Shown here in pieces: positions 1 through 64,000 of a stretch of 64,000 bases of DNA. The stretch's first letter is position 1. Each line of letters begins with the position of its first letter. The DNA comes from an uncultured archaeon. GTDB taxonomy: Archaea > Thermoproteota > Nitrososphaeria > Nitrososphaerales > Gagatemarchaeaceae. The DNA lies in assembly GCA_963799775.1 (NCBI GenBank), contig CAWCYD010000003.1, positions 1,216,001-1,280,000 of the forward strand, given 5' to 3'. The notes below the pieces were generated by a model that had not been told where the DNA came from, made no database searches, and saw only the letters and a list, made by a program, of their open reading frames with translations. The translations under genes and the position numbers were made by a program.

Positions 1-22
1 CACCTCCGAGTTCCAGTTAGCA

Positions 23-340
23 ATGTCCCAGAGAGAGAGGCACTCTAGAAGCGCTGCGGAACGGTCCCTGAGAGAAGCCCGAAGGGACTTTGACAGGAGG
101 ATTGACGAAATCAGGGCTGAGCTCAGAGAGAAGGGGCCGGAGAAGACCGACAAGTCCCTCATGGACTTGAAAGCAGACTTGGAAGATACCCTCAGTGAGG
201 CACGGGAAAGCCTTGAAAGTGCCCGCGAGAGCTATGATGATGCGCTCAAGATAGGTAGGGCGACCATACAAGAGCAACCTCTGACGTCAGTCGGAGTCGC
301 GTTGGCGGTCGGGGTCGTAATCGGACTGCTCTTCGGATAA
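23..340 (+). CDS. DUF883/ElaB-YqjD-like tail-anchored membrane protein (paralog 1)
   Basis: Charged helical N-terminus and C-terminal IQEQPLTSVGVALAVGVVIGLLFG, the typical DUF883 tail. Confidence 0.7.
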   Translation: MSQRERHSRSAAERSLREARRDFDRRIDEIRAELREKGPEKTDKSLMDLKADLEDTLSEARESLESARESYDDALKIGRATIQEQPLTSVGVALAVGVVIGLLFG

Positions 341-378
341 GACTAAGGACCAGTTTCTTGGAAAGAGCAAGGGATTAG

Positions 379-708
379 TTGTCGTTCGTAAGCAAGATCA
401 CTGACGCAATAGTCCACGAGATAAAGGCCATTCTCAGAGAGTATGTGCATGAGACGGAAGCCGCTCTTAAGAAACGCCTCCGAAAGCTTCTGATGATAGG
501 CACAGTCATCAGTATTCTATTGGCCCTGGTGATCACACTGCTCGGATCTGCCGCCGTATTCATTCTCATCGGGTCTGTCAGGTATCTCGAAAGATCCATG
601 CCGGCGTGGGAGGCTTGGGACATCGTCGGCATCATCTCAGCCGTCATTGCTGGACTGCTGCTTTCGGTGCTTTTCACATTCATGAGAAAGCAATTGAAGT
701 CCGACTAG
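379..708 (+). CDS. Two-TM membrane protein, YqjE/phage-holin-like
   Basis: Amphipathic N-terminal helix plus two TM helices; lies next to DUF883 genes as in bacterial yqjDE operons. Confidence 0.5.
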   Translation: MSFVSKITDAIVHEIKAILREYVHETEAALKKRLRKLLMIGTVISILLALVITLLGSAAVFILIGSVRYLERSMPAWEAWDIVGIISAVIAGLLLSVLFTFMRKQLKSD

Positions 709-769
709 ATTCCCACATTGTGCTGGCGCCCAGTCAGCACGCGGCGCGAACCTTTCTCCTCTGGCATTA

Positions 770-800
770 CATTTCCTTGCAGAAAATACGTCCCCTTAAA
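770..800 (+). promoter_or_regulatory. Shared upstream motif plus TATA-like box (copy 1)
   Basis: CATTTCCttGCAGAAAATAC...CCTTAAA; a near-identical motif lies at 4429-4460; about 35 bp before ATG 835. Confidence 0.5.
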
Positions 801-834
801 ATCAGGCACTTCACCATTGAAGTTGTTGGTAGTA

Positions 835-1152
835 ATGGCCGGCAAAGAGAAAGTCACGAGAGACGGAGCAGAAAGATCCCTGAGAGAAGCCCGAAGGGAT
901 TTTGACAAGCGGATCGATCAGATAAGTGCCGAGCTCAAAGAGAAAGGACCCGAGACGGTCGAGAGGGTTGAGAACGCCTTGAAGGAGCTGAAGCTGGACC
1001 TGCAAAGCGACTTCGAAGAGATTCACGCGATGGTCGACGACGAGCTTGAGACCGGCAGGAAAGAGGTTCGTGAGCACCCGCTGCTTGCAGTCGGGATCGC
1101 GGTCACCGCAGGACTCGTGATTGGGATGCTCCTCGGAAGGCGCAGGGACTAG
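835..1152 (+). CDS. DUF883/ElaB-YqjD-like protein (paralog 2)
   Basis: AERSLREARRDFD shared with paralog 1; tail VREHPLLAVGIAVTAGLVIGMLLGRRR; ATG at 835. Confidence 0.75.
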   Translation: MAGKEKVTRDGAERSLREARRDFDKRIDQISAELKEKGPETVERVENALKELKLDLQSDFEEIHAMVDDELETGRKEVREHPLLAVGIAVTAGLVIGMLLGRRRD

Positions 1153-1445
1153 CTGTCGAAGCTACAAAGAATGCTTCAGCGACTCAAGAAGACTCTCGAT
1201 GGACCCTAGCACGATTATGAGGCACGCGTTGACAGAGTCCTGCGCCGAGCCCTAGACGCCCAGACACAACTCCGTCATCTCCTGAAATCCTTAGGCTTGG
1301 GCGCGCCGACTGAAAGCATCGTATGAGCGCGAGCTACATGGTCTGAGTTGGACTAGGATGAGTCGACGGCGCCATCTACGATGCGGTTAGAGGCGCCGCT
1401 CAAGCATCTTCCCAAATGTCAAAAACACCGGTCTGGGTTGGGTAG

Positions 1446-2561
1446 ATGATGGAGACCGAGAAACCGGTGGCGGACTACAGGCTGCCCAGGTCGGTCCTGA
1501 GGTGGGTCGCCGTCGGCGTGACGCTAAGTTCGGCCATTGTTATCGCTATCACCATATTCTCGGGCGTCTCCTGGTCTGACCTTGAGCGGCTCGGCTACCT
1601 CCCGTTCGGCTTGGCGGCCGCGGCGTCCGTAGCGAGGCTCCTCGTCCAGACTTTGAGGTTCAGAGTCATAGCGGCGGGCCTGGCTGACGACCCGAAACCC
1701 GAACTGAGCGGAGCGGCGATCGCCAGGATGAGCAGCGAGTTCATAGCGATGTCGACGCCCTCGGAGGTCGGCGGCCCCGTCCTGCGTGCCGCGTGGCTCT
1801 CTGGAAAGGGAGTGGAAGGCGGCAAGTCTCTCTGGATCGGCTATTTTGAGGTGCTCATAGAGATATACGTCGGCTCCGGTCTTGCGCTCATCGCGGCGGC
1901 ATACGCGCTGTCGAGGGGGGCGGTGGTCATCGGATCATCAATCGCTGTGGTCGCGACGGTCCTGATTGTCGGGTACACCCTCGTCTTCATAGTTCCCGCC
2001 ATCAGGTCTCTCAAGGCCCCACACCGCGTGTTCAGCATCGCGTCTCTCCTGCTGGGTGCCCCGAGGGCGAGGGCCCTGTATCTCCGCGCCGTCGTAGGCT
2101 CCCTGAACTTTTCAGTGGCGGCGAGGACGATAATGAACAGACGAACCCTCCCCGTGGTGGTCAAGGCCGTCGGGCTGACCATCCTTGAGGACGTCCTAGA
2201 GGGGACTGCTCTATGGCTGGTGCTAAATGCCGCAGGCTTGAAGATCGACATATTCTCAGCCACCGTCGCGGCGTTCGGCGTGCTGACGATCGCCGCCCTC
2301 CCGGTCTCCATAGGGGGCTCTGGAGTCACGGAGCTCAGCATGCAGCTCTACCTCTCCTCGGTCTACGGATTCTCCTCCTGGGCGGCAATCGTCCTCTGGA
2401 GGATCGCTACTTTCCAGGTCGTGTTGGCGGTTTCTGGGGTCGCGTTTCTTCTTTTCACGCGAAAGGCAACAGGATCCGACAAAGCACGTCCCGTCGGAGT
2501 CGAAGGGCCTGTCAAGGGAGCTTCCACAGGTCATGCCCCCACCACGGAGAGCGGCAAGTGA
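1446..2561 (+). CDS. Lysylphosphatidylglycerol-synthase TM / UPF0104 flippase-like protein (paralog 1)
   Basis: Multi-TM; motifs TPSEVGG, LPVSIGGSGVTE, AIVLWRIATF. Confidence 0.8.
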   Translation: MMETEKPVADYRLPRSVLRWVAVGVTLSSAIVIAITIFSGVSWSDLERLGYLPFGLAAAASVARLLVQTLRFRVIAAGLADDPKPELSGAAIARMSSEFIAMSTPSEVGGPVLRAAWLSGKGVEGGKSLWIGYFEVLIEIYVGSGLALIAAAYALSRGAVVIGSSIAVVATVLIVGYTLVFIVPAIRSLKAPHRVFSIASLLLGAPRARALYLRAVVGSLNFSVAARTIMNRRTLPVVVKAVGLTILEDVLEGTALWLVLNAAGLKIDIFSATVAAFGVLTIAALPVSIGGSGVTELSMQLYLSSVYGFSSWAAIVLWRIATFQVVLAVSGVAFLLFTRKATGSDKARPVGVEGPVKGASTGHAPTTESGK

Positions 2562-2627
2562 GACCCACGGCTTGAATATCGACGCGCTAGATTCGTTTAA
2601 GTTCGGGGGTATTTCACCAACCGTAAA

Positions 2628-2933
2628 ATGGATGAAGATTTTGCCACCTCGTTCAACTTCGCGGTACACGGTGGCTTGGACAAGGTCCTGGGTCAGAGCG
2701 GGACGGCGGCGGTCCTGTTCCACATGAAGATGGCCCATGGCCTTCCCGAACCGGGCGAGTTCCACAAGAAGCTGGTCGCGCTTTTCGGCGCGCAAGGAAC
2801 GCTGTCGCTGGAAAGGGCGATTGTGAAGGACCTTGCGACGAGGCTCAAGTGGTCGCTAGATCTTTTGGATATAGAGGGCGCTTTCGACTTCGATGCGACC
2901 ATGCGCGCGGTCGAGAAGGGAGCGAAACGTTGA
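2628..2933 (+). CDS. Small archaeal hypothetical protein (DUF3227/NitrOD-like), partner of the KaiC-like ATPase
   Basis: LDKVLGQSGTAAVLFH...FHKKLVALFGAQG pattern; stop codon overlaps the next start. Confidence 0.5.
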   Translation: MDEDFATSFNFAVHGGLDKVLGQSGTAAVLFHMKMAHGLPEPGEFHKKLVALFGAQGTLSLERAIVKDLATRLKWSLDLLDIEGAFDFDATMRAVEKGAKR

Positions 2934-4351
2934 CGCCCAAGAAAGGCCTCGCGGCGAATTCTTCCGTCCAGGCGGACGTAGGTGGTTCTCGGCTGTCCGA
3001 GCTGGCAGAGACAAGAATCGCCACAGTCCTCGGCCTGAAGCAATTCATGAAGGGCCCCATCAACACCTTGCTCATCAAGGGGGTCGCGGGCACGGGGAAG
3101 ACGACCGTCGCGCTAGAGATTCTCAAGGCCGCAGGCCCGGGGAAGGGCGCGTTCATCTCTTCGAGGGTTCCGAAAGGGCTCCTCGAGACGCACCTACCTG
3201 CCATGAAGGAGACCATAGACAATCAAGAGTTTCTGGACATCAGGCTCGAGGACGCAACGTCGGTGCTGGACTTTGTCATGCAGCTGACGGAGCCCAAGAA
3301 GATCACGACGATCGTCTTTGATAGTTGGGATGCTCTCGCGAAGGAATTGGAGCAGAAGGAGAGGCTCCGCGCGGAGAAGACTCTGATGGCGCTCGCGAAC
3401 AACTCCGGGGCTCAGTTCATCTTTGTCAGCGAGGAGCCCGGTGCCACCACCATAGACTACCTCGTCGACGGGATCGTCGAGGTGGTGAGCGCCGACGAGC
3501 AAGACCGCACGGTGCGAGAGTTCATCATTCACAAGCTGCGCGGGACGATAATACCCCAGCACAAGTATATCTTCACGCTCCTGGAGGGAAAATTCACTTT
3601 CTTCGGGCCATACATCCTCCCGGACTACTCGAAGATGAGAAAGTTCGCTCAGAGGCGGGACATGGGTCAAACCTATTCTCTTGGGAGCAGGGCCCTTGAT
3701 GGGCTGTTCGGGGGCATGATCCCTGGGAGCACCCTGGCCATCGAATACGATGAGAATGTCCCTTACACCGCTCTAAGGGCAATCGGGTATCCCCCCATCA
3801 TCAACTTTCTATTGATGGGAAGGAGCGCGATACTTCTCCCGCTGCCAGGCGCAAACGACGAGGAGACCAGCGCGATTTTGGCCAAGGGCGCTGGCGAACG
3901 TGCGGTGAGAGACCGGCTCAGCACTCTCAACATACTGAGGACAAGCGACATCAAGACCACAAACCTGCCGAAGATAGCCACGCCCAGGGAGATCCACGAA
4001 GAGGTCACCAATGAGACGACCAGGCTGCGGAAGAAGTCTGTTGACAAGACGGTGTTGCTGGTGAAGTCCGTCAGCGCCCTCGAGAACCTTTTCGCCTCGG
4101 ACCTGGATTCGCTGCTCGAAGTGACGTCCCAAGAGATAATCACGCTCCAGCAGTCGCGTGACGCGCACATCCTCTTCTTGGCAAAGGACTCGCCCATCAG
4201 GTCGCGCATCCTCTCGATAAGCTCCAGTTACGCAAAGCTCTTCGTCAGAGACGGCACCGTTCTGATGTTCGGCGTGAAGCCTCACACCGGGATCTATGCG
4301 CTGCAGCACCTCGAGGACCCCACTTCTCCGTCATTGACTCAGCTCGTATGA
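2930..4351 (+). CDS. KaiC/GvpD-like RecA-fold ATPase with a degenerate second domain
   Basis: Walker A LLIKGVAGTGKTT, IVFDSWD, DYLVDGIV, IHKLRG; second domain SLGSRALDGLFGG lacks Walker A; likely TTG start at 2930. Confidence 0.8.
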   Translation: MTPKKGLAANSSVQADVGGSRLSELAETRIATVLGLKQFMKGPINTLLIKGVAGTGKTTVALEILKAAGPGKGAFISSRVPKGLLETHLPAMKETIDNQEFLDIRLEDATSVLDFVMQLTEPKKITTIVFDSWDALAKELEQKERLRAEKTLMALANNSGAQFIFVSEEPGATTIDYLVDGIVEVVSADEQDRTVREFIIHKLRGTIIPQHKYIFTLLEGKFTFFGPYILPDYSKMRKFAQRRDMGQTYSLGSRALDGLFGGMIPGSTLAIEYDENVPYTALRAIGYPPIINFLLMGRSAILLPLPGANDEETSAILAKGAGERAVRDRLSTLNILRTSDIKTTNLPKIATPREIHEEVTNETTRLRKKSVDKTVLLVKSVSALENLFASDLDSLLEVTSQEIITLQQSRDAHILFLAKDSPIRSRILSISSSYAKLFVRDGTVLMFGVKPHTGIYALQHLEDPTSPSLTQLV

Positions 4352-4428
4352 TTCGATTCCATATCTGCGCTCAGGCCTCGCCGAACTGAGCCAAGTGGGC
4401 TTGGCTTGGCCTGATTCTTCCGACCTTG

Positions 4429-4460
4429 CATTTCCGCGCAGAAAATACACTGTCCTTAAA
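4429..4460 (+). promoter_or_regulatory. Shared upstream motif plus TATA-like box (copy 2)
   Basis: CATTTCCgcGCAGAAAATAC...CCTTAAA, about 30 bp before TTG 4490. Confidence 0.5.
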
Positions 4461-4489
4461 TTAATTCTTGCCCGCTGGTCTGCAATCTC

Positions 4490-6064
4490 TTGGGAGAAAC
4501 GAAACCATCGAGCGAGTATCAGCTCCCGAAGTCGGTGATGAAATGGATCGCCTTTGGGCTGCTCCTCACCTCCGGCGTTGTAATCGCGATCTCGATACTC
4601 TCGGGAGTGAAGTTCTCGGACCTGACGAAGCTCGGCTACCTCACGTTCGCCCTCGCCGCTGGGGTTTGCGCATCCAAGCTGCTGGTCCAGGTCATTAGGT
4701 TTCGGGTGGTGACGCTCGGTCTCGCGGGGAATCCCAAGCCCGACATCAGTGGGCTGGCGCTCACAAGGGTCGCGAGCGAGTTCGTCTCGCTCTCTACGCC
4801 GGCGACTAGCATGGGCCTTTTCATACTCACCTCCTGGCTTACAGGGAAGGGAATAGACGGCGGAAAGGCTCTCGCGATCTGCTACTTCCAGGTGCTGATC
4901 GAGATCTACGTCGGCGCCGGTCTCGCTCTCATCGCCGCTGTGTACGCCATCACGAGGGGGTCGGTTGCCCTCGGGTCGTCGATATTCCTCGTCGCGATGG
5001 TCTTGATAGTCGGGTACACGGTCATCTTCATAATCCCGGCTGTGAAAGGCATCCACGTCCCCCATTTTGTCTTCACATTTTCACGATACCTCGTAGGGGG
5101 GCCTAGAGCGAACGACCTCTATCTGCGTGCAGTCGTCAGCTCCCTGAATTTCTCACTCTCGGCCCGCGAGATTGCGAGGAGGCAGAACCTCCCAGTCGTC
5201 GTCAAGGCTGTCATCCTTACGATCGTCGAGGACTTCTTGGTAGGCGCCGCCCTGTGGATCATCTTGAACGCGTCTAGCCTGAAGATCGACCTGGTCTCGT
5301 CGACGCTGGCGGCCTACGGCGTGGTCGCCATCGCCCAGATCCCGGTGTCGATTGGCGGCGCGGGGATCACCGAACTGACGATGAAGTCCTACCTCACCGC
5401 GGTCTACGGATTCTCCTCCTGGGCCCCGATCGTCCTGTGGCGGATCGCCACCTACCAGGCACTTCTGGGGATAACCGGCATCTTCTTCATATTCTTCCTC
5501 CGCAAAGCTACTCGAGGCTCAGGCAAGACCCCCCCGACGGATTCGGTCGAGAGCGCGAGCAAGGCACCTGGCCTGAGCGCGGTCGGAGTCGAGAAGGAGG
5601 TCGTGAAGCTGGAGACGCGATACGGCGTCGTGAAGACGCTAAGGTTCGCGATTGCCGGCGTGGCGGGCTTTGTGGTCACAGAGGCCGTCCTGACCGTCGG
5701 ACTCCTCGTCTTCTTCGGGAAGCTGAGCATCCCGCATGAGAGCTTCTCCTCTCCGGCGCTCCTAGCGTTGGATGTTCTCTCGCTCCTGATCGGCGTCTCA
5801 GCTTCCTTCCTCATCAACGAAAGGATCACGATCCACGTGCCGAAAGGTGAGAAGGGCGGAGGGGCGAGCAGGTTCAGGAGACTTGTGAAGTTTCAGGCAG
5901 TGAGCGGGATCGGGAACACGGGCATCGTGGTGGTCCAGCTTATCCTCCTGGCGACTCTCGAAATCTCTCCGCTCTTAGGCTCGATTGTAGGGGCAGTAGT
6001 CACCTATCCGCTCGTGTACTACATCTCGATCAGGTATGTCTGGCACGCACACCGGACCAAGTGA
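4490..6064 (+). CDS. UPF0104 flippase-like protein fused to a C-terminal GtrA-like domain (paralog 2)
   Basis: N-terminal ~350 aa align with 1446-2561; C-terminal LRFAIAGVAGFVV...SFLINERITI...RLVKF resembles GtrA. Confidence 0.8.
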   Translation: MGETKPSSEYQLPKSVMKWIAFGLLLTSGVVIAISILSGVKFSDLTKLGYLTFALAAGVCASKLLVQVIRFRVVTLGLAGNPKPDISGLALTRVASEFVSLSTPATSMGLFILTSWLTGKGIDGGKALAICYFQVLIEIYVGAGLALIAAVYAITRGSVALGSSIFLVAMVLIVGYTVIFIIPAVKGIHVPHFVFTFSRYLVGGPRANDLYLRAVVSSLNFSLSAREIARRQNLPVVVKAVILTIVEDFLVGAALWIILNASSLKIDLVSSTLAAYGVVAIAQIPVSIGGAGITELTMKSYLTAVYGFSSWAPIVLWRIATYQALLGITGIFFIFFLRKATRGSGKTPPTDSVESASKAPGLSAVGVEKEVVKLETRYGVVKTLRFAIAGVAGFVVTEAVLTVGLLVFFGKLSIPHESFSSPALLALDVLSLLIGVSASFLINERITIHVPKGEKGGGASRFRRLVKFQAVSGIGNTGIVVVQLILLATLEISPLLGSIVGAVVTYPLVYYISIRYVWHAHRTK

Positions 6065-6076
6065 AATATCTCCCTG

Positions 6077-6099
6077 GAGCCCGACAGGATTCTAGCCCG
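6077..6099 (-). repeat. Degenerate tRNA-Arg 3'-end copy (R0)
   Basis: GAGCCCGACAGGATTCTAGCCCG versus tRNA GGGCCCGGCAGGATTTGAACCCG, 18/23 identical, same orientation as the array. Confidence 0.45.
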
Positions 6100-6193
6100 G
6101 CCATCCGATTCCAGCAGTCTGGGGTTTCGGAGCGGCTCGCGGGAACTCCCGGGCTTCGGACCAAGCCAACGGGATGGCGAGTATGTCTCGGCG

Positions 6194-6403
6194 TCACACG
6201 AACTCGTGGGCGCGGTTGAAAGTCTTGCAGGCGCTGCCTTCTCCACCCACGCGCGTGTTGCAGTGTTTGCACGCCATCTTCTGGTTACCGGTGACAAATT
6301 GGTGTGAGCCTCCGAGGAGCTGACTCGGGCAGTGTCCTCCCCCAGAACCCTTTGAGGCCCCGCAGTTCTTGCAGAATTCCATACCAGAAGTAAGGTGTTG
6401 CAT
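6194..6403 (-). CDS. Small protein with two tandem CxxC...C...HxFV zinc-finger-like repeats
   Basis: CKNC..HC..HQFV and CKHC..AC..HEFV. Confidence 0.6.
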   Translation of the reverse strand: MQHLTSGMEFCKNCGASKGSGGGHCPSQLLGGSHQFVTGNQKMACKHCNTRVGGEGSACKTFNRAHEFV

Positions 6404-6587
6404 CAGATATAAGTCTACAACAACAGCAAGCGTCTCAGCCTATCCCAAAGGTGTCACTAGGAGTTTCTTGTCGCCTTGCCTGTCTATGCACTGGCCCTTC
6501 CTTCGGCTTGCTCAATCTTACCCTTGAGCTGTTCCAGGTTCGAGCCGTCTACGGACCTACGTACTGCAGGGCTTCATTGGCCAGGAG

Positions 6588-6885
6588 TTACTGTCGCTTC
6601 TTTGACCGCTTCCGCGAGGGTTGCGTTTCTTCGGACTTTTTCCCGCGCGCCGCATCATATATTGCGCTCGCGAACCCTCTCGTATCTCTTGCCAGAGTGT
6701 TTCCTGCATCCTTCACTCCCTGGGGCCCCGATGACCCTCTTCGCACCCCGCCCCGCACTATTCATGGTCTCTTTCGCTTTCGCGCCTAGCTGATGCGCCT
6801 CTTTGGACTCCACGATTTGTCTCACGTCTCGTTTGGCGCTCCCATACACGCCACCTGCCTTCCTCTTTGTTTTCTTTCGCTCCAT
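6588..6885 (-). CDS. Basic, hydrophilic LEA/stress-like hypothetical protein, frameshifted near 6720
   Basis: ORF MERKKTKRK... continues in another frame as GVKDAGNTLARDTRGFASAIYDAARGKK...; TTATA upstream. Confidence 0.35.
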
Positions 6886-7254
6886 CGAAAACACGCCTGC
6901 TGCCTCGTTCTATAAGGCTTGGCCTGGAGCCGCTGTGGCTTCTGTCAGAGACTCGGCCTGGAGAGAGGCTCGATCACTGCCGCGTCGGTCTACTTCTGCA
7001 GGGCCGACGGCCGGCTCACGCCAGCTATTGAACTCGCGCCACATTTCCCGAGCATCTTCCTGAAGCAAGCCGCCTCAGCGAAAGTGACCAGAAGGCTGCC
7101 ATGAACCCCCAGGAAGACGTATCCTGCGAACTGGTGTACAACATCCTGGGCGCCTAGGCCGAACATCCGAATAATTGGTTGAATCCCTTCCAGCTCAGTA
7201 GGCTATACTCTGGGTGGGAGGTTCATATTTGGAACTGTCCGTAGGGATGGCACT

Positions 7255-9808
7255 GTGGACAAGGAAGCAATCGCCGCGCTACCGGTGCAACAGGCGCTCG
7301 AGCAGCTCCACACCTCGGTCGAGGGCTTGAGTCAGAGTGAAGCGGAGAGCCATCGCGCGACCTCGGGCCTCAACGTCCTCACGAAGACCCGGCATACGGC
7401 TCTGGACGTCCTCGGAAGGCAACTGAAGAGCTCGCTGATCTACTTGTTGGCCGTTGCCAGCATCGTCAGCTTTGCCATTGGCGATCTCTCCGATGGCATC
7501 ATCATCGCCGTCATCCTGGTGATCAACGCGCTGCTCGGCTTTGCGCAGGAATACCGATCCGAGCGGGCCGTCGAGAAGCTCTCCACCCTCATCAGCAAAC
7601 GAGTGTCCGCCAGGCGAGATGGCAGGACAGTGCAGCTGGACCAGGCTCAGCTCGTGCCGGGCGACATCATCTTCGTGGAAGAAGGGGATGTCGTCTCTGC
7701 GGATTGCAAATTGCTCACGGCGGAGGGTCTGCAGGTCAACGAAGCGCAACTGACGGGGGAATCAGTGCCCGTCACCAAAGCGGTCCAGATCCGGAGCACC
7801 CCAGATTACATCCAGCGGCGACGCGTCTCTGCTCTTCACCGGCAGCGTGATCGAAAAGGGGAAGGCCACCGCCGTCGTCTACGCCATCGGCGATGGGACA
7901 GAGCTTGGGAAGATCGCCTCCCTCTCGACGCGCACGCGCAAGGTGACCCAATACCAAAAATCGCTGCAATCCTTCAGCTCCCTGCTGATTCGGGTCGTGC
8001 TCGTGACCCTCGCGTTCACGTTTCTGGCCAAGCTGCTGCTCACGCGCGATCTCACCCATCTGCCGGCGTTCCTGCTGTTCGTCGTCGCCCTGGCCATCGT
8101 CGCCGTGCCGGAAGCGCTGCCGGTGATTGCCACGACGACCCTCTCCACCGGGGCGATGCACCTGGCCAAGAAGCAGGTGGTCGTCAAACGGCTCTCCTCG
8201 CTGGAAGACCTCGGCAACGTCACGCTGCTTTGCACCGATAAGACGGGAACGCTGACCGAGGGGAAGATGAGCATCCAGAAGATCGTGGCGGACGACCCTC
8301 TGCGCTTGCAACGATTCGCCGCTGCCACCGTGAAGTCCCTGAGCGGAGCGGGCGTAGCGCGTCAGGACTCTTTCGATCTGGCCTTTCTCGCCTACATCCC
8401 GCCCGATATACAGGAGCAGGCCAAGGCGTACCTGCAGGTCCAGGCCCTTCCCTTCGATCCAGAGACGCGCAGGAGCTGCATGGTCATCGAAGATGCCAGC
8501 TCGCACGCCCGCTATCTGGTGGTGCTCGGCGCGGTCGAAGCGCTGCTGGCGGTCAGCGATTGCGAGGGGCCGCAGAAGGAGCGATATCTGGCGGAGGTGA
8601 CCAGCGACGGCGCGCAAGGGCTGCGCGACCTCGCCCTGGCCTATCGCGAGCTGCCTGTCTCTGGGCCCATCGACATCCCGGAGTACGACCAGCACCTGAC
8701 TTTTTTGGGATTCGTGACGCTCGCCGACCCGCTGCGGCCAACCGCGAAAGAGACCATCGAGCGGGCGAAAGCCCTGGGGGTGGCTGTCAAGATATTGACC
8801 GGAGACAGCAAGGAGGTCGCGGCGTACATCGGGAGGCAGATTGGACTGGGAGGCGAGGTGCACACCGGGGATGAGCTGGAGAAGATGCCTCCCGAAGAGC
8901 TGCAGCGCGTTGCGGACAGCTGCGACGTCTTCGCGCGCGTCTCCCCCGCCCAGAAGTTCGCGATCATCGAGGCCCTCAAGCGCGGCCACGTCGTCGGCTA
9001 CCAGGGCGACGGGATCAACGACGCGCCGGCGCTCAAGATGGCGGACGTCGCTCTCGCGGTGGACAGCGCGACGGACGTGGCGAAGGAGAGTGCCGACATC
9101 GTCCTACTGGACCAAGACATGGGCGTGATCATCAACGGCATTGAAGAGGGGCGAACCATCTTCCTCAACATCGACAAGTACCTGAAGTACACCATGGTGG
9201 GGAACTTCGGCAACCTGTTTGCGCTCGTAATCCTCTACCTTCTCTCGCTCAACCTGCCGTTGCTCCCCGTGCAGTTGCTGTTGACCAGCCTCATCACCGA
9301 TGTCCCGCTTATCACCATCGCTTCCGACCGCGTAGACACCAAGGAGGCCATGAGGCCGGAGAAGTACAACACGCGGTCGCTGATGTCGATCTCGCTGGTG
9401 CTCGGCTCGTGCACCGCGCTTTTTGAGCTGCTGTACTTTGAGCTCGTCAGCTCCCGGTCGCTGCCTTTCGTGCAGACCGGCATGTTTCTTTTTCTCACCT
9501 TGCTTCAGTTCATCGTCATCGTTTCAATACGGAACCATTCTTACTTTTGGAGAGGCGTGAGGCCATCGTTTCTCTTAGCCGCAGCCGTCTTGCTGGCGTT
9601 CTTCGGCTCGTTTGCCCTCCCCTATATCCCCTTCACGGCTCGCCTGTTCTCGTTCACGCCTCTGGCTCTGAGAGACCTTGCGGTCATCGTAGGGCTGGCG
9701 CTGGTGTACCTTGTTGCCCTAGACGCGATCAAAGTCAGGTACTACAGGCGAGCGGACAAAGAAGGTTCGCCCTCGCTCGACGGGCAGAAATCTTCCCAGA
9801 AGAGATGA
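7255..9808 (+). CDS. P-type cation-transporting ATPase (MgtA-like), one frameshift near 7790-7830
   Basis: LTGES, VPEALP, CTDKTGTLT, FDPETR, ILTGD, GDGINDAP split across two overlapping ORFs. Confidence 0.9.
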
Positions 9809-10135
9809 CCGCGAGGTGCGTGTCCATCCAAGGCCAGGTGAGGCTTCGAGGGTTGCATTGGTTTATCCGATCTCCGCTAGTTCTGAGCAAGGATTATGGC
9901 TTTCTCTATCGGGAATAATCCAGCTAGGACGCCAGAGTACGGCGCAGTCCCTGATGTCACCGCAACTTGTCTCCGGACCTAGGTCCTCACTATTCTTTTT
10001 CCTGCTCGACGGTTCTTGACGAGCCCTTTCCCTCCGGGTGTCTCGACTGCGCGTGTCTTCGCCGCAGTCATCCTGCCGCCTCTGCGTTTTGTTGTGTTCC
10101 GAATCTCAAGACGTTGAGTAGAGCACCTGATCTAC

Positions 10136-10429
10136 TCAGGTGTGAGCCGAGGTCTGGGTCGCGAGCAGCGCGCTGCGTCCGAGCAGCTTCTTGTCCAGGA
10201 TGAAGATGATCACCTGGTCGCCCACTTCGACGCCAGCGTCTCCGCCGATCGGCTGGACGACGAACTTCCCGCCTCCGGTTAGCCTCGCAACCGTCGCTTC
10301 GACGACCGCGACGCCGGTCTTGGACTTGAAGACCGTCGCCCTCTCCCTGCCCCCTCCGGCCCTGGACTCGTTTCTGCCAGTGTCGGACGTCCGTTCTCTC
10401 TCGATTTCTCTTTCTGTGTCTGTTGACAT
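10136..10429 (-). CDS. Small hypothetical protein, possibly AbrB-like
   Basis: GGKFVVQP...GVEVGDQVIIFI resembles a swapped-hairpin motif. Confidence 0.35.
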   Translation of the reverse strand: MSTDTEREIERERTSDTGRNESRAGGGRERATVFKSKTGVAVVEATVARLTGGGKFVVQPIGGDAGVEVGDQVIIFILDKKLLGRSALLATQTSAHT

Positions 10430-10606
10430 ATCAGGTCACTAGCGATCATATCGCAAGAGCGATTAAAACCCGGGTGACGATTCCCAGGATTGAGAATAGG
10501 GTCCGGAAGTCCTTTGAGAGATTGAATCGGACTGGGTGGTTCATCATTCGTAGATGACTCCTTTTGGACAATTACGGCCAAACAAAGTTCATAATGAGCT
10601 TATTAT

Positions 10607-10636
10607 TGGCGGGACCGGCAGGGTTTGATGCAAAAA
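10607..10636 (-). repeat. tRNA-Arg 3'-end repeat R1 (start of a type A arm)
   Basis: TGGCGGGACCGGCAGGGTTTGATGCAAAAA; compare 15011. Confidence 0.85.
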
Positions 10637-10700
10637 CGCAGCTAGAAGGTAGAATCCTGGAAGATTCCCCGCAATTGTCCTGGCGAACGAGAGGGGCGCA

Positions 10701-11012
10701 CTAAGGCTTCTTTATCCAGACCGCCGAATCCTCGACTTTGACCTGAAAGGTCGGCTCGGGCTTTTGTGCCGGACCAGCTACCACTTCCCCAGTCTTCATG
10801 TCGAACTTAGATCCGTGCCACGGGCATTGGATCACGGAACCTGTGAGCTTTCCCCTTCCAAGAGGCCCGCCCACGTGCGTGCATTTGTTCGCAACGGCAT
10901 ACATTTCGCCCTCTAGGTTGGCGACCACTACATCTATGCCGCTCACCTTCACCACCTTCATGGAGCCCACGGGAACTTCGGATGCTTTGGCGACCTCCTC
11001 GAACCCTTCCAT
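10701..11012 (-). CDS. Rieske [2Fe-2S] ferredoxin
   Basis: CTHVGG...CPWHGSKFD. Confidence 0.95.
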   Translation of the reverse strand: MEGFEEVAKASEVPVGSMKVVKVSGIDVVVANLEGEMYAVANKCTHVGGPLGRGKLTGSVIQCPWHGSKFDMKTGEVVAGPAQKPEPTFQVKVEDSAVWIKKP

Positions 11013-11112
11013 AACCTTCTTGCCATCCCGAGGATAGGTCGCCCGAGTAATTCTGCTTTTCCATCTGCTTGCCCGGTCGAATGCACGACGGAGGGTGAAA
11101 TACTAGGTGTTT

Positions 11113-11160
11113 TGGCGGGCCCGACAGGGCCCACCCCTGAATAGATTCTCAATGTGGAGT
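11113..11160 (-). repeat. tRNA-Arg 3'-end repeat R2 (type B arm)
   Basis: TGGCGGGCCCGACAGGGCCCACCCCTGAATAGATTCTCAATGTGGA. Confidence 0.85.
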
Positions 11161-11310
11161 CCCGGGCTCCACGCGGCGGGCAAGCCGTCAAGTCGCCGCA
11201 TCAAAATGACTACAAACTCGGCCATGGAATCGGCTCTCTCAAACGCCCGAGAAGCTTCTTCGATTGGCCGACTCTGAATTTCCAACCTTAGATGAGACGG
11301 GGATGTCGGC

Positions 11311-12357
11311 TCAGACTTTAGGAAGACTAGCGAAGCGCGACCGCTGGTAGCCTGCGAACACACCCTCGACCCCGGTCAAGACCACCATCACCCTGACCCT
11401 TCCGTGCATGTTCTCTTCGACCCTAGCACCCCAGACGATCTTCACTCCTGGTCGGAGAGCTGTCGTTATCCTCTCGCCCGCGGCTATGACCTCCTCAAGC
11501 CTTAGGTCGCTTCCCCCCGTTACGTGCACTAGCACTCCATACGACTTCGACGCATCGCGCAAGTCCAGGAGCCTACTTTCTATTGCCTTCATAGCCGCTT
11601 TCTCGACTCTTCCCTTACCAGAAGATTCGCTTACACCTATAGCGGCCAGCCCTCTTCGCTCCATTATCTCCTTCAGGTCCGAGTAGCTGATGTTGATGAG
11701 AGAAGCCGTGGTAATGGTCTCAGTGATGCCTTTCACAAATAGGCCGACCAGGTCGCTTGCTACTCCGAGCGCCTGCTCGAGAGGTAAATTACCTGCGACT
11801 TTGGAGAGCCTGTTATTGTCGATCGCGACCACCGTGTCGCAATACTCGCGAAGCTTCTCGAGACCCTTCCTGGCTTTTTTGTACCTGTATCTCTCAAAAG
11901 AGAAGGGAAGCGTGACGACGCCGATTTTCAGGATGCCTTCTCCTGGGAGCGCCTTCGCGAGCACGTTTATCGCGCCAGTACCAGTCCCTCCCCCCAAACC
12001 CGCACATAGGATGAGTATGCTCGACCCAGCAACCGCCTTTCTCAACTCCTGAAGACTCTCGTACGCCGCCTTTTCACCCACATCAGGGTATCCACCGGCA
12101 CCTTGACCGTGAGTGAGCTTCTCACCGATGAGAATCCTCCTGTCGGCTCTTGTCACGCTCAGGTGGACTGCGTCGGTGTTCGCGGCAATGAGTTTGCCTC
12201 CAGCCATGCCCTTCTCCTTTAACCAAGAAACAATGTTGCTACCGGCTCCACCCAAGCCAACGACGCAAACCTTGGGACGTGCGGCCATCATAGCCGCTAC
12301 TATCCTATCATCTTCCGACAAATCGTCGGATGCTGGATCTCCCTCCATAACATTCAC
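11311..12357 (-). CDS. ftsZ: Cell division protein FtsZ (divergent T7 loop)
   Basis: VVGLGGAGSN, AANTD, GQGAGG, GLGGGTGTGA, PFSFE, IDNNRL. Confidence 0.9.
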   Translation of the reverse strand: MNVMEGDPASDDLSEDDRIVAAMMAARPKVCVVGLGGAGSNIVSWLKEKGMAGGKLIAANTDAVHLSVTRADRRILIGEKLTHGQGAGGYPDVGEKAAYESLQELRKAVAGSSILILCAGLGGGTGTGAINVLAKALPGEGILKIGVVTLPFSFERYRYKKARKGLEKLREYCDTVVAIDNNRLSKVAGNLPLEQALGVASDLVGLFVKGITETITTASLINISYSDLKEIMERRGLAAIGVSESSGKGRVEKAAMKAIESRLLDLRDASKSYGVLVHVTGGSDLRLEEVIAAGERITTALRPGVKIVWGARVEENMHGRVRVMVVLTGVEGVFAGYQRSRFASLPKV

Positions 12358-12518
12358 GTCTTTCGAGTATCATTCATAAAGAATAAGCAATGTGCACGAT
12401 GTAAACGAAGCTGAAGTCTGTCCATCAATTCAGGTCATAGCCAGCTCCTTTCGGTCAGCTTGAGGTTCGAACCCAGCAGAGAGAGTTCGAGAGCAACGAA
12501 GGGTTTGGACTCGAACGG

Positions 12519-12601
12519 TGGCGGGCCCGGCAGGATGCGATTAGATAATTAAGCGAATCCGAGGCTGAGCAATTCGAGTCTCAAATTCGCTGCGACCGCA
12601 C
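12519..12601 (-). repeat. tRNA-Arg 3'-end repeat R3 (type C arm with 11-6-11 palindrome)
   Basis: TGGCGGGCCCGGCAGGATGCGATTAGATAATTAAGCGAATCC...TCAAATTCGCTGCGACCGCAC. Confidence 0.85.
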
Positions 12602-12895
12602 CTAACTCTCTCTTTTCAGTAGGCGCAGCCTACCTTGAGAAATCGACCTTAGGACTCCAGGAGACCCCTGAAAGAGATCTAACCGCCGCAAGAAATTTTA
12701 GGGGAGAATCACTGCAGCTAGAGTTGGACTTCCGCTTCGCCGCCTACGGCTCAAGGCATCCTAGTTCGGGGAAACCGAACTGCTAAGTGTGGCAAGTGAA
12801 AGGTAGTATTTGCAGTCAAGACCAAATTCACATTCACAGGGGCAAAGAGAGCGCACATTTTGTATCTCGCTCTGCTCAGCACTCGAGCCCTGACG

Positions 12896-13189
12896 CTAGA
12901 CTTGAGGCTCGATTTCCGCTTCCTTGACGAAGCTCTGGGCCTTCAGGGTCTTCAGAAGCTCCTCTGGAGTCACCTTTGCGTTGGCCATTTCCAGATAGAA
13001 GAGGTCGTACCCCGTCTTCTTGTCGTCCGAGCACTCGATTCCTCCCGCGAGAATATCGATGTTCCTCTCGCCCAATATCATGGCAATCTTGGCAAGAATC
13101 GAAGGGCGAGATTCGACCGTGAGGTAGAGGTCGAAGACCTTTTCGCCGGGGGGCGATACTACCCTCATCGACCTTAGCCGCTCCGACAT
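12896..13189 (-). CDS. Stand-alone ACT-domain protein
   Basis: LTVESRPSILAKIAMILGERNIDI, an ACT signature. Confidence 0.75.
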   Translation of the reverse strand: MSERLRSMRVVSPPGEKVFDLYLTVESRPSILAKIAMILGERNIDILAGGIECSDDKKTGYDLFYLEMANAKVTPEELLKTLKAQSFVKEAEIEPQV

Positions 13190-13276
13190 AAATCGGACTT
13201 GCCCATGGTAGGATTTAAGGGGAGCGGCTGCGAGATTGCGAATCCGGCTTTGACAGTCTAATTGAGCGTGAAAAGT

Positions 13277-13324
13277 TGGCGGGCCCGGCAGGGCCCGCGC
13301 CTGAACAGGTTCTGAAAGTGGATT
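13277..13324 (-). repeat. tRNA-Arg 3'-end repeat R4 (type B arm)
   Basis: TGGCGGGCCCGGCAGGGCCCGCGCCTGAACAGGTTCTGAAAGTGGA; abuts the vapC stop. Confidence 0.9.
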
Positions 13325-13702
13325 TCACTTTCCAATCTCTTTCTGCAGTAGCTCGGCCTGGCGCTTGTCGAACGTAGCGAGGTCTGAGGTTAGCTCTAGC
13401 GCTAGAGCGATGAATATCGCGTCGTATATCGAGCGGTGGCTCTTGGCCGCCAGAGAGTATCCATGCTTCATCAGTTCTTCCCCAGGACGAATCACCCGAA
13501 TTCTTCCCGATTCTACCAACCCATAGAGTATGGACACGTAGGGTACCCCGTCGCCCAGATCTTTTATCAGGAATTGATGCTTCCACACTGCGTTGACCGC
13601 TTCATACAGGGCCAAGTCGACCGTAATCAGAATGTCCTCTTCAAGCAGTTCCTTGCGCCTAAGAAGCCCCTCGACTATGTAGCTGCTGTCCGCAACCTTC
13701 AA
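13325..13702 (-). CDS. vapC: PIN-domain toxin VapC
   Basis: VADSS, LALYEAVNA, SIYDAIFIALA, LATFDKRQ. Confidence 0.9.
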   Translation of the reverse strand: MKVADSSYIVEGLLRRKELLEEDILITVDLALYEAVNAVWKHQFLIKDLGDGVPYVSILYGLVESGRIRVIRPGEELMKHGYSLAAKSHRSIYDAIFIALALELTSDLATFDKRQAELLQKEIGK

Positions 13703-13917
13703 CGTCTTCTGTCCTCGTTAATTCGCCTGACTTCTTCGGCGGTCGTCGTCCTAATCTCGTTACTCCGTTGGAGCTTCTCTAGCTTTCCGATGAGCTCGTC
13801 AGACTTCCTCGTGCTCAAGTAGAGTTCGAGCGCCTCTCTGACCGACTTTGAAAGCGCTCCGTGTTTGAGGAGCCTCTTCTTTTCTTCATCTGAAACCCGG
13901 ACGGTAATGGTAGGCAT
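13699..13917 (-). CDS. vapB: Ribbon-helix-helix antitoxin VapB
   Basis: MPTITVRVSDEEKKRL...SKSVREALE; overlaps the vapC start. Confidence 0.85.
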   Translation of the reverse strand: MPTITVRVSDEEKKRLLKHGALSKSVREALELYLSTRKSDELIGKLEKLQRSNEIRTTTAEEVRRINEDRRR

Positions 13918-13947
13918 GTCTTACTCTGCGTAAGACACTGTGTCTTA
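13918..13947. promoter_or_regulatory. Overlapping palindromic operators of vapBC
   Basis: GTCTTAC-N5-GTAAGAC and TAAGACA-N3-TGTCTTA between the ATG and the repeat. Confidence 0.6.
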
Positions 13948-13953
13948 AGTTTT

Positions 13954-14065
13954 TGGCGGGCCCGGCAGTTTCCGCACCAAAAATGGTGCTAGAAATGGTT
14001 CCGTTTCGCGGGTTCATGCCTCAATGGATTCGAACTCCCGAGGAGTCGGCTTGTCTCGCTCATTC
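13954..14065 (-). repeat. tRNA-Arg 3'-end repeat R5 (type A arm, ~112 bp)
   Basis: About 90% identical by eye to 21496-21606. Confidence 0.9.
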
Positions 14066-14097
14066 ATGCTTTCGCTCGAATCGATGTCAGGAAGCTC

Positions 14098-14379
14098 CTA
14101 TGCGTCAGGAAAGAATCTCCTCATGAACGCCATTATCTCTTCGCTCTGCCTCGGGTTGAGCGAGACCTGTAGACCGTAGGATGTCGGCTTGGGAACTACT
14201 GCACCCTGACGGACCAGCTGCTTCGCCATCTGCTCCACACGCTTCAGTCCGTGCTTTCCGAGTTCTGATTCCTTCCATCCTTTCTTGAGGTTATCGAGAG
14301 CTGTATGACTTGCTCCCCAGTTTCCTCTTTTGTGGAGCTTGAACAGGAGTGTCGCCTTGATATCATCGTCAGAAAGCAT
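14098..14379 (-). CDS. Small hypothetical protein (winged-helix-like)
   Basis: Clean 93-aa ORF divergent from an HTH gene; GNWGASHT and KPTSYGLQVSLNP. Confidence 0.6.
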   Translation of the reverse strand: MLSDDDIKATLLFKLHKRGNWGASHTALDNLKKGWKESELGKHGLKRVEQMAKQLVRQGAVVPKPTSYGLQVSLNPRQSEEIMAFMRRFFPDA

Positions 14380-14449
14380 AAGTTCACTTATGATACTTCG
14401 AAGGTTCTTATTTAAATACTCGCCAGGTTAGTTAGTTACAGGGAGAAAA

Positions 14450-14794
14450 ATGACATACAAGCCTGACGAGACATTGTTGTTGAAATACCTTGGAGCGAGC
14501 CCAACGCTTCGAATCATTGATTTTTTCCTGGACAACCCACTCTCTGACTACTCGAAGAACGAGATCGCGAAGAATCTGGCGATGAGCCGTGTGACGTTTT
14601 TCAAGTACTGGAAGCAGTTGGCGAAGTCCGGGGCTGTTAAGCCAACGAGAGAGATCGGAAGGGCAACTTTGTACAAGCTGGACAAGGAGAACGACGTGGT
14701 GAAGCAGACGATCAAGCTCGATATGACGCTTGCCAGAAAGTCGATGGAAAAAGCGGCCGAAGAATACAAGAAACCGATAACTATGCGAAGCTGA
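14450..14794 (+). CDS. Winged-HTH transcriptional regulator
   Basis: SPTLRIIDFFLDN...YSKNEIAKNLAMSRVT...IGRATLYKL. Confidence 0.8.
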   Translation: MTYKPDETLLLKYLGASPTLRIIDFFLDNPLSDYSKNEIAKNLAMSRVTFFKYWKQLAKSGAVKPTREIGRATLYKLDKENDVVKQTIKLDMTLARKSMEKAAEEYKKPITMRS

Positions 14795-14891
14795 ATTCAT
14801 ACCCTTTTTGCATCTCTTTCATTCCGTCCAGACCTCCTTTCCCTCTCGCGAGAGAACGACACGAAATCCAATCAGGCTGAGAATATACTAT

Positions 14892-14925
14892 TGGGCCGGA
14901 AGGGATTCGACCCCTTGACCTGCCG
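14892..14925 (-). repeat. 3' fragment of a different tRNA (Ile/Met-like), possible att remnant
   Basis: Reverse complement CGGCAGGTCAAGGGGTCGAATCCCTTCCGGCCCA has a T-stem, T-loop and acceptor strand; no 5' half is present. Confidence 0.7.
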
Positions 14926-15010
14926 AGAAATCTAGGTAATCGCGGGCATCCGGCTAGATAGAGCGTGTTTCAACCCCTAATGAGCGCATGCAGTCTACTT
15001 CCAGGTAGTT

Positions 15011-15095
15011 TGGCGGGCCCGGCAGGATTTGATGCAAAAATGGCGCCAGAAAGGGTTCCATTTCGCGGGTTCATGCCTCGATGGTTTCGAACCCG
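15011..15095 (-). repeat. tRNA-Arg 3'-end repeat R6 (type A arm; longest tRNA match)
   Basis: GCGGGCCCGGCAGGATTTGA identical to the tRNA into the T-loop, then type A sequence. Confidence 0.9.
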
Positions 15096-15125
15096 TGTTG
15101 GCTAGTGAATCCCTGAGCAGAGATG

Positions 15126-15578
15126 CTACAAAGCGTTGACTTGAAGGGGCTGAAGATGGGAGCTTCGACCGAATTTCGTTGCTAAGGTCTGACGAACCTT
15201 TCCTAGCCAAGCAGGAGATTGTTTGTATTTGCAGGATTGCAGGTTGTGCAGCCTGGCGAAGACCAAATATACGAAAGTCATCGTGCCCTTTCCTCCGGGA
15301 GCGCCGGTCATCATCATTGAAAAGACGGGCCCGGCCGGGAACAGACTAATCAGTTCTGGGAGCGCATTGGCTCCGCTGAGAACTTTTCTGTCTGGGAGCA
15401 CAATATGAAAGGACCGGTATCGGAGATTGCGGGGCACTGCGTCTAGCAATCCTGATGCATCAGCTATGTCCAGCGGGACAAAATCGACCTTCCGGCGAAT
15501 GTCTAAGATGGCCACGACCTGCTTGAACTTCGCACAGGGCCCGCAATCCGCGTCATAGGCCATGACATACCTGGACAA
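15126..15578 (-). CDS. DCC1-like thiol-disulfide oxidoreductase
   Basis: YDADCGPC motif, FHIVLPD...SGANA; start approximate. Confidence 0.8.
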   Translation of the reverse strand: MSRYVMAYDADCGPCAKFKQVVAILDIRRKVDFVPLDIADASGLLDAVPRNLRYRSFHIVLPDRKVLSGANALPELISLFPAGPVFSMMMTGAPGGKGTMTFVYLVFARLHNLQSCKYKQSPAWLGKVRQTLATKFGRSSHLQPLQVNAL

Positions 15579-15872
15579 GCAATTTCGCCTGCCAATTATT
15601 CTGACGACGGTCACATAAAAATATGCCCCGAGCCTGGATGGTTCAGGGACTGAGGGAGTCCCAGGCGCCCGAATCTCGGCAGCGCAGTAGAGGCTCCTTT
15701 CACGGCACTTTGTTCCCAAAGGCCTCTGTCAAAGCTTGAGGTCCCTCCTGCGGCCTCTCAAGGGTCGGGGCCTAAATCGAACTCAGACAATTGGGTACGC
15801 GGCTAGTGGAAAAAACGGTTAGACCATAATTCCGCCTCATTCTGACACAATACGCTCAAACGTGGCTATTGT

Positions 15873-15896
15873 TAGCGGGCCCGGCACGGCCCGCCA
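15873..15896 (-). repeat. tRNA-Arg 3'-end repeat R7 (type B-like hairpin)
   Basis: TAGCGGGCCCGGCACGGCCCGCCA. Confidence 0.8.
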
Positions 15897-15923
15897 CGCA
15901 TGGGTAGCAAATCCGGCTCGCAT

Positions 15924-16631
15924 TCAAGCGTTTAGTTTTGCAATTTCGCCGTCCCAAGTTGCGGTGAGAACCCCCTCTCTGCTCAAGTAAAACACTATGC
16001 CGTCCAGATATGGTATCCACTTGGTCTCCTTGAATCGTCCGCCAAAGATGGTCTCTATCAGGACTATCAGCCCGTAATCGTGCCCCACCCACAGCCGCAG
16101 GAGCGGGGCTTGACGGGCCTTCAAGTCCTTGCTAACGCTGCTTACGACGAACTGCTTTACCTCCGAAGGGGGTTTCATCATCCCGAAAGGAAGGCTCCCG
16201 TCCAGCCATTCTCTAAGGAATGGCAGTCCTCCCACCTTTCCCCTATGCGACTCCATCGCATTTCTGTCCTTGGCGAAAAAATGGGTCACGGCCAAGGAAT
16301 CGTCTATTCCAATGTCTGATATGGTACCAGAATTCATCTGTGAGTAGCCATTCATGATGCCGGTCCCAGTCTCTACGCAGCGGGGGACGGGACTATAGCC
16401 TACGACGAGGTTCAAACCTCTAGGGAGCGACTGGCCGAATCTCTTCGATTCGCTGTGCCCGTGAGGAGTCAACCCTGCGACCATATTCGGATTGGCGACC
16501 TCGCCTCTTCGACCTTGATCCCTAACGGAATGTCTGAGGATGATCCCCATCCGATCGGACTCCATGGAATTGATAACGTCAATCAGTCGGTCTCCGTAAG
16601 GGATTTCTTCGGCGGGCCTCTCAGGTTCCAA
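15924..16631 (-). CDS. Histidine phosphatase family protein
   Basis: ILRHS, LTPHG, SPVPRCVETG, VGHD. Confidence 0.85.
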   Translation of the reverse strand: MEPERPAEEIPYGDRLIDVINSMESDRMGIILRHSVRDQGRRGEVANPNMVAGLTPHGHSESKRFGQSLPRGLNLVVGYSPVPRCVETGTGIMNGYSQMNSGTISDIGIDDSLAVTHFFAKDRNAMESHRGKVGGLPFLREWLDGSLPFGMMKPPSEVKQFVVSSVSKDLKARQAPLLRLWVGHDYGLIVLIETIFGGRFKETKWIPYLDGIVFYLSREGVLTATWDGEIAKLNA

Positions 16632-16724
16632 CTCTCAAACGTCCGATAGGGCATGAATATGAACCATGTTCAATTTCCTATCCCATGCCCAAGAGGTTCG
16701 AATCCATTTCTGGGGAAGTTTTGG

Positions 16725-16766
16725 TGGCGGGCCCGGCAGGATTTGCTTAACTAATTAAGCGACACC
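16725..16766 (-). repeat. tRNA-Arg 3'-end repeat R8 (type C arm)
   Basis: TGGCGGGCCCGGCAGGATTTGCTTAACTAATTAAGCGACACC. Confidence 0.9.
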
Positions 16767-16796
16767 TTGATCTCGGTGTTTCGATTCCCCGAGAAA

Positions 16797-16970
16797 TCAA
16801 TCATTGGAGCGAACAGAATGTTGGCCCAACCTTACCAGAATCAAGAGGCAAGAAATGAAGCCGCATCCTAGTATCACGACGACCGATTCAGACGCGGTCC
16901 CGTTGAGCTCTATCGACGTTGCGACCATCGTGAAAGCCCAAACCAACGAAATGGCAACGTTTGCGGTCAT
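16797..16970 (-). CDS. Small two-TM peptide (57 aa, not in the ORF track)
   Basis: Manual translation MTANVAISLVWAFTMVATSIELNGTASESVVVILGCGFISCLLILVRLGQHSVRSND. Confidence 0.4.
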   Translation of the reverse strand: MTANVAISLVWAFTMVATSIELNGTASESVVVILGCGFISCLLILVRLGQHSVRSND

Positions 16971-17201
16971 GAACCTAGTGGGGATGCCGCTGTTCTTCGA
17001 CCCGGTCTCTGAGCGACTCGCGGGGTTCTTGGGCCGACGAGCCTTAGGCTAAAAGTTAGCGTCAATCGCGGCAACGCTCGAACAAAGTCAGACCGACCAA
17101 AACAGGTCGTTCAAATCTCTGCGACCGCACACCAATCACATCAGACGGCCGGAATCCTCGAAATCCTCTTTGGGAACCGATTCTCCGAGGGCGGACCGCG
17201 G

Positions 17202-18374
17202 ATGAAGCGAAAAGGAGTCTGCTACGATGTAGGGCGGGTCATGCTTGGGGCCGATTGGCGACCTAAATTCGACCCTCGAGCCGTCCACCGGGAACTCGAA
17301 ATCATCAAGACCGACATGCACTGCAATGCCGTTAGAATATGCGGCCTCGACATCGATAGGCTCATGACCGCGAGTGAGGACGCCCTGTCACAAGGGCTGG
17401 AGGTCTGGCTATCTCCCGAGATGTGGGACAAAAGCCAGGATGAGACCTGCGAATACATCGCGAGGGCGGCGGAGCGGGCGGAGGGGCTCCGTCAACGGTG
17501 GCCCGGAAAGCTGGTCTTCAGTGTGGGCTCCGAGCTGAGCCTCTTCTCTCAGGGGATGATCGAGGGCAAAAACGTCTTTGACCGGATATCCCGTTCCTCG
17601 TTCTTTAGCGATATATCGGCCGGGACGTACAACGGCCCGCTCAATCTGTACCTGTCGAATCTGAGCGAGGCCGCGAAGAAGTCGTTCCGTGGGCCGCTCA
17701 CCTACTTCTCCTTGCCGTTCGAAGCTGTCGACTGGAAACCGTTCGATTTCGTCGGGGTAGACCATTACAGGGACGCGCAGAACAAAGTCGCCTATGGTCG
17801 GATGATAAGCAAGTACAACGCATTCGGCAAGCCTGTGATTGTAGGGGAGTTCGGGTGCTGCACTTTCCGGGGCGCGGAGCTGCTCGGAGGAAACGGCTTC
17901 ATGATAACCTTCGGGATGATTGAAGGCCTCCTCGGGCCAAACCAGAAGCTTCCCAAGATGTTCTTGGACATGGCGCATGTCCCGCCCCGAGCCGACGGGC
18001 ACTACATCCGTGACGAGGAGCTCCAGGCACGCGAGCTGGTCGATCAGCTGGGGGTGCTCGACGCAGCGGGGGTTGAGGGCGCGTTCGTGCAAACCTTCGT
18101 GGTTCCTAACTCCCCGTACCGCTCGGACCCCAGGTACGACACCGACATGGCGAACTTTAGCCTGGTGAAGAGCTTCCAGGAGGCAGAAACGGCGGAAGAG
18201 TTCAGGAGACAGACCATCCGTGGGGCCAGGGAAGTGATTGGGGTGGACCTCGACCCCCGCGTTCTGGATGGTTTTTCAGGTCGAATGGGCGAGCATGGAG
18301 TGACATATCCGGATCTGCCGTGGGAGCCGAAGGAGTCTTTCAGGGCGGTAGCGGAGTATTATGCGAAACATTAG
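17202..18374 (+). CDS. TIM-barrel glycoside-hydrolase-like protein (family often annotated 'abortive infection protein')
   Basis: KGVCYDVG, HCNAVRICG, VGSEL, GKPVIVGEFG, WEPKESF. Confidence 0.75.
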   Translation: MKRKGVCYDVGRVMLGADWRPKFDPRAVHRELEIIKTDMHCNAVRICGLDIDRLMTASEDALSQGLEVWLSPEMWDKSQDETCEYIARAAERAEGLRQRWPGKLVFSVGSELSLFSQGMIEGKNVFDRISRSSFFSDISAGTYNGPLNLYLSNLSEAAKKSFRGPLTYFSLPFEAVDWKPFDFVGVDHYRDAQNKVAYGRMISKYNAFGKPVIVGEFGCCTFRGAELLGGNGFMITFGMIEGLLGPNQKLPKMFLDMAHVPPRADGHYIRDEELQARELVDQLGVLDAAGVEGAFVQTFVVPNSPYRSDPRYDTDMANFSLVKSFQEAETAEEFRRQTIRGAREVIGVDLDPRVLDGFSGRMGEHGVTYPDLPWEPKESFRAVAEYYAKH

Positions 18375-18480
18375 GAAAAAATAACTTCGTGTTGAATCCT
18401 GTTGGAACCCGACGCAATCTGAACTTAAAGTTCAAGTTGCTGCCACCGCACAGTTCGAATTCAACAGACCGCGTTTCGGA

Positions 18481-18563
18481 GGATTCGCTTAGTGATTTAA
18501 GCGGGCCCAGGCAAGAATTCGGCTCGTCGCAATCTAGGTGAGCGTGAAAGGTTGGCAGGCCCC
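18481..18563 (-). repeat. Compound junction: 11-6-11 palindrome plus two degenerate tRNA-end repeats (R9, R9b)
   Basis: GGATTCGCTTA-GTGATT-TAAGCGGGCCCAGGCA and TGAGCGTGAAAGGTTGGCAGGCCCG (compare 13263-13287). Confidence 0.75.
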
Positions 18564-20792
18564 GATGGTCTAGCGCCGAATGTCATGTTCTTTCGTGTGA
18601 GGAAGGAAATGATGAGAAGGGAGGCGAGAAGCAGAGGAACGAGCATTACTGTCGGGAACTCCGGAACGGTTGACGATGTCGTAGTCTGGGGATCGCCGAT
18701 GACCAAAGGCGAACCCGTTAGACTGGCGACCGGGATATCTCCGCAGACCATGCCAAGGGAGCTGTTCGTGCTGGCTGAATCCGATATTGCCGCAGCAGCG
18801 CTCCAAGCACCGGCCGAGTAATATTCGATCAAGGTTTTCGAACCTACATACGCGCTCGACACGCATGTGTGCGCCGTCCCCCCTGTAATCCCGGAGATGC
18901 TGAGGTCGTAGAACTTCAAGGCCGCACCGCTTGCGGGGCCCAGAGAAACTGTGCCCGTGTTAGAAGGTTGAGCAGCCAGCTGCTGTGTGTTTATGGTTGC
19001 TGTGGCGCCGCTCGTTCCGGAGACCCCGACGCTGATTCCCGTGGTCGGGAATGACTGGGTCGGGACCGAACCTGAGGAAACGGCCGCGGAACCTGCTTGG
19101 GTCGACTGGCATGTGTCGACGACCGGGTTGGGCGACACCGGAGTCGTTGAATCGTTTCTGAAAGTCCCGTTACAGGCGTTGTTTATGGTGCCGGAGTTCG
19201 AGATTGTCGCTAGGTCGAAGTTGGTGAAGGAACCGGAGTTGGCCACAGTACCCCCCATCATGTTGGTTAGAGTGGCACCGACGAGCGCGCCACTGGCGAG
19301 CGCGCCGTTTATGAAGGTGGCACCGTAAACGTTCGTGATCACTCCGGAGGCGTTGTTGTTCAGAGTGCTCCAGACTCGGACGAAGCCGCCCGCGTTGTTC
19401 GTTATGGTCCCGCTGTTGGATGTATGATATGCAAATGTCACACTGCCCAGGTTGGATATAGTCCCAAAGTTGGCAACGACAGAGTCGAAAGATATTGTTC
19501 CTGTGTTGGAGATCATGCCCTTGTTGACGATGTTGCCGCCCGCATCATTGGTATCGTAGGTGAAGGTGCCGGAATTGGCGATTGTGCCCGTGTTGGTGTT
19601 GGTGAAGCTCTGCTCGTTCGTCATCGTGGCGCCCTGGTTGTTGTTGATCGTGCCCGAGTTGGTCGCGATGCCTGTCCCCGGTGATCCGTAGAAGCCAAGG
19701 CTGCCTCCCTTGTTGTTGGTGATGGTTCCCGCATTGTTGAAATTGTAGAAGCTGTTGAAAGTGCCGCTGTTGGTGATTGTTCCCCCTGCGTTGTTGGTGA
19801 CTGTGGACGGCCCAAAAGCGGTAATGATGCTGCCGGAGTTTGTTATCTGCCCTCCTGGGTCGCCCGTGCTGTCTGGACCAGCCTGCGTCGTAATGAAACC
19901 GTCGCACTCGATATTGGCGCCGGCGTCCACGTCGACCTTCCCGCTGTCGCTGACGTACAAGGTGACGCCGGTCGGGAGGTACAGCTCAGCGCTCGGCGAT
20001 ATCTCGAGCACGGTTGCGATTCCGGCGTAGCCTACCGTGAGAGTGCTCCCTGACATCATGTTAAAGGTCCCCAGTGCTGGTAAAGGTGCCAGAAAAGTAG
20101 GGCGTGCCCAATGGCGCGGTCGAGCCCGTCACCTTTACCGTCTGGCCTGAGTACAGCTCCATCCAGCCGCCGTTGTTGATCGTGCCGGGGTTGAGGAGAA
20201 CCCCCGTTCCGAGTCCGTAGTTATCGTCCTGCAGGGCACCGCCCAGGAGGTTGTCAATCGTCCCCTGGTTGGAGAAGGTTCCCCCGCCCGCGTAGATCAG
20301 ACCGCCGGCGCTGTTCGTGAGCGTCCCCGTGTTCGTGAACGTGCAGTCGCTCGATATCGTCCCTGCGTTCGTTATGGTGCCTGAGCTTGTTACCGTGCCA
20401 CAGACGGTGCTGGCGATAGCGCTCTGGATCTGCCCCGTGGAAGTGATCTTCATGACTCCGGAGTTGGTAATCGTGCCCGCGGAGTCCGACATGATGGCAG
20501 ATATCGTGAATGTCGCACCTGGGCCCACGGTAAGAGTCGCCCCGGGGAATATCGACAAGGAGGTTCCCGCCGGGAGCTGCCCGCTCGCTGCAACATAGCA
20601 GTCGACTGTAGCGTTGGACCACGATCCTCCCAGGCTCGCGCAATCGGCGGTGCTTTGGTGCAGGGAGCCAGGATTGTTGCCGTTGAGATTGTATGAGACT
20701 TGGGCACCCGCGTCAGGAGGCAGAAACGCAAGGATTGACACAAACGCCAGAATCACTGCAAGAACCAGTGGGGCTTTGTGAGAAACCCTCAA
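18497..20792 (-). CDS. Secreted beta-solenoid (GTITN-repeat) surface protein with PEF-CTERM anchor; +1 frameshift near 20070
   Basis: Signal peptide, NxGTIxN repeats, VPEFP-TM-RK tail; deleting one G of GGGG joins the two ORFs (TGTFNMMSG). Confidence 0.8.
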
Positions 20793-20833
20793 CCGCTCGT
20801 AATTTCAAGATTCAGTCTATTAACCATGATGTC

Positions 20834-20883
20834 TGGCGGGCCCAGGCAGAGCCCACCCCTGAACAGGTTCTCAAAGCGAATTC
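20834..20883 (-). repeat. tRNA-Arg 3'-end repeat R10 (type B arm)
   Basis: TGGCGGGCCCAGGCAGAGCCCACCCCTGAACAGGTTCTCAAAGCGAA. Confidence 0.85.
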
Positions 20884-20904
20884 CTAAGGATTGCAAGGAC
20901 TGGT

Positions 20905-21409
20905 TTAGTAGAACCCGGAGGCGACCATGAAGACCGATGTGACGATGAGAAGGAGTACCGTCAGGGTGGCCAGGTCAGAGGCTCGTTTTGAGCGTCTTTG
21001 GAAAGTCCGGAGGTGGCTGATGTTGACCGGCGGCCTGCATTTCCTTTATCATTTTTATGGCTCTCAGTTGGATTGGGACGGCAACGAATTCCGATATCAA
21101 GAAAGCAATGAAACCGATGGCGAGCCCGATTGTGAGATACATGCCGAAAGAGGTCGAGAAGGAGAGAACCTTGAAGTCCCCCCCGGAGTAGTTATAGAGG
21201 AAAAGCACTCCGAACAGTATGGTTGTGCCTGCCGTGATTTGGAAGAACCGGACTACTCTGGGGACGACCTTCACGAGGAACTCTCCCGAGCTTGCGGGTG
21301 AAAGCTTCGCGAGAGCCGGTCCTACCACAAAGGCGAACATGATCCCGCCCCCCAGCCATCCAATTGCTGAAATGACGTGGAGCCAGGCGAGAATCGCGGT
21401 GAGAAGCAA
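20905..21409 (-). CDS. Four-TM membrane protein (CopD/DUF4149-like), frameshift near 20990
   Basis: WLHVISAIGWLGG...FVVGPAL; fourth TM continues in another frame. Confidence 0.65.
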
Positions 21410-21495
21410 GTGGGAACAAAATCTTGTCCGACTATATGAATATGATTTCTTGGGCTTCTTCGCCGCGTTCTGAAAATTACCGCTGAGGAGAAATT

Positions 21496-21606
21496 TGGGG
21501 GCCCGGCAGTTTCCGCACCAAAAATGGTGCTAGATTTGGTTCCGTTTCGCGGGTTCATGTCTCGATGGATTCGAACTTCCGAGGAGTCGGTTCGGCTCAC
21601 TCATTC
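21496..21606 (-). repeat. tRNA-Arg 3'-end repeat R11 (type A arm)
   Basis: Near-identical to 13954-14065; contains the stop codon of the upstream NTase gene. Confidence 0.9.
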
Positions 21607-22323
21607 TCCCTTTCCAGCCAGCATTCCCTTTACTGTCTTCAAATGTTCAAGGGTCAGCTTGATTTGCGAAATTATGTCGATTCGCAGGCGGAATTCTGCC
21701 TTAAGCGAGGATGGGAACTCCTTGCTTCCAAGCCTGTTGATGCCGGAATCCAGTTGCTTTGCCAGCTTGGCCCTAGTCCCAGTGTTAGTAAAATCAGCCA
21801 CCGCATTCCAGTCTGCCTGTTCTCCCAGCATTACGATGTCTCTCATGTCCGTATTTCTTGCCGGGTGCAACTTCATCGCAATTAGCAATTCCTTCTTCGG
21901 AACCATGGCCATAGTAGAATCGGTTACCCCGACGACATTGGCCTCAGTGGAACTCCGCATCAGGAGTTCGTAACTCCATTCCCCTCCAGTATCCCTGCAC
22001 ACAACACTATTGATTGACAGATCGACGGAAACCCTTCGTCCTCCGATCAGTTTTACGTACTTGACAGTTTTCGCACCGTAGGTTCCCTTGCCCACGTTCG
22101 ACGCTCTTGCCTTCCTGTATCCTTCACCAGTCAATACTTTTCCAAATGATTCGAGATTCTTTTCAGAAATGACAATATCGCAGTCGACCGACAACCGATG
22201 AGACGCCAGAGCGCTGACCGCATAACCGCCAATCACCACGAACTTGCCCGAATGCGAATGGAGAACCCTAACTATTCGAATAACTTCAGTTTCCCTCGCA
22301 GTCAGATCGGCGGCTTGCGACAT
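21601..22323 (-). CDS. Nucleotidyltransferase toxin, AbiEii-like (type IV TA)
   Basis: FVVIGGYAV...HRLSVDCD, LIAMKL...DMRDI. Confidence 0.75.
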   Translation of the reverse strand: MSQAADLTARETEVIRIVRVLHSHSGKFVVIGGYAVSALASHRLSVDCDIVISEKNLESFGKVLTGEGYRKARASNVGKGTYGAKTVKYVKLIGGRRVSVDLSINSVVCRDTGGEWSYELLMRSSTEANVVGVTDSTMAMVPKKELLIAMKLHPARNTDMRDIVMLGEQADWNAVADFTNTGTRAKLAKQLDSGINRLGSKEFPSSLKAEFRLRIDIISQIKLTLEHLKTVKGMLAGKGE

Positions 22324-22327
22324 TCGA

Positions 22328-22939
22328 TCACTCGTCGTATTTTATTCCAAGACCGAGCTTGTATTCTTCGTCGAGCATCTCAAGAGCCGGCTCGTACGCG
22401 TAGATATTTTTCTTGGCGAATTCAATGGTCTCTTTGAGCGGCTCAACCCTCAACCCTTCGACCGTTTCTGATTCGATTCTCTTTGCTGGATGCATCAGAT
22501 AGAAGACCCCGAAGACAGTCTCTTTTGGAATCATATCGACAAGGAATGATTTCTTGCCATTGTTTCTGAAGAATCGTTTCCACTTTTCCACGTCTTTTTC
22601 GATGACCTTCAAATGGATTGGATAGAAACCGAAGAACCTATCCACATTATACCCTCCCCTAGTCCAAGCGAATACTGCATCCACGTCTGACAGTGCGTAT
22701 GGGTATTCTGCCTTCTTCAGAAGCTCGTATGCACCGCCTACGTCATTTCTCATCGTCACGTAATCATCTACCGACTTGACCCTGTACTTTCCGTATTCCA
22801 GATGCTCGAGCATCCCCTTCTTCGCCATGTCGTGCAATACCTTTCGGGGATTAGGGCTGGAGAACGTTGCGGCAAACTCTCCGCTGGTGAACTCCCTCCT
22901 CCACTTGCCGAGGATTGCCCAAAGTTCATAGTACGACAT
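22328..22939 (-). CDS. AbiEi-like antitoxin with N-terminal wHTH
   Basis: RKVLHDMAKKGMLEHLEYGKY; lies 4 bp upstream of the NTase gene. Confidence 0.65.
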   Translation of the reverse strand: MSYYELWAILGKWRREFTSGEFAATFSSPNPRKVLHDMAKKGMLEHLEYGKYRVKSVDDYVTMRNDVGGAYELLKKAEYPYALSDVDAVFAWTRGGYNVDRFFGFYPIHLKVIEKDVEKWKRFFRNNGKKSFLVDMIPKETVFGVFYLMHPAKRIESETVEGLRVEPLKETIEFAKKNIYAYEPALEMLDEEYKLGLGIKYDE

Positions 22940-23104
22940 AATGTTACTATGGTGGTTACATCTTATAAAGATGGTGTATCAGGCATATCAAGCGACTTAC
23001 TCTGTCGGCTTCGCTCATTCCCCCTTTCCCATATCTGATTCCAAAGCGAGATAGCCAGTGTCAAGCTCATATCCTTAGAGAAGTAACGACAAAGCAGGGA
23101 TCGA

Positions 23105-23578
23105 ATGGTAGGCAACGGAGGAAGTAGGCGAAGATTCCTAAAGTACGCGGCGGTATCAGCCATGGGACTTGCAGCGGTAGGTACCGGGCTTTACTACTCA
23201 GGCAGATTCTTGCCGCCACCGGCCGAAGCATCTTCAACTAGTGAACAGACTTCAAGTAACTCAACTTCAGCATCTTCCGCTACCAGCTTCGACCCGATTG
23301 AGTACATCCAAAATGACATTCTCGACAATCTTCCAGAATACAATTCTCTCCCATTAGCAAGCCAAGCCGCGGCAATACAAACAAACAATGTGGTAGTCAA
23401 CACTATGGGTAAGGGTGATTTGGGGGCTTACGATAGGAACAAGCAACGTGTCTATACGATTTTATCGAATCAATATGATTATTGGAAAGATGGGAAATCA
23501 CCAGAGGTACAATTCATCGATCTGCAAAGGCCAGACGGCACTTTCATAAACTTGTATGGAAATTCCCCAAAAGTTTGA
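23105..23578 (+). CDS. Tat-exported protein, probably truncated
   Basis: SRRRFLKY twin-arginine signal, Ser/Thr linker; AT-rich. Confidence 0.55.
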   Translation: MVGNGGSRRRFLKYAAVSAMGLAAVGTGLYYSGRFLPPPAEASSTSEQTSSNSTSASSATSFDPIEYIQNDILDNLPEYNSLPLASQAAAIQTNNVVVNTMGKGDLGAYDRNKQRVYTILSNQYDYWKDGKSPEVQFIDLQRPDGTFINLYGNSPKV

Positions 23579-23723
23579 TTTTGCTATAAAGCTGACAATG
23601 GCGCAAAAATTCCGCCACCCACAGCAATATCAGAGATCCTCCAACTTCGGACTGAAGGAATCTTGAAATAGTTTAATTCGTCTTAATTCTGACTAAATAG
23701 GTGAATAACGGGGGTAGTTTTAG

Positions 23724-23798
23724 CGGGCCCGGCAGGATTTGAACCCGCGACACCGGGGTCCGAAGCCCCGTGCCCTATCCGTGCTAGACTACGGGCCC
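23724..23798 (-). tRNA. tRNA-Arg(TCG), no intron, CCA not encoded (followed by CTA)
   Basis: GGGCCCG acceptor, anticodon arm CGGGG-CTTCGGA-CCCCG, T-arm GCGGG-TTCAAAT-CCTGC. Confidence 0.95.
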
Positions 23799-23823
23799 GA
23801 ACTAAGGCTGGCTCGTGCAGTTA

Positions 23824-24864
23824 TTAACGAATTATGGCCGCGATATTGTCTTGGATGGGGCTCTTGATTACGCCCCTGTCAGAGATGATCGCTGAGACAA
23901 GTTCGGGAGGGGTCGCGTCGAACGCCGGGTTGGCAACCGGAACTCCCTTGGGGGCGATCCGCCTGCCGCGTATGCTGACGATTTCGTCGGCTGGGCGCTC
24001 CTCGATTGTTATCTGGTCGTGGGTCCTTTTGAGGTCGAAGCTGGATGTCGGTGCTGCTGGATAGAAGGGGATGCCATGCCGCTTTGCGAGGACAGCGACC
24101 TGATACTGCCCTATCTTGTTGAAGACGAACCCGTCCTTTGTCACCCTGTCGGCCCCCACGACCGCCTTGTCGACGCGGCCGGACTGCATCATAGATCCGA
24201 CTGCCGTGTCTGCGATGATCGTGCAGCTGAAACCGTCCCTGGAGAGCTCGTAGGCCGTGAGCCTCGACCCCTGGAGCGTGGGCCTTGTCTCGGGGACGAT
24301 CACCCGCACGCACTTGCCCTGCTCGCTCGCAGCTCTGATGACCCCAAGGGCCGTCCCGTATCCGACCGTCGCGAGCGCTCCCGCGTTGCACTGGGTGATG
24401 ACCGTGTCGCCGTCCTCTATGAGGTCGGCCCCGAACCTCCCGAGCCTCTTGCAGGCCTCGACATCCTCCTCAGCCATCTTCATCGCCTCCTTCACGAGAG
24501 CCTCCTTCGCGCTCTCAAGGTCCTTGGCCCCAAGCGCTACGTCCATCACCCTGTCGATCCCCCAGAAGAGGTTGACAGCCGTAGGCCTGGTGGAGCGCAG
24601 CCCGGTGGCGGCCTTCTGAAGTTCCAGCTTCAAGTTGTCGAGGTTCCTGGCCTTCGAGTTGTAAGCCGTGGAGGCGATCGCCATCGCCGCGGCCACCCCT
24701 ATCGCTGGAGCACCCCTCACGACTAGTCTCCGGATGGCGTCGGCCACCTCCTCCCAGGTCGCGTAGGAGCGATAGACCAGGCGGCCCGGCAGGAGGGTCT
24801 GGTCGATCATCTTCACCCGTCCGTGGTCCCACGAGACTGTGCGAAGAGTGAAGAAGTTCTCCAA
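23824..24864 (-). CDS. mtnA: Methylthioribose-1-phosphate isomerase (eIF-2B family)
   Basis: DQTLLP, VRGAPAIG, RPTAVNL, CNAGALAT, ETRP, NKIG, NPAFD. Confidence 0.9.
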   Translation of the reverse strand: MENFFTLRTVSWDHGRVKMIDQTLLPGRLVYRSYATWEEVADAIRRLVVRGAPAIGVAAAMAIASTAYNSKARNLDNLKLELQKAATGLRSTRPTAVNLFWGIDRVMDVALGAKDLESAKEALVKEAMKMAEEDVEACKRLGRFGADLIEDGDTVITQCNAGALATVGYGTALGVIRAASEQGKCVRVIVPETRPTLQGSRLTAYELSRDGFSCTIIADTAVGSMMQSGRVDKAVVGADRVTKDGFVFNKIGQYQVAVLAKRHGIPFYPAAPTSSFDLKRTHDQITIEERPADEIVSIRGRRIAPKGVPVANPAFDATPPELVSAIISDRGVIKSPIQDNIAAIIR

Positions 24865-24963
24865 GTGAGGCCGCGACGGCCCGACGAGTTCTAAAGCCTT
24901 TGTGCGGTCGGGCCGCCAACGCCCGTCGCTGGCTTAAGTAATTCAGGGGCGGGCGAGACGCAG

Positions 24964-25362
24964 TTGACGACGAACCAGTCGCTGAGCGTCAACATGAAGG
25001 CATCGATTGCTCTGCTTGAGCTGTTCGTCGTGGCTATTGCCCTTGCTTTCATCGTCACGGTCTCGACTGGCACGTCGCAGATGCAGACTCTGGCGGTCGG
25101 CTTGGTCGCGCCGATGATAATCCTCAGCTTGGTGCTCGTCAGGTATTGCAGGAGAAGAAGGACTTGGAGCTACGCAGGGGCCTCGATCTTAGGTCTCCTA
25201 GGCGTCGCCCTCAGGGTCGCCGTGAGCACCCAACCCAACCTCGAGGTCGGCGGTGGGTTGCCTCTCGGGGTGAATGTCTTCTACATCGTGCTCGGGTCGC
25301 TGGTGGCGCTGCTGAACTTCAGGTCCGTCTTGGAACTTAGACGGACCGCCTCTAGCGCTTGA
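24964..25362 (+). CDS. Membrane hypothetical protein
   Basis: Four hydrophobic segments. Confidence 0.55.
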   Translation: MTTNQSLSVNMKASIALLELFVVAIALAFIVTVSTGTSQMQTLAVGLVAPMIILSLVLVRYCRRRRTWSYAGASILGLLGVALRVAVSTQPNLEVGGGLPLGVNVFYIVLGSLVALLNFRSVLELRRTASSA

Positions 25363-25372
25363 AACCCTTATT

Positions 25373-25978
25373 ATGACTTGGCGGGTTCGCGGGCTTCAGT
25401 TGGAGATCCAGGAACAAGAGGACGCCAAGTCGGGGCAAGCCCAACCCTCGCGCGACCCTCTCCTCGGGAAGGTCGGCAAGGACGGGGCCGTGGTCGTCGA
25501 GCAGAGCGACAGGTTCGGCGAGCTCGAGGAGGCCGGCTACGGCGACCGACAGGGAAAGGCGATCAAGCTCAAGGACTTCGAGGCGCTATACCTGGTCTAC
25601 GCCAAGAAGATGGTCGTCCATGACCACAAGGGCGCAGAGGTCTCGTTCGAGGCCCTGGCAAAGGCGGACCAGGCAAAGGTGAAAGACTCGTGGACCAAGT
25701 TCATCATCTACAGGGACCTCAGGAGCAGGGGATACGTGGTGAAGGACGGGTTCGGCTTTGGGACCGACCTCAGGGTCTACGAGAGGGGGGACTTCCCCGC
25801 GAAGGCAGCGAAGTTCGTGATATTCGCCCTCGACGAGGGGACGGAGAAGAGCCTTGGCGACCTCAGGGACTCTGTGAAGCAGATCGTCAAGATGGGGAAG
25901 GAGGCAATAGTCGCAGTCATCGAGCGCAGGGGCGAGGTCATCTACTACAGGGTGACGAAGGCGAGCTTCCGCAAGTAG
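25373..25978 (+). CDS. endA: tRNA splicing endonuclease subunit (probably structural)
   Basis: EALYL, YRDLRSRGYVVKDGFGFGTDLRVYERG; catalytic Tyr/His not evident. Confidence 0.8.
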   Translation: MTWRVRGLQLEIQEQEDAKSGQAQPSRDPLLGKVGKDGAVVVEQSDRFGELEEAGYGDRQGKAIKLKDFEALYLVYAKKMVVHDHKGAEVSFEALAKADQAKVKDSWTKFIIYRDLRSRGYVVKDGFGFGTDLRVYERGDFPAKAAKFVIFALDEGTEKSLGDLRDSVKQIVKMGKEAIVAVIERRGEVIYYRVTKASFRK

Positions 25979-26003
25979 GGAGCCTCTCTAGGCGCGAGCG
26001 ACC

Positions 26004-26849
26004 TTGAACCTCAGGGCTTCCGTCTCACTGCTCAGGCCCGTCAACTGCGCGATGATAGGGTTCGCTGTGATCATCGGCTACTTCGTCTCGAGGCCGTCCT
26101 CCGTCTCCCCGCTAGCGCTAATCCTCGGATTCTTGACGGGCTTCTCCATCTGCGCCTTCTCGATGGTGGTCAACGACTATTACGACATCGAGGTGGACAG
26201 GGTGAACCAGCCGGGCCGGCCGCTGCCGAGCGGCAATGTCTCGAAGAGAGAGGCCGTTGGAATCTCGCTGGTGATGCTCGCGGTGGGTTTCGTCGCCACA
26301 GCCCTGCTCTCGAACCTGGTCGCGGTCCTCATAGTGGCTCTCTACAGCCTCCTCGCCTGGGTCTATGACTATCGGGTCAAGAAGTACGGGGTCTCGGGCA
26401 ACCTGATAGTCGCGTCCTCGCTGGCGATCCCGTTCATCTACGGAGGCGTCATCTCTGGAGGCCAGGTCCTCGCCTCCCTCCTTCTCTTCATGGCGGCGAC
26501 GTCCTTCCTGGCGGGCGTAGGACGGGAAGTCGTGAAAGCCATGGCTGACATACCCGGAGACCAGAAGAGGGGTGTCAGGTCTTACGCGAGCGTCCACGGG
26601 ATGAAGTCTGCGGCGCTCCTGGGAGGCGCCTTCTTCCTCCTCGCGGTGGTCAGCAGCCTCCTTCCCCTCGCGCTAATCCAGGTCAACACGGTCTACAAGA
26701 TAGGCGTGGTCCTCCCTGACGTCATCTTCGTCTACTTGGCATACAGGATAACCAAGAACGCGGACGTCAAGGGAGCGCTCTCGGTCAAGAAGACGGCGCT
26801 GATGGGCATGCTCGTCGGTCTCATCGTCTTCATCGGCGGTGCATTCTAG
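26004..26849 (+). CDS. Digeranylgeranylglyceryl phosphate synthase (UbiA family)
   Basis: LLRPVN, NDYYDIEVDRVNQPGRPLPSG, REVVKAMADIPGD. Confidence 0.9.
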   Translation: MNLRASVSLLRPVNCAMIGFAVIIGYFVSRPSSVSPLALILGFLTGFSICAFSMVVNDYYDIEVDRVNQPGRPLPSGNVSKREAVGISLVMLAVGFVATALLSNLVAVLIVALYSLLAWVYDYRVKKYGVSGNLIVASSLAIPFIYGGVISGGQVLASLLLFMAATSFLAGVGREVVKAMADIPGDQKRGVRSYASVHGMKSAALLGGAFFLLAVVSSLLPLALIQVNTVYKIGVVLPDVIFVYLAYRITKNADVKGALSVKKTALMGMLVGLIVFIGGAF

Positions 26850-28068
26850 GTGGACATGTGGTCGGAGAGATACAGGCCCAAGAAGACGAGCCAGATGATA
26901 GGGAACGAGGAGACGAGGCTGGCGCTCTCCCTCTGGCTGGGAAAGTGGAAGCCCGGGACCAAGGTGGCCCTTCTCGTCGGGCCACCAGGGACGGGGAAGA
27001 CGACGTTCGTCACCCTCCTCGCTAAGGAGAACGGGATGAACCTCGTCGACCTGAACGCGAGCGACGTCAGGACGAAGGAGAAGCTCCGCAACAAGATGGG
27101 CGAGGCGATGCACACGGTCAGCCTGTTCGGGGAGAGGGCGCTCATATTCCTCGACGAGGTCGACGGGCTCGCAGGAAGGGCGGACATCGGGGCCGTCGAG
27201 TTCATCAAAGAGTCCGTCAAGGAGAGCCAGAACCCCATCGTGATGGCGGCGAACGACCCCGACTCGGACGAGATCAAGAAGCTCGCCAGCTCGTGCGTCG
27301 TCTTCAGGTTCAGGCCACCTCCTCCGAGGGAGGTGGAGATGTATCTCAGACAGGTGGTGCGGGGCGAGGAGCTCGACGTGAGCGAAGATGAGCTTCGGGG
27401 TTACGTGACTCTCGCGGCCGGGGACGTCAGGAACGCGATCAACCTGCTGCAGAGCAGGGCCAAGGTCTCCCTCGAGGGAGACAGGCAGGGCCACTACAAG
27501 GACACGGACAGCACCGAGAGCGAGGCCTTCAACGGTTTCTTCGCTGCCGATGACAAGAGACAGGCGGAGGCCGCGCTGAGGGCACTGTCCATGTCCTCCT
27601 TCGAGAAGATCAGGGAGATACACAGGTGCATCGTAAAGTCGAGCCTCCCCGTGGAGTCCAAGGCGAAGGCGCTCGAGGCGGTCTCGAGGGCGGACCTCAT
27701 CGTCGGGAGGATGATGAAGGCCGGCGACTGGAGGCTCCTCCGCTATCTCGACAGGCTCTTCGTGGAGGAGCTGTTCCCCGTCGTGAAGGGGATGGGTGTC
27801 AGGTACACGGGGCAGGACGACCTGCCGTTCCCAGTCCTCGTCCGCGTCTGGAACGACTCTAGGAAGATAACCGAGCTCTCTCTGAGATACGCGGCGAAGG
27901 CGGGGACGAGCGGGAGGAGCGCGAGGACCCATGGACCTGCCCTACCTCTTCTCCCTCTGCTCCAGGAAGGCGTTCCGGGAGGAGCTCGAGCACGCGCTCG
28001 GGCTCGACGTTGACAAGGACGTGCTGGAATCGTATGACAGGTTCCTCACGAAGGAGGCCGCGAGGTAG
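26850..28068 (+). CDS. rfcL: Replication factor C large subunit, frameshift near 27930
   Basis: WSERYRPK, GPPGTGKTT, LNASD, LDEVDG, GDVRNAIN. Confidence 0.9.
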
Positions 28069-28070
28069 GG

Positions 28071-28427
28071 ATGCCTGCGAAGAAGATCGTCATGGGAGGC
28101 TGGTTCGACCTCCCCAGGGTGGGTAGGGACGTCTTCGCCATCTTGATGAAGCAGGGCGTCGTCTACGACAAGTCGATGGGGTTCAAGCTGGATGCGGGGA
28201 CCGACCTGCAGGCCGCCGTGAGGACGATCGGCGCCGCGACAGGCGGGGAGGTGGAGCTTGTGCTCCGATGCTTCATCGATGGGAGGGAAGCTTGCCCCGG
28301 GTGCCCATACCTATCCTCGTGCGACAGGACCAGCGTCTCGACGCTCTGCCTCTGCGGAGAGCATGCCGCAGAAAGAACTGTCTTCGAGACCTACGCGAAG
28401 ACCTTCGAAGTCCATCTCAAAGCGTGA
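28071..28427 (+). CDS. Cys-rich hypothetical protein
   Basis: CxxCxxxxxC...CLCxxH; operonic with rfcL. Confidence 0.6.
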   Translation: MPAKKIVMGGWFDLPRVGRDVFAILMKQGVVYDKSMGFKLDAGTDLQAAVRTIGAATGGEVELVLRCFIDGREACPGCPYLSSCDRTSVSTLCLCGEHAAERTVFETYAKTFEVHLKA

Positions 28428-28447
28428 CTCAAAGGTCGCGCTGTCAG

Positions 28448-28816
28448 TTAGCTGAACGCCCTTACCACTGCCTGACCCGAGGAGATGGACCTCCACTCTG
28501 AGAGGAAGCGGCCGACGGCGTTCGTGTACGGGTTCGAGTGGTTGACCCTGAATATCCTTATCCTGTTGAACCTCTTCTCGGTGAGGAGGCCGAGCTTCAC
28601 TAGGAGCTCCAGGTGGACCTCCACGGACGAGTGCGATATCCCGGACCTGCGCGTTATCTCGGAGATGTTGAGCTCGTTGCTCTCCATCATTATGCCCATT
28701 ATCTTCACCCTCCCATACGAGGAGAAGAGCTCCTCGACCTGAAGCGCCTGCTTGCCGCTAGGTTGGCGCGCGGCGGCCTTTCTTGCTGTCGCTATCGTGC
28801 ATATGTCGCCTCTCAC
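28448..28816 (-). CDS. ArsR-like winged-HTH protein
   Basis: LFSSYGRVKI...ELNISEITRRSGISHS; overlaps the cdc6 stop. Confidence 0.75.
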   Translation of the reverse strand: MRGDICTIATARKAAARQPSGKQALQVEELFSSYGRVKIMGIMMESNELNISEITRRSGISHSSVEVHLELLVKLGLLTEKRFNRIRIFRVNHSNPYTNAVGRFLSEWRSISSGQAVVRAFS

Positions 28817-29970
28817 GCCTCTTTGTGCAGCTCTTCGATGAGCTGCTCTGCCGAGACCCTCGAGAGGCCTATCATCGTGGTCCTCCCCCGGAACCCCTTT
28901 CCGGAGAGCTGCGTCTCGATTATCCCCTTCCTCGCCAGCTCGTTGATGTCGTTCCAGACCTGGGTGTGGTGGTTCGGAGAAATCCCCTCCGACTCGCAGA
29001 GGGCGTTGTAGTTCTTCTCCACCTCCCCTATCGTCGTGAAAGCGGCGTCGCTGTTCTTGAGCATCCCGGAGATGGCCCTGAGCATGACGCGCTGGTGCTT
29101 GTCCAGGTAGACCAGCTCTTCCTTCGTGAACTGGGGCGGGAGCGAGGTCTTGGCGCGCCTCACGTGCTCAGGCGTCACCTTGTCTGCTTCGGCCATCTGC
29201 GCGAGCTTGCCTGCCCTGTAGAGCAGCTCGATCGCGTACCGTGCGTCGCCGTATATGCTCGCGAGCTCGGCGGCCATCTGGAGCGACCCGTCGTCGACCG
29301 TCCCCTCGCGGAACGCCTGCTGGCTCCTAGAGAGGAGTATGTCGTAGAGCTGCTCTGCCGAGTACGGCTCGAGGGATATCGAGTTCCACTGCAGCGAGCT
29401 GAGCGTGCTCAGGTCGACCATCTTCACGTAGTCTAGCGTCTTCGAGATGAGGAGGGAGGAGAAGGACTGGGCCTCTTGCGAGAGCTCCCTGATCCTCGTT
29501 ATCGTGTATAGAGAGGAGGGGTCCGACTCCACAAGGGAGTCCACCTCGTCGAAGGCCACCAGCATGTGCACCCTGTCCCTCCTCAGCTCCTCGAACAGGG
29601 CCTGTAGCAGCTCCTCGAAACTGAGCCCTCTCGAGGGATAGACGTGCCCGAGGGTCCGGAGCGCCTTGTTGAATATCGCGACCAGCGACCTGTCGATCCG
29701 GCAGTTGACGTGGAGGAACTTGACCCGGTTGCCGTAGGCCGTCGCCTTCTTCTCCAGCGACAGGCCCAGCTTCTTCGCGAGCATCGTCTTCCCTGACCCC
29801 ACGGGGCCGTAGAGCAGCACGTTCTGACTGACGCTCTGGGAGCGCTCCGCGACGCCCTGGAAGTAGGCTTCTAGCTCCCTCATCTGGACGCCCCTGTGCG
29901 GCGTCGTCGCGGGGACGTATTCGGGGACGAGCACGCTCTCGTTCTTGAAGAGAGGGTTGTGGAAGCTCAT
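28813..29970 (-). CDS. cdc6: Orc1/Cdc6 replication initiator
   Basis: YVP..PHR, GPVGSGKT, VNCR, FDEVD, GDARYAIELL, GFRGRT wing. Confidence 0.95.
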   Translation of the reverse strand: MSFHNPLFKNESVLVPEYVPATTPHRGVQMRELEAYFQGVAERSQSVSQNVLLYGPVGSGKTMLAKKLGLSLEKKATAYGNRVKFLHVNCRIDRSLVAIFNKALRTLGHVYPSRGLSFEELLQALFEELRRDRVHMLVAFDEVDSLVESDPSSLYTITRIRELSQEAQSFSSLLISKTLDYVKMVDLSTLSSLQWNSISLEPYSAEQLYDILLSRSQQAFREGTVDDGSLQMAAELASIYGDARYAIELLYRAGKLAQMAEADKVTPEHVRRAKTSLPPQFTKEELVYLDKHQRVMLRAISGMLKNSDAAFTTIGEVEKNYNALCESEGISPNHHTQVWNDINELARKGIIETQLSGKGFRGRTTMIGLSRVSAEQLIEELHKEA

Positions 29971-30046
29971 CGCAGAAGAAATTTTTGGGCGCCGTTGTAT
30001 ATAATCGTGATTAGGAGAGTAGAGTGAAAGTATTCAGCCAGTGAGC

Positions 30047-30069
30047 GTTCTTAAGAGGAAACGGATGGG
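30047..30069 (+). promoter_or_regulatory. ORB-like motif upstream of cdc6
   Basis: GTTCttaAGAGGAAACGGATGGG resembles the crenarchaeal ORB pattern TTCCAGxGGAAA..G-string. Confidence 0.4.
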
Positions 30070-30132
30070 CTGAGACGTCCCGCCCTGCCTTGATGTTCCC
30101 CACCCCCTCGCAATATACGGAGAGGTTCCTCC

Positions 30133-30657
30133 ATGCGGGTCACCTACTCGTTGATGGCCGCGAACGTGGCCGTCTACGTCGTGCTCCAGATCGGGGGGAC
30201 GCCGCTCTACGACGCGCTGGCCCAGACAGGCTCGGGCGTCTTCGGGGGCCAGTACTGGCAGCTCTTCACCGCGCTCTTCGTCCACTTCGACATCTTCCAC
30301 ATCGGGTTCAACATGATCGCTCTCTACTACTTTGGGAGGCTGAACGAGATCTCGTACTCGGAAGGCGAGTATCTGGCCATCTACTTCGGGGCGGGGCTCC
30401 TGGGGAACGCGGTCTCGCTCTTCCTCATCCCGCTCGACGTCCAGACCGGCGGGGCGTCGGGGGCGATCTTCGGGCTGATAGGCTCCTACGCCGCTAGGAA
30501 CCACAACCTTGCGAACATAGCGCTCGCGCTCGTCTACGCGGTCTTTATCCTGATTGCGAGCGCTGGGCCGGGGGTCAACGACTTCGCCCACATCTTCGGG
30601 GTCGTCGGGGGGTTCGCGCTCGGCCTCCTCTTCACGCGGATGCGCCCGCCCGAATGA
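30133..30657 (+). CDS. Rhomboid intramembrane serine protease
   Basis: HIGFNM, GASGAIFG, AHIFG. Confidence 0.9.
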   Translation: MRVTYSLMAANVAVYVVLQIGGTPLYDALAQTGSGVFGGQYWQLFTALFVHFDIFHIGFNMIALYYFGRLNEISYSEGEYLAIYFGAGLLGNAVSLFLIPLDVQTGGASGAIFGLIGSYAARNHNLANIALALVYAVFILIASAGPGVNDFAHIFGVVGGFALGLLFTRMRPPE

Positions 30658-30715
30658 GGCATGAAAAGGAAGGATGGCCCGTTTAAGGGAGGGCTCTGCC
30701 AGGGGAGGGGAGAAG

Positions 30716-31748
30716 TTGAAAGCGGTAAGGTTCCACGAGCACGGAGGTCCGGAGGTCCTCCGATACGAGGACGCCCCCGACCCCGTCCGCAGCGGCTCCG
30801 ATCAGGCCCTGGTCAGGGTGAAGGCATGCGCGCTCAACCACCTGGACATATGGGGGCGGATGGGCCCGCCCTACTCCAAGCCTCCTCTCCCCCACATCCC
30901 AGGGTGCGACATCGCAGGGGTGGTCGAGGAGGTGCCCTCCTGAGGAGGGGGAGTTCCAGGAGGGGACGGAGGTGATGGTGAGCCCCGGGGTCGGCTGCGG
31001 GAGGTGCGAGAGATGCCTCAGCGGCGCTGACAACCAGTGCCGGCGCTATTCGATCATCGGGAACGAGATCGACGGAGGATATGCGGAGCTCGTCCTCGTC
31101 CCGAGGAGGAACCTGATCCCAAAGCCGGAGAGGATGGACTTTGTCCAGGCCGCGTCCGTGCCTCTCTCGTTCCTCACCGCGTACCACATGCTAGTCACGA
31201 AGGCCAAGCTCCAGGCAGGGGAGACGGTCCTCGTCCTGGGGGCAGGGTCGGGAGTCGGGATAGCCGCGATCCAGATAGCAAAGGCGTACAACGCGAACGT
31301 CGTCGCGACCGCGGGGACCGACGCGAAGCTGCGCAAATCGCTGGAACTCGGTGCGGACTACACGATCAACCACAAGTCGAAGAAGGTCTCCGAGGAGGCG
31401 AGGAAGTACACGGAAGGCCGCGGGGTCGACGTGGTCGTGGAGCACCCGGGCAAGGCCACGTGGGACGAGAGCCTGAGGTCGGTCGCCAAGGGCGGGAGGA
31501 TAGTCACTTGTGGTGCGACGACGGGCTACGATGCGGTCACTGACATCAGGTACGTCTTCGTCAAGGAGATCTCGATTTTCGGGAGCTACATGGGAGGGAG
31601 CGGAGAGCTGCTTCGGGTCCTCGAGCTCTTCAAGCAGAGGAGGCTGCGTCCTGTCGTCGACATCTCGATGCCGCTCAGCAACGCCAAGGAGGCTCAGATC
31701 AGGATGGAGAAGAGCGAGCACTTTGGGAAGATAGTGCTCACGCCCTGA
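30716..31748 (+). CDS. Zinc-binding alcohol dehydrogenase/quinone oxidoreductase, frameshift near 30940
   Basis: HGGPEVL, ALNHLD, CGRCERC..C, GAGSGVG, GKIVL. Confidence 0.9.
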
Positions 31749-32187
31749 GCGAAGGCGTTATCTCGTAGTCGTACGAGATCTTCACCTTTTCACTGAGGGT
31801 AGACGCCACGCTGCAGAACTTTGTCACGCTGTCCGAGACCGCCTCCTTGACATGCTTGTCCTCGACCTTCCCGGATACGCGGAACCTGAGGTGGATCTCG
31901 GTGAACGGTTTTGTCCGACCGAACTGAGGCCGCTTGCCAGAGACCTCGACGGAGAGCGAATCGACCCTTTGTTTCCTCTTCTGGAGTATGGCTGCGACGT
32001 CCATGCCCGAGCACGCGCCCAGAGAGGAGAGCAACGCTCTCATCGGTCCGATGCCTCGCGCGGTCCTCTTAGAGAGTGAGGAGTCGAAGACTATTGAGTG
32101 TCCCGCCTCGTCGCTGCCGACGAAGAGGTCGTTGTCCACCCACTCTACGCTGACCTTTGATGTTGTTTGGGGCTCCTCAGCGCTCAC
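31738..32187 (-). CDS. OsmC family protein
   Basis: GPM..LL.SLGACSGMD, KFCSVASTL. Confidence 0.9.
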   Translation of the reverse strand: MSAEEPQTTSKVSVEWVDNDLFVGSDEAGHSIVFDSSLSKRTARGIGPMRALLSSLGACSGMDVAAILQKRKQRVDSLSVEVSGKRPQFGRTKPFTEIHLRFRVSGKVEDKHVKEAVSDSVTKFCSVASTLSEKVKISYDYEITPSLRA

Positions 32188-32236
32188 TCTATCTTGACCT
32201 CTACCGGCCTGGACTTGCCAGAGGCTTTCCCCTTCT

Positions 32237-32734
32237 CTAGGTAGGTGTCCTCCTTCCCCAGGCGATGTTCACGCTTGCTACGATGGCGTGACGGCCGGCA
32301 CCGATGGACTCGGCCGGAATCTCAAACCTCTTGACGACGTCGAGGAACTTGGCGCGCGCGTCGTCCGCATTGAGCGGGATGATGGGTGCGCCGCCCTCTT
32401 CGTGCACGATCGCGGCCCATATCCTGTATGGCAGGTCGGGGTCCCTGCTCCAGTAGAACCGCGCTCGCCTGACCTCCTTCCCTGTCGCGTCGAGCTTCTT
32501 CCCGGAAGAGACCGTGGTGTCCATCATGAGCCTGACCAGCTTGTCATTGTCCTCCCAGGCCATCGTCCAGACGCTTGGATTGAAAGATTCACGGAGGCCG
32601 CCGACCACCCTGAAGCCTACGGTGAGTCCGACCTTGTCTTTCAGGGAGACGACGCCCTTGTCTAAGACTATCTTCACGTCGGCGAGGCTGGTCTTCGGCC
32701 AGGAGTAGTCGCTCCGTCTGTCCAAGAGAGACAT
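32237..32734 (-). CDS. Hypothetical protein (3' end probably frameshifted)
   Basis: ORF from ATG 32734 with coding-like composition. Confidence 0.55.
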   Translation of the reverse strand: MSLLDRRSDYSWPKTSLADVKIVLDKGVVSLKDKVGLTVGFRVVGGLRESFNPSVWTMAWEDNDKLVRLMMDTTVSSGKKLDATGKEVRRARFYWSRDPDLPYRIWAAIVHEEGGAPIIPLNADDARAKFLDVVKRFEIPAESIGAGRHAIVASVNIAWGRRTPT

Positions 32735-32823
32735 GACGAATCGGGCTCCCGTGGCCTCCGCGTTATAAGCCTGAGCCGCGCGAAAAACGCCTATATCCTC
32801 TGGCAGACCGAATCTGCTCCTCC

Positions 32824-33576
32824 GTGAGTCCTCCTGCTGCACAGCCGACCGAGAGACGAACTGCAGTCGAGGCGAAGGAGACGTTTGTGGAGAGGCATCC
32901 GCACATCGCTGGGAGAGGCCTCATCTCGGCGTCGGCTCTCGGTCTGGCGGACGGCCTCGTGACGAACCTCGCGTTCATGACGGGGTTCAGCGGGGCGGTC
33001 TCAAGCGAGTCGCTCATCAGGTTCGCCGGACTGGCTGCGATGATCGCGGGGTCCGTCTCGATGTTCTTCGGAGGGGCCCTCAGCGCGCGGTCTGAACGAG
33101 ACCTCTTCAGCGCAGATTCGAGGAGGGAGGCGTTCGAGATGGAGCACGAGACCGACGAGGAGGTGCACGAGTTGAAGATGATCTACATGGACAAGGGCCT
33201 GACCGAGGAGGAGGCAGACATGGTTGTGGCAAGGCTGCTCAGCAACAAGGAGAGGTTCCTCGAGGACATGCTCAACAACGAGCTGCACGTCCACAAGGAC
33301 AACCTCCAGAACCCATACAAGCTCGGCGCTGTCATCGGGCTCTCCTTCTTCATAGGGGCGCTTGTCCCGCTCATCCCGTATCTCCTGGTCTCCGTGAAAT
33401 CCTCCGCCCAGACGGCTTCCGTGATCGCGTCTCTGATCTTCCTCTTCGCGGCGGGCGAATGGAAGGGGCGCGTGGTCAAGAGGAAGCCTCTGAGAAGCGG
33501 ACTGGAGACCTTGCTCGTCGGCGCGGTGGCGGCGGGCATCCTGTTCGTGATCGGAAGCGCGTTCGTCTTCGTCTAG
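32824..33576 (+). CDS. VIT1/CCC1 iron/manganese transporter
   Basis: GLADGLVT, AGSVSM, SFFIGALVPLIPY. Confidence 0.9.
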   Translation: MSPPAAQPTERRTAVEAKETFVERHPHIAGRGLISASALGLADGLVTNLAFMTGFSGAVSSESLIRFAGLAAMIAGSVSMFFGGALSARSERDLFSADSRREAFEMEHETDEEVHELKMIYMDKGLTEEEADMVVARLLSNKERFLEDMLNNELHVHKDNLQNPYKLGAVIGLSFFIGALVPLIPYLLVSVKSSAQTASVIASLIFLFAAGEWKGRVVKRKPLRSGLETLLVGAVAAGILFVIGSAFVFV

Positions 33577-34738
33577 GCGCCGCAGACCTTCTCGATCATC
33601 TTCTCGTAGATGGAGACCGCCTTTCTGGCTTGCGAGAGCTCCACGAACTCGTCGACGATGTGGATGTCCTTCAGGTCGCCGGGCCCCATCACGACGGACG
33701 GGATGCCGTGCTTGGAGTAGAGCGAGGCCTCGGTCCCGTACGGAGCGACCTCGGACTTGGACCCACTGACTGACTCTGCCATCTTGACCAGCGGATGCGC
33801 ACTCGGGAGCTTCAGCGACGGGCTGTCGTACATGAGCTCCACCCGGGCCTCGAGCGTGGGTCCCTCTTCCTCAGCGAGGACACGAGCGAGCGGAGGCCCC
33901 TCTCCACGAACGCGGTCCCGTGCCTCGGTATCCAGCGCGAGTCGACGATCAGCTCGCACTGCTCGGGGATGACGTTGCTCTTCGTCCCTCCCTTGATGAC
34001 GGTGGGCGTCGCGATCGTGGGGCCCAGGTCGTCGTCCGGTGACTTTGCGAGTGTGCGCTCCCAGAAGGAGATGGCCTCGATGATGTCGGCGCACTTCTCT
34101 ACGGCGTTGACCCCCATGTCCGGCGTGCTCGCGTGGGCGCTCCTCCCCTTCACGATGACGCGGAAGTCCGCGAGGCCCTTGTGAGCCCTGATCGGTCGGA
34201 GGCCCGTCGGCTCGCCTATGACGCCGAACCGTGCGGCGCCTTCCGGGATCGCATTCCGCGCGTAGAGCGCTTTCAAGCCGTCGAACCCCACCTCCTCGCC
34301 GGCGGTGGCGACGAACAAGATCCCTCGTCTGAGGTCTCGGCTCTTGGCCTTGGCCTCGATGGCCTTCAGAATGGCGGCGACGCCGGTCTTCATGTCGGCG
34401 GCGCCCCTGCCGTAGAGCCTGCCTCTTCTCACCGTCCCTTTGAACGGCTGCGAAGACCACGCGGATTCGTCTCCGGCCGGCACGACGTCGATGTGGCCCG
34501 CCAGCAGGAGGCCGGGCTCGCGAGGCCCGAACCTCGCCACCAAGTTCGCGCGTCCGGGCTCGAACACGTCGAGTCGCAGTTCCGCGCCATCGATGTGCAT
34601 GTCAGCCAACTGGTCGCGGATGAACCGAGCGCAGCCCTCCTCGTTCCCGGGAGGGATCTCCGTCCTGAAACCGATCAGGGACCTCGCGAGCTCTACCAGT
34701 TCCAAAGCAGGTGGAAGCTGGGCGCGCGTCGTTGTTAT
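33573..34738 (-). CDS. M20 metallopeptidase (ArgE/DapE-like), frameshift near 33865; start approximate
   Basis: GHIDVVP, GRGAADMK, GEEVG, GEPT, GRSAHAS, MGPG...H..DE. Confidence 0.9.
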
Positions 34739-34801
34739 TGCTTTCCTGAGACCTGGCGAGCGACTAAGGTTATAGCGGCCGCGGAGGCGCGCGTATTCCG
34801 A

Positions 34802-35608
34802 ATGGCCCGAAAACGACCGGTCGTGGCCCTCTCCGACGTGAGCCTGGTCCTCGACGGGAAGAGAGTCCTGAGCCACGTCGACTGGGAGGTCCTGCCCGGA
34901 GAGAACTGGGTTGTCATCGGGCCCAACGGGGCGGGAAAGACAAGCTTGCTCAGCATCATCAACGGCTACAGGTGGCCCTCGGAAGGGAAGGTCTCTGTCT
35001 TGGCACGGAGGTTCGGTGAGGCGGACCTGAGAGAGCTCAGGACGCAGACAGGTCTGGTGAGCTCATATCTGGACCCGATGATCGGAGGTGAAGAAAAGGT
35101 CCTGGAGCTTGTGCTCAGCGGCAAGTTCGGGTCGACGCGCGTCTGGGGAAGGGTCAGCGATTCGGACGTTGCGAAGGCGAGATCTCTGCTCCGGTCCCTC
35201 GGGTGCCTCGAGCACCTGAACAAGGCGTTGCGGGAGGTCTCGCAGGGCGAGAGACAGAAAGTCGCCATAGCCAGAGCGATGATGGCGAGTCCATTACTCC
35301 TGGTCCTGGACGAGCCTTGCGAGGGTCTGGACATCGCCTCGAGGGAGAGCCTTCTCGACGGGCTCGGGCAGCTCACGTCAACGAGGGGCGGCCCGACGTT
35401 CATCGAGGTGACGCACAGGACCGAGGACGTGCCCCTGGGATTCACTCACGCGCTCCTCCTGAGGGGCGGTCGCGTGGTTGCCGCGGGGCCGCTCGCGTCG
35501 ACGCTGACGGACGCCAACCTGTCGAGATGTCTGGGCGTGGAGCTGGAGCTGAAGCGATGGGGAGGAAGGCGCTACATGGTCCGGGCCAGACGCAGGGGCC
35601 GCATGTAA
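34802..35608 (+). CDS. ABC ATP-binding protein (ModF/YlmA-like)
   Basis: GPNGAGKT, SQGERQ, LDEP, VTH. Confidence 0.9.
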   Translation: MARKRPVVALSDVSLVLDGKRVLSHVDWEVLPGENWVVIGPNGAGKTSLLSIINGYRWPSEGKVSVLARRFGEADLRELRTQTGLVSSYLDPMIGGEEKVLELVLSGKFGSTRVWGRVSDSDVAKARSLLRSLGCLEHLNKALREVSQGERQKVAIARAMMASPLLLVLDEPCEGLDIASRESLLDGLGQLTSTRGGPTFIEVTHRTEDVPLGFTHALLLRGGRVVAAGPLASTLTDANLSRCLGVELELKRWGGRRYMVRARRRGRM

Positions 35609-35675
35609 TCTCTCGATCTCCAACGATGCTCTTTTATCTCGCGGAAAGGTTCTTCGCCACAAGTGGACTCGTGAG

Positions 35676-36455
35676 ATGTGGCAGAGACTGGAGGTCGATG
35701 AGATGCCCGCCGAGGAGGAATCCACCCTGCTCGTGGCCCTATCGACGATGGCCCCGCAATACGCGCCCCTCTACTCACATGCGAGAGAGCTCGCGAGGTT
35801 CCTTCTTGGGAAGAAGGAGTTCGTAAGGTTCGCTACGCTCTACTCTTCTTCGCTCCCGGCGTCGGTGGCCATCGAAGAAGAGGGCGTCGCGCGTCTCCAG
35901 TCCAACCAGTTCCACCTCGCAAAGGGTTCGACACGGATCGTGATGCTGGCTGGCGACGGATCGCCCGTGGACGACCAACAAGAGTACGCCCACACAGTCC
36001 TCTCGTTCGCATCGAAGCTGGGCGTCAAGCAGGTAGTCTCAGTAGGCGCGCGCTGGTCGGAATCCCCGACCCCGCCCGGCGTTCCTCTCCGGCCTGTAGG
36101 GTTCTCGACCGACGCGGAGGGGGTCAAGACGCTCGAGGGACTCGGCGTCACCATCACAAAGGGAGAACCCGGGCCTTTCTTTCCGAACCTCGTGGTAGGC
36201 ATGGCCGCCGACTACGGGATGAGAGGCTTCAAGGTGGGCGTCGACCATGGCGAACCTGTCCCGCATCCTCGCTCGCTCATCCAGATCATCGGGTGCCTCT
36301 CTAAGATGCTCGGGATTCAGGTCGAGACTAATAGCCTAGCGGCCCGCGCGAAGGAGATGGACCAACAGGCGCCTCCTGAGGGCCTTCCCGAGGTCCCCGA
36401 AGGAGCGAGGCGGCATATACGGGTAGCCGTGCGGCTCCCGCAAAGCTCTAAATAA
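35676..36455 (+). CDS. PAC2-family proteasome assembly chaperone
   Basis: FATLYSSSLP, LAGD, LGVKQVVSVGA, PHPRS. Confidence 0.65.
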   Translation: MWQRLEVDEMPAEEESTLLVALSTMAPQYAPLYSHARELARFLLGKKEFVRFATLYSSSLPASVAIEEEGVARLQSNQFHLAKGSTRIVMLAGDGSPVDDQQEYAHTVLSFASKLGVKQVVSVGARWSESPTPPGVPLRPVGFSTDAEGVKTLEGLGVTITKGEPGPFFPNLVVGMAADYGMRGFKVGVDHGEPVPHPRSLIQIIGCLSKMLGIQVETNSLAARAKEMDQQAPPEGLPEVPEGARRHIRVAVRLPQSSK

Positions 36456-36479
36456 CTCCGAAAAGGTTTGCGGTCCAAT

Positions 36480-36830
36480 ATGTCCGTTTCTGAAGAAGTC
36501 GACTTGAAGGAGGTCCAAAAGCAGCTCGCAAAAGTGGTCGACCCAGAGATAGGGATGCCGATAGTCGAGATGAACCTCATCGACAAGCTCGAGATTCAAG
36601 ACGGAATCGTCAACATCGAGTATCATGCGACGACCCCTTACTGCCCGCCCATTTTCGCCCTCAAGATTTCTCAGGACATGAAGAACTATGCGCAGCAGGT
36701 GAAGGGCGTCAAGGATGTGAAGGTCACTGTCAAGGGCCATTATCTGGCTGATGCTGTGAACAAGCAGGTCAACAAGCCCCATGCGCCGCCGCAGCAGCCA
36801 CAGCAGCAGCAACCCACCCAGCCAAAGTGA
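36480..36830 (+). CDS. DUF59/SufT-like Fe-S assembly protein with a Gln/Pro tail
   Basis: VVDPEIGMPIVEMNLI, TTPYCP. Confidence 0.85.
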   Translation: MSVSEEVDLKEVQKQLAKVVDPEIGMPIVEMNLIDKLEIQDGIVNIEYHATTPYCPPIFALKISQDMKNYAQQVKGVKDVKVTVKGHYLADAVNKQVNKPHAPPQQPQQQQPTQPK

Positions 36831-36891
36831 CAGCGGCACGAGGCCGGGACGCGGAGGCTGGCCCCAATTCATCCTTGAAGGGAAGGCCCGG

Positions 36892-37209
36892 ATGGTGGAG
36901 CTCCTGTCCAAAGTCGCAGAGATAGACGCAGCTCTCGAGCGCGTCAGGTCTTCGGCCGACAGGGTGCTGGGTGGTGACGCGTCCTTCAAGGAACAGACTT
37001 ACGAGGACATCTTCGCCCTCAACAACGCGATAGGGAGGCTCGCGCGCGAATGACCCGAGATGATGCGGAGGATGAAGGAGCTGCAGGCCTTTGTGAACAT
37101 GATCACCGTCGGGATAAAGTACGACAGGCCCGATGACGTGCGCGAGGGTCTCTCTGCGGTGGAGAAACTACTGGACGCGATGAAGAAGGAATCTGCTGAA
37201 TCGCCATAA
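36892..37209 (+). CDS. Helical hypothetical protein, frameshift near 37050
   Basis: Two consecutive open frames joined by one indel. Confidence 0.4.
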
Positions 37210-37242
37210 GGATTTATTAGAAGGGTTGGCTGATTTTCCAGC

Positions 37243-37656
37243 ATGACAGAGACGAAGGTGACGGATTTCGCCGTCGTCAAGGTCGCCGAGGTCGGGTTTG
37301 CGGATGAGGACGGCCTGGAGGGACTCGTGCTCCTAAAGGCGGATCAGATGGACGGCAGCTTCACGATGCGCGCCTTCTCCGGCGAGACAGCCATGCACAT
37401 GTCGAGGTTCGACAAGGGCGACCGGTCCTCGATCCCCTCCGTCTACAACATGATCGAAGAATTCGCCGAGAAGGAAGGGCTCCATCTTGCGGGCATAGAG
37501 GTCTACCCCTCGGGGACTGTGTTGAGATCTGATCTCCAGTTCGTAGGCAAAGGGAAGGAGTTGCTCCTCACGGGTTACAGGGCCTCGGACGCGATAGCGA
37601 TTGCGCTCTTCTACGACGCTCCGATTCTTCTCCATCGCTCGCTGCTCGAGCATTGA
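37243..37656 (+). CDS. Bifunctional nuclease (DUF151) family protein
   Basis: RASDAIAIAL...API motif. Confidence 0.8.
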   Translation: MTETKVTDFAVVKVAEVGFADEDGLEGLVLLKADQMDGSFTMRAFSGETAMHMSRFDKGDRSSIPSVYNMIEEFAEKEGLHLAGIEVYPSGTVLRSDLQFVGKGKELLLTGYRASDAIAIALFYDAPILLHRSLLEH

Positions 37657-37703
37657 AAGAAAGTTAAAAGAGACTGCGGAAGCGACTAGGAGCCCGTACC
37701 GTA

Positions 37704-38069
37704 TTGGTCAAGATCTCCTTCAAACCGTATGAGGAGCTCATAGTCCACGAACACCAGCGATTCCCGCTCGATGACATGGTCAGGCTGCGTTGCACCGGGA
37801 TGCAGGTCGGGAGCATCGCCCCGAGCTTCCAATGGGCGGACGGGCTGGTGATGTGGAGGGAGACGTTCCCTCAGAACGAGGAGATAACGAAGGAGAACCT
37901 CGAAGGGCGAGTGCACTGGCTCTGGGTCGGATACTCCGACATGTCAGAATACAAGCCGAGCCTCTCGTACAAGGAGACGAGCGTTACGATCCCCGTCGTC
38001 GACCTGAGCAGCAACCCAGTCTACAGCGCTGCCTCCAAATGGTTGAGGGACCAGAAGGGACCGCAGTAG
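37704..38069 (+). CDS. Conserved archaeal hypothetical protein
   Basis: WADG...IPVVD; operonic with the next gene. Confidence 0.6.
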   Translation: MVKISFKPYEELIVHEHQRFPLDDMVRLRCTGMQVGSIAPSFQWADGLVMWRETFPQNEEITKENLEGRVHWLWVGYSDMSEYKPSLSYKETSVTIPVVDLSSNPVYSAASKWLRDQKGPQ

Positions 38070-38073
38070 CCCG

Positions 38074-39117
38074 TTGCCCGTCGGGATGAGAAGAAAGGTG
38101 CCGTCTCGGCCCTCCCTGGGGAAGCTGCCCCCCGAGCTCATGACGAAGTATCTCTTCGGCATGACGGGGGCGAGCTCCAGCAAGGTCGTCGTCGAACCGG
38201 CCCTTGGACTGGACTTTGGCGTCGTGAAGCTTGGCATGGGGGAGGGAAGAAGGGAGAGGTATCTCATCGTCTCCTCAGACCCGATAACCGGAGTTAGCGA
38301 GAAGGCCGGCTGGTACGCGGTCAACGTCAGCGCGAACGACGTCGCGACGAGCGGGAACAGGCCCGGTTTCATGCAGTCTGTGATCCTGCTCGCGGAGGAC
38401 GCCTCAGAGGAGGACGTGAAGCGGCTCTCAGCGGAGATGCACCAGACCGCCGCCGCGCTGGGCATAGCCATAGTCGGTGGGCACACGGAGCGCACGCCGG
38501 GCCTGGAGAGGCCCATAGTCGTCACCACCGCTTTCTCGATCGCGCGAGACTACGTCACGGCAGCCGGAGCGAAGGAGGGCGACACGCTGATGATGACAAA
38601 GACGGCGGGCGTCGAAGGGACGGCGATTCTCGGGACGAGCGCACGTCTCGCAAGACGGTTCGGGAAGAAGACGATGGAGGGTGCTGCAGGGTTCTTCAAG
38701 GAGCTCAGCGTCGTCGAGGAGGCCGTCCAGGCATATGGCACCGGTGCGGTCCACGCGATGCACGACTGCACGGAGGGGGGTGTCCTCGGGGCGTTCTACG
38801 AGATGGCGGCGGCCTCAGGACTGGGTCTGGAGGTGGCCGAGAGGGACATCCCGATAGCCCCAGAGACCAGCAGGATCTGCGGAGAGCTCGGGGTGGACAC
38901 TCTCAAGCTCATCAGCTCTGGGACTCTGCTGATGGCGGTGCGCAAGGGCCACGAGGGCACGGTCAGGGACGCAATCGCGTCGGCCGGGTCGACCGCGACA
39001 ACGATAGGCCGCTTCAAGCGCGGCAGGGTCGTCTTGAGTTCGAAAGGGAAGACGCAGGTGATCGACGGACCGCCCAGGGACGAGATCTGGCGGCTTCACG
39101 AAATGTCGCTGGTGTGA
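38074..39117 (+). CDS. AIR-synthase-related protein (HypE/ThiL-like)
   Basis: GKLP, SSDPITG, NDVA, GGHTE, MHDCTEGG. Confidence 0.85.
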   Translation: MPVGMRRKVPSRPSLGKLPPELMTKYLFGMTGASSSKVVVEPALGLDFGVVKLGMGEGRRERYLIVSSDPITGVSEKAGWYAVNVSANDVATSGNRPGFMQSVILLAEDASEEDVKRLSAEMHQTAAALGIAIVGGHTERTPGLERPIVVTTAFSIARDYVTAAGAKEGDTLMMTKTAGVEGTAILGTSARLARRFGKKTMEGAAGFFKELSVVEEAVQAYGTGAVHAMHDCTEGGVLGAFYEMAAASGLGLEVAERDIPIAPETSRICGELGVDTLKLISSGTLLMAVRKGHEGTVRDAIASAGSTATTIGRFKRGRVVLSSKGKTQVIDGPPRDEIWRLHEMSLV

Positions 39118-39133
39118 TGAGGCACCTCAGACA

Positions 39134-39340
39134 TCATGTCACGGCGCCTTTCTCCACTCTTGCCTCTCCCCCTGAGAAGGCACTGGTCTGCCGACGGTAA
39201 AACCAGTACATGATGATGCCCACGACTATGATGACTACCCCAGGGAAGCCATAGAAGAACCACGTCACGATTCCGAGCAATATCATGAGGAGGGCCGAGT
39301 AGCGGGAAAGTCTGTCGTGGTGCACAGTTACTTTAGCCAT
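39134..39340 (-). CDS. Small membrane protein
   Basis: Two TM segments. Confidence 0.55.
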   Translation of the reverse strand: MAKVTVHHDRLSRYSALLMILLGIVTWFFYGFPGVVIIVVGIIMYWFYRRQTSAFSGGEARVEKGAVT

Positions 39341-39464
39341 CTGCGCTAGCCGCTCTCCCGGTCGTGGCCGGCGTTAAAGCTCTCTGACGCCTGGCGTCAG
39401 CCTTCGCCAGCTTTTCGGCGAGCGGCTAGGCACGGGTGGACGCCGCCATGGACGGCTGCTCCGC

Positions 39465-40548
39465 TCAGGCGCTGGCCGCGTTGACCGAGAAGATCGGCGG
39501 GAGGCCGTCCGCGACGAGGGTCCACTTCCCGCCCCCGTTCCTGCTGAAGTACAGCTGGCCCGTGCCCGTGCCCACATAGACCCCGGAGGGGTCCTCCTCG
39601 TCGGTGTCCATCCCTTCTCTGTAGACGTTGTAGTATGAGCCTCGACGGGAGGCCCCTGCCGAGGGGAGACCATGTCTTCCCTCTGTCCTCAGAGTCCCAC
39701 ACCAGGAACCTCCCGCCTGGAGGGATCCGGGCGGCGCCGGACTCCTCCGGGGCGACATACACCTTCTTGGGATCGTTGTAGTCCACGGCGATCGGAAATC
39801 CGAACCTCGAGGGGAGGTTCCCTGCTATGTCCTTCCACGTCTCGCCGTTGTCGTCGCTCCTGTACTGGCCGCAGTGGTTCTGCTGGTAGATCACGTCAGG
39901 CCTCGACGGGTTGCGCACTAGGTGGTGGGGGCACTGGCCCCACTCTGGGTACTTGTTCGGGCTGAAGTCGGCCCTCAGGTTCTTGTTCTTGAAGGACCAG
40001 GACTCGCTCCCGTCGATGGTCTTGAGTATCCCTACCGAAGATATCGCCACGTGCATGGTGTCTGGGTCCCTCGGGTCTACCAGTATCGAGTGCAGGCATA
40101 GCCCTCCTGCGCCCGGGTTCCATTTCGGTCTTGTCTCCTGCCCGTAGAGCCCCTGATCCAAAGCCCAGGTCTCGCCTCCGTCCTTGCTGCGGAAGAGCGA
40201 TGCCGGGTCGACCCCGCAGTAGACGACGTCCGGCTCTTCCTCGGCGCCCGGCTCGAAGTGCCATATCCTCTTCATCGTCCAGTCGGAGCCCTTCGCGAAC
40301 CTGGGCGGCTTCTTCCCCTCCTTCCATGTCCTGCCCAGGCCCTTACTCGTCGCGACCCTGGAGCCGAGGAAGTCGTTGTTGACGGCCGCGAACATCTTCT
40401 TCTGCCGCGGGTCGAACGCGACGTGATAGATGGGAATCCCCTTGAAATGAGGCCCGGACGACCTCCATGTCTTTCTTCCGTCGCCGGACTCGAAGATGAA
40501 CGCCCCCTTCTTGGTCCCGACCATGACCAGATTTCTCGCCTTTGTCAT
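39465..40548 (-). CDS. BNR/Asp-box beta-propeller protein, frameshift near 39640
   Basis: VGTKKG, repeated SxDGGxTW, PGAGGLCLH, QQNHCG. Confidence 0.85.
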
Positions 40549-40874
40549 CGGCGAGCTTCCTCCAGTTTGCTTTCCTTGGCTCCCGACATTGTCCTACTCC
40601 CTCCCGCCACTGAGGGCAGGATGTAGATAACGTCTCCATCTTTGGTCCTTGTCGATTCCCCCTGTAGCTCCCTGATCTCCTGTTCGTTGACGAAGATGTT
40701 GATGTATCGACGCGTCCTGTCGTGCTCGTCCATTATTCTGTCCTTGAAGGACGGCAGCTTGGAGTCCAGCTGAGAGACGACGTCGAGGACGTCCCTGGCG
40801 CTCTCGATCTCAATCTCTGCCGACCCTCCAGTGTGGTCTCTCAGATGCCCCGCCAGATGTACCTTGATCGTCAA
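40545..40874 (-). CDS. Ubiquitin-like MoaD/SAMP protein with a C-terminal extension
   Basis: INIFVN...DGDVIYILPSVAGG followed by 17 more residues. Confidence 0.85.
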   Translation of the reverse strand: MTIKVHLAGHLRDHTGGSAEIEIESARDVLDVVSQLDSKLPSFKDRIMDEHDRTRRYINIFVNEQEIRELQGESTRTKDGDVIYILPSVAGGSRTMSGAKESKLEEARR

Positions 40875-41005
40875 GGGTCGCGCCTACACGGGGAGGCATC
40901 GGGGTATTTGTTTTTCACTGCGAGCGGCAAGAAGGGTATTGTTAATCGGAGTTGAACGGGATACAATCCTTATCTCACCACTCTTAGGGCCTAGCGTCCG
41001 ACCAA

Positions 41006-41780
41006 TTGCCCAAGGAGACTGGAACGGCAGCGTCACAGACGACGCCTGATGAGCAATCATGCTGGATATGCGGCAGGACATCGAGCGAGATCGGTTCCGC
41101 GCTGTCAGGAGACACCGAGGACGAGGTGAAGATCTCAAAGGAGATTGCGGCGACGAAGGCCGCCCGTGAAGCCTTGGTCTCGAACTCCTCCAAGTGGAGG
41201 GAGGGTGTGCCTGAGCCGTTCAAGGAGTTCGACCTGGCATTCGTCCTCCAGAACGCCGACCAGTTCAGGTCCATGCAGTTCCTAGGCGCCTTGATAGACG
41301 AGGCAAAGAGCACGGTCAGGGAGCTCGACGAGGTCTCCCTCTCAGTGAGGAAGGGCGCGATCATCAAGGTGAGCGGCACCGCCGTCGACGAGTCGCAGCG
41401 GGCCTCGATAGCGGAGAGGTTGAACGAGTTCGAGAAGAGGACCGGGCGCAAGCTCAAGAAGGAGCATGGACCTCCACGACGTCGAGTACCAGAGGCTCGG
41501 CTACATCGCGCGTCTGAGCGGGCTGAAGCTGCTCGACGGCATCGAGTACGTGAAGGAGGCGGGCTTATTCTACTACGACCTCCAGCTCGAGGCCAAGGAG
41601 AGGGCGCGAGTGATAGCGAGCAAGCGGAGACCGGCATGGAAGCTCAGGTCTGTGAGGTTCAAGGACTTCCCGAAGGAGGTCGCTGTCTGCACGGTGTGCG
41701 AGAGGCTGCTGACGGACTTCCGGCCTGTCCCTGAGGCGACGGTCCAGAGCAAGACCTCCAGGCCCGAAGCAAGACTCTAG
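41006..41780 (+). CDS. Hypothetical protein with split CxxC...CxxC, frameshift near 41465
   Basis: N-terminal CWICG and C-terminal VCTVC in two overlapping ORFs. Confidence 0.55.
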
Positions 41781-42436
41781 TGGCTCTGTGCCACTCTTTC
41801 TTCCCGGAGAAGAACCTCTGATCCGCTGAGCCTCAGCATGTATGCCGACACCGCGAGCATCCAGGCAAGGACCAGGCCGATGAAGATCCTCTCTGTCAGA
41901 CCTCCCACTTTTGAGGCGAACCTAGGCAAGACTGACGGCCCGAAGAAGAGGAACAGGAAGAAGACCAGAGCGAGGGTTGCGATCGCCTCGGTGTATCGGC
42001 CGAGCCCTTTGAGCGCGGGCTCGCGTGCGAATGCCCGCGATATCGATACGGCCCCGACCGCCGCAGAAAGAAATGCAAGACCGGCGACCACAAGATGGAC
42101 GGTCCCGTGGGCTGTCGCAGGACCGCTCACGTCTGTTGGGGAGACGGAGAGCATGAGCGCGCCTGCTCCCCAGACTCCAAGCAGCGCAAGGCCCGTCTTG
42201 AAGGGGCCCTTCCAAGAGACTATCGATGCGAGGCCATAGACGAAGAGAAGAGAAAAGATCCCGCGATTCACGAAGTTCAAGGCCATTATGTAGCCGTAGG
42301 GGCCCACGGCCAGGTCGCTCTCGGCCTGGCTGATTGGACTGTAGTGAGGCGGGAGCGACTGTGCGATGGCGTCCAGGACGACGTAGAGGACGATGCCAGC
42401 TGCGGTGGCACTGAAGAACGGACGGGCGCCGCGCAC
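41777..42436 (-). CDS. DUF998 family membrane protein
   Basis: PHYSPISQAESDLAVGPYG, GTVH, GLTERIF; apparent fusion to MMPL arises from a frameshift. Confidence 0.75.
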   Translation of the reverse strand: MRGARPFFSATAAGIVLYVVLDAIAQSLPPHYSPISQAESDLAVGPYGYIMALNFVNRGIFSLLFVYGLASIVSWKGPFKTGLALLGVWGAGALMLSVSPTDVSGPATAHGTVHLVVAGLAFLSAAVGAVSISRAFAREPALKGLGRYTEAIATLALVFFLFLFFGPSVLPRFASKVGGLTERIFIGLVLAWMLAVSAYMLRLSGSEVLLREERVAQSH

Positions 42437-42459
42437 TCGCTTGCCATCGGGGTTGCCGC

Positions 42460-45391
42460 TCAAGAGGGCTGGTCGCTCTTCTGAGAGGGCGCTGGCTTCA
42501 AAGTCTTTCCGCGGGCGTAGAGGCTCCTCGACCTCCTGAGCACCGAGACCGGGTTGTACCAGTTCCACTTGCCCAGGAAGGACATCACTGCCGGGACGAG
42601 GTAGGTCCATCACGAAGAGCGCGTCCACGAGGATCGAGAACGAGAACGCGAATCCGATCTGCTTGAGCAGGAGGTCGCCCGAGAGCATCAGAGCACCCAG
42701 TGAGCCTGCAAGGATCACGGCTGCAGCCGTGATTATCCCTCCGGTGTTCTCGATGGCCCTGATCACCGCTTCGTTCCTGTTGTCGTCCTTGCGGCTCTCC
42801 TCGCGGACCCTCGTGAGGATGAAGATGTTGTAGTCCATGCCGAGGCCGAGAAGGGTGACGAAGAGGAAGAGGGGCGTTATGAAGAGAAGGTCGTAGTTGT
42901 ACAGCGCCTTGAAGACGAGCTCCGTGAGCGCCAGGGTCCAGATGATGCTCATGAGCACGGAGATGAGGGCGAAGAGGGGGAGCACGAGGGAGTCGAGGAC
43001 GATGAACAGGACCAGTGCGACCCCTACGGCAACGAGGGGCACGACCTGGTCGAACTGGGAGGTGGACACCTGCTTCGTGTCGACGATGGAGCCGGAGGCC
43101 CCCCCGAGGAGCACCTGCGCGACGTCTGGCTTGTTGTCGAACCTCAGATGGAGGTAGCTGCGCATCGACTGGGCGTCGTCGAGCGCCTTGGTCGACGACG
43201 GGTCGATCCTGAAGCTCAGGGTGATGAGGGATGTCTTGTTGTCCCTGCCGATGTTCTGGAGGATCGCGCTCCTCGTCTGGGCGGCCTGAGCATCGGTCCC
43301 GCCCTGTATGGCAAGGGAAGAGTAGTTGACCGGGCGGCCGTATGGCATGGTCGGGCCTGTCACGTTGGCCACGTCGGGGTTGGAGCTCAGGTAGTCGGAG
43401 ATGTTCTGGAGAGCCCCCATCTCGTAGGGGTCGAAAACAGTCCCGTTCCACAAGGGCTTCGTGAAGGAGACGACGACGTAGGAGGGGTTCAGCCTTCCAC
43501 CGCCGAACGCGGAGGTGAGGTGGTTCGAGGCGCTCACAGATTCCAGGTTCTTGGGCGCGCCTGATAGGAAGTCGTAGGTCGGGGTCGTCCCGACGTAGAC
43601 GTAGAGCGCAGGGATCGAGACCAGGAGCGCCACGACCATCAAGCTCTTCGCGTGCTTGACGGAGAAGGCGCCGCTCTTGGAGAAGTAGCCCGACCTCGTC
43701 TCCAGCTTCGAGAGGACTCCCTTGGAGTGCGCGGCGAACCGCCTCCCGGAGGTGGGCCAGAAGATCTTCTGCGGAAGGACCGCCAGGAGGGAAGGGACGA
43801 GCGTGAGCGCGATCAAGAGCGCAACCAAGACGCCTAGACCCACCACGATGCCCATGGTCTGGAGGAAGACGACAGAGGTGAACGCCAGGGAGAGGAAAGA
43901 GATGATGACCGTTGCCCCGCTGGTCGCTATGCTCTCTCCCGCCCAGGTGACGGACGTTATGATGGCCTCGTCGGGGGAGAGGCCTCTGACCCTCTCTTCC
44001 CGATATCGCGAGATGATGAAGACGCTGTAGTCCGTCCCGACCCCGATCACGATGGTGAGGAGGATGGTCGGGATCGTAAAATCGACCTTCGCGATGAAGG
44101 TGCCCGCGAGCACGATGAAGACCTGGGAGATCCCGAGAGCGACTCCAATCCCGCTCAGGGTGACGAACGGGGTCACGACCGACCTGAAGAACAACCCCGT
44201 CGCGACGATGAGCAGGCCTATCGTGACGGGGAGGATGAGCCCGAGGTCGCCCGTGGTCGAGCCTCCAAAGTCCAAGGAGACGGCGTCCCCGCCCGTCACC
44301 TGGACCGCGGATATCCCCGAGTTCGAACTGGAGGGGACGCTCGACAGCCCGTTCGGGAGGCCCATCCCAGCGATTATCGAGCGTATGGCGACGACGTTGC
44401 TGGTCGAAGACTGGTTCTCTGTTATGGAGATCAGCGTTGTATTGGAGTTGGGCGAGACGAAAGAGGAGACCAGGGAAGCGATCCGCGGCCCGACCGAGTA
44501 CCTGCTCGGATGGGACGTGATGCCGGCGGCGAGCCCGTCGAGCTGCGCCTGCGCGGGCTTGGGCCCGAGCGTCATCGCCGCCCTGACGAAGGCCGGCGAG
44601 AGCGCGCTGGAGTTTGCCACGTAGCTTGCCGCGAACTGGGTCAGCTTCTGGTTGGAGGTTGTGGCGCTGCCCAAGTACGTCTGAAGCGAATAGGAGTGGA
44701 GGAGGGCGGTCCCGAAACCGACGCTCTTCGGGATGTAGGTAGCAAGGAAGGAAGGAGCCGACTCGTTCACGGCGAGAGAGGCCCGCGCCACGGCGGTGAG
44801 GTTCTGGGTGGCCGGGCTCGACCAGCTCGCGCTCCAGCTCTCGTTGAAGAGGGAGAGCAGGTGGGAGGTGTAATCCTGATACTCCGTGGAGTTCATCTGG
44901 GAGAGACGAGCCGAGGTCAAAGAGTAGGCCTGCGCGTTCGCCGAGTCCACGTCGCGCGTCTGGTTGTAAGCGCCGGACCACTCGCTCAGGTAGAGCGCCG
45001 GGACGCCATAGAGGAGATCGGCGGTGCTGTTGGCCTGGGTCAGAGCCTTTTGCGCCCCCGCATCGGTCCCGTTGAGGATCGGGTAGAGTATCGAGTAGAC
45101 CGTGGTTACGTTCTGGACGCCTTGAAGGGCCTTGTCAGTGCTTACCTTCTCGACCAGCGCGCGTATGGTGTCCTGGACCGGGGGAGTCGTGACGTTGCTC
45201 CCTGTGACCACGACGACCAGGCTGTTGTTTGCCACCGTGTGCGCAAACTGCGCCTGGATGATGTTTGCCGCCCGTGCGGACTCCAGGGTGCTCCCGGATG
45301 CCGAGCCCTGCGAGAGCGAGAGGACGTTTCCCTCTTGGAGCACCGCGGGGATGAGCGCGACGAGGGCGATGATCCAGAAGGCGATGATCAC
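42460..45391 (-). CDS. MMPL/RND transporter, frameshift near 42605; true start slightly upstream
   Basis: GVGTDYSVFIISRYREE, GLGMDYNIFILTRVREE. Confidence 0.9.
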
Positions 45392-45735
45392 CCTGTGCCT
45401 CCTTATGACGAGGCCGCCGAGCCGGGAGAAGAGAGTGCCGCGCGAAGCCCTGGCCTTGCTCGTAGGAGAGTTCCCTCTGGTGGTCAGTGGCTTTGCTCAG
45501 TCCTCGCCTTCCACCGCGGCCCTCGAAGCCGGTTCTTAAGTCTAGGTCGAGAGAATTCTTGGGTCGAGCCGCAGAAGTCTGACCGGCCGCCTCTCTGCCG
45601 GCTGACAGCATCCGGAAGTGTGGTTTCTGAAACCTTAGGAGTTCGGAGGCTTCACGGTCGCGACTTGGGTCATGCTCGGCGCTAGAACATTTGGACGAAA
45701 GACTTATATCACAAAAGTTCGTTTGTTAACGAAAA

Positions 45736-45948
45736 GTGTCGAATATGATGGGCGATGAAGAGGACCAGAACCTTAGGCACGACGTCAACTACCTACGGTT
45801 CCTGCTCGAATCAGGCCTGAGCGAGGAGGAGATCACCAAAATCGCCAGTGAACAGAACCCGAAGCTCGAGGTGTGCTTCTCTGAAGAGGCGTGCATGAGC
45901 CAGTCCAGGACTCTAGAGACGGGTAAGTACATAGTACTCATCAGCTAG
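45736..45948 (+). CDS. Small hypothetical protein
   Basis: 70-aa ORF with an upstream TATA-like TTATAT. Confidence 0.4.
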   Translation: MSNMMGDEEDQNLRHDVNYLRFLLESGLSEEEITKIASEQNPKLEVCFSEEACMSQSRTLETGKYIVLIS

Positions 45949-45973
45949 CAGCCGGAACATACTCCGTGCTGGC

Positions 45974-48125
45974 CTAGTTCGGGTTCGGGATGAAGTAGGA
46001 CTCGATTCCCCTGTAGCGGAACTTGCTCGCCCGTTTGCCTTCGATGGGTATCTTGGTGCCGCAATCCCTGCAACGGTAGTCGGCATCCAGGTTCCAACCC
46101 GTTATCATGAAGCCATGCCTCTCGATTGCTACTGCGTTGCAGCCCGGGCAGTAGGTGTGCTCGTGTGGGTTGCCGGGGACGTTCCCGATGTAGGCGTAGT
46201 TCAACCCTGCTTCTTTTGCTATCTTGTGGTGCTTCTCGAGGAGTTCGTACGGAGTCACCGCGACGTCGAGCAGCTTGTAGTCGGGGTGGAACCTGGTGAA
46301 CTGGATAGGGACATCAGGCCCTAGGTTGTCGTGGAGCCAGTTGCACAGCCGCCTGGCCTCGTCCAGGTCCCTCTCCCACCTGCGGGATGATCAGATCGGT
46401 GAGCTCGGTGTGGATCTTCTGAGCCTTGAGCTCGAGCAGGGTCTCCTTGATGGGCTCTGCGCTCACTGTCATCGTCTGCCTCCTTTGGAAGACCTCCTCC
46501 CCGCTGCCCTTGTAGTCCACGACGACAGCGTCAACGTATCCCTTGATCGCTCGGACGGCCTCGACGGTCCCATAGCCGTTGGTCACGAAAAGCGTGTACT
46601 TGCCTTTCCGATGGGCCTCCCTCGCCGCGTCGATAACGTACTCGACGAAGATCGTCGGCTCGTTGTAGCTGAATCCCACTCCCTCACAGTCGTTCTCCTC
46701 TGCGAGCATCGGGACTCTCTCGGGCGGGACGTCCTCGCCGTAGACGTCTGTCTCTTTGCTGATGGCATGGTTCTGGCAGAAGAGGCAGTTGTGAACCAGA
46801 ATCCCGTCTGCAACGTAAGTGTGACTCGGTATGCATTCGAAGCCGTAAACGGTCGTTGTCTGCCCGGTGGCCTTGACGTCGAGGACTCGAACCCAGTGCT
46901 TGTCATTTTCCATCACGACATTTTTCAGATGAGCCGTAACCAATTGTCCGATGTCGTCGGCGTGGTTGTAAATCGCCGAGCCCGGGATTCTCACTACTTT
47001 CCAGCCGTTCTCCCTCAGTGTGGCGTCCCTTGCAATGTCTCGTTTCTTGATCCGTTCGTCGTTGTAGTGCCACCATCCATCGACCTCGAAATCGAGCTTT
47101 AGCTCAGGAATCGCGGCATCCAGGATGTACTTGGTTTGAGAGTCTTGAAGCATGATTTCAGGTTTCAGGATAAACTCGCGTTCATAGTTGACGCCTAGCT
47201 TGTCGAGTACCTCATACAAGATGAGCTGCGCCTTCGAAGGGTGCTTGTGAAGCGAAGCTCTAAAACGCTCAATGTTCTTGTGGAGACCGTAGTTGGGGTC
47301 GGTCCGAAGCTTCATCCTCACCGTCGCTTTCATTTTCTCGATGGCCGCCGCATCTCTCATCGGATTCCGAGTCTTCATCATCTCTCGGAGTAGGGCGCGT
47401 TGTGATTCGGGCATGACCTGTTCCTCGGCGTAACATCCATTTCTATGCGTAGCCCACGCATTCACGCCTTGAAGTATCGCACCGCACTTTTTGCACTCAA
47501 ATTCAGACGCCCTTTGAGCCGCAATTCTGCTCGCGGAAGGCTGCGCATACACTCTCAAGATGTGGTCTCCGGGTTTGAGGTCCGCGACTTGCGTCCATCC
47601 ACCTCTCGTCAATACCGGATGGTCGCCAGTAATCAATGTCTTCCGACTCTTCTTCTTCTGGGTTGCTTTCGTACCGCCCCACCACACAGCCCAGAGTTCT
47701 GCTTGCCTTGTCCTGATTTCTGTGACGACATTTGGCCGAGGCTTCGACCCGGACATGTCCTCACCTGTTACGTCGTAGGACCATAGCGCGTCGCCCTTTT
47801 CCAGAGTCTCGACGTTCTTTGTCGAGCCATCGGCGAGCGTGATTCTTGTTCCAGCCGGGTGGCAGTGCCAGTTGCAACTGATCGTCCCGACGGTGAATAC
47901 GTGGGTGCCAGGATGGAAGTGGTTGAAAGGTTTCTTCTCTATCGGATCAATCTGCATCGCAGCTAGCTTCCCATAGACGGAGAGGTAGAGCTTCCCCCCG
48001 ACGTTCTTCCTCACGTAGCAGAAGCCGTGCGAGCCTTCCGGGATCGAGCATCTCCGGTTGCACGCGTCACAGACTATCCTGCCTCCGCCGACAGGATGCC
48101 ACAAGATGCCCTCCTTCTCTACCAT
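45974..48125 (-). CDS. amrS: AmmeMemoRadiSam radical SAM enzyme containing an intein; frameshift near 46375
   Basis: DPIEKKP, CNWH[intein]CLFCQN, YNEPT, VTNGY, YIGNVPG, TYCPGC. Confidence 0.9.
46788..47864 (-). mobile_element. Intein (359 aa) with a DUF559/Vsr-like endonuclease
   Basis: Starts CHPAGT, block B ITGDHP, ends YVADGILVHN|C; internal FEVDGWWH...RD..RD..L...GWKVVRI. Confidence 0.92.
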
Positions 48126-48187
48126 CCTCTCTGTTCTGCCCGAATGTGCGGCCCATCCCTATAAGGGCTGTCCCAGTTCTCGAAGTC

Positions 48188-49056
48188 TCATGACTTTGCG
48201 AAGGTGACCGAGGGGTACCCCACGACCGCCGAATTGTCGCCGGTCGTGTCGCCGCTCGTGGCGTACTTGTTCACGACGCCCCTCGCATACCCAAGGAGTC
48301 TGCACGTCTCCATCACGGTCCCAATGGCCCCGTAGCCGCACGCGGTGATGTTTCGACGCTCCAAGGTCGTGTAGAAGGAGTCGAGGTCCAGCGACTGGAC
48401 GTGCTCGAGGAGCGAGGCGTCTTTCTCCCTCGCCTGCGAGGCAGGCTCGTAGTGCGTGAGGTCAGATGAGGCTATCAGGATCGCGTTGACGTCCGCCTCG
48501 CCCGCCTCTTTCAGGAGCTCGGCAAGTCCCTTCGCCAAGTCTCGGGCGATGGATTTTTCCTGAAAGGCAAGCGAGATGGGGAGGAAGCTGAACGAGTTGC
48601 CATAGAGGTGCTGCAGAAAGGGAAGCTGGACCTCGATCGAGTGCTCTCGCCTGTGCGCCAGGGGGTCGATGTCGACGAAGCCGGTCAGATGGACGATCGC
48701 CTTCGAGGCGTCATCGTCGATCGAGACCCTTCCGAGGGGCGTCTCCCATTCCCCTTCGCCATACGTGGCGACGCCGCTCCCAACCCCGTAATGGTTCGGC
48801 CCCACTATGACGACGAGTTCAGGCTCCGAGATCGCGGAGACGTCCAAGTAGCTGTAGGCTGCGACAGGCCCCGAGTAGGCGTAGCCGGCATGAGGGCACA
48901 CGCAGGCCACGAGCCCGCTGGTCTCCCCCGGCTTGACGATGGAGGGGAGCCTCCCGGGGCCGATCTTGTTGAGGTAAGCGTCTTCGATCGCGCGCTTGAG
49001 ATCTGCGGGGTCCGCGGGATAGAAGGCCCTGCGACGGCCGGGCTTCGAACTAGCAT
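48188..49056 (-). CDS. amrB: AmmeMemoRadiSam protein B (MEMO1 family), frameshift near the 5' end
   Basis: R.PAVAG/FYP, PHAGYAYSG, GPNH, EHSIEVQLPFLQ, SSDLTHY. Confidence 0.92.
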
Positions 49057-49100
49057 CCTCGTCGCAGGGCAAACCGCCTCGTCAAACAAAAGGGTTTAAC

Positions 49101-49745
49101 ATGAGGCACAGGGCTCGACGTGACAACTTGCCTCTTTCGCTCGAGCAGGGCGCCCGGTTGGTCTCGATTGCAAGAAGGGCAATCGATTCGACGGTCGTCG
49201 GAGGGAAGGAGCCTGACGGCGAAGAGTTCGACTCGCACGCCGACTCCGAGTTCCTGAAGGAACTCCGTGGGGCTTTCGTGACTCTGAACACCACGAACGG
49301 CGACCTGAGGGGCTGCATCGGCATCCCATACCCTGTGAAGCCTCTCGGGGAGGCCGTGGTGCACGCGGCAGTCGGCGCAGCGAGGCACGATCCGAGGTTC
49401 CCGAGGGTCGACGCTTCGGAGCTAGACTCTCTGATAGTCGAGGTCAGCGCGCTGACCCGGCCCGAGCCGTTGGAGTGCAAGGCTGACGAGCTTGCGAAGC
49501 ATGTGAGCATCGGTCGAGACGGACTGATCGTCTCCGCGGACGGGACCAGCGGGCTTCTTCTGCCCCAGGTGGCGACCGAGATGGAACTTACTCCCGAGGA
49601 GTTCCTCTCGCTAACGTGCCGGAAGGCGGGGCTGCCCCCCGATGCTTGGATCATCCCCGGCGTCAAGGTCCACAGGTTCCAAGCAGAGGTGTTCACAGAG
49701 TCGACGCCGCGCGGGCTGGTCGGCGAAGCAAAGATTCACGCGTGA
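49101..49745 (+). CDS. amrA: AmmeMemoRadiSam protein A (AMMECR1 family)
   Basis: GAFVTL, LRGCIG, DPRF, GLLLPQV, CRKAGL. Confidence 0.92.
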   Translation: MRHRARRDNLPLSLEQGARLVSIARRAIDSTVVGGKEPDGEEFDSHADSEFLKELRGAFVTLNTTNGDLRGCIGIPYPVKPLGEAVVHAAVGAARHDPRFPRVDASELDSLIVEVSALTRPEPLECKADELAKHVSIGRDGLIVSADGTSGLLLPQVATEMELTPEEFLSLTCRKAGLPPDAWIIPGVKVHRFQAEVFTESTPRGLVGEAKIHA

Positions 49746-49761
49746 CGTGGGAGGAGGGGCG

Positions 49762-50469
49762 ATGTCGAGAGATGGTCGCGCGGTCTACAGGCGGCAGTAT
49801 ACGTTCATGGACTACATCCTCGCTCTAGTCTTCTTGGTCATCGCAGCCTTCATCTTCTTCTTCGTGACCGAGGTCGCCTTCGAGAAGACGGGGTTCACCA
49901 GGCTCCAGTTCCTTCTCATCCTCGGCGTGGCGCTTGTGGGAAGCTACGTCGACATCCCCGTGTGGCAACTGAGGAACACGAAGCCCACGGTCGTCGTGAG
50001 GGAGGTCAGGGCGTTCTGGGTCACATACAGGATACCTCAGTACGCCTTGACCCAGGTCACCACGACTGTCGCTGTGAACCTAGGCGGCGCCATCGTCCCG
50101 ATCGTCGTCACGCTGGTCCTGCTGAACGCCCACCCTTCCATCTGGCTGGGCGCTCTTGTGGCGACCTTGCTCACTTCCGTGGCTGTGCACGCGGTGGCGA
50201 GGTATGTCGACGGCGTGGGGATAGTCTCGCCCACGCTCCTCCCACCGATCGCGGCCGTCGTCTTCTCGCTCCCCTTCGTCTCGATGAGCTATCTGGCGAT
50301 AACAGCGTACATCGCGGGGACGCTGGGCACGCTCATCGGAGCGGACCTGACGAACCTGGGCAAGATCTCGGAGGGCGGAACACATGTGGCGAGCATCGGA
50401 GGAGCGGGGAAGTTCGACGGGATCTTCATGACCGGGATAGTCGCTGTGCTGATCGCCTCGCTGATCTAG
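49762..50469 (+). CDS. DUF1614 membrane protein
   Basis: AVNLGGAIVP, GTLIGADL, SIGGAGKFDGIF. Confidence 0.85.
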   Translation: MSRDGRAVYRRQYTFMDYILALVFLVIAAFIFFFVTEVAFEKTGFTRLQFLLILGVALVGSYVDIPVWQLRNTKPTVVVREVRAFWVTYRIPQYALTQVTTTVAVNLGGAIVPIVVTLVLLNAHPSIWLGALVATLLTSVAVHAVARYVDGVGIVSPTLLPPIAAVVFSLPFVSMSYLAITAYIAGTLGTLIGADLTNLGKISEGGTHVASIGGAGKFDGIFMTGIVAVLIASLI

Positions 50470-51467
50470 ACCATGCCTGGAGGGGATTCCCTCCGCGTCT
50501 TCGTCCCGAGGATCACCTCCAGGATGTCGGTGACCGTGACCATCCCCCTCACCTTCCCTCCCTCGAAGACAAACGCCATCGTCACACCGCCCGCGCGCAT
50601 CTTGTCCATCACCTTGGCCGCTGTCTCGTCGCTCTCAACGCGGGCAGGATTGAGCATGTAACGGCGGACGTTGTCGCTGAAACCGCCGGCGTCGAAAGCC
50701 CGGAAGAGCGAGCGGAACGTGACAGCCCCCACGTAGGCATTGATCTTTGCGTCGTAGACTGGGAGGTTGGGGTGGTTCGACTTGCCCATCAGACGGAGCG
50801 CCCCCTCCACGGTAGAGTTCGCGTCTACAGCGACTATCTCCTTGATGGGCGTGAGCAGGCCTCCCGCGTTTGTCTTCGAAGAGGCGAGGGCGGACCGGAG
50901 AATCCTTCCGGAGTCGGGCTCGATGTGCCCCGCCTGCTCGAGCTGGATGAGGAGACTCTCGAACTCGTCCACGAGGTCATCGTGCTCGTATCCCGGCTTT
51001 CCCACCACGGCCTCCGAGAGGGACCTGGCCACGCTCGTGAGTGGGACAGCGATCGGAGCCAGAACCGCCAGCATAATGCTCGTCCCGGGAGCCAGGAAGA
51101 GGGCCATCCTTACCGTGTTCTCTATTCCGATGGCCTTTGGGAGGAGGTTGAGGAAGACCATTATCACGAGGGAGACGACGACCACCGTGAATGCCCAGCC
51201 CCCGATCCCAAAGACGCTGGAGAGGATGAGCCCCGTGCTGCCTGTGATTATCACGTCCGCGAAGGTGGAGACGAAGGTCGTCGAGCTGACCAGCTTCGTC
51301 CTCTCAGAAACTATCTTGATCGCCTTGGTCGCCCTCGAGTTCCCTTCGGTGCTCTCCGTCGAGAGCGCCAAGGGCCTGAGCGTGAGGAAGGTGGCCTCGA
51401 CCAGCGACATCCAGAACGAGACGACCACCGCCACGCAGAGCGCGAGGTAGACATACCAGACGACCAT
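50466..51467 (-). CDS. CNNM/DUF21-CBS domain protein
   Basis: N-terminal TMs, LLPKAIG, two CBS domains, GMVTVTDILE. Confidence 0.85.
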   Translation of the reverse strand: MVVWYVYLALCVAVVVSFWMSLVEATFLTLRPLALSTESTEGNSRATKAIKIVSERTKLVSSTTFVSTFADVIITGSTGLILSSVFGIGGWAFTVVVVSLVIMVFLNLLPKAIGIENTVRMALFLAPGTSIMLAVLAPIAVPLTSVARSLSEAVVGKPGYEHDDLVDEFESLLIQLEQAGHIEPDSGRILRSALASSKTNAGGLLTPIKEIVAVDANSTVEGALRLMGKSNHPNLPVYDAKINAYVGAVTFRSLFRAFDAGGFSDNVRRYMLNPARVESDETAAKVMDKMRAGGVTMAFVFEGGKVRGMVTVTDILEVILGTKTRRESPPGMV

Positions 51468-51542
51468 CTACTGGCGAAAAAATTCTCAACGGGCTAATAA
51501 ACACAAGCGCAATCGTCTGCGGCAGAGCTTGGCGCCTACTGC

Positions 51543-51989
51543 TCATTTCGTGTAGTATAGCGCGATGAAATAGAAGGCGTATGCGCCTATCGCGCTTCCT
51601 CCCATCTGCATCGTGCTCCCTGCCGCCGTGAAGCCGGACAGGACGAAGAAGTATCCGCCCACTCCCGCGACGACGACGGTGAGAAGGCCCAGCGCCGCGG
51701 ACACCTTGACGCTCCTCCGCCGATACCTCAGGGAGACTACGAGCACACCTATCGCGGAGAGCAGGATTAGGAATCCCTCCATCCCGTGCCAGATCATGAA
51801 CAGCCCGCCGCTCACGACGGCCTGGAAGAACCCGCCGATCGATTGCGCCGGCGCCGGAGCTGCCGGCGAGGTCGTCACGAAGACGTTCACAAAGTCCCCC
51901 GTCCACAACTGAAGGGTCAGGAGTATGAGGGTGGCCGCTATCGAGAGACGGAGCGGTCGCCAGCTCTTTGCCTCGAAGCCCCCTTCCAA
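51543..51989 (-). CDS. Four-TM membrane protein
   Basis: Hydrophobic ORF. Confidence 0.55.
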   Translation of the reverse strand: MEGGFEAKSWRPLRLSIAATLILLTLQLWTGDFVNVFVTTSPAAPAPAQSIGGFFQAVVSGGLFMIWHGMEGFLILLSAIGVLVVSLRYRRRSVKVSAALGLLTVVVAGVGGYFFVLSGFTAAGSTMQMGGSAIGAYAFYFIALYYTK

Positions 51990-52099
51990 CGCCAGACAGG
52001 ACCGGGAGAGTTTGATAATAAATCTGCGTCTGTCCCGGTCCCGAGCTCCGTCTAGTCAACTCGGAACGGGGCCTCCCAAAGGATATATCTCGGCGACGG

Positions 52100-53089
52100 T
52101 TGATGGCGGCGTTGAAAGTCCTCGAATCGATACGCGGAGCGATGGACGAGTTCGATGCCTTCTACGACTCTACCTCCAGACAGGAGACGCCCGATGCTAG
52201 GAAGAGGGCCATCTCCTCGATCGTGCGTGCCAAGGGAGAGTGGGCGACCCCCAACGGGCGAGAGACGATCGCCGGAAAGCTCTCAGACCTCGTCGTGTAC
52301 AGTCTAGAAGAGACACGGGCCATGACCGGCGGGGAGGTCGGGGAGCTCATCCTCGGTGCGCTGGGGACGAACTCTCAGGAGGTCGATTCGGCCATGAGGA
52401 TGAAGATACTCTCGGACAGGCTCGAGCACCTGGTCGAAGACGCGGCGGGCGCGGCCAAGCTGTTCCCGGCGAAGCAGACGGAGGAGTGGGGCAGCCACGA
52501 CATGGTGTACACGAGAGAAATCGACGGATGGGAGGTGACACTCGGCTACTTTCCCGAGTACCTGCGACCGCGGGTGGTGTACGGGCAGGTGGGCATCTCG
52601 CCCCAGATCAGCAAGAGCCTCGCGATGTCGCTAAGGTATCACCTCGCCAAGCATCATCTCGTCTCCAAGAGCGACGAGGACGACTCTGCGTTTCTCACGT
52701 TCATGAAGAGCAAGGAGCTGGACAAGCTTGCGAGCCTCTACAGCATATCCTATGAGCTTCCGCCTATGGGGACGGCCAACCGAGGACAGACGCACAAAGC
52801 GATGGGAGGCTACAGCGTCATGCTCTCGTCCCTCGAGACGGACCTGCGGAACTCGCCATACTCGGCAGAGAAGCTGCTGAGGTCGGTCAACTCGGTCAAC
52901 GTATTCCATGACGACGAAGGGATAGGTGTGCACATGATTGCGGAGTTCCCTAGGGGTCACCCGGACATCGGTCAGAACCTGACGTTCGCTTTTGGCGCTG
53001 ACTTCTTCAAACTCTCGAGGCAAGAGTGGCAGGATTTCAAGAAGATACCTCAGCTCGCGGTCGCTGCCCTCGAGCCGCTGATGGGCTAG
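52100..53089 (+). CDS. Hypothetical protein
   Basis: Long ORF with coding-like GC3. Confidence 0.6.
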   Translation: MMAALKVLESIRGAMDEFDAFYDSTSRQETPDARKRAISSIVRAKGEWATPNGRETIAGKLSDLVVYSLEETRAMTGGEVGELILGALGTNSQEVDSAMRMKILSDRLEHLVEDAAGAAKLFPAKQTEEWGSHDMVYTREIDGWEVTLGYFPEYLRPRVVYGQVGISPQISKSLAMSLRYHLAKHHLVSKSDEDDSAFLTFMKSKELDKLASLYSISYELPPMGTANRGQTHKAMGGYSVMLSSLETDLRNSPYSAEKLLRSVNSVNVFHDDEGIGVHMIAEFPRGHPDIGQNLTFAFGADFFKLSRQEWQDFKKIPQLAVAALEPLMG

Positions 53090-53173
53090 GCGAGGCCGCC
53101 CTAGCCATGATGCGCATCGAGCACGTCGGAGTCCCGACGATAGCCGCGATCCAATGACCCGGCCCCGGGTCTC

Positions 53174-53458
53174 TTAGCCCTCTTCGACCACTTCTTCGGC
53201 GCTCCGGACCCGGATGATGCTGTAGGACCATAGGAGACCCTTTTCCTTCATCTGCCTCATGTCGAGGAGCATCCGAGACTTGAAACTCAGACGGGCAGAC
53301 TTCTCAGGGATGTTGATTCCCTGGGTGCGCAAGAGGTTTGTGAACGTCTCGAACGCTTTGGTGTGGACTATGTAGCGATATTCAACAGTACTTTCCCCTG
53401 TTTCGCGCAGAGAAATCGGTTTCTCCACGATGCTACATCGGATATCCTGCATTTGCAC
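53174..53458 (-). CDS. Hypothetical protein
   Basis: 94-aa ORF; TTTAAA upstream. Confidence 0.45.
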   Translation of the reverse strand: MQMQDIRCSIVEKPISLRETGESTVEYRYIVHTKAFETFTNLLRTQGINIPEKSARLSFKSRMLLDMRQMKEKGLLWSYSIIRVRSAEEVVEEG

Positions 53459-53564
53459 TGCTTTAAAGCGTCGCTCGGTTAGTTCTGTATCAATCGAATT
53501 GCCTAAAATCGTCCTCCCGGGGGCCTCGCGAAAGTGGTTTCTGACAAATCCCCGGTGTCTAGCC

Positions 53565-54026
53565 CTACTCGCTGAGGGCCTTGTTGCTCTCGCGAAGACG
53601 GATGCTGAGGGCCTTTAGGAGGTTCATCGCGATGTCACCGTTGGAACGGACGAGGGCTCGGAAGTTCCATATCGGGACGACGATGCAGCTCGTCTCGGAG
53701 ACCGCGGCGACGTCGGAAGACCGGGGACTCCGGTCGAGCAGGGACATCTCCCCGAAGAAGTCCCCCACCCCGAGTTTCGCCAGCACGCGCTGCTTCCTCC
53801 TGACCTCGACGTCGCCCTCGACAATGAGGTAGAAGGCGACTCCTTCTTCGCCCTCGCTCTCTATCACCTTCCCCGGAGGGTAAGACTGCTGCTTTCCGCT
53901 GGTCAGGATCGACCTTAACTGCTTCTCCTTGAGGCCTGAGAAGAGCGGGACGGATCGTATCCTCTCAAGCAGTCCCCTCTCAGATTCGCCGGCCAATACG
54001 AGCCTCGTTTGTTGGAGTTTCGTCAT
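53565..54026 (-). CDS. Stand-alone cyclic-nucleotide-binding domain protein
   Basis: VPLFSGL, GDFFGEMSLL...PRSS. Confidence 0.9.
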   Translation of the reverse strand: MTKLQQTRLVLAGESERGLLERIRSVPLFSGLKEKQLRSILTSGKQQSYPPGKVIESEGEEGVAFYLIVEGDVEVRRKQRVLAKLGVGDFFGEMSLLDRSPRSSDVAAVSETSCIVVPIWNFRALVRSNGDIAMNLLKALSIRLRESNKALSE

Positions 54027-54118
54027 TTAAGCACATCGCAGGGCCAAACGGGACGACGCTCGCGGCAAGATTCCGTAAGGACATTTTTTTAGCGACAGGC
54101 CACGGATTCAAGGCGCTG

Positions 54119-54469
54119 ATGAATCCCTGGCCGACCCCGATTGGTCTCGATGCTATCACTGAAACCACAGTGAGGTTCGCAATCTTGGCGTTGAACGGGA
54201 AGGACAGGAGACGCTGGTTCGATCTGTTCTCCGCTAGGCCTCGGTTCTCGGACGACGGTATGACGCGCGACTTTGCAAGATGGTGCGATGACGAGCTCTT
54301 CGGCTCCGTCAGGGCATACATATTCTCCATCGACAATGTGGAGGAGGGAGGACTGACCTTCTACGCGAGCTACCACTCAGACAAGTGGGGAGACTTCAAG
54401 ACCTTCTGGAAGTTCACGTTGACCGATGGGAAGATCTCAACGTTGGACGTTGGCGCGACCGATTACTGA
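54119..54469 (+). CDS. NTF2/SnoaL-like protein
   Basis: ALNGKDRRRWFDLF...FTLTDGKISTL. Confidence 0.6.
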   Translation: MNPWPTPIGLDAITETTVRFAILALNGKDRRRWFDLFSARPRFSDDGMTRDFARWCDDELFGSVRAYIFSIDNVEEGGLTFYASYHSDKWGDFKTFWKFTLTDGKISTLDVGATDY

Positions 54470-54548
54470 CCGAGGAGCGAGCGCCTGTTGCCGAATCCTT
54501 GCTGATGGATGAATTCGCAGGCCGTTAATAACGCGGAAAAGCCGTTCT

Positions 54549-54848
54549 TCACTTCTTCCGGGGCTCCCTCATGCCTTCCAGACTGTCCTTGAAGGACCCC
54601 AGTGGGTGGACCTCCCGGTCCATGACCAAGTTGGAAGGTGACCCGAAGAAGATCTCGCCGAGCTCCTCGAGCGTCTCGGTCTCCAAAACGTATCCGTCAC
54701 CGAGGATGTCGAGGCACGGCCCTCCGACTATCTTCCCGGCTTTCTCGAGCTTTCTCTTGTACTCGAGGTCGGCGGTCGCCACCTTCACAAAATCCGCTCG
54801 GTCGAATTGAACTCCGGTCCTCACCTTCTCCAAGACGAAGAATCGCAT
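54549..54848 (-). CDS. YCII/muconolactone-isomerase-like protein
   Basis: LEKAGKIVGG...REVHPL. Confidence 0.55.
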   Translation of the reverse strand: MRFFVLEKVRTGVQFDRADFVKVATADLEYKRKLEKAGKIVGGPCLDILGDGYVLETETLEELGEIFFGSPSNLVMDREVHPLGSFKDSLEGMREPRKK

Positions 54849-54900
54849 GAGCTGAAGGCCCGGGCAGGAGTAATAAGGGTTCGAGACTTGCTCGAAACGA

Positions 54901-57093
54901 CTACTCGTTGTCGATGAACTCGGAGGCCTTCGGTGCATCTTCTGGAAGGCCCTTGCGCTTCCGAATCGACTGGACCAGCGGCAGGAGCATGTTCGTCGGA
55001 ACCGCCTGCCAGAGCTTGAAGTAGGTGTTCCAGACCGCCCTCCCCGCCGTCGCTCCTCTCATCTCCTCGCTCAGGTCCATCGTCTCCGCTGCAGGGATCT
55101 CTCCCTCGACTATGGTGAGCGCCTCGCGCTGCTCGATGTTCAGGAGCTTGCCCCTCTTACCACTGATGACGCTCGTAATCGCGCCTATCTGGTCTGAGGG
55201 GCCCTTGACCTCTATTCCCAGGACGGGCTCGAGGAGCGTGGGGTTGCCGAGGAGCATCGCGCCGAGGATGGAACGTCTCGTAGCCGGCATAAGCTGCGCG
55301 TAGGTCCGGTGGGCCGCGTCCTCGTGGGGCACGTAGTGCGTGAGAGTGGCCTTGATCCCCCTGCAGGTTTCGTAAGCGAGGGGGCCGTTCTGCATGACGT
55401 CCTCGAAGCCAGAGCGCATGGTGTCCATTGACTCTTGCAGGAACTGGACTCCCTTCGTCTCCTCGCAGAAGAGGTTGCCCTTGGGGTCGACCTCCACGAC
55501 CGTCCTCGAGGTGTCCGAGTCCCAGCCGTGGTCGCGCAGGAGCTTCACTATCGTCTTCTTGTCGGTGGTGTCGCTCAGCTCCCCCTTCCGGATTAGCTCG
55601 ACGATGTCCGGGGCGAGCGGCTCGACCTTCATGAATATCTTGTTGTGGCGGTTGGGCGACTTGCTCATTATCGGCCCCGCCCCCTGCCTGATGGTCTCTC
55701 GGTAGTTGGTGATGGGCTCCGAGGTGATTATCTCCAGCCCTTGGCGCTGGATCATCGTGGTGGCGATCTCCAGGTGGAGGACGCCCATCCCCGCCATCAG
55801 GGTCTCGCCGCTCTCCTGGTTGATCGTGATGATGAGGTTCGGGTCCTCGATGTTGAGCCTGCGCATCGCCTCGACGAGCTTGGGGAGGTCGCGCGGGTGC
55901 TTCGCCTCGACCGCCTGCGTCACGACCGGCTCGGAGACGTAGTGGATGGACTCGAAGGGCACCACGTCCTTGAGCGTGGATATCGTCTCGCCCGAGCGGA
56001 TGTCGAGACCCAGTATGGCGGGGATGTTGCCCGCCGGGAGCGTGTCGACTATCTCGCGCTGGAAGCCCATGAAAATCTGGACCGACTGGATCTTCCCCTC
56101 GCGCTTCGAGTTGAGGAGATAGACCTCGTCGCCGTTGCTTATCTGGCCCGAGAAGAGCCTGCCCACTCCGACCAGACCCGCGGCCGGGTCCACCACGACG
56201 TTGGTGACCATCATGACCATGGGGCCGTTCTCGTCGCAAGCGAGCAGCGCCTTGCCGACGTCGCTGTCGAGGTTCCCGCCTGACCAGATCTTGGGGATGC
56301 GGTAGGCCTGCGCCACGTGGGGCGGCGGATGGTGCTTGACGACCATGCCGAGGAGCGCCTCGTGGAGCGGGAGCTTCGGGCCGAGGGTCTTGGGGTCGCC
56401 CGTCGTGTACGCCTCGTAGATGTCCTTGAAGCCCATCCCGGTGGCCTTGGCCAGGTCCGAGTTGAAGCCCCACTTGTCCTTGCTCGAGCCGAACGCGACC
56501 ATCGAGTCCTGGATCTTGACCTTCCAGAGCTCCCTGTACTGCGGCTCCGCGTGGGTCTCGACGAGGCGGTTGAAGTCCGCGACGATGTTGAAGAGCCACT
56601 TTTGCATCTGATCGGGGTTTAAACGGAGTTCTTTGATTAAACGGTCGATTTTGTTGATGTATAGGACAGGACGGACCCGTTCTTCGAGCGCCTGGCGGGT
56701 GACAGTCTCCGTTTGCGTCATTATGCCTTCTACGCTGTCAACTACGACGATTGCGCCGTCTACGGCTCGTAATGACCTTGTTACCTTCCCAGTGAAGTCA
56801 ATGTGCCCCGGAGTGTCAATCAGGTTGATAACGTAGGGAGTTCCGTCCTTTTCGTAGTAAAGCGTGACATTCGCGGCCTTGATGGTCATCTGCCGCTGCT
56901 GCTCTAGCTCCATGTAGTCAAGAGCGAGCGCTTGCCCCGCAACCGAGGGAGAGAGCATCCCGCACGCCGCTAGGAGGGAGTCCGCCGTGGTAGTCTTCCC
57001 GTGGTCGACATGGGCGATGATTCCCATGTTCCGCAGCTGCTCGCGGTTGTGGACGATCTTCAGCGCTTCAGAGGTGGACTTGAACTTCGGCAT
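54901..57093 (-). CDS. fusA: Archaeal elongation factor 2
   Basis: AHVDHGKTT, DTPGH, NKID, KSPNRHN, HEDAAHR. Confidence 0.97.
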   Translation of the reverse strand: MPKFKSTSEALKIVHNREQLRNMGIIAHVDHGKTTTADSLLAACGMLSPSVAGQALALDYMELEQQRQMTIKAANVTLYYEKDGTPYVINLIDTPGHIDFTGKVTRSLRAVDGAIVVVDSVEGIMTQTETVTRQALEERVRPVLYINKIDRLIKELRLNPDQMQKWLFNIVADFNRLVETHAEPQYRELWKVKIQDSMVAFGSSKDKWGFNSDLAKATGMGFKDIYEAYTTGDPKTLGPKLPLHEALLGMVVKHHPPPHVAQAYRIPKIWSGGNLDSDVGKALLACDENGPMVMMVTNVVVDPAAGLVGVGRLFSGQISNGDEVYLLNSKREGKIQSVQIFMGFQREIVDTLPAGNIPAILGLDIRSGETISTLKDVVPFESIHYVSEPVVTQAVEAKHPRDLPKLVEAMRRLNIEDPNLIITINQESGETLMAGMGVLHLEIATTMIQRQGLEIITSEPITNYRETIRQGAGPIMSKSPNRHNKIFMKVEPLAPDIVELIRKGELSDTTDKKTIVKLLRDHGWDSDTSRTVVEVDPKGNLFCEETKGVQFLQESMDTMRSGFEDVMQNGPLAYETCRGIKATLTHYVPHEDAAHRTYAQLMPATRRSILGAMLLGNPTLLEPVLGIEVKGPSDQIGAITSVISGKRGKLLNIEQREALTIVEGEIPAAETMDLSEEMRGATAGRAVWNTYFKLWQAVPTNMLLPLVQSIRKRKGLPEDAPKASEFIDNE

Positions 57094-57313
57094 GGCCTAT
57101 CCTTGTTTCAAAACGCTCCCGACCAAGTATAGTTATAATGTTTTACGTGGATTGACGACCGGGCCGGGCCGCTTCGATGCTTCGAGGAATCGTAGCTATT
57201 CCGAAGTCATCGCTTCAGACCAATGCTTCGAGCTGGCCCAGACCTCTGGAGTGTAAATGTAGTAGGTGAGCTGGTCTGCTTGCTCCTGGCGCTCGATTAC
57301 GTACTTCCTCTTA

Positions 57314-57913
57314 TCAGTTCGAATGTTTTCGATTATTCGGTTTGTGACCGGCCTGGCGCCACCCCGACCTAAGACAATGACAGTGTGATGAACCTGCCCC
57401 TTCGAGCCGTATCTTCAAGGTACGTGCAGTGATCGAAGCGATGTCAACGCTCTTGATGAAAAAGGCGAAGTCCTCAGAGACTTTTAGGAACGAGATGAAT
57501 CTCGACTGGACTTCCCCCGGAGAAGAGTGAATCTTAGCAAGCCGTGTCAACAACTCTGCCACGATACCTCGCTGAGCCAGCTCCGCTATCCGAAGGGCGG
57601 AAGTTCCAAATCTAGTGACAATCTTCTGTCGGAGATCTTCCAGCCTTTCGGGGTGGCTCTCGAGCGATCGAAGAGCAAGTCCCATTTGGATCTGAATGCC
57701 GATTACCCGCTCCTCTTTTGGGACGAACGGACCTATCATCTTCCATTCGGCGGAATTTCTTTCTTGCTTTACGGTGTTGATGTTTTCGCGATCTTTTATG
57801 AACGCGATCTCTTTGTTTTGGAATCTCTTGATTAGTTCGGGTATGCGTTCAACGGTGAATTCGATTACTGCCCCGGCTGCACCTGCGGCAACTTCCTCGC
57901 CGGGTGAGGACAA
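57314..57913 (-). CDS. Hypothetical protein (low GC; 3' end possibly frameshifted)
   Basis: 199-aa ORF operonic with 57917-58186. Confidence 0.55.
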   Translation of the reverse strand: MSSPGEEVAAGAAGAVIEFTVERIPELIKRFQNKEIAFIKDRENINTVKQERNSAEWKMIGPFVPKEERVIGIQIQMGLALRSLESHPERLEDLRQKIVTRFGTSALRIAELAQRGIVAELLTRLAKIHSSPGEVQSRFISFLKVSEDFAFFIKSVDIASITARTLKIRLEGAGSSHCHCLRSGWRQAGHKPNNRKHSN

Positions 57914-57916
57914 GCG

Positions 57917-58186
57917 TTATGGGACTTCCCCATATTCTTCCATGTAGGACGCGATGCTGAGCGGATTATCGTCCAAGACGATCGTGCTCCCAGGGAAAAT
58001 CACCATGTTCTCGAGACGGATTGGCTTGTCGATGTATTTGTCAAGGACTCTTTGCCCGTTCTGCGTCACGTAGACCCCTTTCTCATCGACGTCGAATCCG
58101 AGCCCCTTCAGGAGCCTTATCTTGAATTCCTTTGGCGCATCTTTGAAGCTAACTAGTTCCAACTTGTACCCTCCCTCTCCTGGCAA
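57917..58186 (-). CDS. Hypothetical protein
   Basis: 89-aa ORF; PGSTIVLDDNPLSIASY. Confidence 0.6.
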   Translation of the reverse strand: MPGEGGYKLELVSFKDAPKEFKIRLLKGLGFDVDEKGVYVTQNGQRVLDKYIDKPIRLENMVIFPGSTIVLDDNPLSIASYMEEYGEVP

Positions 58187-58457
58187 TAGGATAATGACGA
58201 AGAGTCATCGCGGTATAAAGCTACCGGGGCCGCCTTAAGGTCGCCAATGTCAACCTTGTGTGCCATTTGGGTTAGCATCGGCTCCAGCAGCTCGCCTTGG
58301 TTATGGCTGACACTTCGGAATATAATACTTTTCGAAGATTTCTCATTATAATCATTGTGAAGGGGTAATCCGTTCGACCTGGCGCGTCCCTTAGGCCCCA
58401 TAATTCATGGTTGGGGGCGGCGCTCATAGATACCACTACACCATTTCAATGACTTGG

Positions 58458-58571
58458 ATGGCTCCCTCGCTTACCGAAAGAGACCGTAAAGAGTTGAAAG
58501 AAATCCTCGACAATCCCGCGAGGAGCGCCGAACTCGCTAACAAGACGATTGATGCACGGGTTCTGCAATGA
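58458..58571 (+). CDS. Small protein paralog A (37 aa, possibly with a premature stop)
   Basis: MAPSLTERDRKELKEILDNPARSAELANKTIDARVLQ aligns with 62497-62643. Confidence 0.5.
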   Translation: MAPSLTERDRKELKEILDNPARSAELANKTIDARVLQ

Positions 58572-58598
58572 CTCGAGTTTCGGAGATACTCAAGAAGG

Positions 58599-60081
58599 TT
58601 AAGGAACCAATCCTGACTGCAACCTTGCCTTCGAAGAATCCTTTGAAGCAAAGACGTAACGGGGCAGGGGGTCAAACACCTTGAGTGTGACGATTTCGCT
58701 CCCTTTGATCAACGTCCTCTCTTTCGCGTTGATGGCATTCCCATCTTCGATTACAGTTCGCACGCCGCCTTTCTTGAGTATCTCTCGAACGAGCGGCCAC
58801 GGGTCATTCGGAAGCCGGCTAGCGTTCAGCTGGTCGACCCAAATTCCCGCTTCCTTGGGTTCCATTCCATGCGACGCCTCCCATTCCTTGGATCTGCGTA
58901 TCACATCCGCAATCTTCCCAAGAAGCTCGGTCCATTCAGGAGATTCTTCGTGTGTGTTGTCAATCGTAATGAGGTATTGCGGCGACACCATGATATCGAA
59001 GGGAGCAACCGGGTCAAAATCTCGCAGAAGCCCGGATATCACCGAGTTGTCCTGTGGCGCTGGACTGGCTCCCACGGTCACTTCGACTCGAGGGGTCCAG
59101 CCGCCGCCTTTGAAGTCTATTGCGTTCTTGACGTTGGCCTCGAGCACGTGTTTCCAGGTCGGCTCGCTGGTGTCGATGTAACCTCTTCGCAGGTTCCTGA
59201 ATCTTTGTGGCCAGCTGCTGCGCCGCGTCTCCTACGAACCCCCGCAAGACGTTGCCGCCGTAGAACCCAGCTCCGAGGAGAAGGCCGATTCCCACGGACC
59301 ATATCAGCACGAAAGCCACATTCAGAGGCCCGATTGTGGTGGGATCCAATGTGAGAATCTGGGTGCTGGAGAGAGGATTCTCTGACGGAAATCCGTCGCT
59401 GAAGTAGGCCCATTCAGCATAGCCGAATGCGAACGACAGGAGCGCTATCGCGACACCCGATTGCCAAGATGAGCTGAGCGCCTTGTTCATCCAGAAGGCG
59501 ATGATCAGCGTCATGAAACCAGGAAGGAGGATGAGCGCGAGCGAAACGGGGATCAGGACTCCCCCGAGCGGGAGGCTTGCGGGAGTCGAAGACTGGATGG
59601 AAAGGCTCTCCTGGGCATTCCCAACTGATGAACTCACAAGCAGGAATAGCGTGTATTGACCCGCGGGCGTTCCCGGAGGCACGTTGACCTGGAACTGGAG
59701 GAATTCGGTCCCGTTCGGTTGGAGTGGCAAGAGTGAGTAGCCGAGGGACGAACGTACCGAAGCACTTGAAGCGGAAGAACTGTATTGAACGCACGGATTT
59801 GTATTCAGTTTGGGAACCGTTGGTGTCGAGCCCTGGAGGCTAGAGTTCCAATGCGGAGGAGCAATCAAGCAGATCTGCAATGCGGTCGCGTTCGCTTTTC
59901 CAGTGTTGGAGATCAGAGCGGTCAGTGTGAAATTCTGCGTCTCGAGTACCTGGCTAGGTGAGGCAAATGTCTGGAGGGTTATCCCGTCTCCCGACGCCGC
60001 GTTAGAGGGCAAGAGAGGATACGCAAACAGAGTAGCCACGGTGGAGAATAGAAGGAGGAGCCACCAGCGCCTCACTTCCAT
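58599..60081 (-). CDS. Membrane protein with an Ig-like (NEW3/CARDB-like) domain, likely one gene frameshifted near 59170
   Basis: Signal peptide, LTALISNTG...PPHW...VPPGTPAGQY, then TMs and a soluble C-terminus in an overlapping ORF. Confidence 0.55.
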
Positions 60082-60340
60082 GAGGGAAATTGCTGCGGCT
60101 TGCTTAAAGCCTCTCGCACAGGATTCTCGAACGTCTAATGGAATGTGGCTTTTTGAGAGGCAGGCCGCCTCGAGCACGAGCGTGGGCAAGTGGAAGGGCT
60201 GCGAGTACAACTCGGCCTGCCCGAAAGGTTTGTTCAGGCCGCCGTGACTTGAAAGGTCCGATGGCGGCCCTCCATATGTCTCCTGCCGACGAAGGGCTTT
60301 CTCGGGCTTGCTTTTATACTCAAACGCACTAATACAATCC

Positions 60341-60706
60341 GTGTTCTGTCCAAAGTGTGGAACGCAGAACGCGGACGGCGCCGCTTTTTGCGTAAGCTGC
60401 GGCCAGAGTCTTTCCGCAGCGCCGCGAGCAGATTCGGCGGGGCCGTCACTAGGGGACAGGAGCTCGAACAAGAACCCCTGGATCGCGGCGATTCTGAACC
60501 TATTATGGGGCTTGGGCTATGTCTACCTCGGCTTGAAGAAGGTACTGGGAGTTCCGACGATCGTGTTCGTCATCCTGGCGCTCGTCCTCGACATCATCCT
60601 CGGGATCTTCACCGCTGGGCTTGCGAGCCTCGCCTTGGCGATACTGCTCGCGGTAGACGGCTGGCAGAAGGCCAAAGGCGGCAAGGGATTCGTCAGCGCA
60701 GAATAG
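60341..60706 (+). CDS. Zinc-ribbon plus TM2-like membrane protein
   Basis: FCPKCG...FCVSCG, KNPWIAAIL..GLGYVYLG. Confidence 0.8.
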   Translation: MFCPKCGTQNADGAAFCVSCGQSLSAAPRADSAGPSLGDRSSNKNPWIAAILNLLWGLGYVYLGLKKVLGVPTIVFVILALVLDIILGIFTAGLASLALAILLAVDGWQKAKGGKGFVSAE

Positions 60707-60822
60707 GTAGCGGCTGTCCGAGAATCACGTCGCCTATTCCGCCGCCCGATGTGGATGGTCAGAACGGCGCGACCGGCTGTGGCCGAGAAGCCTGCTTCCG
60801 GTGGACGGGGGTCATGTCGACA

Positions 60823-60888
60823 GGTACCTTTCCCCCTTTAGCAGCCTCATCGCCATGATGAAGAGCGCCATGTAGTGTGAGTCCATCC
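60823..60888 (-). repeat. Orphan copy of the 3' end of the NUDIX gene
   Basis: CCCCTTTAGCAGCCTCATCGCCATGATGAAGAGCG..ATGTAGT..GAGTCCATC also present at about 62784-62848. Confidence 0.85.
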
Positions 60889-60956
60889 CCTGACGCGAGC
60901 CTCTCTAGACGGACATCGGAAACCTGTATAGCCCTCTGCCGCCCGAGACTATTCCC

Positions 60957-61280
60957 TTGCCGACCTGCCCAAAGTGCGGTAAGTTCATCAGCGAGAGCCA
61001 CTATGAGAGGCACCTCCGGCGCTGCGGCATCGAACGAGATGAAGAGCCTCGGATTACAAGCCAGTCGGTGGCGCGAATGCTCGAAAGCCGCGAGCAACGG
61101 AACGAGCCCGGCCACCCGACCGAGGAGCAACATGCTGGGACCCACGCGGGAACTGACTATCCGCCCGACGAAGAGCCCCGCGGGACGAACTGGACCAAGG
61201 TCGCCGCCTACTTTGTCATATTCCTGCTAATCGGCTCCACCGTGGTCTTCTTCTTGCTCTACTTTCTCTCCGTACTCTGA
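60957..61280 (+). CDS. Zinc-finger tail-anchored membrane protein (paralog 1)
   Basis: CPKC...HLRRC; C-terminal NWTKVAAYFVIFLLIGS. Confidence 0.7.
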   Translation: MPTCPKCGKFISESHYERHLRRCGIERDEEPRITSQSVARMLESREQRNEPGHPTEEQHAGTHAGTDYPPDEEPRGTNWTKVAAYFVIFLLIGSTVVFFLLYFLSVL

Positions 61281-61297
61281 GGCGGGGTTCACAGGCG

Positions 61298-61468
61298 ATG
61301 TCCACCTCCCAGACTTTGGAAGAGGAGCCATACGAGTGGGCGTACGACGCCCCCCAGGGCAAGTGGGTCAAGGTCACGGCGAAGAACAGCAACGGGAGGA
61401 AGTGCGGCCGCTGCGGGTGTGCGTGCCCGTGCAACTGCCCCGACTGTCTCCACCATTGCTGCTCGTAG
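61298..61468 (+). CDS. Metallothionein-like Cys-rich peptide (56 aa, not in the ORF track)
   Basis: Manual translation ends KCGRCGCACPCNCPDCLHHCCS. Confidence 0.6.
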   Translation: MSTSQTLEEEPYEWAYDAPQGKWVKVTAKNSNGRKCGRCGCACPCNCPDCLHHCCS

Positions 61469-61876
61469 GGCGCCTCGTCACCTTGAATGGGCGTTGAGGC
61501 AGCGGACCGCCTCGTCGGTGACCAGTATCCGGTCGGCTGTGACCGTCTCCTCGACGGTGAAGGAGACGATCCTCACGAACCGCAGGCCCGCCAGGTCGCG
61601 CGCGGCCACGGCGGTCTGGACTCCTTTCGATGGTGAGCTTGAGCTCGACCTTCTTGTCAGGCATCAAGGCGCGCTTGCTCGGGATACGCCCTAAAGGCCG
61701 GGGCGGACAAGAATTCTTTACCAGGGACTCGGGGCCCCGGACTTCGGGGAAGGTTATCAGAAGGCGTAATCCGCCGCCCAACATTTTTTAGGTCGGAAAG
61801 GTTGCTGCGCGAGAAGAGGGTTTGTCCTCATGCTGAGGAAGAGTCGCTCCCGTGCAGAATGGCCTGGTGGTCCTCG

Positions 61877-62302
61877 ATGAGCGAATCCGATGAAAATGAG
61901 AGGTACTATTCGGCGCTCGGCCTTCCTCCAGACGCCACCTTCGAACAGGTGAAAGCGAGGTTCAGGGAGCTCAACGACGCGTATCTCAAGATACTCGAGC
62001 TGTCGCGGGCGACAAAGGCCGGCACACCCCTTCAGGCCTCCTCGACCGATGAGGAAACAGGCCAACACGCACCGCAACTCGATGCAAATCCAAAGCAGCG
62101 GTTCTCGCCTGCTCCAGAGACGCACACCGAGCCGATATGGAAGCTCAAGGAAAGATTCGCGAAAGGAGGCATTCAGAAAGCCGAGTTCGAGAAACGGGCG
62201 AAAGACCGCTGGAACTATCTCAAGAGCAGACCCTTCAGCGAGCTGACAGACGCCGAATACGAAGAGAGGCTAAAGGGGTTTGACGGGCTGAAGTTTCTAT
62301 GA
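61877..62302 (+). CDS. Truncated J-domain-like plus SHOCT-like protein
   Basis: YYSALGLPPDATFEQVKARFREL without HPD; LKERFAKGGIQKAEFE. Confidence 0.55.
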   Translation: MSESDENERYYSALGLPPDATFEQVKARFRELNDAYLKILELSRATKAGTPLQASSTDEETGQHAPQLDANPKQRFSPAPETHTEPIWKLKERFAKGGIQKAEFEKRAKDRWNYLKSRPFSELTDAEYEERLKGFDGLKFL

Positions 62303-62496
62303 CGATAGACGCCAAATTTCCGCAACTCCCATGGGGGATGTTTCCTTCTCCCCGGGTTTGTCGTCCGCCCTGCTCGAGACAGGTCTCGAGTCTTATGGGA
62401 AAGGTGGGGAGCCTATATGTTAACCGAGTCTAGCCGCGGAAGCCGGATAGGCGTTTAAATATTGCAAACAGATATTTTGTCGATTAGGTGTGCGAG

Positions 62497-62643
62497 ATGC
62501 TCACAGAAGAAGAGCGAAAGAGAGTCAGAAAAATCCTCGACGACCCGGTGAAGAGCGAGGAGCATGCGAATAGGGCGATAGACGCATGGATCCTCCAGAG
62601 AAAGATCTCCCGGAAATCCTCGAAAAGCTCGAGAAAACCCTGA
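62497..62643 (+). CDS. Small protein paralog B (48 aa)
   Basis: MLTEEERKRVRKILDDPVKSEEHANRAIDAWILQRK...; TTTAAATA upstream. Confidence 0.55.
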   Translation: MLTEEERKRVRKILDDPVKSEEHANRAIDAWILQRKISRKSSKSSRKP

Positions 62644-62772
62644 TGAAGCGCATTCCTCTCGCATATGAGAAAAGTCCCGACGACCTCTTCGATGAGCTAT
62701 CGGCGCTGGACTTAGTCTGGTCGTTAAAGGAGAGAATCACGCACAAGGCGTAGGCCCCTATGCGAGGGCGTT

Positions 62773-63423
62773 TCAGATTGAGAGGTACCTGTCCCCCTTT
62801 AGCAGCCTCATCGCCATGATGAAGAGCGTCATGTAGTACGAGTCCATCTTTGGGACGAAGCTCCCCTTCGTGACCTCCAGCTTCGCCTCCGTCGCCTTCC
62901 CCGCCCTGTCCCACTCGACCCCCGCCGCCTTGATCTTCTTCGCCCGCCCCGAGAAGAGCCTCAGGCCGTCCCATATCCTCACCTCCACGAGCGCCCGGAC
63001 CTCGAGCGGGTCTACCCTATAGGCCCGGAGCGGCCGGTCGTCCCTGATGAAGAAGACCTCGGCTATCTCCCGCTTCGAGAGCCCGTCGAAGCCCGACACG
63101 TCGACCCGGCTCCCCAGGGGGACGAGCTTCTCCACGCCAGGGGCGATGCCAATCTCCTCCTTTATCTCCCGCGCCACGTCCTCGAGCTGCTCCCCGGCCT
63201 TGTAGTGCCCGCCGACCGTGCTGTCGAGTAGGCCCGCGAAGGTGGGCTTGTCCTCACTCCTCACCTGGAAGATCACCGCCCCGCCCTTCCTTTTCGTTAC
63301 TATCCAGCAGTGGAGGTTGAGGTGCCAGAGGCCCTTCCTGTGGGCCTCGTTGCGCGTGACCACCCCGATCTTCTTCAGGGACTCGTCGTAGACGTCCACC
63401 GGCTCGTCGTCGGGCGATTCCAA
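62773..63423 (-). CDS. NUDIX hydrolase (IPP-isomerase type 1-like)
   Basis: AHRKGLWH, FQVRS..K, GGHYKAGE...REIKEEIGI. Confidence 0.85.
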   Translation of the reverse strand: MESPDDEPVDVYDESLKKIGVVTRNEAHRKGLWHLNLHCWIVTKRKGGAVIFQVRSEDKPTFAGLLDSTVGGHYKAGEQLEDVAREIKEEIGIAPGVEKLVPLGSRVDVSGFDGLSKREIAEVFFIRDDRPLRAYRVDPLEVRALVEVRIWDGLRLFSGRAKKIKAAGVEWDRAGKATEAKLEVTKGSFVPKMDSYYMTLFIMAMRLLKGDRYLSI

Positions 63424-63543
63424 TACCGTCTCGCCGAGGTGCTGGCCGCTGATAAACGTGAACTCGACTCTTGCACTGTGAGGTGGCCTGTTGGAGAGGA
63501 CTTTGGAAACACGTATAGGCCTCTGGCCGACCACGACCATTAT

Positions 63544-63750
63544 TTGTCGACCTGTCCCAGGCCCCATTCCTTCCATGCCACCCTGGCGACCCCGCGGACA
63601 GAAAGTCCGGAAAAGGGGGACGACTACGGCCCTCCCAGCCCGGAGCAGGGCGGGATAAACTGGACGAAGGTCGCCGCGTTATTCGTCCTGTTCCTCCTCA
63701 TCGGCTCCTTGGTGATCTTCTTCGTCCTCTACGCCCTCTCGCTGATGTGA
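63544..63750 (+). CDS. Tail-anchored membrane protein (paralog 2 of 60957-61280, internally shorter)
   Basis: TTG start STCP; C-terminal NWTKVAALFVLFLLIGS; homologous upstream region. Confidence 0.6.
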   Translation: MSTCPRPHSFHATLATPRTESPEKGDDYGPPSPEQGGINWTKVAALFVLFLLIGSLVIFFVLYALSLM

Positions 63751-64000
63751 GCGTCAGGGACCCGCTACGGCCAGCGAGCTCCTCGCCCTTTGTGGGCGCC
63801 TCCCAACCCTGAATAATGGGTGGGATAATGGATGGGAGAGATGCGCCCCGCGCGGCTCGTTCCTTTCCTGATGCCTGCGGCCTCGCTCGTCGGCGAATCC
63901 CTGATGTCGCGACAGCTGGACACCCAATCTGGACGTCGGGCTCGCCCTGCCGGTCGCCTTTGGCCTGGCCTTCTGGGGAATCTTGGATGAGCGATACGGA

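What the first reader, a model, noticed from the sequence alone, without database searches (positions are those of the whole stretch)
10607..23798. Integron-like, tRNA-anchored gene-cassette array: about 12 tRNA-Arg 3'-end repeats punctuating small cassettes, with no integrase
Seen: the tRNA-Arg(TCG) 3' end (+ strand TGGCGGGCCCGGCAGG) recurs in direct orientation at about 10607, 11113, 12519, 13277, 13954, 15011, 15873, 16725, 18501, 18553, 20834 and 21496, ending at the intact tRNA (23724-23798). Intervals are mostly 0.5-2.3 kb and hold unrelated cargo: Rieske ferredoxin, ftsZ, ACT, vapBC, an HTH pair, DCC, histidine phosphatase, a GH-like enzyme, an adhesin, a 4-TM protein, an AbiE-like TA pair and a Tat protein. 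Most genes are co-oriented with the tRNA, and several stop codons abut or lie inside a repeat (13325, 18497, 21601). Established: tyrosine integrases target tRNA 3' ends and tandem integration leaves att junctions, but such units normally carry an integrase and are much larger. Inference: minimal non-autonomous cassettes are added one after another at the tRNA by a recombinase acting in trans, a tRNA-based analogue of an integron in an archaeon.
Basis: partly seen in the sequence, partly recalled or inferred. Interest (0 to 1): 0.93.

Follow-up and report, generated by a model that had tools for sequence, protein, structure and literature searches.

The report
tRNA-anchored array of integrase-less gene cassettes
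Next to a tRNA-Arg gene of a soil thaumarchaeon lies a row of about eleven one- or two-gene cassettes, each bounded by a copy of the tRNA's 3' end, and related archaea carry some of the same cassettes in other orders and places, so they look like small mobile units moved by integrases encoded elsewhere.

Summary
The tRNA-Arg(TCG) 3'-end 16-mer gives 13 hits in the window against 1.37 expected. In the 2.47-Mb genome, 9 of 10 copies with at most 1 mismatch lie in this 13-kb stretch.

The intervals hold intact, unrelated genes, with no integrase or integrase remnant.

Three cassettes (vapBC, an extra FtsZ, a histidine-phosphatase-like gene) recur in other genomes. Their ends fall on the repeat and their neighbours differ. 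One copy sits directly behind an intact tRNA-Arg(TCG). They are 86-92% identical between species whose flanking core DNA is 72-81% identical.

In relatives, a divergent tyrosine-integrase family sits beside the same repeat. In two genomes it lies on an element of at least 12 kb that is 100% identical and ends exactly at the repeat.

This is not a true integron: there is no IntI, and only 3 of 11 folded sites form a hairpin that beats shuffles. It most resembles tandem accretion of att-bounded, integrase-less elements (bacterial CIMEs, tycheposon islands), taken to single-gene scale.

Recombination in trans is inferred, not shown. My literature searches found no description of such arrays.

The parts
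23723..23798 (-). Intact tRNA-Arg(TCG). Its 3' end (23721-23736 on the plus strand) is the proximal copy of the repeat core and the presumed attB.
   Evidence: ARAGORN; Rfam RF00005, 55.8 bits.
10607..10622 (-). Repeat core O1 (1 mismatch), the distal end of the dense array.
10701..11012 (-). Cassette 1 cargo: Rieske [2Fe-2S] ferredoxin.
   Evidence: Pfam PF00355, E 2.5e-21.
11113..11162 (-). Core O2 (1 mismatch) with a 'minihelix'-type arm. Together they form a 9-bp inverted repeat.
   Evidence: family D4; z = -2.3.
11311..12357 (-). Cassette 2 cargo: an extra FtsZ paralogue. The block 11106-12486 recurs in G011 and G022 at 91% and in G017 at 89%.
   Evidence: Pfam.
12519..12602 (-). Core O3 (exact), a 'type-3' arm, and an inverted tRNA-Met-like 3' fragment at 12582-12602 on the plus strand.
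12896..13189 (-). Cassette 3 cargo: small ACT-like protein (below the Pfam cut-off).
   Evidence: Shared with G017 and G013:C18.
13277..13324 (-). Core O4 (exact) with a minihelix-type arm that abuts the PIN stop codon.
   Evidence: z = -4.3. Contig loose ends at 13274 and 13277.
13325..13917 (-). Cassette 4 cargo: vapB-like gene plus PIN (vapC-like) toxin-antitoxin pair. The cassette runs from just after CCA at 13953 to the core O4.
   Evidence: Pfam PIN. Same boundaries in G017, G008, L047 and L048.
13954..14073 (-). Core O5 (1 mismatch) with the 120-nt 'D1' arm. The same arm occurs at 15010-15130 and 21494-21614.
14098..14800 (-). Cassette 5 cargo: two small ORFs (93 and 122 aa) with no family hit. 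A paralogous pair lies at C3:877172-879588.
14892..14925 (-). About 33 nt matching the 3' end of another tRNA, the gene at C3:1349006-1349106. That gene has a family integrase beside it.
15011..15130 (-). Core O6 (exact; identity to the tRNA extends about 22 nt) with a D1-type arm.
15126..15719 (-). Cassette 6 cargo: DCC1-like thiol-disulfide oxidoreductase.
   Evidence: Pfam PF04134.
15873..15905 (-). Core O7 (TAG variant, 2 mismatches) with a short minihelix-like arm.
15906..16740 (-). Cassette 7: histidine-phosphatase-like gene (15924-16631), a 94-nt upstream arm and core O8 (16725-16740, exact). The whole block recurs in 9 other places in the genus.
17111..18451 (+). Inverted cassette: a 390-aa ORF (17202-18374) flanked by tRNA-Met-like 3' fragments at 17111-17131 and 18434-18451 on the plus strand. 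A copy of the ORF, 96% identical, lies at C2:211268-212417.
18501..18568 (-). Two degenerate cores (18501-18516 and 18553-18568) inside a block of about 120 nt (18440-18562) that is conserved next to cores in at least 8 genomes of the genus.
   Evidence: (D11).
18497..20792 (-). Cassette 9 cargo: a 520-aa ORF and a 243-aa ORF with haemagglutinin-type repeats (adhesin-like). The two are in different frames and 1 nt apart.
   Evidence: The internal 22-nt repeats are family D2.
20834..20884 (-). Core O10 (1-base insertion) with a minihelix-type arm.
20975..21409 (-). Cassette 10 cargo: 144-aa membrane protein (weak DUF2269 match).
21495..21614 (-). Core O11 (3 mismatches) with a D1-type arm. The stop codon of the next gene lies in the far end of the arm.
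21601..23578 (.). The cassette nearest the tRNA: a nucleotidyltransferase-like ORF (21601-22323, minus), a 203-aa ORF (22328-22939, minus) and a Tat-signal protein (23105-23578, plus).

Best explanation
This is an accretion array at the attB of tRNA-Arg(TCG). At least eleven small, integrase-less integrative cassettes lie in a row. Each consists of an upstream arm, one to three genes, a downstream arm, and a copy of the tRNA's 3'-terminal att core (13-22 bp, including CCA).

The proposed mechanism has three steps.
1. A tRNA-targeting tyrosine integrase, encoded elsewhere, recombines the core on a cassette with the core at the tRNA or at any junction in the array.
2. Cassettes are thereby inserted, excised singly or in blocks, and reshuffled.
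3. They pass between species, probably carried alongside larger integrase-bearing elements that use the same site.

The integrase could come from a larger element at the same site, as seen in relatives. It could also be one of the four family members at other tRNA sites in this genome.

Shown here: the repeats and their restriction to this locus; the absence of an integrase; cassette ends that coincide with the core in several genomes; different neighbours; higher between-species identity than the core genome; and an integrase family sitting beside the same core.

Inferred: catalysis in trans, circular intermediates, the crossover point, and the vehicle of transfer.
For: Repeats:
- 13 hits against 1.37 expected.
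- 9 of 10 genome-wide copies with at most 1 mismatch lie in the array.
- All are co-oriented with the intact tRNA.

Cargo:
- The genes are unrelated and intact.
- The five PF00589 proteins of the genome lie elsewhere.
- tblastn with those five integrases against 9001-25000 gave only noise, best E = 0.08.

vapBC cassette. In 5 of the 6 copies I read (G000, G017, G008, L047, L048), homology starts right after ...GCCGGGCCCGCCA. The neighbours differ.
- Upstream: three different arm types, and in L048 the intact tRNA-Arg(TCG) itself.
- Downstream: G008 diverges right after the next CCA.

Histidine-phosphatase-like cassette. The block 15906-16741 occurs in 9 other places in the genus at 86-92% identity.
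- One copy lies between tRNA-Arg(CCT)-type fragments in this same genome, at C3:46162-46991.
- In L029 it lies 94 nt behind an intact tRNA-Arg(CCG).

FtsZ cassette. G011 and G022 share it at 91%, with the left end at the core (q707 and q714, core at 714). G017 shares FtsZ-ACT-vapBC at 89%, and that block ends inside core O5.

Housekeeping flank. The 20 kb on the other side of the tRNA is 72-81% identical to G017, G008 and G006, with one 88% stretch.

Integrase-bearing element. G011 and G017 share an element of at least 12,000 bp at 100% identity. It carries an integrase of about 424-470 aa. Identity stops exactly after ...GCCCGCCAA, and beyond that point the two genomes carry different cassette arrays. 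The FtsZ cassettes of those two genomes are only 88% identical to each other.

Integrase family.
- 266 clusters at E <= 1e-5. Sources name members 'site-specific integrase' of Nitrososphaerales or Bathyarchaeia, and 6 of the 120 listed carry PF00589.
- A member lies beside the core or the tRNA in G007 and G015 as well.
- In G000, members lie beside tRNA-Met, beside the tRNA at C3:1349006, and beside a 3' fragment of that tRNA.
- Fragments of those same two tRNAs occur inside this array.

Other arrays and other data.
- A second array holds 7 tRNA-Gln 3' ends on C2, carries unrelated cargo, and has a family integrase at its end.
- The arm beside the integrase in the 12-kb element resembles the minihelix arms of the cassettes; this is my reading of the sequences.
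- One soil-metagenome contig joins 13324 to 15910. Two contigs break at 13274 and 13277.
Against: - No excised circle or empty junction was seen. Only assembled contigs of other soil samples could be laid, not raw reads.
- Only 3 of the 11 intervals have several independent contexts with core-coincident ends.
- The far ends of two blocks stop 18-33 nt short of the next core: the FtsZ right end at q2087-2091, and the phosphatase left end at q5507-5519.
- The same cargo carries different downstream arms in different places. The phosphatase has three arm types and vapBC has two. A strict 'cargo plus its own site' cassette does not predict this; deletion or other recombination is needed.
- Homology of the 390-aa ORF is confined to the ORF.
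- The closest G000 homologue of the Arg-site integrase is frameshifted just after the catalytic-Tyr region. No intact Arg-specific integrase is identified in this genome, which is 82% complete.
- The cores nearest the tRNA are the most degenerate. That is not what simple newest-next-to-the-tRNA accretion predicts.
- All genomes are metagenome assemblies. The 100% identical 12-kb stretch lies at contig ends in both genomes, so cross-binning cannot be excluded.
Confidence: 0.6

Rival explanations
1. Ordinary decayed island. Large integrase-bearing elements integrated one after another at the tRNA. Each then lost its integrase and most genes by deletion. The intervals are immobile remnants, and sharing between genomes reflects inheritance or transfer of whole islands.
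For: - Tandem integration and integrase loss are the accepted view for archaea (passages read). The same holds for tycheposon islands and CIMEs.
- Integrase-bearing elements do use this site in relatives.
- Cassette arms resemble the arm beside that integrase.
- The same cargo has different arms, as independent deletions would give.
Against: - None of the 11 intervals holds an integrase fragment.
- The ORFs are intact.
- The same cassette ends recur in up to 9 places with different neighbours. These include positions directly behind intact tRNA-Arg(TCG) and tRNA-Arg(CCG) genes, and beside three different tRNA-Arg cores.
- In G007, a 2.9-kb piece in which the integrase searches found nothing lies between the tRNA and an integrase-bearing element. 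On the usual model it arrived later.
Confidence: 0.22
2. Shuffling without a dedicated recombinase. The short cores act as microhomology for general recombination between arrays and paralogous loci.
For: - Several arrays with related cores exist in one genome.
- The two copies of the 390-aa ORF look like gene conversion limited to the ORF.
Against: - Cores of 13-22 bp are very short for homologous recombination (established knowledge, not tested here).
- Breakpoints fall at one position, after CCA.
- An integrase family is physically linked to these cores.
Confidence: 0.08
3. A canonical integron, or a cluster of attC sites lacking an integrase, as reported for other archaea.
For: A tandem array of short, co-oriented ORFs separated by repeats. 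It holds one pair with a PIN toxin domain and a second candidate pair, and no local integrase.
Against: - No tyrosine recombinase lies beside the array.
- The repeats are copies of a tRNA 3' end.
- Only 3 of the 11 folded sites fold better than shuffles (z -1.6 to -4.3), and 7 show no hairpin at the core.
- Archaeal integrons are described as having bacterial-type attC folding and IntI (passages read).
Confidence: 0.02
4. The repeats are RNA elements, not recombination sites. On the gene strand, the minihelix-type copies would give each mRNA a 3' end that mimics a tRNA acceptor stem ending in CCA, for processing or stability.
For: - Four copies form a 7-9-bp acceptor-like hairpin followed by GCCA, directly downstream of genes.
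- The repeats encode CCA, although this genome's own tRNA gene does not.
Against: - 7 of 11 copies have no such fold.
- There is no Rfam tRNA-like hit apart from the true tRNA.
- This reading does not explain breakpoints between genomes at the core, or the linked integrases.
Confidence: 0.03

Closest known systems
CIMEs (cis-mobilizable elements) and site-specific tandem accretion with ICEs/IMEs in Streptococcus and other bacteria
   Same: Elements that keep attL and attR but have no integrase. They sit in tandem at the 3' end of a tRNA or other gene, and are thought to be moved by the integrase of a neighbouring element (passage read in PMC5704250).
   Different: CIMEs are described as decayed ICEs or IMEs, usually one or two per site and several kb long. 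Here there are about 11 units of 0.5-2.3 kb with 1-3 intact genes each, in an archaeon, and the units recur across species as discrete modules.
Tycheposon islands of Prochlorococcus
   Same: Islands next to tRNA genes, built by repeated integration of tyrosine-recombinase elements. New elements push older ones inward, and partial tRNA copies are scattered through the island (passages read in bioRxiv 10.1101/2020.12.28.424599).
   Different: That paper reports fragmented integrases among the remnants and 1-2 elements per genome. Here no integrase fragments are found, partial tRNAs occur about once per kb, and the units are single genes. The integrase family is different: archaeal and mostly below Pfam detection.
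Integrated mobile elements of Thaumarchaeota (Krupovic et al. 2019)
   Same: Same phylum. att sites are short (median 17 bp), more than half lie in tRNA genes, and tandem reuse of a site is noted (passages read in PMC6563490).
   Different: The passages I read describe integrase-bearing elements. Arrays of integrase-less single-gene cassettes do not appear in them. I did not read the whole paper or its supplements.
Integrons, including those reported in Archaea (Ghaly et al. 2022)
   Same: Works alike in outline: a tandem array of short, mostly co-oriented cassettes separated by recombination sites, a toxin-antitoxin cassette, and turnover cassette by cassette.
   Different: No IntI and no attC-type folded sites. 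The sites are double-strand tRNA att cores. The anchor is a tRNA gene, not attI. At least some cassettes appear to carry their own upstream regions; this last point is inference.

Membership tests
Integron (IntI/attC) | An integron integrase gene (a tyrosine recombinase with the IntI-specific extra domain) beside the array. | tested here: not met
   The five PF00589 hits of the genome all lie elsewhere. tblastn against the array gave only noise. I did not test the IntI-specific domain of the distant integrases.
Integron (IntI/attC) | attC sites: imperfect palindromes that fold as single strands. | tested here: not met
   Of 11 sites folded as DNA, 4 show a hairpin at the core, with z = -2.3, -4.3, -1.6 and +0.3. 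The other 7 show none. I did not run a formal attC model.
Integron (IntI/attC) | Tandem, mostly co-oriented, short cassettes that differ between relatives. | tested here: met
   14 of 16 ORFs lie on one strand. Cassette content and order differ in G011, G017, G013 and G008.
tRNA-targeting integrative elements in tandem (accretion; CIME-like) | Direct repeats of the 3' part of a tRNA gene bound every unit, with the intact tRNA at one end. | tested here: met
tRNA-targeting integrative elements in tandem (accretion; CIME-like) | A tyrosine integrase that uses the same att core. | tested here: met
   In relatives only. The integrase lies beside the core in G011 and G017, where the element ends exactly at the core. 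It also lies beside the core or tRNA in G007 and G015. Family identity rests on source names, PF00589 in 6 of 120 listed members, and 24% identity (E = 6e-26) to a PF00589-positive G000 protein.
tRNA-targeting integrative elements in tandem (accretion; CIME-like) | The units lack their own integrase but keep both att sites. | tested here: met
tRNA-targeting integrative elements in tandem (accretion; CIME-like) | Excision to a circle and re-integration that depend on an integrase. | not testable with these tools
   Only contigs of other soil samples were available. One contig joint (13324 to 15910) and breaks at 13274 and 13277 are compatible with this but are not proof.
REP/MITE-type dispersed repeat | Many copies spread over the genome, independent of a tRNA locus. 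| tested here: not met
   9 of 10 plus-strand copies with at most 1 mismatch lie in the array. The only minus-strand copy is a tRNA gene.

The most novel reading that the evidence does not exclude
Soil Thaumarchaeota have a cassette-capture system that works like an integron but is built from tRNA att sites. A lineage-specific family of tyrosine integrases, with several tRNA specificities (Arg, Gln, Met and the tRNA at C3:1349006), would insert, excise and exchange single-gene, integrase-less cassettes at tRNA 3' ends. The resulting arrays would serve as a shared pool of accessory genes, paralogues such as FtsZ, and toxin-antitoxin pairs.
Probability: 0.4. Interest if true: 0.85.

Novelty: new variant of a known kind. 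Interest (0 to 1): 0.72.

Why it matters
Archaeal integrated elements are normally found by looking for an integrase, so integrase-less cassettes like these are missed.

If the cassettes really move one by one, soil Thaumarchaeota would have a simple, tRNA-based route to gain, duplicate and swap single genes. That would bear on how these lineages gain extra gene copies. Gene duplication is the title theme of one paper on thaumarchaeal genome expansion that I saw only in a search listing. This genome holds at least four FtsZ-like genes, and one of them is a cassette.

It would also be a second, independent solution to the problem that integrons solve in bacteria. It is directly testable, because the sites, the cassettes and candidate integrases are now defined.

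Tried and rejected
Rfam at a permissive threshold found only the true tRNA in 9000-25500. The repeats are not tRNA-like RNAs by that test.

Scanning viral contigs for the 16-mer gave 31 hits. By my rough estimate that is about what chance gives in so large a collection. Most lie in DNA of 62-75% G+C, and four are another organism's tRNA. None of the 31 carries the array-linked integrase family or any of the cassette proteins; L055 has one weak match (E 1.6e-6) to a different PF00589 integrase of this genome.

Sequence search of the integrase against solved structures gave nothing. Pfam gave no integrase hit on any of 5 family members. PHROGs gave one weak integrase hit among 2 members.

The sequencing-run search found only one soil run holding 0.17 of the sampled words, kept as contigs, plus two runs holding next to none. 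Parts of the array without cover in these runs say nothing.

The metagenome scan for the vapBC upstream junction returned only 2 contigs. It did not find the junction expected of a circular vapBC cassette.

NCBIfam added only the Tat signal.

A dispersed repeat, GGGTTCATTGCGCCTCC, looked at first like another tRNA-type core. Read on the other strand, it is the conserved ribosome-binding site and start of a multi-copy gene family.

I considered that CCA in the repeats means they derive from mature tRNA by reverse transcription. I dropped this because relatives encode CCA in the tRNA gene itself.

Supplementary files of the papers were not opened. Element lists in the supplements of PMC6563490 might include small elements that I could not see.

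Full report
**What is there**

The window is G000:C3:1216001-1280000 of a 2.47-Mb, three-contig assembly with 59% G+C. Record titles of close relatives call them Thaumarchaeota or Nitrososphaerales from soil and peat. I did not establish the family.

One tRNA gene lies in the window: tRNA-Arg(TCG) at 23723-23798 on the minus strand.

The reverse complement of its 3' end, TGGCGGGCCCGGCAGG, gives 13 hits at up to 3 mismatches, against 1.37 expected. 18553 and 20834 are degenerate copies, supported by shared flanks. 18501 is a weak copy seen by eye.

Genome-wide, 9 of 10 plus-strand copies with at most 1 mismatch lie in this stretch. The only minus-strand copy is tRNA-Arg(TCT). So the motif is not a dispersed repeat.

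**Anatomy**

All copies point the same way as the tRNA. Read on the tRNA strand, each unit has four parts:
- the core, ending in ...CUGCCGGGCCCGCCA;
- an upstream arm;
- one to three genes;
- a downstream arm, followed by the next core.

The downstream arms fall into three families.
- 'Minihelix' arms (11113, 13277, 15873, 20834, and more weakly 18553) form a 7-9-bp inverted repeat together with the core.
- A 120-nt 'D1' arm occurs at 13954, 15011 and 21495, and partly at 10607.
- A 'type-3' arm occurs at 12519 and 16725.

Only the minihelix type folds. Three of its four copies beat shuffles, at z -1.6 to -4.3.

The cargo is unrelated from one interval to the next:
- a Rieske ferredoxin;
- an FtsZ paralogue;
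- an ACT-like protein;
- a PIN gene with a small upstream gene (vapBC-like);
- two small unknown ORFs;
- a DCC1-like oxidoreductase;
- a probable histidine phosphatase;
- a 390-aa unknown ORF;
- an adhesin-like pair;
- a membrane protein;
- a nucleotidyltransferase-like pair;
- a Tat-signal protein.

Fourteen of the 16 ORFs share the tRNA's strand.

No tyrosine recombinase is present. The genome's five PF00589 proteins lie elsewhere. tblastn with them against the array gives only noise.

**Are the intervals discrete units?**

For three intervals, yes.

vapBC. In G000, G017, G008 and two metagenome contigs, homology begins directly after CCA (AAAACTTAAGACAC...). It runs to the next ...GCCGGGCCCGCCA. 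What lies upstream differs:
- a D1 arm in G000;
- type-3 arms in G017, G008 and L047;
- in L048, the intact tRNA-Arg(TCG) at the orthologous locus.

Downstream, G008 diverges right after CCA. A sixth copy, in G013, is 75% identical, has another arm type, and has no Arg core upstream.

The phosphatase-like cassette. The block 15906-16741 recurs in 9 other places in the genus at 86-92% identity. One copy lies between tRNA-Arg(CCT)-type fragments elsewhere in this genome. In L029 it lies 94 nt behind an intact tRNA-Arg(CCG). Homology ends inside the core, after TGGCGGGCCCGG; beyond that point the arms differ.

The FtsZ cassette. It is 91% identical in G011 and G022, with its left end at the core. 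G017 shares FtsZ-ACT-vapBC at 89%, and that block ends inside the next core. In G011, FtsZ sits next to the phosphatase cassette. In G000 the two are 4 kb apart.

**Signs of transfer**

The 20 kb on the housekeeping side of the tRNA is 72-81% identical to G017, G008 and G006, with one 88% piece. The cassettes are 86-92% identical.

The gene on the tRNA's other side (IF-2B family) is syntenic in the genus. Nothing downstream of the tRNA is. Many relatives have the tRNA with no array behind it; G009, G014, G001, G010, G015, G003 and the G017:C7 copy are examples.

**The integrase**

G011 and G017 share at least 12,000 bp at 100% identity. The stretch carries a 424-470-aa protein about 110 nt from a core. 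Identity stops exactly after ...GCCCGCCAA, and beyond it the two genomes carry different cassette arrays. Their shared FtsZ cassettes are only 88% identical, so the element is a recent arrival. Cross-binning is the alternative, because the stretch lies at contig ends in both genomes.

What the protein is:
- It has no Pfam hit itself.
- It has 266 relatives at E <= 1e-5. Sources name them 'site-specific integrase', and 6 of the 120 listed carry PF00589.
- It is 24% identical over 437 residues to a PF00589-positive protein of G000.

Members of the family also lie beside the core in G007 and beside the tRNA in G015.

G000 has four members:
- one at C2:214742-216197, 70-75% identical to the Arg-site enzyme but frameshifted just after the catalytic-Tyr region;
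- three at 33-35% identity, which lie directly behind tRNA-Met, behind the tRNA at C3:1349006, and behind a 3' fragment of that tRNA.

**The phenomenon is general, and the array is a mosaic**

Fragments of those same two tRNAs lie inside the array.
- About 33 nt of the C3:1349006 tRNA sits at about 14892-14925.
- Three tRNA-Met-like 3' fragments lie on the opposite strand. Two of them flank the one large gene that is inverted, the 390-aa ORF.

A second array on contig C2 has 7 copies of the tRNA-Gln 3' end within 15 kb. It carries unrelated cargo (SDR, TetR, MarR, ABC ATPase, ADH and others), has no integrase inside, and has the frameshifted family integrase at its end.

Extra copies are of tRNA 3' ends. 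The matches to 5' ends were other tRNA genes or short matches of 15-19 nt that fall in no array.

**Reading**

The simplest account is tandem accretion of att-bounded, integrase-less mini-elements at the tRNA, with gain, loss and exchange by site-specific recombination at the core, catalysed in trans. This matches what is known in these respects:
- short thaumarchaeal att sites, mostly in tRNA genes, and reuse of sites in tandem;
- integrase-less integrated elements in archaea;
- CIMEs and accretion in bacteria;
- tycheposon islands.

What differs is scale and modularity: about eleven units of 0.5-2.3 kb, no integrase debris, and the same units recurring across species with the same ends. In function this resembles an integron. 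It fails the tests for membership of that family.

Four literature searches turned up no description of such arrays. That covers only the held library, and I read passages, not whole papers.

**Caveats**
- No circles or empty sites were observed.
- Only 3 of the 11 intervals have multi-context support.
- The far ends of two blocks stop 18-33 nt short of a core.
- One cargo can carry different arms.
- The copies of the 390-aa ORF share only the ORF.
- The cores nearest the tRNA are the most degenerate.
- No intact Arg-specific integrase was found in this genome, which is 82% complete.
- All genomes are metagenome assemblies.

**Verdict**

This is a new variant of a known kind, with interest 0.72.

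Noticed in passing
window 7255-9808 (+): A P-type cation ATPase appears as two overlapping ORFs in different frames (7255-8241 and 7847-9808). The second starts at profile position 76 of the E1-E2 ATPase domain. This is a possible frameshift or assembly error.
   Followed up: no
G000 C3:558520-559551, 995342-996343, 1909458-1910855, and window 11311-12357: At least four FtsZ-like genes, 56-67% identical in protein to the cassette copy. The one at 1909458-1910855 matches in two pieces and may be interrupted.
   Followed up: no
G000 C2:195424-210037 (L042): A second array: 7 co-oriented copies of the tRNA-Gln 3' end, 0.8-5 kb apart, on a different contig from the tRNA-Gln gene that ARAGORN found. 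Its arm families parallel those of the Arg array.
   Followed up: partly
G000 C3:1424706, 1427274, 1428749: The 3' end of tRNA-Ala(GGC) is repeated twice, 2.5 and 4 kb downstream of the gene. This may be a third small array.
   Followed up: no
L035 plus L018:1-7001 (G011:C5:1-12000), identical to G017:C1:1153345-1165344: The 12-kb integrase-bearing element encodes a ThiF-family protein, a trypsin-like peptidase and a DUF7002 protein. It could be defence-type cargo, but I did not analyse it.
   Followed up: partly
window 18440-18562: A non-coding block of about 120 nt next to two degenerate cores is conserved at 75-85% beside cores in at least 8 genomes of the genus. The 520-aa ORF reads through it, so its last ~20 codons may be an artefact of the junction.
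   Followed up: no
window 17203-18352 and G000 C2:211268-212417: The two copies of the 390-aa ORF are 96% identical, but the homology stops at the ORF ends. On C2 a partial Arg-type core (TAGCGGGCCCGGC) abuts the start codon. Most genomes of the genus hold one copy at 80-88%.
   Followed up: partly
G000 C3:1205518 and 1205930: Two weaker Arg-core-like sequences lie about 21 kb left of the dense array, one followed by a T-arm-like stretch. An older, larger island may therefore extend left of 10607 and include the ATPase.
   Followed up: no
G000 C3, about 20 places (e.g. 1355613, 1613966, 1767043, 1868987): A dispersed motif, GGGTTCATTGCGCCTCC. Read on the other strand, it is a conserved ribosome-binding site plus start (GGAGGCGCAATGAACCC) of a clustered multi-copy gene family.
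   Followed up: partly
G000 genome: ARAGORN finds only 18 tRNAs without the intron option and 37 with it. Many tRNA genes carry introns, some at non-canonical positions, and several calls with very long introns look doubtful.
   Followed up: no

Follow-up and report, generated by a model that had tools for sequence, protein, structure and literature searches.

The region 10609-23798 of the window (the whole stretch of 64,000 nucleotides that was analysed, from a soil archaeon) is probably an accretion array of integrase-less mini-elements, whose conserved arms are attP arms and which are moved in trans. Copies of a tRNA 3' end recur along this region, the sequence beside them falls into three arm families (A, B and C), the cargo between them is diverse, and its order is shuffled between genomes. 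In addition, an integrase gene lies beside a B-like arm in related elements, and a boundary of sequence identity falls exactly at the core. Integration hotspots of this kind are already known; the compact, cassette-like form is unusual.

The tRNA-Arg(TCG) gene and its repeated core

The gene to which the array is attached, and the core that is repeated, are as follows.

23723-23798, minus: intact tRNA-Arg(TCG), the attB-bearing gene (ARAGORN; Rfam tRNA model, 55.8 bits)
23723-23735: core, the last 13 nt of tRNA-Arg(TCG)

Eleven further copies of the 13-nt core, uniform in orientation, are located at 10609-21509 of the window. GCGGGCCCGGCAG, the plus-strand reading of the tRNA-Arg(TCG) 3' end, has six exact copies in the 2.47-Mb genome (12521, 13279, 13956, 15013, 16727 and 23723), all six inside the window. 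Four copies with one mismatch are present in the window (10609, 11115, 15875 and 21497) and nine elsewhere in the genome, both strands considered, so that 4 of 13 belong to the array. The exact and one-mismatch window copies are confined to 13 kb in the same orientation, while the core at 20835 carries a 1-nt insertion and that at 18556 is degenerate. Most core copies include the encoded CCA. In the arms, the tRNA body is replaced by unrelated sequence, and no array core matched Rfam at E <= 1, the intact tRNA alone giving a match. As is characteristic of tRNA-targeting integrative elements, the direct repeats correspond to the tRNA 3' part and are accompanied by a regenerated, intact tRNA-Arg(TCG).

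Junctions and cassettes

The cores divide the stretch into 11 cassettes of 506-2279 bp (median 862 bp) with unrelated genes, one to three per cassette and including toxin-antitoxin content. Most of these genes read toward the arm and core, and their orientation is mostly uniform.

10609-10621: junction 1, one-mismatch core and diverged type A arm (about 10622-10650); left flank of the 'GAGTTCATAATGAGCTTATTATTG' P' family
10622-11114, minus: cassette 1, encoding a Rieske [2Fe-2S] protein at 10701-11012 (PF00355, E = 2.5e-21); core-to-core length 506 bp
11115-11175: junction 2, one-mismatch core and type B arm, GAAT-AG-ATTC replacing GAAC-NN-GTTC
11176-12520, minus: cassette 2, FtsZ paralogue at 11311-12357 (PF00091 and PF12327)
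12521-12610: junction 3, exact core and type C arm with imperfect inverted repeat GGATGCGATTAG..TTAAGCGAATCC
12611-13278, minus: cassette 3, ACT-domain-like 97-aa ORF at 12896-13189 (weak Pfam ACT match, E = 3.6e-4)
13279-13340: junction 4, exact core and type B arm with perfect GCGGGCCC-GGCA-GGGCCCGC and GAAC-AG-GTTC
13341-13955, minus: cassette 4, PIN-domain toxin at 13325-13702 (PF01850) and 72-aa putative antitoxin at 13699-13917
13956-14073: junction 5, exact core and type A arm
14074-15012: cassette 5, 93-aa ORF at 14098-14379 (minus) and wHTH-like 114-aa ORF at 14450-14794 (plus), with weak HTH matches only
15013-15130: junction 6, exact core, with identity to the tRNA extending over 20 nt, and diverged type A arm
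15131-15874, minus: cassette 6, DCC1-like thiol-disulfide oxidoreductase at 15126-15719 (PF04134)
15875-15925: junction 7, one-mismatch core with no encoded CCA and type B arm with internal deletion
15926-16726, minus: cassette 7, 235-aa protein at 15924-16631
16727-17130: junction 8, exact core and type C arm (16740-16790)
17131-18555, plus: cassette 8, 390-aa protein of unknown family at 17202-18374
18556-18568: junction 9, degenerate core CAGGCCCCGATGG (repeat family D10)
18497-20792, minus: cassette 9, two repeat-rich secreted/surface-type proteins of 520 aa and 243 aa
20835-20896: junction 10, core with 1-nt insertion and type B arm
20897-21496, minus: cassette 10, 144-aa predicted membrane protein at 20975-21409 (weak DUF2269 match)
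21497-21614: junction 11, one-mismatch core and type A arm, 94.6% identical to the arm at 13956
21615-23722: cassette 11, tRNA-adjacent, P' end with no encoded CCA
21601-22323, minus: nucleotidyltransferase-like 240-aa protein of cassette 11
22328-22939, minus: 203-aa ORF of cassette 11
23105-23578, plus: 157-aa protein of cassette 11, with Tat-signal-like start

Cassette 2 together with its B arm is also carried by relatives G011, G022 and G017 at 89-91% identity, and cassette 4 by G017, G003, G008 and one metagenome contig. Cassette 8 has a 96% identical copy at C2:211268-212417 of this genome and many copies in the genus. The 235-aa protein of cassette 7, for which the Pfam search returned no match, reads like a histidine phosphatase-like protein judging by its RHxxR...H motif. 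Both proteins of cassette 9 contain internal repeats, and the 243-aa one matches the haemagglutinin repeat (PF05594, E = 1.5e-7). Fragments of tRNA genes are also found within junctions: a sense-oriented 3' end fragment of another tRNA in junction 3 (12581-12601), a 3' end fragment of a second tRNA in junction 8 (17111-17130), and, in the arm of junction 5 at 14006, the 11-mer TCGCGGGTTCA from the T arm of tRNA-Arg(TCG) itself, in inverted orientation.

Arm families and far-end motifs

Read in tRNA orientation, each arm is located just upstream of its core, which places it on the right-hand side in the plus strand, and it belongs to the cassette on that same tRNA side. The type A arms at 13958-14049 and 21499-21590 share 94.6% identity over 92 nt, and the two further copies are diverged, as a preliminary description of this DNA had noted: the arm at 15035-15092 is 89.7% identical over 58 nt, and that at 10606 matches over 31 nt only. 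The palindrome GCACCA-AAAA-TGGTGC, which had been assigned to type A in general, is limited to the copies at 13956 and 21497, being absent at 15013, at 10609 and in the A-like arms of other genomes. A single open frame extends across the type A arms, and their differences are mostly nonsynonymous.

Type B arms (11112-11158, 13276-13322 and 20834-20876) are 85-88% identical over 43-47 nt. Of the two features proposed to define them, the hairpin GCGGGCCC-GGCA-GGGCCCGC is perfect at 13279 only and imperfect in the other copies, and GAAC-AG-GTTC is found at 13279 and 20835, with GAAT-AG-ATTC instead at 11115. The arm described as a partial B at 15873 is indeed a type B arm with an internal deletion (15875). 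For type C, 12517-12556 and 16723-16762 share 87.5% identity over 40 nt. The 11-6-11 palindrome reported for this type exists in perfect form at C2:235270 of the same genome, but both window copies are imperfect and are best fitted by 12 bp with a 4-nt spacer. The TCAAAT...TGCGACCGCAC sequence downstream of the type C arms was recovered at 12581 and 17111, as was the left-flank motif common to 13263 and 18539 (repeat family D10).

The far ends of the cassettes are conserved as well. Cassette 3 ends with the P'-1 motif TGAGCGTGAAAAGTTGG at 13262-13278 and cassette 8 with the same motif at 18538-18555, while cassette 7 ends with a P'-2 arm at 16703-16726. P'-1 forms the matched far end in seven of the nine C cassettes whose far end could be determined, and in none of the 24 others (0/17 B and 0/7 A cassettes). 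The two ends of the type C pair are the C arm and, opposite it, TTGAGCGTGAAAAGTTGG.

The arms are combined with many cargoes (B, 30 instances in 18 cargo clusters; C, 10 in 9; A, 7 in 7), and B and C arms recur in sister species and soil metagenomes. The suggestion that the arms are att arms which can be reused with different cargo is strengthened: they have unrelated neighbours in other species and soil metagenomes, the cassettes occur singly, reordered and at other tRNA genes, and a B-like arm directly precedes an integrase gene. Because the arms stand beside unrelated cargo elsewhere, they do not occur only within duplications of the same cargo. The accompanying attC-like reading did not hold up. 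An inverted repeat is present in every arm, and its pairing is kept in 86.5-93.8% of cells for B and 84.7% for C; the B and C repeats are, however, conserved in sequence, with weak covariation for B (3 double-change cells, a value reached in 3 of 500 shuffles), none above shuffles for C (1 double change, reached in 285 of 500) and an unconserved palindrome for A. The sites look like double-stranded att sites with identity to the tRNA gene rather than structure-defined single-strand sites. As for the proposed mechanism for building cassettes, which can only be surmised, the relevant data comprise junction decay, cassette fusion and matched end pairs.

Cassettes in other genomes

On the tRNA side, the flank shows synteny with relative G018 (79% over 8.3 kb), but the array content differs. 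Other cassettes make up the arrays found at the same tRNA in G018, G013 and the metagenome contigs L046, L047 and L053, and B, C and A-like arms adjoin unrelated genes in other species and soil metagenomes. Cassette order and tRNA site also vary. The 235-aa cassette occurs alone, as a single cassette, in at least eight genomes; it abuts the FtsZ cassette in G011, is tRNA-adjacent in G016 and G019, takes second place in G018 and fifth place here, and a second copy (C3:46013-46994) lies beside tRNA-Arg(CCT), bounded by tRNA-Arg(CCT)-type cores. This 0.83-kb single-gene unit is core-bounded on both sides, although its rank in the array varies and two tRNA genes serve as its sites.

Junctions are decayed at 15875, 18556 and 20835, and G011 shows a cassette fusion; since several junctions are decayed, part of the array may be immobile. 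Neither a circular form nor an empty site was observed in assembled public contigs, where the only joint, from 13324 to 15910, fits the arrangement of relatives and not excision in this strain. In G017, the array and the tRNA-Arg(TCG) gene are on different contigs.

Integrase family and autonomous elements

A PF00589 search and tblastn revealed no integrase in or adjoining the window array (11 of 11 cassettes), and PF00589 had no match near arrays in the window or in five relatives. None of the 11 window cassettes has its own tyrosine integrase beside an att site, whereas such a gene is carried by related elements of G011, G017 and G007 and by one of this genome (C3:47.9-49.2 kb). Using the integrases of the genus in tblastn, we found a divergent tyrosine integrase family of ~440 aa that directly adjoins cores in G011, G017 and G007, and cores at two loci of this genome too. 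In these autonomous elements, a B-like arm sits between the core and the start of the integrase gene, and in relatives the int gene begins after the arm and is intact. Autonomous elements sharing the cores range from 4.6 kb to > 12 kb, and a canonical 9.7-kb integrase element of this genome has a 17-nt direct repeat of a tRNA 3' end. Elements in which a tyrosine integrase targets a tRNA gene and int remains intact after integration are called 'pNOB8 type'. In SSV-type ('suicidal') elements, attP is inside int and the junctions bear int(N) and int(C) fragments. The array does not fit this type: the genome has no PF16795 match, no integrase similarity was found in the array, the open frame across the type A arms has mostly nonsynonymous differences, and the relatives' int is intact and starts after the arm.

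Members of the family occur in 21 of the 23 genomes of the genus; they had no match in Pfam or NCBIfam and one weak match in PHROGs. Its profile matches XerA (PDB 4a8e, E = 6.9e-8), the alignment covering box I (GlRp) and pairing the YvLRrY box with HqLRH of XerA, and five residues (R150, K201, R280, H307 and Y315) are invariant. Within this genome, the closest B-type integrase (C2:214883-216197) is frameshifted, and a search for a cognate integrase of the A or C arms found none. Across genomes, B arms and the G011-type integrase do not go together: G018 has B arms, but its best match to that integrase is 44% identical. G011:C5:1-12000 and G017:C1:1153346-1165345, 12 kb from two species, are 100.000% identical, although with metagenome-derived genomes an artefact of binning or assembly is conceivable; the identity starts exactly at the core, and the adjoining FtsZ cassette is only 87.7% identical.

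Proposed mechanism and alternatives

Under the accretion model, circular elements carrying attP would have recombined successively with the 3' end of tRNA-Arg(TCG), each integration regenerating the tRNA and displacing older elements further downstream, along with one copy of the 13-nt identity segment. A junction would then read, in tRNA orientation, P arm, core and P' arm, the P arm (type A, B or C) being part of the tRNA-side cassette and the P' arm part of the next, older one. The 11 cassettes would be mini-elements akin to cis-mobilizable elements or satellites, each with one to three accessory genes. They resemble CIMEs in being att-flanked and free of integration and transfer genes. Since the B arm lies between core and integrase start in autonomous elements, B cassettes are probably non-autonomous relatives of these, which would be integrated and excised in trans, and the matched end pair of type C is what a circularisable unit would be expected to show. 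The 6-bp CGGCAG, which in type B lies between two inverted GCGGGCC half-sites, is the last part common to all junctions and the tRNA and would be the strand-exchange region.

It is possible, though doubtful, that soil Thaumarchaeota possess a system of tRNA-anchored gene cassettes which fulfils the role of an integron in a different way. Single accessory genes would be packed between portable, family-specific P' arm and P arm modules, circularise, and insert at tRNA-Arg genes through the lineage-specific tyrosine integrase family, so that units of ~1 kb would be exchanged between species. The end modules, some with att fragments of two tRNAs, would turn an ordinary gene into a cassette.

A product of decay only seems unlikely. 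On that account, the cassettes would be stumps of full-size, integrase-bearing elements after deletions, never independently mobile, and would share arms because the parent elements were related. Such a history would be consistent with the decayed junctions and a deleted junction, with the frameshifted integrase beside a core in this genome, with the larger autonomous elements that share the cores, and with the route described for bacterial CIMEs in the part of PMC5704250 drawn on here. As to a CIME-like origin by deletion, the B arm resembles the arm before int, and no deletion intermediates were seen. Independent deletions, however, would not repeatedly yield identical boundaries such as those of the 0.83-kb cassette in at least eight genomes, nor would they be expected to leave type C cassettes with both matched ends around unrelated cargo.

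There is little likelihood of an integron-like platform, in which a host recombinase captures promoterless cassettes via folded single-strand attC-like sites and the tRNA end serves as attI. Cassette size, gene number, toxin-antitoxin content, the mostly single gene orientation and the inverted repeats all recall such a platform, but the conserved tRNA side has no recombinase gene in the window or G018, PF00589 is absent near arrays in the five relatives, and the integrases found reside within mobile elements and not at a fixed array head. The inverted repeats are, moreover, of the sequence-conserved kind described above, the type A palindrome varies, and the shared segment is tRNA gene sequence, as in classical attP by attB recombination. 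That the cores are functional tRNA-like punctuation, namely processing or termination signals between accessory genes and not recombination scars, is extremely improbable: genes reading toward arm and core and the encoded CCA would suit it, yet Rfam matches the intact tRNA alone, the arms swap the tRNA body for unrelated sequence, cassettes vary and move between genomes, and an integrase gene abuts the same site.

Significance

Tandem integration at tRNA genes is familiar, but a dense, integrase-less array with typed ends (11 units in 13 kb, median 862 bp) was not found for archaea in a non-exhaustive literature search. If the units move alone, soil archaea, which are poorly studied, could trade individual accessory genes, such as those for redox proteins, toxin-antitoxin pairs, an extra FtsZ and surface proteins. 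The 13-nt core, three arm families and an integrase family unrecognised by Pfam and NCBIfam also provide a compact test system for archaeal site-specific recombination.

Comparison with known systems

The following comparisons refer to those parts of the cited sources that were drawn on. Integrons, including archaeal ones, likewise have small, mostly single-gene cassettes, inverted-repeat sites and toxin-antitoxin content (bioRxiv 10.1101/2022.02.06.479319). Here, in contrast, no IntI lies beside the array, the sites share sequence identity with a tRNA gene, and the inverted repeats are conserved by sequence, not structure, in arms of few sequence families. Where an integron would have intI with attI at the array head, the first features on the conserved side here are the tRNA and a gene of the IF-2B family. 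Integron attC sites, with a conserved fold and little sequence conservation, were rejected as a match, since the arms form sequence families whose pairing shows weak or no covariation.

Integrated elements of Thaumarchaeota, the same phylum, target the tRNA 3' part; short att sites are reported to be typical of them, with a median of 17 bp, and arrays through site re-use were mentioned (PMC6563490). These elements are larger and were found via their integrases; in the part of this source consulted, no mention of integrase-less single-gene cassette arrays or arm families was seen.

The Dehalococcoides ssrA-specific islands are also tandem units downstream of a small RNA gene, bounded by a 20-bp direct repeat of the gene's 3' end, with extra conserved sequence beside the repeat and content that varies between strains, and islands lacking the integration module were proposed to be cis-mobilizable (PMC3146451). 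However, they are bacterial, multi-kilobase, served by the serine recombinase DsiB and mostly equipped with their own integration module (PMC3146451), whereas the window array is archaeal, is associated with a tyrosine recombinase family, and has units of 0.5-2.3 kb, no integration genes and three arm families. Similarly, the CIMEs of streptococcal ICEs/IMEs are att-flanked, lack integration and transfer genes, accumulate through repeated integration at the 3' ends of tRNA genes or other genes, and can be mobilised by the integrase of a related element (PMC5704250). CIMEs are described as decayed ICEs/IMEs of many kilobases (PMC5704250), while the window units are of single-gene size and recur across species, those of type C having matched ends around unrelated cargo.

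Finally, the tycheposon islands of Prochlorococcus are tRNA-adjacent, contain full and partial tRNA copies and 'plug-in' cargo, and have older elements pushed inward by successive integrations (bioRxiv 10.1101/2020.12.28.424599). Tycheposons are cyanobacterial and possess integrase and replication modules, and their partial tRNAs are described as scattered remnants (bioRxiv 10.1101/2020.12.28.424599), unlike the dense, arm-typed mini-cassette array of the window.

The tRNA-Arg Core and the Cassette Array

The genome, with a size of 2.47 Mb in three contigs and a G+C content of 59%, carries the window on contig 3 (1216001-1280000), and the only tRNA gene of the window is tRNA-Arg(TCG), located at 23723-23798 on the minus strand. 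The core consists of the last 13 nt of this gene, which span the 3' strands of the T and acceptor stems, the discriminator base, and a further C, and it reads GCGGGCCCGGCAG on the plus strand. Exact copies of this 13-mer occur six times in the genome, all within the window (12521, 13279, 13956, 15013, 16727, and the tRNA itself), while one-mismatch copies were found four times in the array stretch (10609, 11115, 15875, and 21497) versus nine times on both strands of the other 2.46 Mb. As well, decayed copies are present at 18556 and 20835, the latter with a 1-nt insertion. All core copies in the array share one orientation and divide it into 11 units, which range from 506 to 2279 bp with a median of 862 bp, and no further junction is recognisable to the left of 10609 in 9760-10420. 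Across the genus, the core alone (one mismatch allowed) was no more frequent than a reversed control, and, therefore, only core clusters and arms were used as markers across genomes. On the scale of the whole genome, ARAGORN predicted 18 tRNA genes when introns were not searched for and 37 when they were, and several predicted introns are doubtful; many tRNA genes of this genome appear to contain introns.

The cargo of the 11 units is mutually unrelated.

Cargo of the cassettes in the array.
Rieske protein
FtsZ paralogue
ACT-like protein
PIN toxin with a small upstream gene
wHTH-like protein
DCC1-like oxidoreductase
235-aa protein, with a histidine-phosphatase-like motif read from the sequence and no Pfam hit
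390-aa protein, family unknown
Two haemagglutinin-repeat-like proteins
Membrane protein
Nucleotidyltransferase-like protein with two small neighbours

No recombinase gene was found among this cargo, since the five PF00589 matches of the genome all lie outside the array, and tblastn of 14 integrases of the genus against the array gave no match. The FtsZ-family gene occupies 11311-12357 of its cassette, and several more distant paralogues (67-70% DNA identity) are possessed by this and related genomes. At the distal edge of the array, a P-type ATPase is seemingly split into two overlapping frames (7255-8241 and 7847-9808), which is due either to a frameshift or to an overlapping ORF that arose by chance.

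Arm Families and Their Spread

The three arm families of the preliminary description (A, B, and C) are borne out by the comparison of repeats in the window. The arms lie upstream of the core in tRNA orientation and replace the tRNA body, so that, under a scheme of recombination between element and chromosome sites (attP x attB), each would be the P arm of the tRNA-side cassette, and the sequence across the core would be the P' arm of the next, older cassette. P' arms also fall into families. The shared left-flank motif noticed earlier (13262-13278 and 18538-18555) corresponds to such a P' end, and the clearest link of a P' end is to the type C arm. The sequence at 15875, previously regarded as a partial type B, is a B arm with an internal deletion. 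Most P' arms start with an encoded CCA, which is absent from the present tRNA gene (ending in GCTAA, 23719-23735) and from junction 15875, suggesting that CCA encoding is set by the last-integrated cassette.

Beyond the window, type B arms are present in the relatives G011, G013, G017, G018, G022, G008, G003, G009, G019, and G020, in ten soil metagenome contigs, and on contig 2 of this genome. Type C arms occur in G011, G017, G022, G003, and G008, in the extracted locus L032, in two metagenome contigs, and on contig 2, and A-like arms in G013, G006, and one metagenome contig. When the 700 nt adjoining each arm were clustered, 18 cargo clusters were obtained for 30 type B arms, nine for 10 type C arms, and seven for seven type A arms, two of the seven type A windows extending into the neighbouring cassette. 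Thus, the arms do not travel solely within larger duplications of the same cargo, the possibility that would have spoken against their reuse. Their occurrence in other species and metagenomes, together with the varying positions of single cassettes, supports the proposal that they are reusable att arms attached to different cargo.

Conservation of the Arm Sequences

Pairing was counted in an alignment of 12 type C and 28 type B junctions. In the type C inverted repeat, 84.7% of the cells are paired, compared with 23-46% when the partner is slid, and double-sided changes affect one pair only, which was equalled by 285 of 500 shuffles. The two inverted repeats of type B show 86.5% and 93.8% of cells paired, with double changes in three cells (reached by 3 of 500 shuffles) and one position mismatched in 17 of the 28 sequences. 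The type A palindrome GCACCA-AAAA-TGGTGC is confined to two near-identical copies in the window. The inverted repeats of types B and C are therefore kept as sequence, with selection for pairing weakly or not evidenced. Accordingly, the conservation expected of the palindromes was found for B and C, but covariation is weak (B) or not above shuffles (C). With little covariation, duplex protein-binding sites fit better than folded single strands, and neither attC-like sites nor an integron-like system with folded sites is supported.

Pieces of tRNA 3' regions, in inverted form, are found in all three arm types. Type B repeats the acceptor strand, which results in two inverted GCGGGCC half-sites around a 6-bp CGGCAG. 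The type B geometry suggests that strand exchange would occur within this segment, which is the last one common to all junctions and the tRNA. Type A carries the tRNA's own T-arm 11-mer, TCGCGGGTTCA, in inverted form, and this 11-mer occurs only four times genome-wide, in the tRNA and three A arms. Type C contains the last ~20 nt of a different tRNA, in sense on the plus strand (12581 and 17111), which match the tRNA end at contig 3:1670669 and an att region beside other integrases of the ~440-aa family described below. Fragments of the 3' end of this second tRNA were observed at 12581-12601, 17111-17130, 18434-18451, and C2:235096, in or near type C arms and opposite to the Arg core. Two copies flank the 390-aa gene, which hints at a nested insertion or a dual-specificity att site.

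The far ends of type C cassettes are also conserved. Among nine such cassettes with a determinable far end, the next core of seven is immediately preceded by TGAGCGTGAAAAGTTGG or a similar variant, although these seven include one syntenic, non-independent pair (12521 in the window and 12496 in G017). In an eighth, a TGAGCGTGAAAAGTTGG-like end follows an intervening core-like site, which is probably a chance match. None of 17 type B and seven type A cassettes has this end. Matched ends around unrelated cargo are what a circularisable mini-element should look like.

Recurrence of Cassettes across Genomes and Sites

The whole stretch was searched against 40 relatives, and matches were obtained in 36 of 41 genomes, G000 counted. 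The FtsZ cassette with its B arm is present in G011, G022, and G017 (89-91% identity), the PIN cassette in G003 and G008, the 235-aa cassette in G022, G011, G006, G018, G020, G013, and G017, and the 390-aa gene in ten genomes. Second copies of the 235-aa cassette (92%) and the 390-aa gene (96%) are carried by this genome itself, the former between two tRNA-Arg(CCT)-type cores and adjoining an integrase-bearing element. Cassette order varies by genome. For instance, the 235-aa cassette adjoins the FtsZ cassette in G011, its P' arm abuts the tRNA in G016 and G019, and it ranks second from the tRNA in G018 and fifth in the window. G018 and the window are syntenic in the tRNA-side flank (79% over 8.3 kb) but different in array content. 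In G011, a deleted junction has fused two cassettes.

In public sequencing runs, parts of the stretch were found in assembled contigs of one soil study only (share 0.18). One contig joint, from 13324 to 15910, is the same as the arrangement in relatives and is neutral on excision in this strain. Two exact patterns, the B junction and the P'-1 junction (with the left-flank motif), gave no match in a viral contig set searched for episomal or viral forms.

Besides Arg-type cores, B and C arms, and a frameshifted integrase, a second island-like region on contig 2 (C2:211256-216200 and C2:235096-235634) contains the other copy of the 390-aa gene (96% identity); no intact tRNA-Arg gene was recognised beside this region. 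In G017, the tRNA-Arg(TCG) (C7:1220036-1220113, locus L099) and the array (C1:1150494-1153360) are on different contigs, and all that comes after this tRNA is the P' arm found ahead of the FtsZ cassette in the window.

An Integrase Family Associated with the Cores

A PF00589 search near the arrays of five relatives detected no integrase. By tblastn with the genus' own integrases, a ~440-aa protein was found directly beside cores in G011, G017, G007, and two loci of this genome; the protein shares 22-29% identity with a PF00589-positive integrase encoded in this genome.

Members of the ~440-aa integrase family.
L018:10599-11924, in G011
L020:15422-16747, in G017
C3:~47.9-49.2 kb, in this genome
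C3:1347680-1348945, in this genome
C3:1415577-1416836, in this genome

Of the genus' 23 genomes, 21 encode this family, commonly in multiple copies and commonly right after a tRNA gene. It has no match in Pfam or NCBIfam and one weak integrase match in PHROGs. A family profile of 14 members matches archaeal XerA structures (4a8e, E = 6.9e-8; 5hxy, E = 8.6e-4), with box I aligned and the YvLRrY box corresponding to XerA HqLRH. R150, K201, R280, H307, and Y315 are invariant, and Y277 stands at the position of the His (the first of the HxxR box) in most tyrosine recombinases.

In a subgroup from G011, G017, G001, and G010, an antisense core lies 60-120 nt from the start of the integrase gene, and the intervening sequence is B-like, with GGCAG-GGCCCCC (replaced by GAACGGGTTC in G001 and G010) and, after it, a conserved CGTTATTAGG, a putative promoter. 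The subgroup copies of G011 and G017 are included in a block of 12,000 nt in which these two species-level genomes do not differ (100.000% identity; G011:C5:1-12000 and G017:C1:1153346-1165345). The boundary of identity is exactly the tRNA-Arg core, and identity is 87.7% in the adjoining FtsZ cassette. Such a pattern is characteristic of one element having recently entered two backgrounds by site-specific insertion, with the caveat that both genomes are metagenome-derived. The block represents either a very recent transfer of an integrase element of at least 12 kb or a binning or assembly artefact. The subgroup copy of this genome (contig 2:214883-216197) is frameshifted, and a more distant, intact member lies in an element at its tRNA-Arg(CCT).

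For types A and C, nhmmer searches of arm profiles against 46 integrase-bearing loci revealed no convincing arm beside an integrase; a weak type C candidate in the locus L062 was not upheld on reading the sequence. An SSV-type split integrase was rejected as the source of arms, as the genome has no PF16795 match, the array has no integrase similarity, and the type A open frame shows mostly nonsynonymous changes. A serine recombinase was also rejected, with no PF00239 match in the genome. As a separate observation, a canonical integrated element of 9.7 kb (C3:120735-130412) is bounded by a 17-nt direct repeat of a tRNA 3' end and carries a PF00589-positive integrase adjoining the tRNA.

Interpretation and Comparison with Known Systems

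The stretch is probably an accretion array of att-bounded, integrase-less mini-elements whose arms are attP arms, type B being the arm of a known autonomous relative. The B, C, and A arms would serve as attP arms of mini-elements accreted at the tRNA. Whether single cassettes are excised and integrated independently, in trans, we regard as an even call. Decay of larger elements alone is the main rival; it would account for the degenerate junctions, but it leaves unexplained why single-gene units recur with identical boundaries in many contexts and why type C cassettes have matched ends. A role of the repeats as RNA punctuation is not supported either; at E <= 1, the intact tRNA was the only RNA family match in the window, besides one chance plastid match. 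Overall, what had been observed at the junctions is confirmed, and its interpretation is supported for the reusable att arms but not for the attC-like sites.

In a limited literature search, no description of archaeal single-gene cassette arrays with typed arms was found. Thaumarchaeota are known to have short att sites at the 3' ends of tRNA genes, as well as arrays produced when a site is used again (excerpts of PMC6563490). As far as excerpts of the sources go, the closest described system is that of the ssrA islands arranged in tandem in Dehalococcoides; these show a 20-bp repeat from the end of ssrA plus an adjoining conserved motif, and some of them lack the module and were proposed to be cis-mobilizable (PMC3146451). 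The CIME and accretion model for streptococcal elements ranks second (excerpts of PMC5704250), followed by tycheposon-shaped islands with partial tRNAs (excerpts of bioRxiv 10.1101/2020.12.28.424599). Beside these systems, the present array is of interest mainly for its compact cassette form, the matched modules at cassette ends, and an integrase family that has gone largely unrecognised.

Follow-up and report, generated by a model that had tools for sequence, protein, structure and literature searches.

Inverted repeats fused to tRNA-Arg(TCG) 3'-end copies as probable att junction modules of archaeal integrative elements

Attachment sites and tandem accretion at tRNA genes are well known, as are integrase-less, att-flanked remnants of the CIME type and integron cassette arrays, in which short cargo units are divided by recombination-site repeats. 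Simple Xer/Cre enzymes cleave at the edges of a 6- to 8-bp spacer between inverted arms, and extra copies of recombinase half-sites lie beside the core pair, e.g., in the third element of FRT and the direct repeats of attI1. In text passages of PMC8371274, dif has a 6-nt spacer flanked on either side by an inverted arm of 11 nt. The SNJ2-type integrases of haloarchaeal pleolipoviruses, as portrayed in passages of PMC5861418, use a 14-bp core that exactly matches the 3'-distal part of a tRNA gene together with conserved P/P' arms, and their subfamilies each have a particular tRNA and a fixed distance from integrase gene to core. Integrated elements of Thaumarchaeota, in the corresponding passages of Krupovic et al. 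2019 (PMC6563490), enter the 3'-distal part of tRNA genes, carry att repeats of 8-26 bp (median, 17), and show tandem as well as nested integrations.

The locus described here lies in a 64-kb window, i.e., the whole stretch of archaeal DNA that was analysed. It resembles the thaumarchaeotal elements in its phylum-level hosts, the tRNA 3' target, and the short att repeats, and conserved inverted-repeat arms and the integrase family treated below are not described in the text passages of PMC6563490. With SNJ2 it shares a short core identical to the tRNA 3' end and flanked by conserved arms. Compared by description with passages of PMC5861418, however, SNJ2 needs two accessory proteins and has its core beyond the 3' terminus of the integrase gene, whereas the present core lies upstream of the integrase start, and the arms form two symmetric 11-6-11 modules. 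Literature searches for four arm motifs returned unrelated primer matches only.

Three sites in a tRNA-Arg(TCG) array

A sequence-only reading had described three inverted repeats with the geometry of tyrosine-recombinase sites, fused to tRNA-end repeats. All three were confirmed at the coordinates given there (Table 1); each has 11-nt arms around a 6-nt spacer, which is the dif geometry, and the fusion is real in that the arms run into copies of the tRNA-Arg(TCG) 3' end. Chance is excluded as their source. The consensus GGATTCGCTTA-N6-TAAGCGAATCC with up to three mismatches occurs exactly three times in the window (two mismatches at site 1, three each at sites 2 and 3), and 100 dinucleotide-preserving shuffles gave a mean of 0.00 and reached three matches in 0/100 cases. 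The genome-wide search proposed in the earlier reading retrieved the exact motif GCTTA-N6-TAAGC three times in 2.47 Mb, twice within the window, versus about 1.4 expected genome-wide from base composition.

Table 1. Coordinates of the inverted-repeat sites and associated features in the window
Feature	Position	Strand	Description
Site 1	12533-12560	+	Probable far-end ('type L') att module, antisense to tRNA; inner arm GGATGCGATTA, spacer GATAAT, outer arm TAAGCGAATCC
Site 2	16739-16766	+	Probable far-end module; inner arm GGATTTGCTTA, spacer ACTAAT, outer arm TAAGCGACACC
Site 3	18481-18508	+	Probable integrase-proximal ('type R') module; outer arm GGATTCGCTTA, spacer GTGATT, inner arm TAAGCGGGCCC
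tRNA-Arg(TCG)	23723-23798	-	Intact target gene, head of array
R3	12518-12536	+	tRNA-Arg(TCG) 3'-end copy, identity block at site 1
R8	16724-16742	+	tRNA-Arg 3'-end copy fused to site 2
R9	18501-18520	+	Decayed tRNA-Arg 3'-end copy, GCGGGCCC(A)GGCAAGAATTCGG
Further tRNA-Arg 3'-end repeats	10609-21509	+	All in the same orientation
Second tRNA 3'-end copy	12584-12602	+	CTGCGACCGCAC
Integrase-less remnant body	16767-18480		Between sites 2 and 3

The earlier reading needs one correction in that the three sites are of two kinds. In sites 1 and 2, the start of the left arm falls within a copy of the tRNA-Arg(TCG) 3' end, GCGGGCCCGGCAGGAT, and the repeat follows the tRNA end; at site 3, the order is reversed, and the right arm continues into the decayed copy R9. 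Each site has a spacer of its own. The outer arm of site 1 matches the family consensus perfectly, and the relative G017 has an orthologue of this site (L011:10496). Sites 2 and 3 are degenerate. The outer arm of site 2 has two changes, at positions kept in 19/20 and 18/20 far-end sites. Site 3 is followed by neither an integrase gene nor a TATA-like box, unlike the same layout elsewhere.

The array totals about 11 tRNA-Arg(TCG) 3'-end repeats, which separate one or two small genes each. With up to one mismatch, the core GCGGGCCCGGCAG has 19 matches genome-wide, and the 10 located at 10.6-23.7 kb of the window include the tRNA gene itself; an 11th copy at 20836 carries an inserted base. The further repeats, whose 13-nt cores start at 10609, 11115, 13279, 13956, 15013, 15875, 20836, and 21497, bear other arms of two classes, a 121-nt unit (class A) and the palindrome GGCGGGCCC-GGCA-GGGCCCGCC (class B). 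The elements are delimited by direct repeats with the sequence of the tRNA 3' end, as at att junctions. The decay of R9 comprises one inserted base plus mismatches, and G011 has a conserved counterpart. Additional copies of the second tRNA end at 17113-17131 and 18434-18452 are direct repeats flanking a 390-aa open reading frame (ORF); the real end of this tRNA is at C3:1670677, with a distal repeat at C3:1672529, and G011 shows the same nested layout.

The remnant body contains an 82-aa ORF (16804-17052, +) and the 390-aa ORF (17202-18374, +). The latter has no Pfam or NCBIfam match and looks by eye like a TIM-barrel hydrolase; its assignment as a transposase was dropped, as no family matched. 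A 96% identical copy is found at C2:211268-212417, where the ORF alone is common and the flanks are not. The array cargo also includes a PIN-domain gene, and the array on C2 has a full VapB/VapC-like pair. Split, permuted, or other tRNA-like genes at the sites were rejected: ARAGORN and Rfam find the genuine tRNA-Arg alone, Rfam (10000-24500, E <= 1) giving in addition a chance-level match on the opposite strand over the tRNA gene.

No integrase is encoded in the window, and all copies of the family in this genome lie elsewhere. An integrase adjoins the same motif in 29/30 related loci but none of the junctions in the window, and the latter are therefore orphan or remnant junctions. Given this absence and the degenerate state of sites 2 and 3, the three sites are orphan relics inside a tRNA-Arg(TCG) integration hotspot. 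The trans-acting recombinase that the sequence-only reading had envisaged is thus the only kind that could act on these arms.

Ends and integrase of the related elements

Of 36 related loci, the 30 that include the 5' end of the integrase gene were examined; they originate from MAGs of Nitrososphaerota, Bathyarchaeia, and Thermoplasmata. In 29 of them, the sequence 'tRNA end + CTTA-N6-TAAGNGAATCC' is located immediately upstream of the integrase gene, which is the layout of site 3, with the half-site coming after the tRNA-like 3' end; L051 is the divergent exception. The far end consists of GGATTCGCTTA-N6-TAAnTGCATCC fused to a tRNA-end repeat, as at sites 1 and 2. It is readable in loci with enough downstream DNA and was found 3-9 kb downstream of the integrase in L024, L025, L027, L028, L029, L030, L032, L044, and L052, and twice over this range in L031. 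In L023 and L030, the far-end module, core, and near-end module are adjacent to one another. Positions 1-6 and 8-11 of the outer arm are each kept in at least 18/20 far-end or 27/29 near-end sites. The spacer is A/T-rich and variable across these 29 near-end and 20 far-end sites, and the two ends of one element carry different spacers.

Within the genus, the exact motif GGATTCNCTTA-N6-TAA yielded 31 matches in 11/23 genomes, compared with 0 for the reversed control. Nine distinct exact copies occur in this genome, where a tRNA 3'-end fragment adjoins 10 of the 12 relaxed matches. The integrases P0003 and P0004, two copies of 429 aa each, start 31 nt past 'tRNA end + CTTAAACTCTTAAGAGAATCC', and the two copies in this genome that carry this arm type target another tRNA end, CCCTTCCGGCCCA. 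In total, the genome has three full copies and one split copy of the integrase family. A cognate integrase for tRNA-Arg(TCG) is putative at most here, judging from the target sequence of the known copies.

The 429-aa protein is assigned to the tyrosine recombinases by a paralogue bridge together with a predicted fold. In BLASTP, it aligns to a PF00589-positive paralogue encoded in this genome with an E value of 2e-43 and 26% identity over 407 columns; the alignment pairs R150, K195, R272, H299, and Y307, all of them invariant in 22 homologues, so that the R-K-(H)-R-H-Y catalytic set is present with Y269 at the position of the first histidine. Foldseek (E <= 0.001) returned 12 matches, 12/12 of them tyrosine recombinases, headed by archaeal XerA (4a8e, E 2.4e-5) and followed by Cre, IntI, and XerH; the AlphaFold model is mediocre, having a mean pLDDT of 66.8, with values of <50 at residues 234-277 and 298-314 that cover the catalytic region. 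The closest protein-atlas clusters are annotated as 'putative site-specific integrase' and 'Tyr recombinase domain-containing protein'. Searches of P0003, as a single sequence and as a profile, against Pfam, NCBIfam, PHROGs, and PDB sequences retrieved no recombinase, and an hhalign profile comparison with another integrase was insignificant. At E <= 1e-20, the integrase profile matched 65/151 sampled genomes of the order, among them the unpublished G126. The earlier proposal that the arms belong to a tyrosine-recombinase system is supported.

Position of the crossover and competing readings

Overall, the inverted repeats are in all likelihood attL/attR-type junction modules of mobile elements that insert at tRNA 3' ends and use an Xer/Cre-like integrase of approximately 429 aa. 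As deduced from the tandem junctions, the free attachment site would have a core of 15-18 bp identical to the tRNA 3' end, spanning the last two T-loop bases, the 3' strands of the T-stem and acceptor, and the discriminator. One 11-6-11 module would lie on each side, its inner arm overlapping the core and its outer arm, GGATTCNCTTA, being nearly invariant; at the integrase-proximal end, the outer arm would also abut the integrase promoter. Integration would leave one module at each junction: in far-end junctions such as sites 1 and 2, the module comes after a displaced copy of the tRNA end, and site 3 represents an integrase-proximal junction. Strand exchange would have to occur inside the tRNA-identical core rather than across the 6-bp spacers. 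The arms are probably half-sites to which the integrase would bind. As in FRT and attI1, there would be extra half-sites, in this case four alternating ones arranged symmetrically around a tRNA-derived core.

The modules are associated with the integrase, have a constant geometry, and hold a fixed position relative to the identity block, and homology to relatives breaks off at this block: orthologous DNA matches up to the tRNA-identical block and then diverges directly. For example, homology to G011 and G018 ends at R8 (15906-16741 versus L009; 15907-16739 versus L010), after which both have a class B arm in place of site 2, and the match of 11195-13968 to G017 is followed by an 11-6-11 module there versus a class A arm here. 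The left flank of R3 (12470-12517) corresponds to the native sequence that follows tRNA-Arg in G017 (12470-12536 versus L012, 92.6%) and that of R8 to the flank downstream of tRNA-Arg in G016 (16697-16745 versus L014). The crossover must lie in the 15- to 18-bp tRNA-identical block, which at site 1 is R3, and the exact cleavage points would fall within it. The 6-bp spacers cannot serve as a crossover region because they are outside this block and differ between sites and between the ends of one element.

An empty-site/occupied-site pair fixing the element boundaries was not found among the relatives. G011 was rejected as a clean empty site for the block 12487-15905 (its junction has no tRNA-end copy), and for the 6.9-kb element C3:1342061-1349006, four relatives keep the flanking gene but do not have the tRNA beside it, so that none provides an empty site. 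Public contigs over 10000-24500 contained no excision junction, only two runs covering minor fractions of the region (0.16 and 0.05), both solely as contigs; a contig from another sample that joins 13324 to 15910 represents a relative with a different cassette order and not an excision here.

Alternatively, the modules might be complete recombination sites, with an integrase dimer on both arms cutting at the spacer edges and modules of the same spacer recombining apart from tRNA integration, which would result in deletion, inversion, or cassette shuffling. In its predicted fold, the protein is similar to simple Xer/Cre enzymes, and its Foldseek-matched model revealed no separate arm-binding domain; by geometry alone, the modules therefore look like complete sites, equal to dif as described in passages of PMC8371274, which counts against the junction reading. 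It also fits that four far-end sites (C3:51421, 1342061, 1392192, and 1404446) share the spacer AATAAT and near-identical arms and that one tRNA end with an integrase copy sits 1.3 Mb from its tRNA. Complete sites are nevertheless improbable: at far ends, the inner and outer arms form a poor palindrome (TAAnTGCATCC versus TAAGNGAATCC), excision cannot use end spacers that differ within one element, the direct repeats bounding the elements correspond to the tRNA-identical block and not to the spacer, and the window has three spacers at three sites.

Somewhat less probable still is an operator or promoter function, in which a dimeric regulator or a self-repressing integrase binds the repeat and recombination is incidental. 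This option of the sequence-only reading holds in part, for the integrase-proximal layout only, where a TATA-like box (TTTATTA, CTTATTA, TTAAATA, or similar) comes immediately after the outer arm, 30-48 nt ahead of the integrase start, in 24/28 listed near-end sequences by manual count and in 20 by the A/T criterion of a script. It does not extend to the three window sites, none of which is followed by such a box; moreover, the same module is present at far ends with neither gene nor box behind it, and its register is fixed to the tRNA-identical core, not to the gene start.

A hairpin in RNA or single-stranded DNA (terminator, processing signal, or tRNA-like fold) would suit partly complementary arms with an A/T-rich loop in intergenic positions beside tRNA-like sequence. 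It is very unlikely, considering that the far-end consensus is mismatched at 3/11 arm positions with no compensating changes, that the outer arm is kept as a sequence, and that the above Rfam and ARAGORN searches find the genuine tRNA only. Host-XerA dif or dif-like chromosomal sites, the leading idea of the sequence-only reading, have the least chance of all: the 11-6-11 geometry and an XerA-like gene at C3:9004-9966 (NF040815, 151 bits, which falls short of the 220-bit cut-off) speak for them, but the sites are multicopy (nine exact ones, not one per replicon), fused to tRNA ends, and borne by mobile elements, the variable spacers lie outside the segment presumably exchanged, the spacer-adjacent bases TTA/TAA are the reverse of dif (as already seen in that reading), and the motif accompanies a 429-aa integrase, extended at its C terminus by about 100 aa, and not the XerA-like gene, within 1.5 kb of which none of these repeats was found.

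Meaning for archaeal mobile DNA

Like CIME remnants and integron arrays, the locus has short cargo between recombination-site repeats and no recombinase of its own. Unlike them, its intergenic repeats are tRNA 3'-end copies with at least three arm classes and not attC sites, as compared by description with generally known attC features, and there is no integron integrase. It is conceivable, though doubtful, that the tRNA-Arg(TCG) locus still operates as a cassette platform, as opposed to a graveyard, on which integrase-less units of 0.5-4 kb, equipped with a tRNA-end mimic and family arms, are moved in trans. If so, units would be captured, excised, and shuffled by family integrases encoded elsewhere in the genome, in an archaeal, tRNA-end-based analogue of integron/CIME cassette traffic.

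The phenomenon is real yet ordinary in kind, the sites being end-pieces of small archaeal elements that insert into tRNA tails. A free site of four alternating integrase half-sites around a tRNA-derived core, if true, poses the puzzle of a simple Xer/Cre-like enzyme with two extra symmetric half-sites beside that core. Adjacent to a tRNA end, GGATTCNCTTA-N6-TAA is a signature for the termini of integrative elements that form a widespread archaeal family and whose integrase is missed by standard domain libraries, and it would help to delimit mobile DNA and orphan att scars in MAGs of Nitrososphaerota, Bathyarchaeia, and Thermoplasmata.

Inverted repeats at tRNA ends and an associated integrase

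The three 11-6-11 inverted repeats of the window described by the sequence-only reading (sites 1 to 3) were all found with exactly matching sequences. Allowing up to three mismatches, GGATTCGCTTA-N6-TAAGCGAATCC matched the window at these sites only and was absent from each of 100 dinucleotide-preserving shuffles of it. The genome-wide search proposed for exact GCTTA-N6-TAAGC gave three copies in 2.47 Mb, two of them in the window, at ~1.4 expected from composition. With relaxed arms, 12 places were found in the source genome, 10 of which adjoin a piece of a tRNA 3' end, in some cases from a tRNA other than tRNA-Arg. The left arm begins inside the tRNA-end copy at sites 1 and 2 (GGAT, the T-loop/T-stem junction), whereas the right arm of site 3, TAAGCGGGCCC, continues into a decayed tRNA-end copy. 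Because the order of arm and tRNA end is opposite, two layouts have to be distinguished.

Both layouts recur around a 429-aa protein of the source genome, P0003. A genuine tRNA at C3:1349006 is directly followed by CTTAAACTCTTAAGAGAATCC, and the P0003 ORF begins 31 nt later; the arrangement is the same at its second copy, P0004. The other end of the P0003 element lies 6.9 kb off and reads, in tRNA sense, GGATTCTCTTA-AATAAT-TAATTGCATCC, followed by the repeated tRNA end. Relatives of P0003 are encoded at 36 loci in MAGs labelled Nitrososphaerota/Thaumarchaeota, Bathyarchaeia, and Thermoplasmata, and the 30 loci with the 5' end of the gene were examined. A half-site directly upstream of the integrase gene is present in all but the divergent locus L051 (29/30); the upstream sequences comprise a tRNA-like 3' end and then (C/T)TTA-N6-TAAGNGAATCC (near end). 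Where several kilobases downstream were present, a far end of the form GGATTCGCTTA-N6-TAAnTGCATCC plus repeated tRNA end was found (L024, L025, L027, L028, L029, L030, L031 [twice], L032, L044, and L052). In L023 and L030, the far-end module, core, and near-end module stand side by side, which is the form expected of a tandem junction or a free attachment site. Profiled across 29 near-end and 20 far-end sites, the module consists of a nearly invariant outer arm, GGATTCNCTTA, a variable A/T-rich spacer, and an inner arm that starts with TAA and continues as tRNA sequence. Exact GGATTCNCTTA-N6-TAA occurs 31 times, in 11 of 23 genomes of the genus; the reversed control had no match in these 23 genomes.

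The unit of tRNA end, arm, and integrase occurs twice in the source genome, 1.3 Mb apart. One of the two lacks the rest of the tRNA; tRNA-Arg(CCT) is close by, as is a far-end module in inverted orientation. This suggests a rearrangement or a secondary insertion.

P0003 was not recognised by Pfam, NCBIfam, PHROGs, and PDB sequence searches. A 430-aa paralogue from the same genome is above the Pfam cut-off for PF00589 and aligns with P0003 across 407 columns (E 2e-43), matching R150, K195, R272, H299, and Y307 of P0003, all invariant in 22 homologues; the first-histidine position is Y269. The AlphaFold model of P0003, for which this alignment was the input, is of moderate confidence (mean pLDDT 66.8), low in the catalytic region, and its 12 Foldseek matches at E <= 0.001 are all tyrosine recombinases, aligned over ~320-370 columns each, namely archaeal XerA (4a8e, E 2.4e-5; 5hxy), Cre, integron integrase 2a3v, and XerH. 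The nearest protein atlas clusters are named site-specific integrase or Tyr recombinase. The paralogue bridge, the predicted fold, and the atlas clusters together identify P0003 as a tyrosine recombinase, according to the model a simple two-domain Xer/Cre-type enzyme with a C-terminal extension of ~100 aa. Of the 151 genomes of the order that were sampled, 65, including the unpublished G126, matched the family profile at E <= 1e-20.

The earlier proposal of tyrosine recombinase sites holds insofar as the arms resemble binding sites of a mobile-element integrase system. A dif/XerA function is not supported; the repeats are arms tied to the mobile-element integrase.

Location of the crossover

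A crossover within the 6-bp spacer is not supported. The direct repeat common to the tRNA and the far end comprises 15-18 bp (ATCC-TGCC-GGGCCCG-C in tRNA-Arg). Since the spacers lie outside this block and are unequal at the two ends of one element (e.g., GACTAT versus ATTTCT in L025), they cannot be the overlap region of integration. Comparison with relatives points to the block itself. In G011 and G018, orthology to 15906-16741 extends as far as the tRNA-identical block, beyond which these genomes have an arm of another type (class B) in the place of site 2. Orthology of G017 to 11195-13968 likewise reaches the block 13953-13968, and an 11-6-11 module then stands where this genome has a class A arm. 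Judged from these ends of orthology, the recombination breakpoints are in or at the tRNA-identical block.

The free tRNA-Arg site would read, in antisense, outer GGATTCGCTTA – N6 – inner TAAGCGGGCCC – GGCA – inner GGATTCGCTTA – N6 – outer TAAGCGAATCC, i.e., four half-sites of alternating orientation, which have TAA..G on the spacer side and (A/G)(A/G)(T/C)CC on the other side in common. The two inner half-sites would lie on either side of the midpoint of the tRNA-identical core; one mimics the near-universal T-loop sequence CGAATCC. The integrase would bind all four, with the inner pair performing strand exchange in the core and the outer pair serving as accessory sites; the near-end outer arm would overlap the integrase promoter, too. 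A TATA-like box is located directly after this arm, 30-48 nt before the integrase start, in 24 of 28 listed sequences by manual count and in 20 by a scripted A/T criterion. A rival view, suggested by the Xer/Cre-like fold, treats every 11-6-11 module as a full site with cleavage at its spacer. It explains neither integration nor excision and is improbable, although modules that have the same spacer could react with each other in this way as a side reaction.

The GGCA at the centre of the proposed four-half-site core is also the centre of the class B units, in which a tRNA-end copy forming a GGCGGGCCC-GGCA-GGGCCCGCC palindrome precedes a conserved tail of 28 nt, CCTGAACGGGTTCTCAAAGTGGATTCC. A class B-like unit stands directly upstream of another integrase gene in G011 and G017; this gene represents a second subfamily within the family and scores 334 bits against the profile. 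Class B is therefore probably the arm of this subfamily. In a second array, on contig C2, class B units flank a VapB/VapC-like pair beside a split integrase copy. This copy, just after the pair, is broken into two reading frames around residue 313-316, which sets the region of the catalytic tyrosine apart. The same genome encodes a eukaryote-type topoisomerase IB. The class A repeat (121 nt; three copies, 69-100% alike) has the tRNA-Arg end at its start and includes a hairpin, GCACC-AAAAAT-GGTGC.

State and history of the array

The tRNA-Arg(TCG) gene is the sole tRNA in the region (ARAGORN and Rfam). Its 3' end reads GCGGGCCCGGCAG(GATTTG) on the plus strand, and all copies have one orientation. 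The 13-nt core has 19 genome-wide matches with at most one mismatch, 10 of them in the 13-kb array stretch, including the tRNA gene itself. For the whole source genome, ARAGORN listed 18 tRNA genes without and 37 with the intron option, several of the latter implausible, so that many tRNA genes are either intron-bearing or missed by detection.

Coordinates of the features (bare numbers, window; C2 and C3, contigs of the source genome)
Feature	Coordinates or start	Strand
Site 1	12533-12560	
Site 2	16739-16766	
Site 3	18481-18508	
tRNA-Arg(TCG)	23723-23798	-
tRNA-Arg 3'-end copies	10609, 11115, 12521, 13279, 13956, 15013, 15875, 16727, 21497	
Variant copy; decayed copy	20836; 18501	
Class A repeats	13953-14073, 15010-15130, 21494-21614	
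Class B units	11108-11162, 13272-13326, 20830-20884; C2:213391, 214113, 235609	
CTGCGACCGCAC copies	12584-12602, 17113-17131, 18434-18452	
CTGCGACCGCAC real tRNA end; distal repeat	C3:1670677; C3:1672529	
P-type ATPase ORF	7255-9808	+
FtsZ paralogue	11311-12357	-
390-aa ORF	17202-18374	+
Copy of 390-aa ORF	C2:211268-212417	
520- and 243-aa ORFs	18497-20792	-
Full-length family integrases	C3:47914, C3:1347668, C3:1415565	
Split integrase copy	C2:214895-216188	
430-aa paralogue	C2:20245-21537	
tRNA end + arm + integrase units	C3:47871 (P0004), C3:1348986	
Other end of P0003 element	C3:1342061	
Inverted far-end module	C3:51421	
Topoisomerase IB	C2:237976-239538	

Adjacent repeats are separated by one or two small genes, most of which are encoded on the minus strand. 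The cargo comprises a Rieske protein, an FtsZ paralogue, an ACT-domain protein, a PIN protein, a DCC1-like oxidoreductase, a 235-aa and a 390-aa protein, two haemagglutinin-repeat proteins, and a nucleotidyltransferase; an integrase gene is absent from the 64-kb window. G+C across the stretch is 0.47-0.58, down from ~0.60-0.65. The order of the units varies among genomes of the genus, and in one contig, from a different soil sample, 13324 is directly connected to 15910, indicating a relative without the intervening units.

The FtsZ paralogue, located between two tRNA-end repeats, is full-length (Tubulin and FtsZ_C domains) and has several weaker DNA matches elsewhere in the genome; G011 and G017 have its unit at 89-91% identity. 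The P-type ATPase ORF (653 aa) at the left border begins within the E1-E2 domain (profile position 76), overlaps an upstream 328-aa ORF in a different frame, and may be a frameshifted or truncated gene. The adjacent 520- and 243-aa ORFs contain degenerate repeats, with a 22-nt DNA motif occurring 12 times and a haemagglutinin-repeat match in the second, and probably represent one large surface/adhesin-like protein or a split one.

Of the three window sites, 1 and 2 represent far-end junctions and 3 a near-end junction. As expected of far ends, the left flank of the tRNA-end copy matches the native flank downstream of tRNA-Arg, for site 1 in G017 and for site 2 in G016. Outer arm and core of site 1 are perfect, and the site is conserved in G017. 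The outer arm of site 2 is changed at two highly conserved positions. The arms of site 3 are perfect, but its core has an inserted base and mismatches, and neither a TATA-like box nor an integrase gene comes after the site. Sites 2 and 3 are ordered and oriented like the two ends of a single element and enclose 1.7 kb (16767-18480) without an integrase. The arm variant of the window sites, TAAGCGAATCC (C at position 5), is that of elements in tRNA genes ending GGGCCCG, among them tRNA-Arg genes (L026, L028, L033, and L034). Since the two integrases of the source genome that carry this arm type target a different tRNA end, we read the window sites as orphan scars left by past integrations. Mobilisation of the units in trans by integrases encoded elsewhere is possible but less likely.

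Inside the segment between sites 2 and 3, two copies of a second tRNA 3' end, CTGCGACCGCAC, flank the 390-aa ORF as direct repeats, and G011 has the same nested layout but around a different, 200-aa gene. The arrangement resembles that of a cassette which entered a tRNA-end mimic on a different element. The 390-aa ORF, without a Pfam or NCBIfam match, has a 96% identical copy on C2 and 79-87% identical copies across the genus; their identity is limited to the ORF, and the flanks are not common.

For Thaumarchaeota and other archaea, previous reports describe short att cores at tRNA 3' ends as well as tandem arrays and the nesting of elements (PMC6563490, PMC8371274). SNJ2-type integrases have a tRNA-derived core of 14 bp with conserved P and P' arms on either side (PMC5861418). 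A full-text literature search with the four arm strings retrieved unrelated primers only. The finding in the window belongs to a known type of system and has a well-defined family signature.
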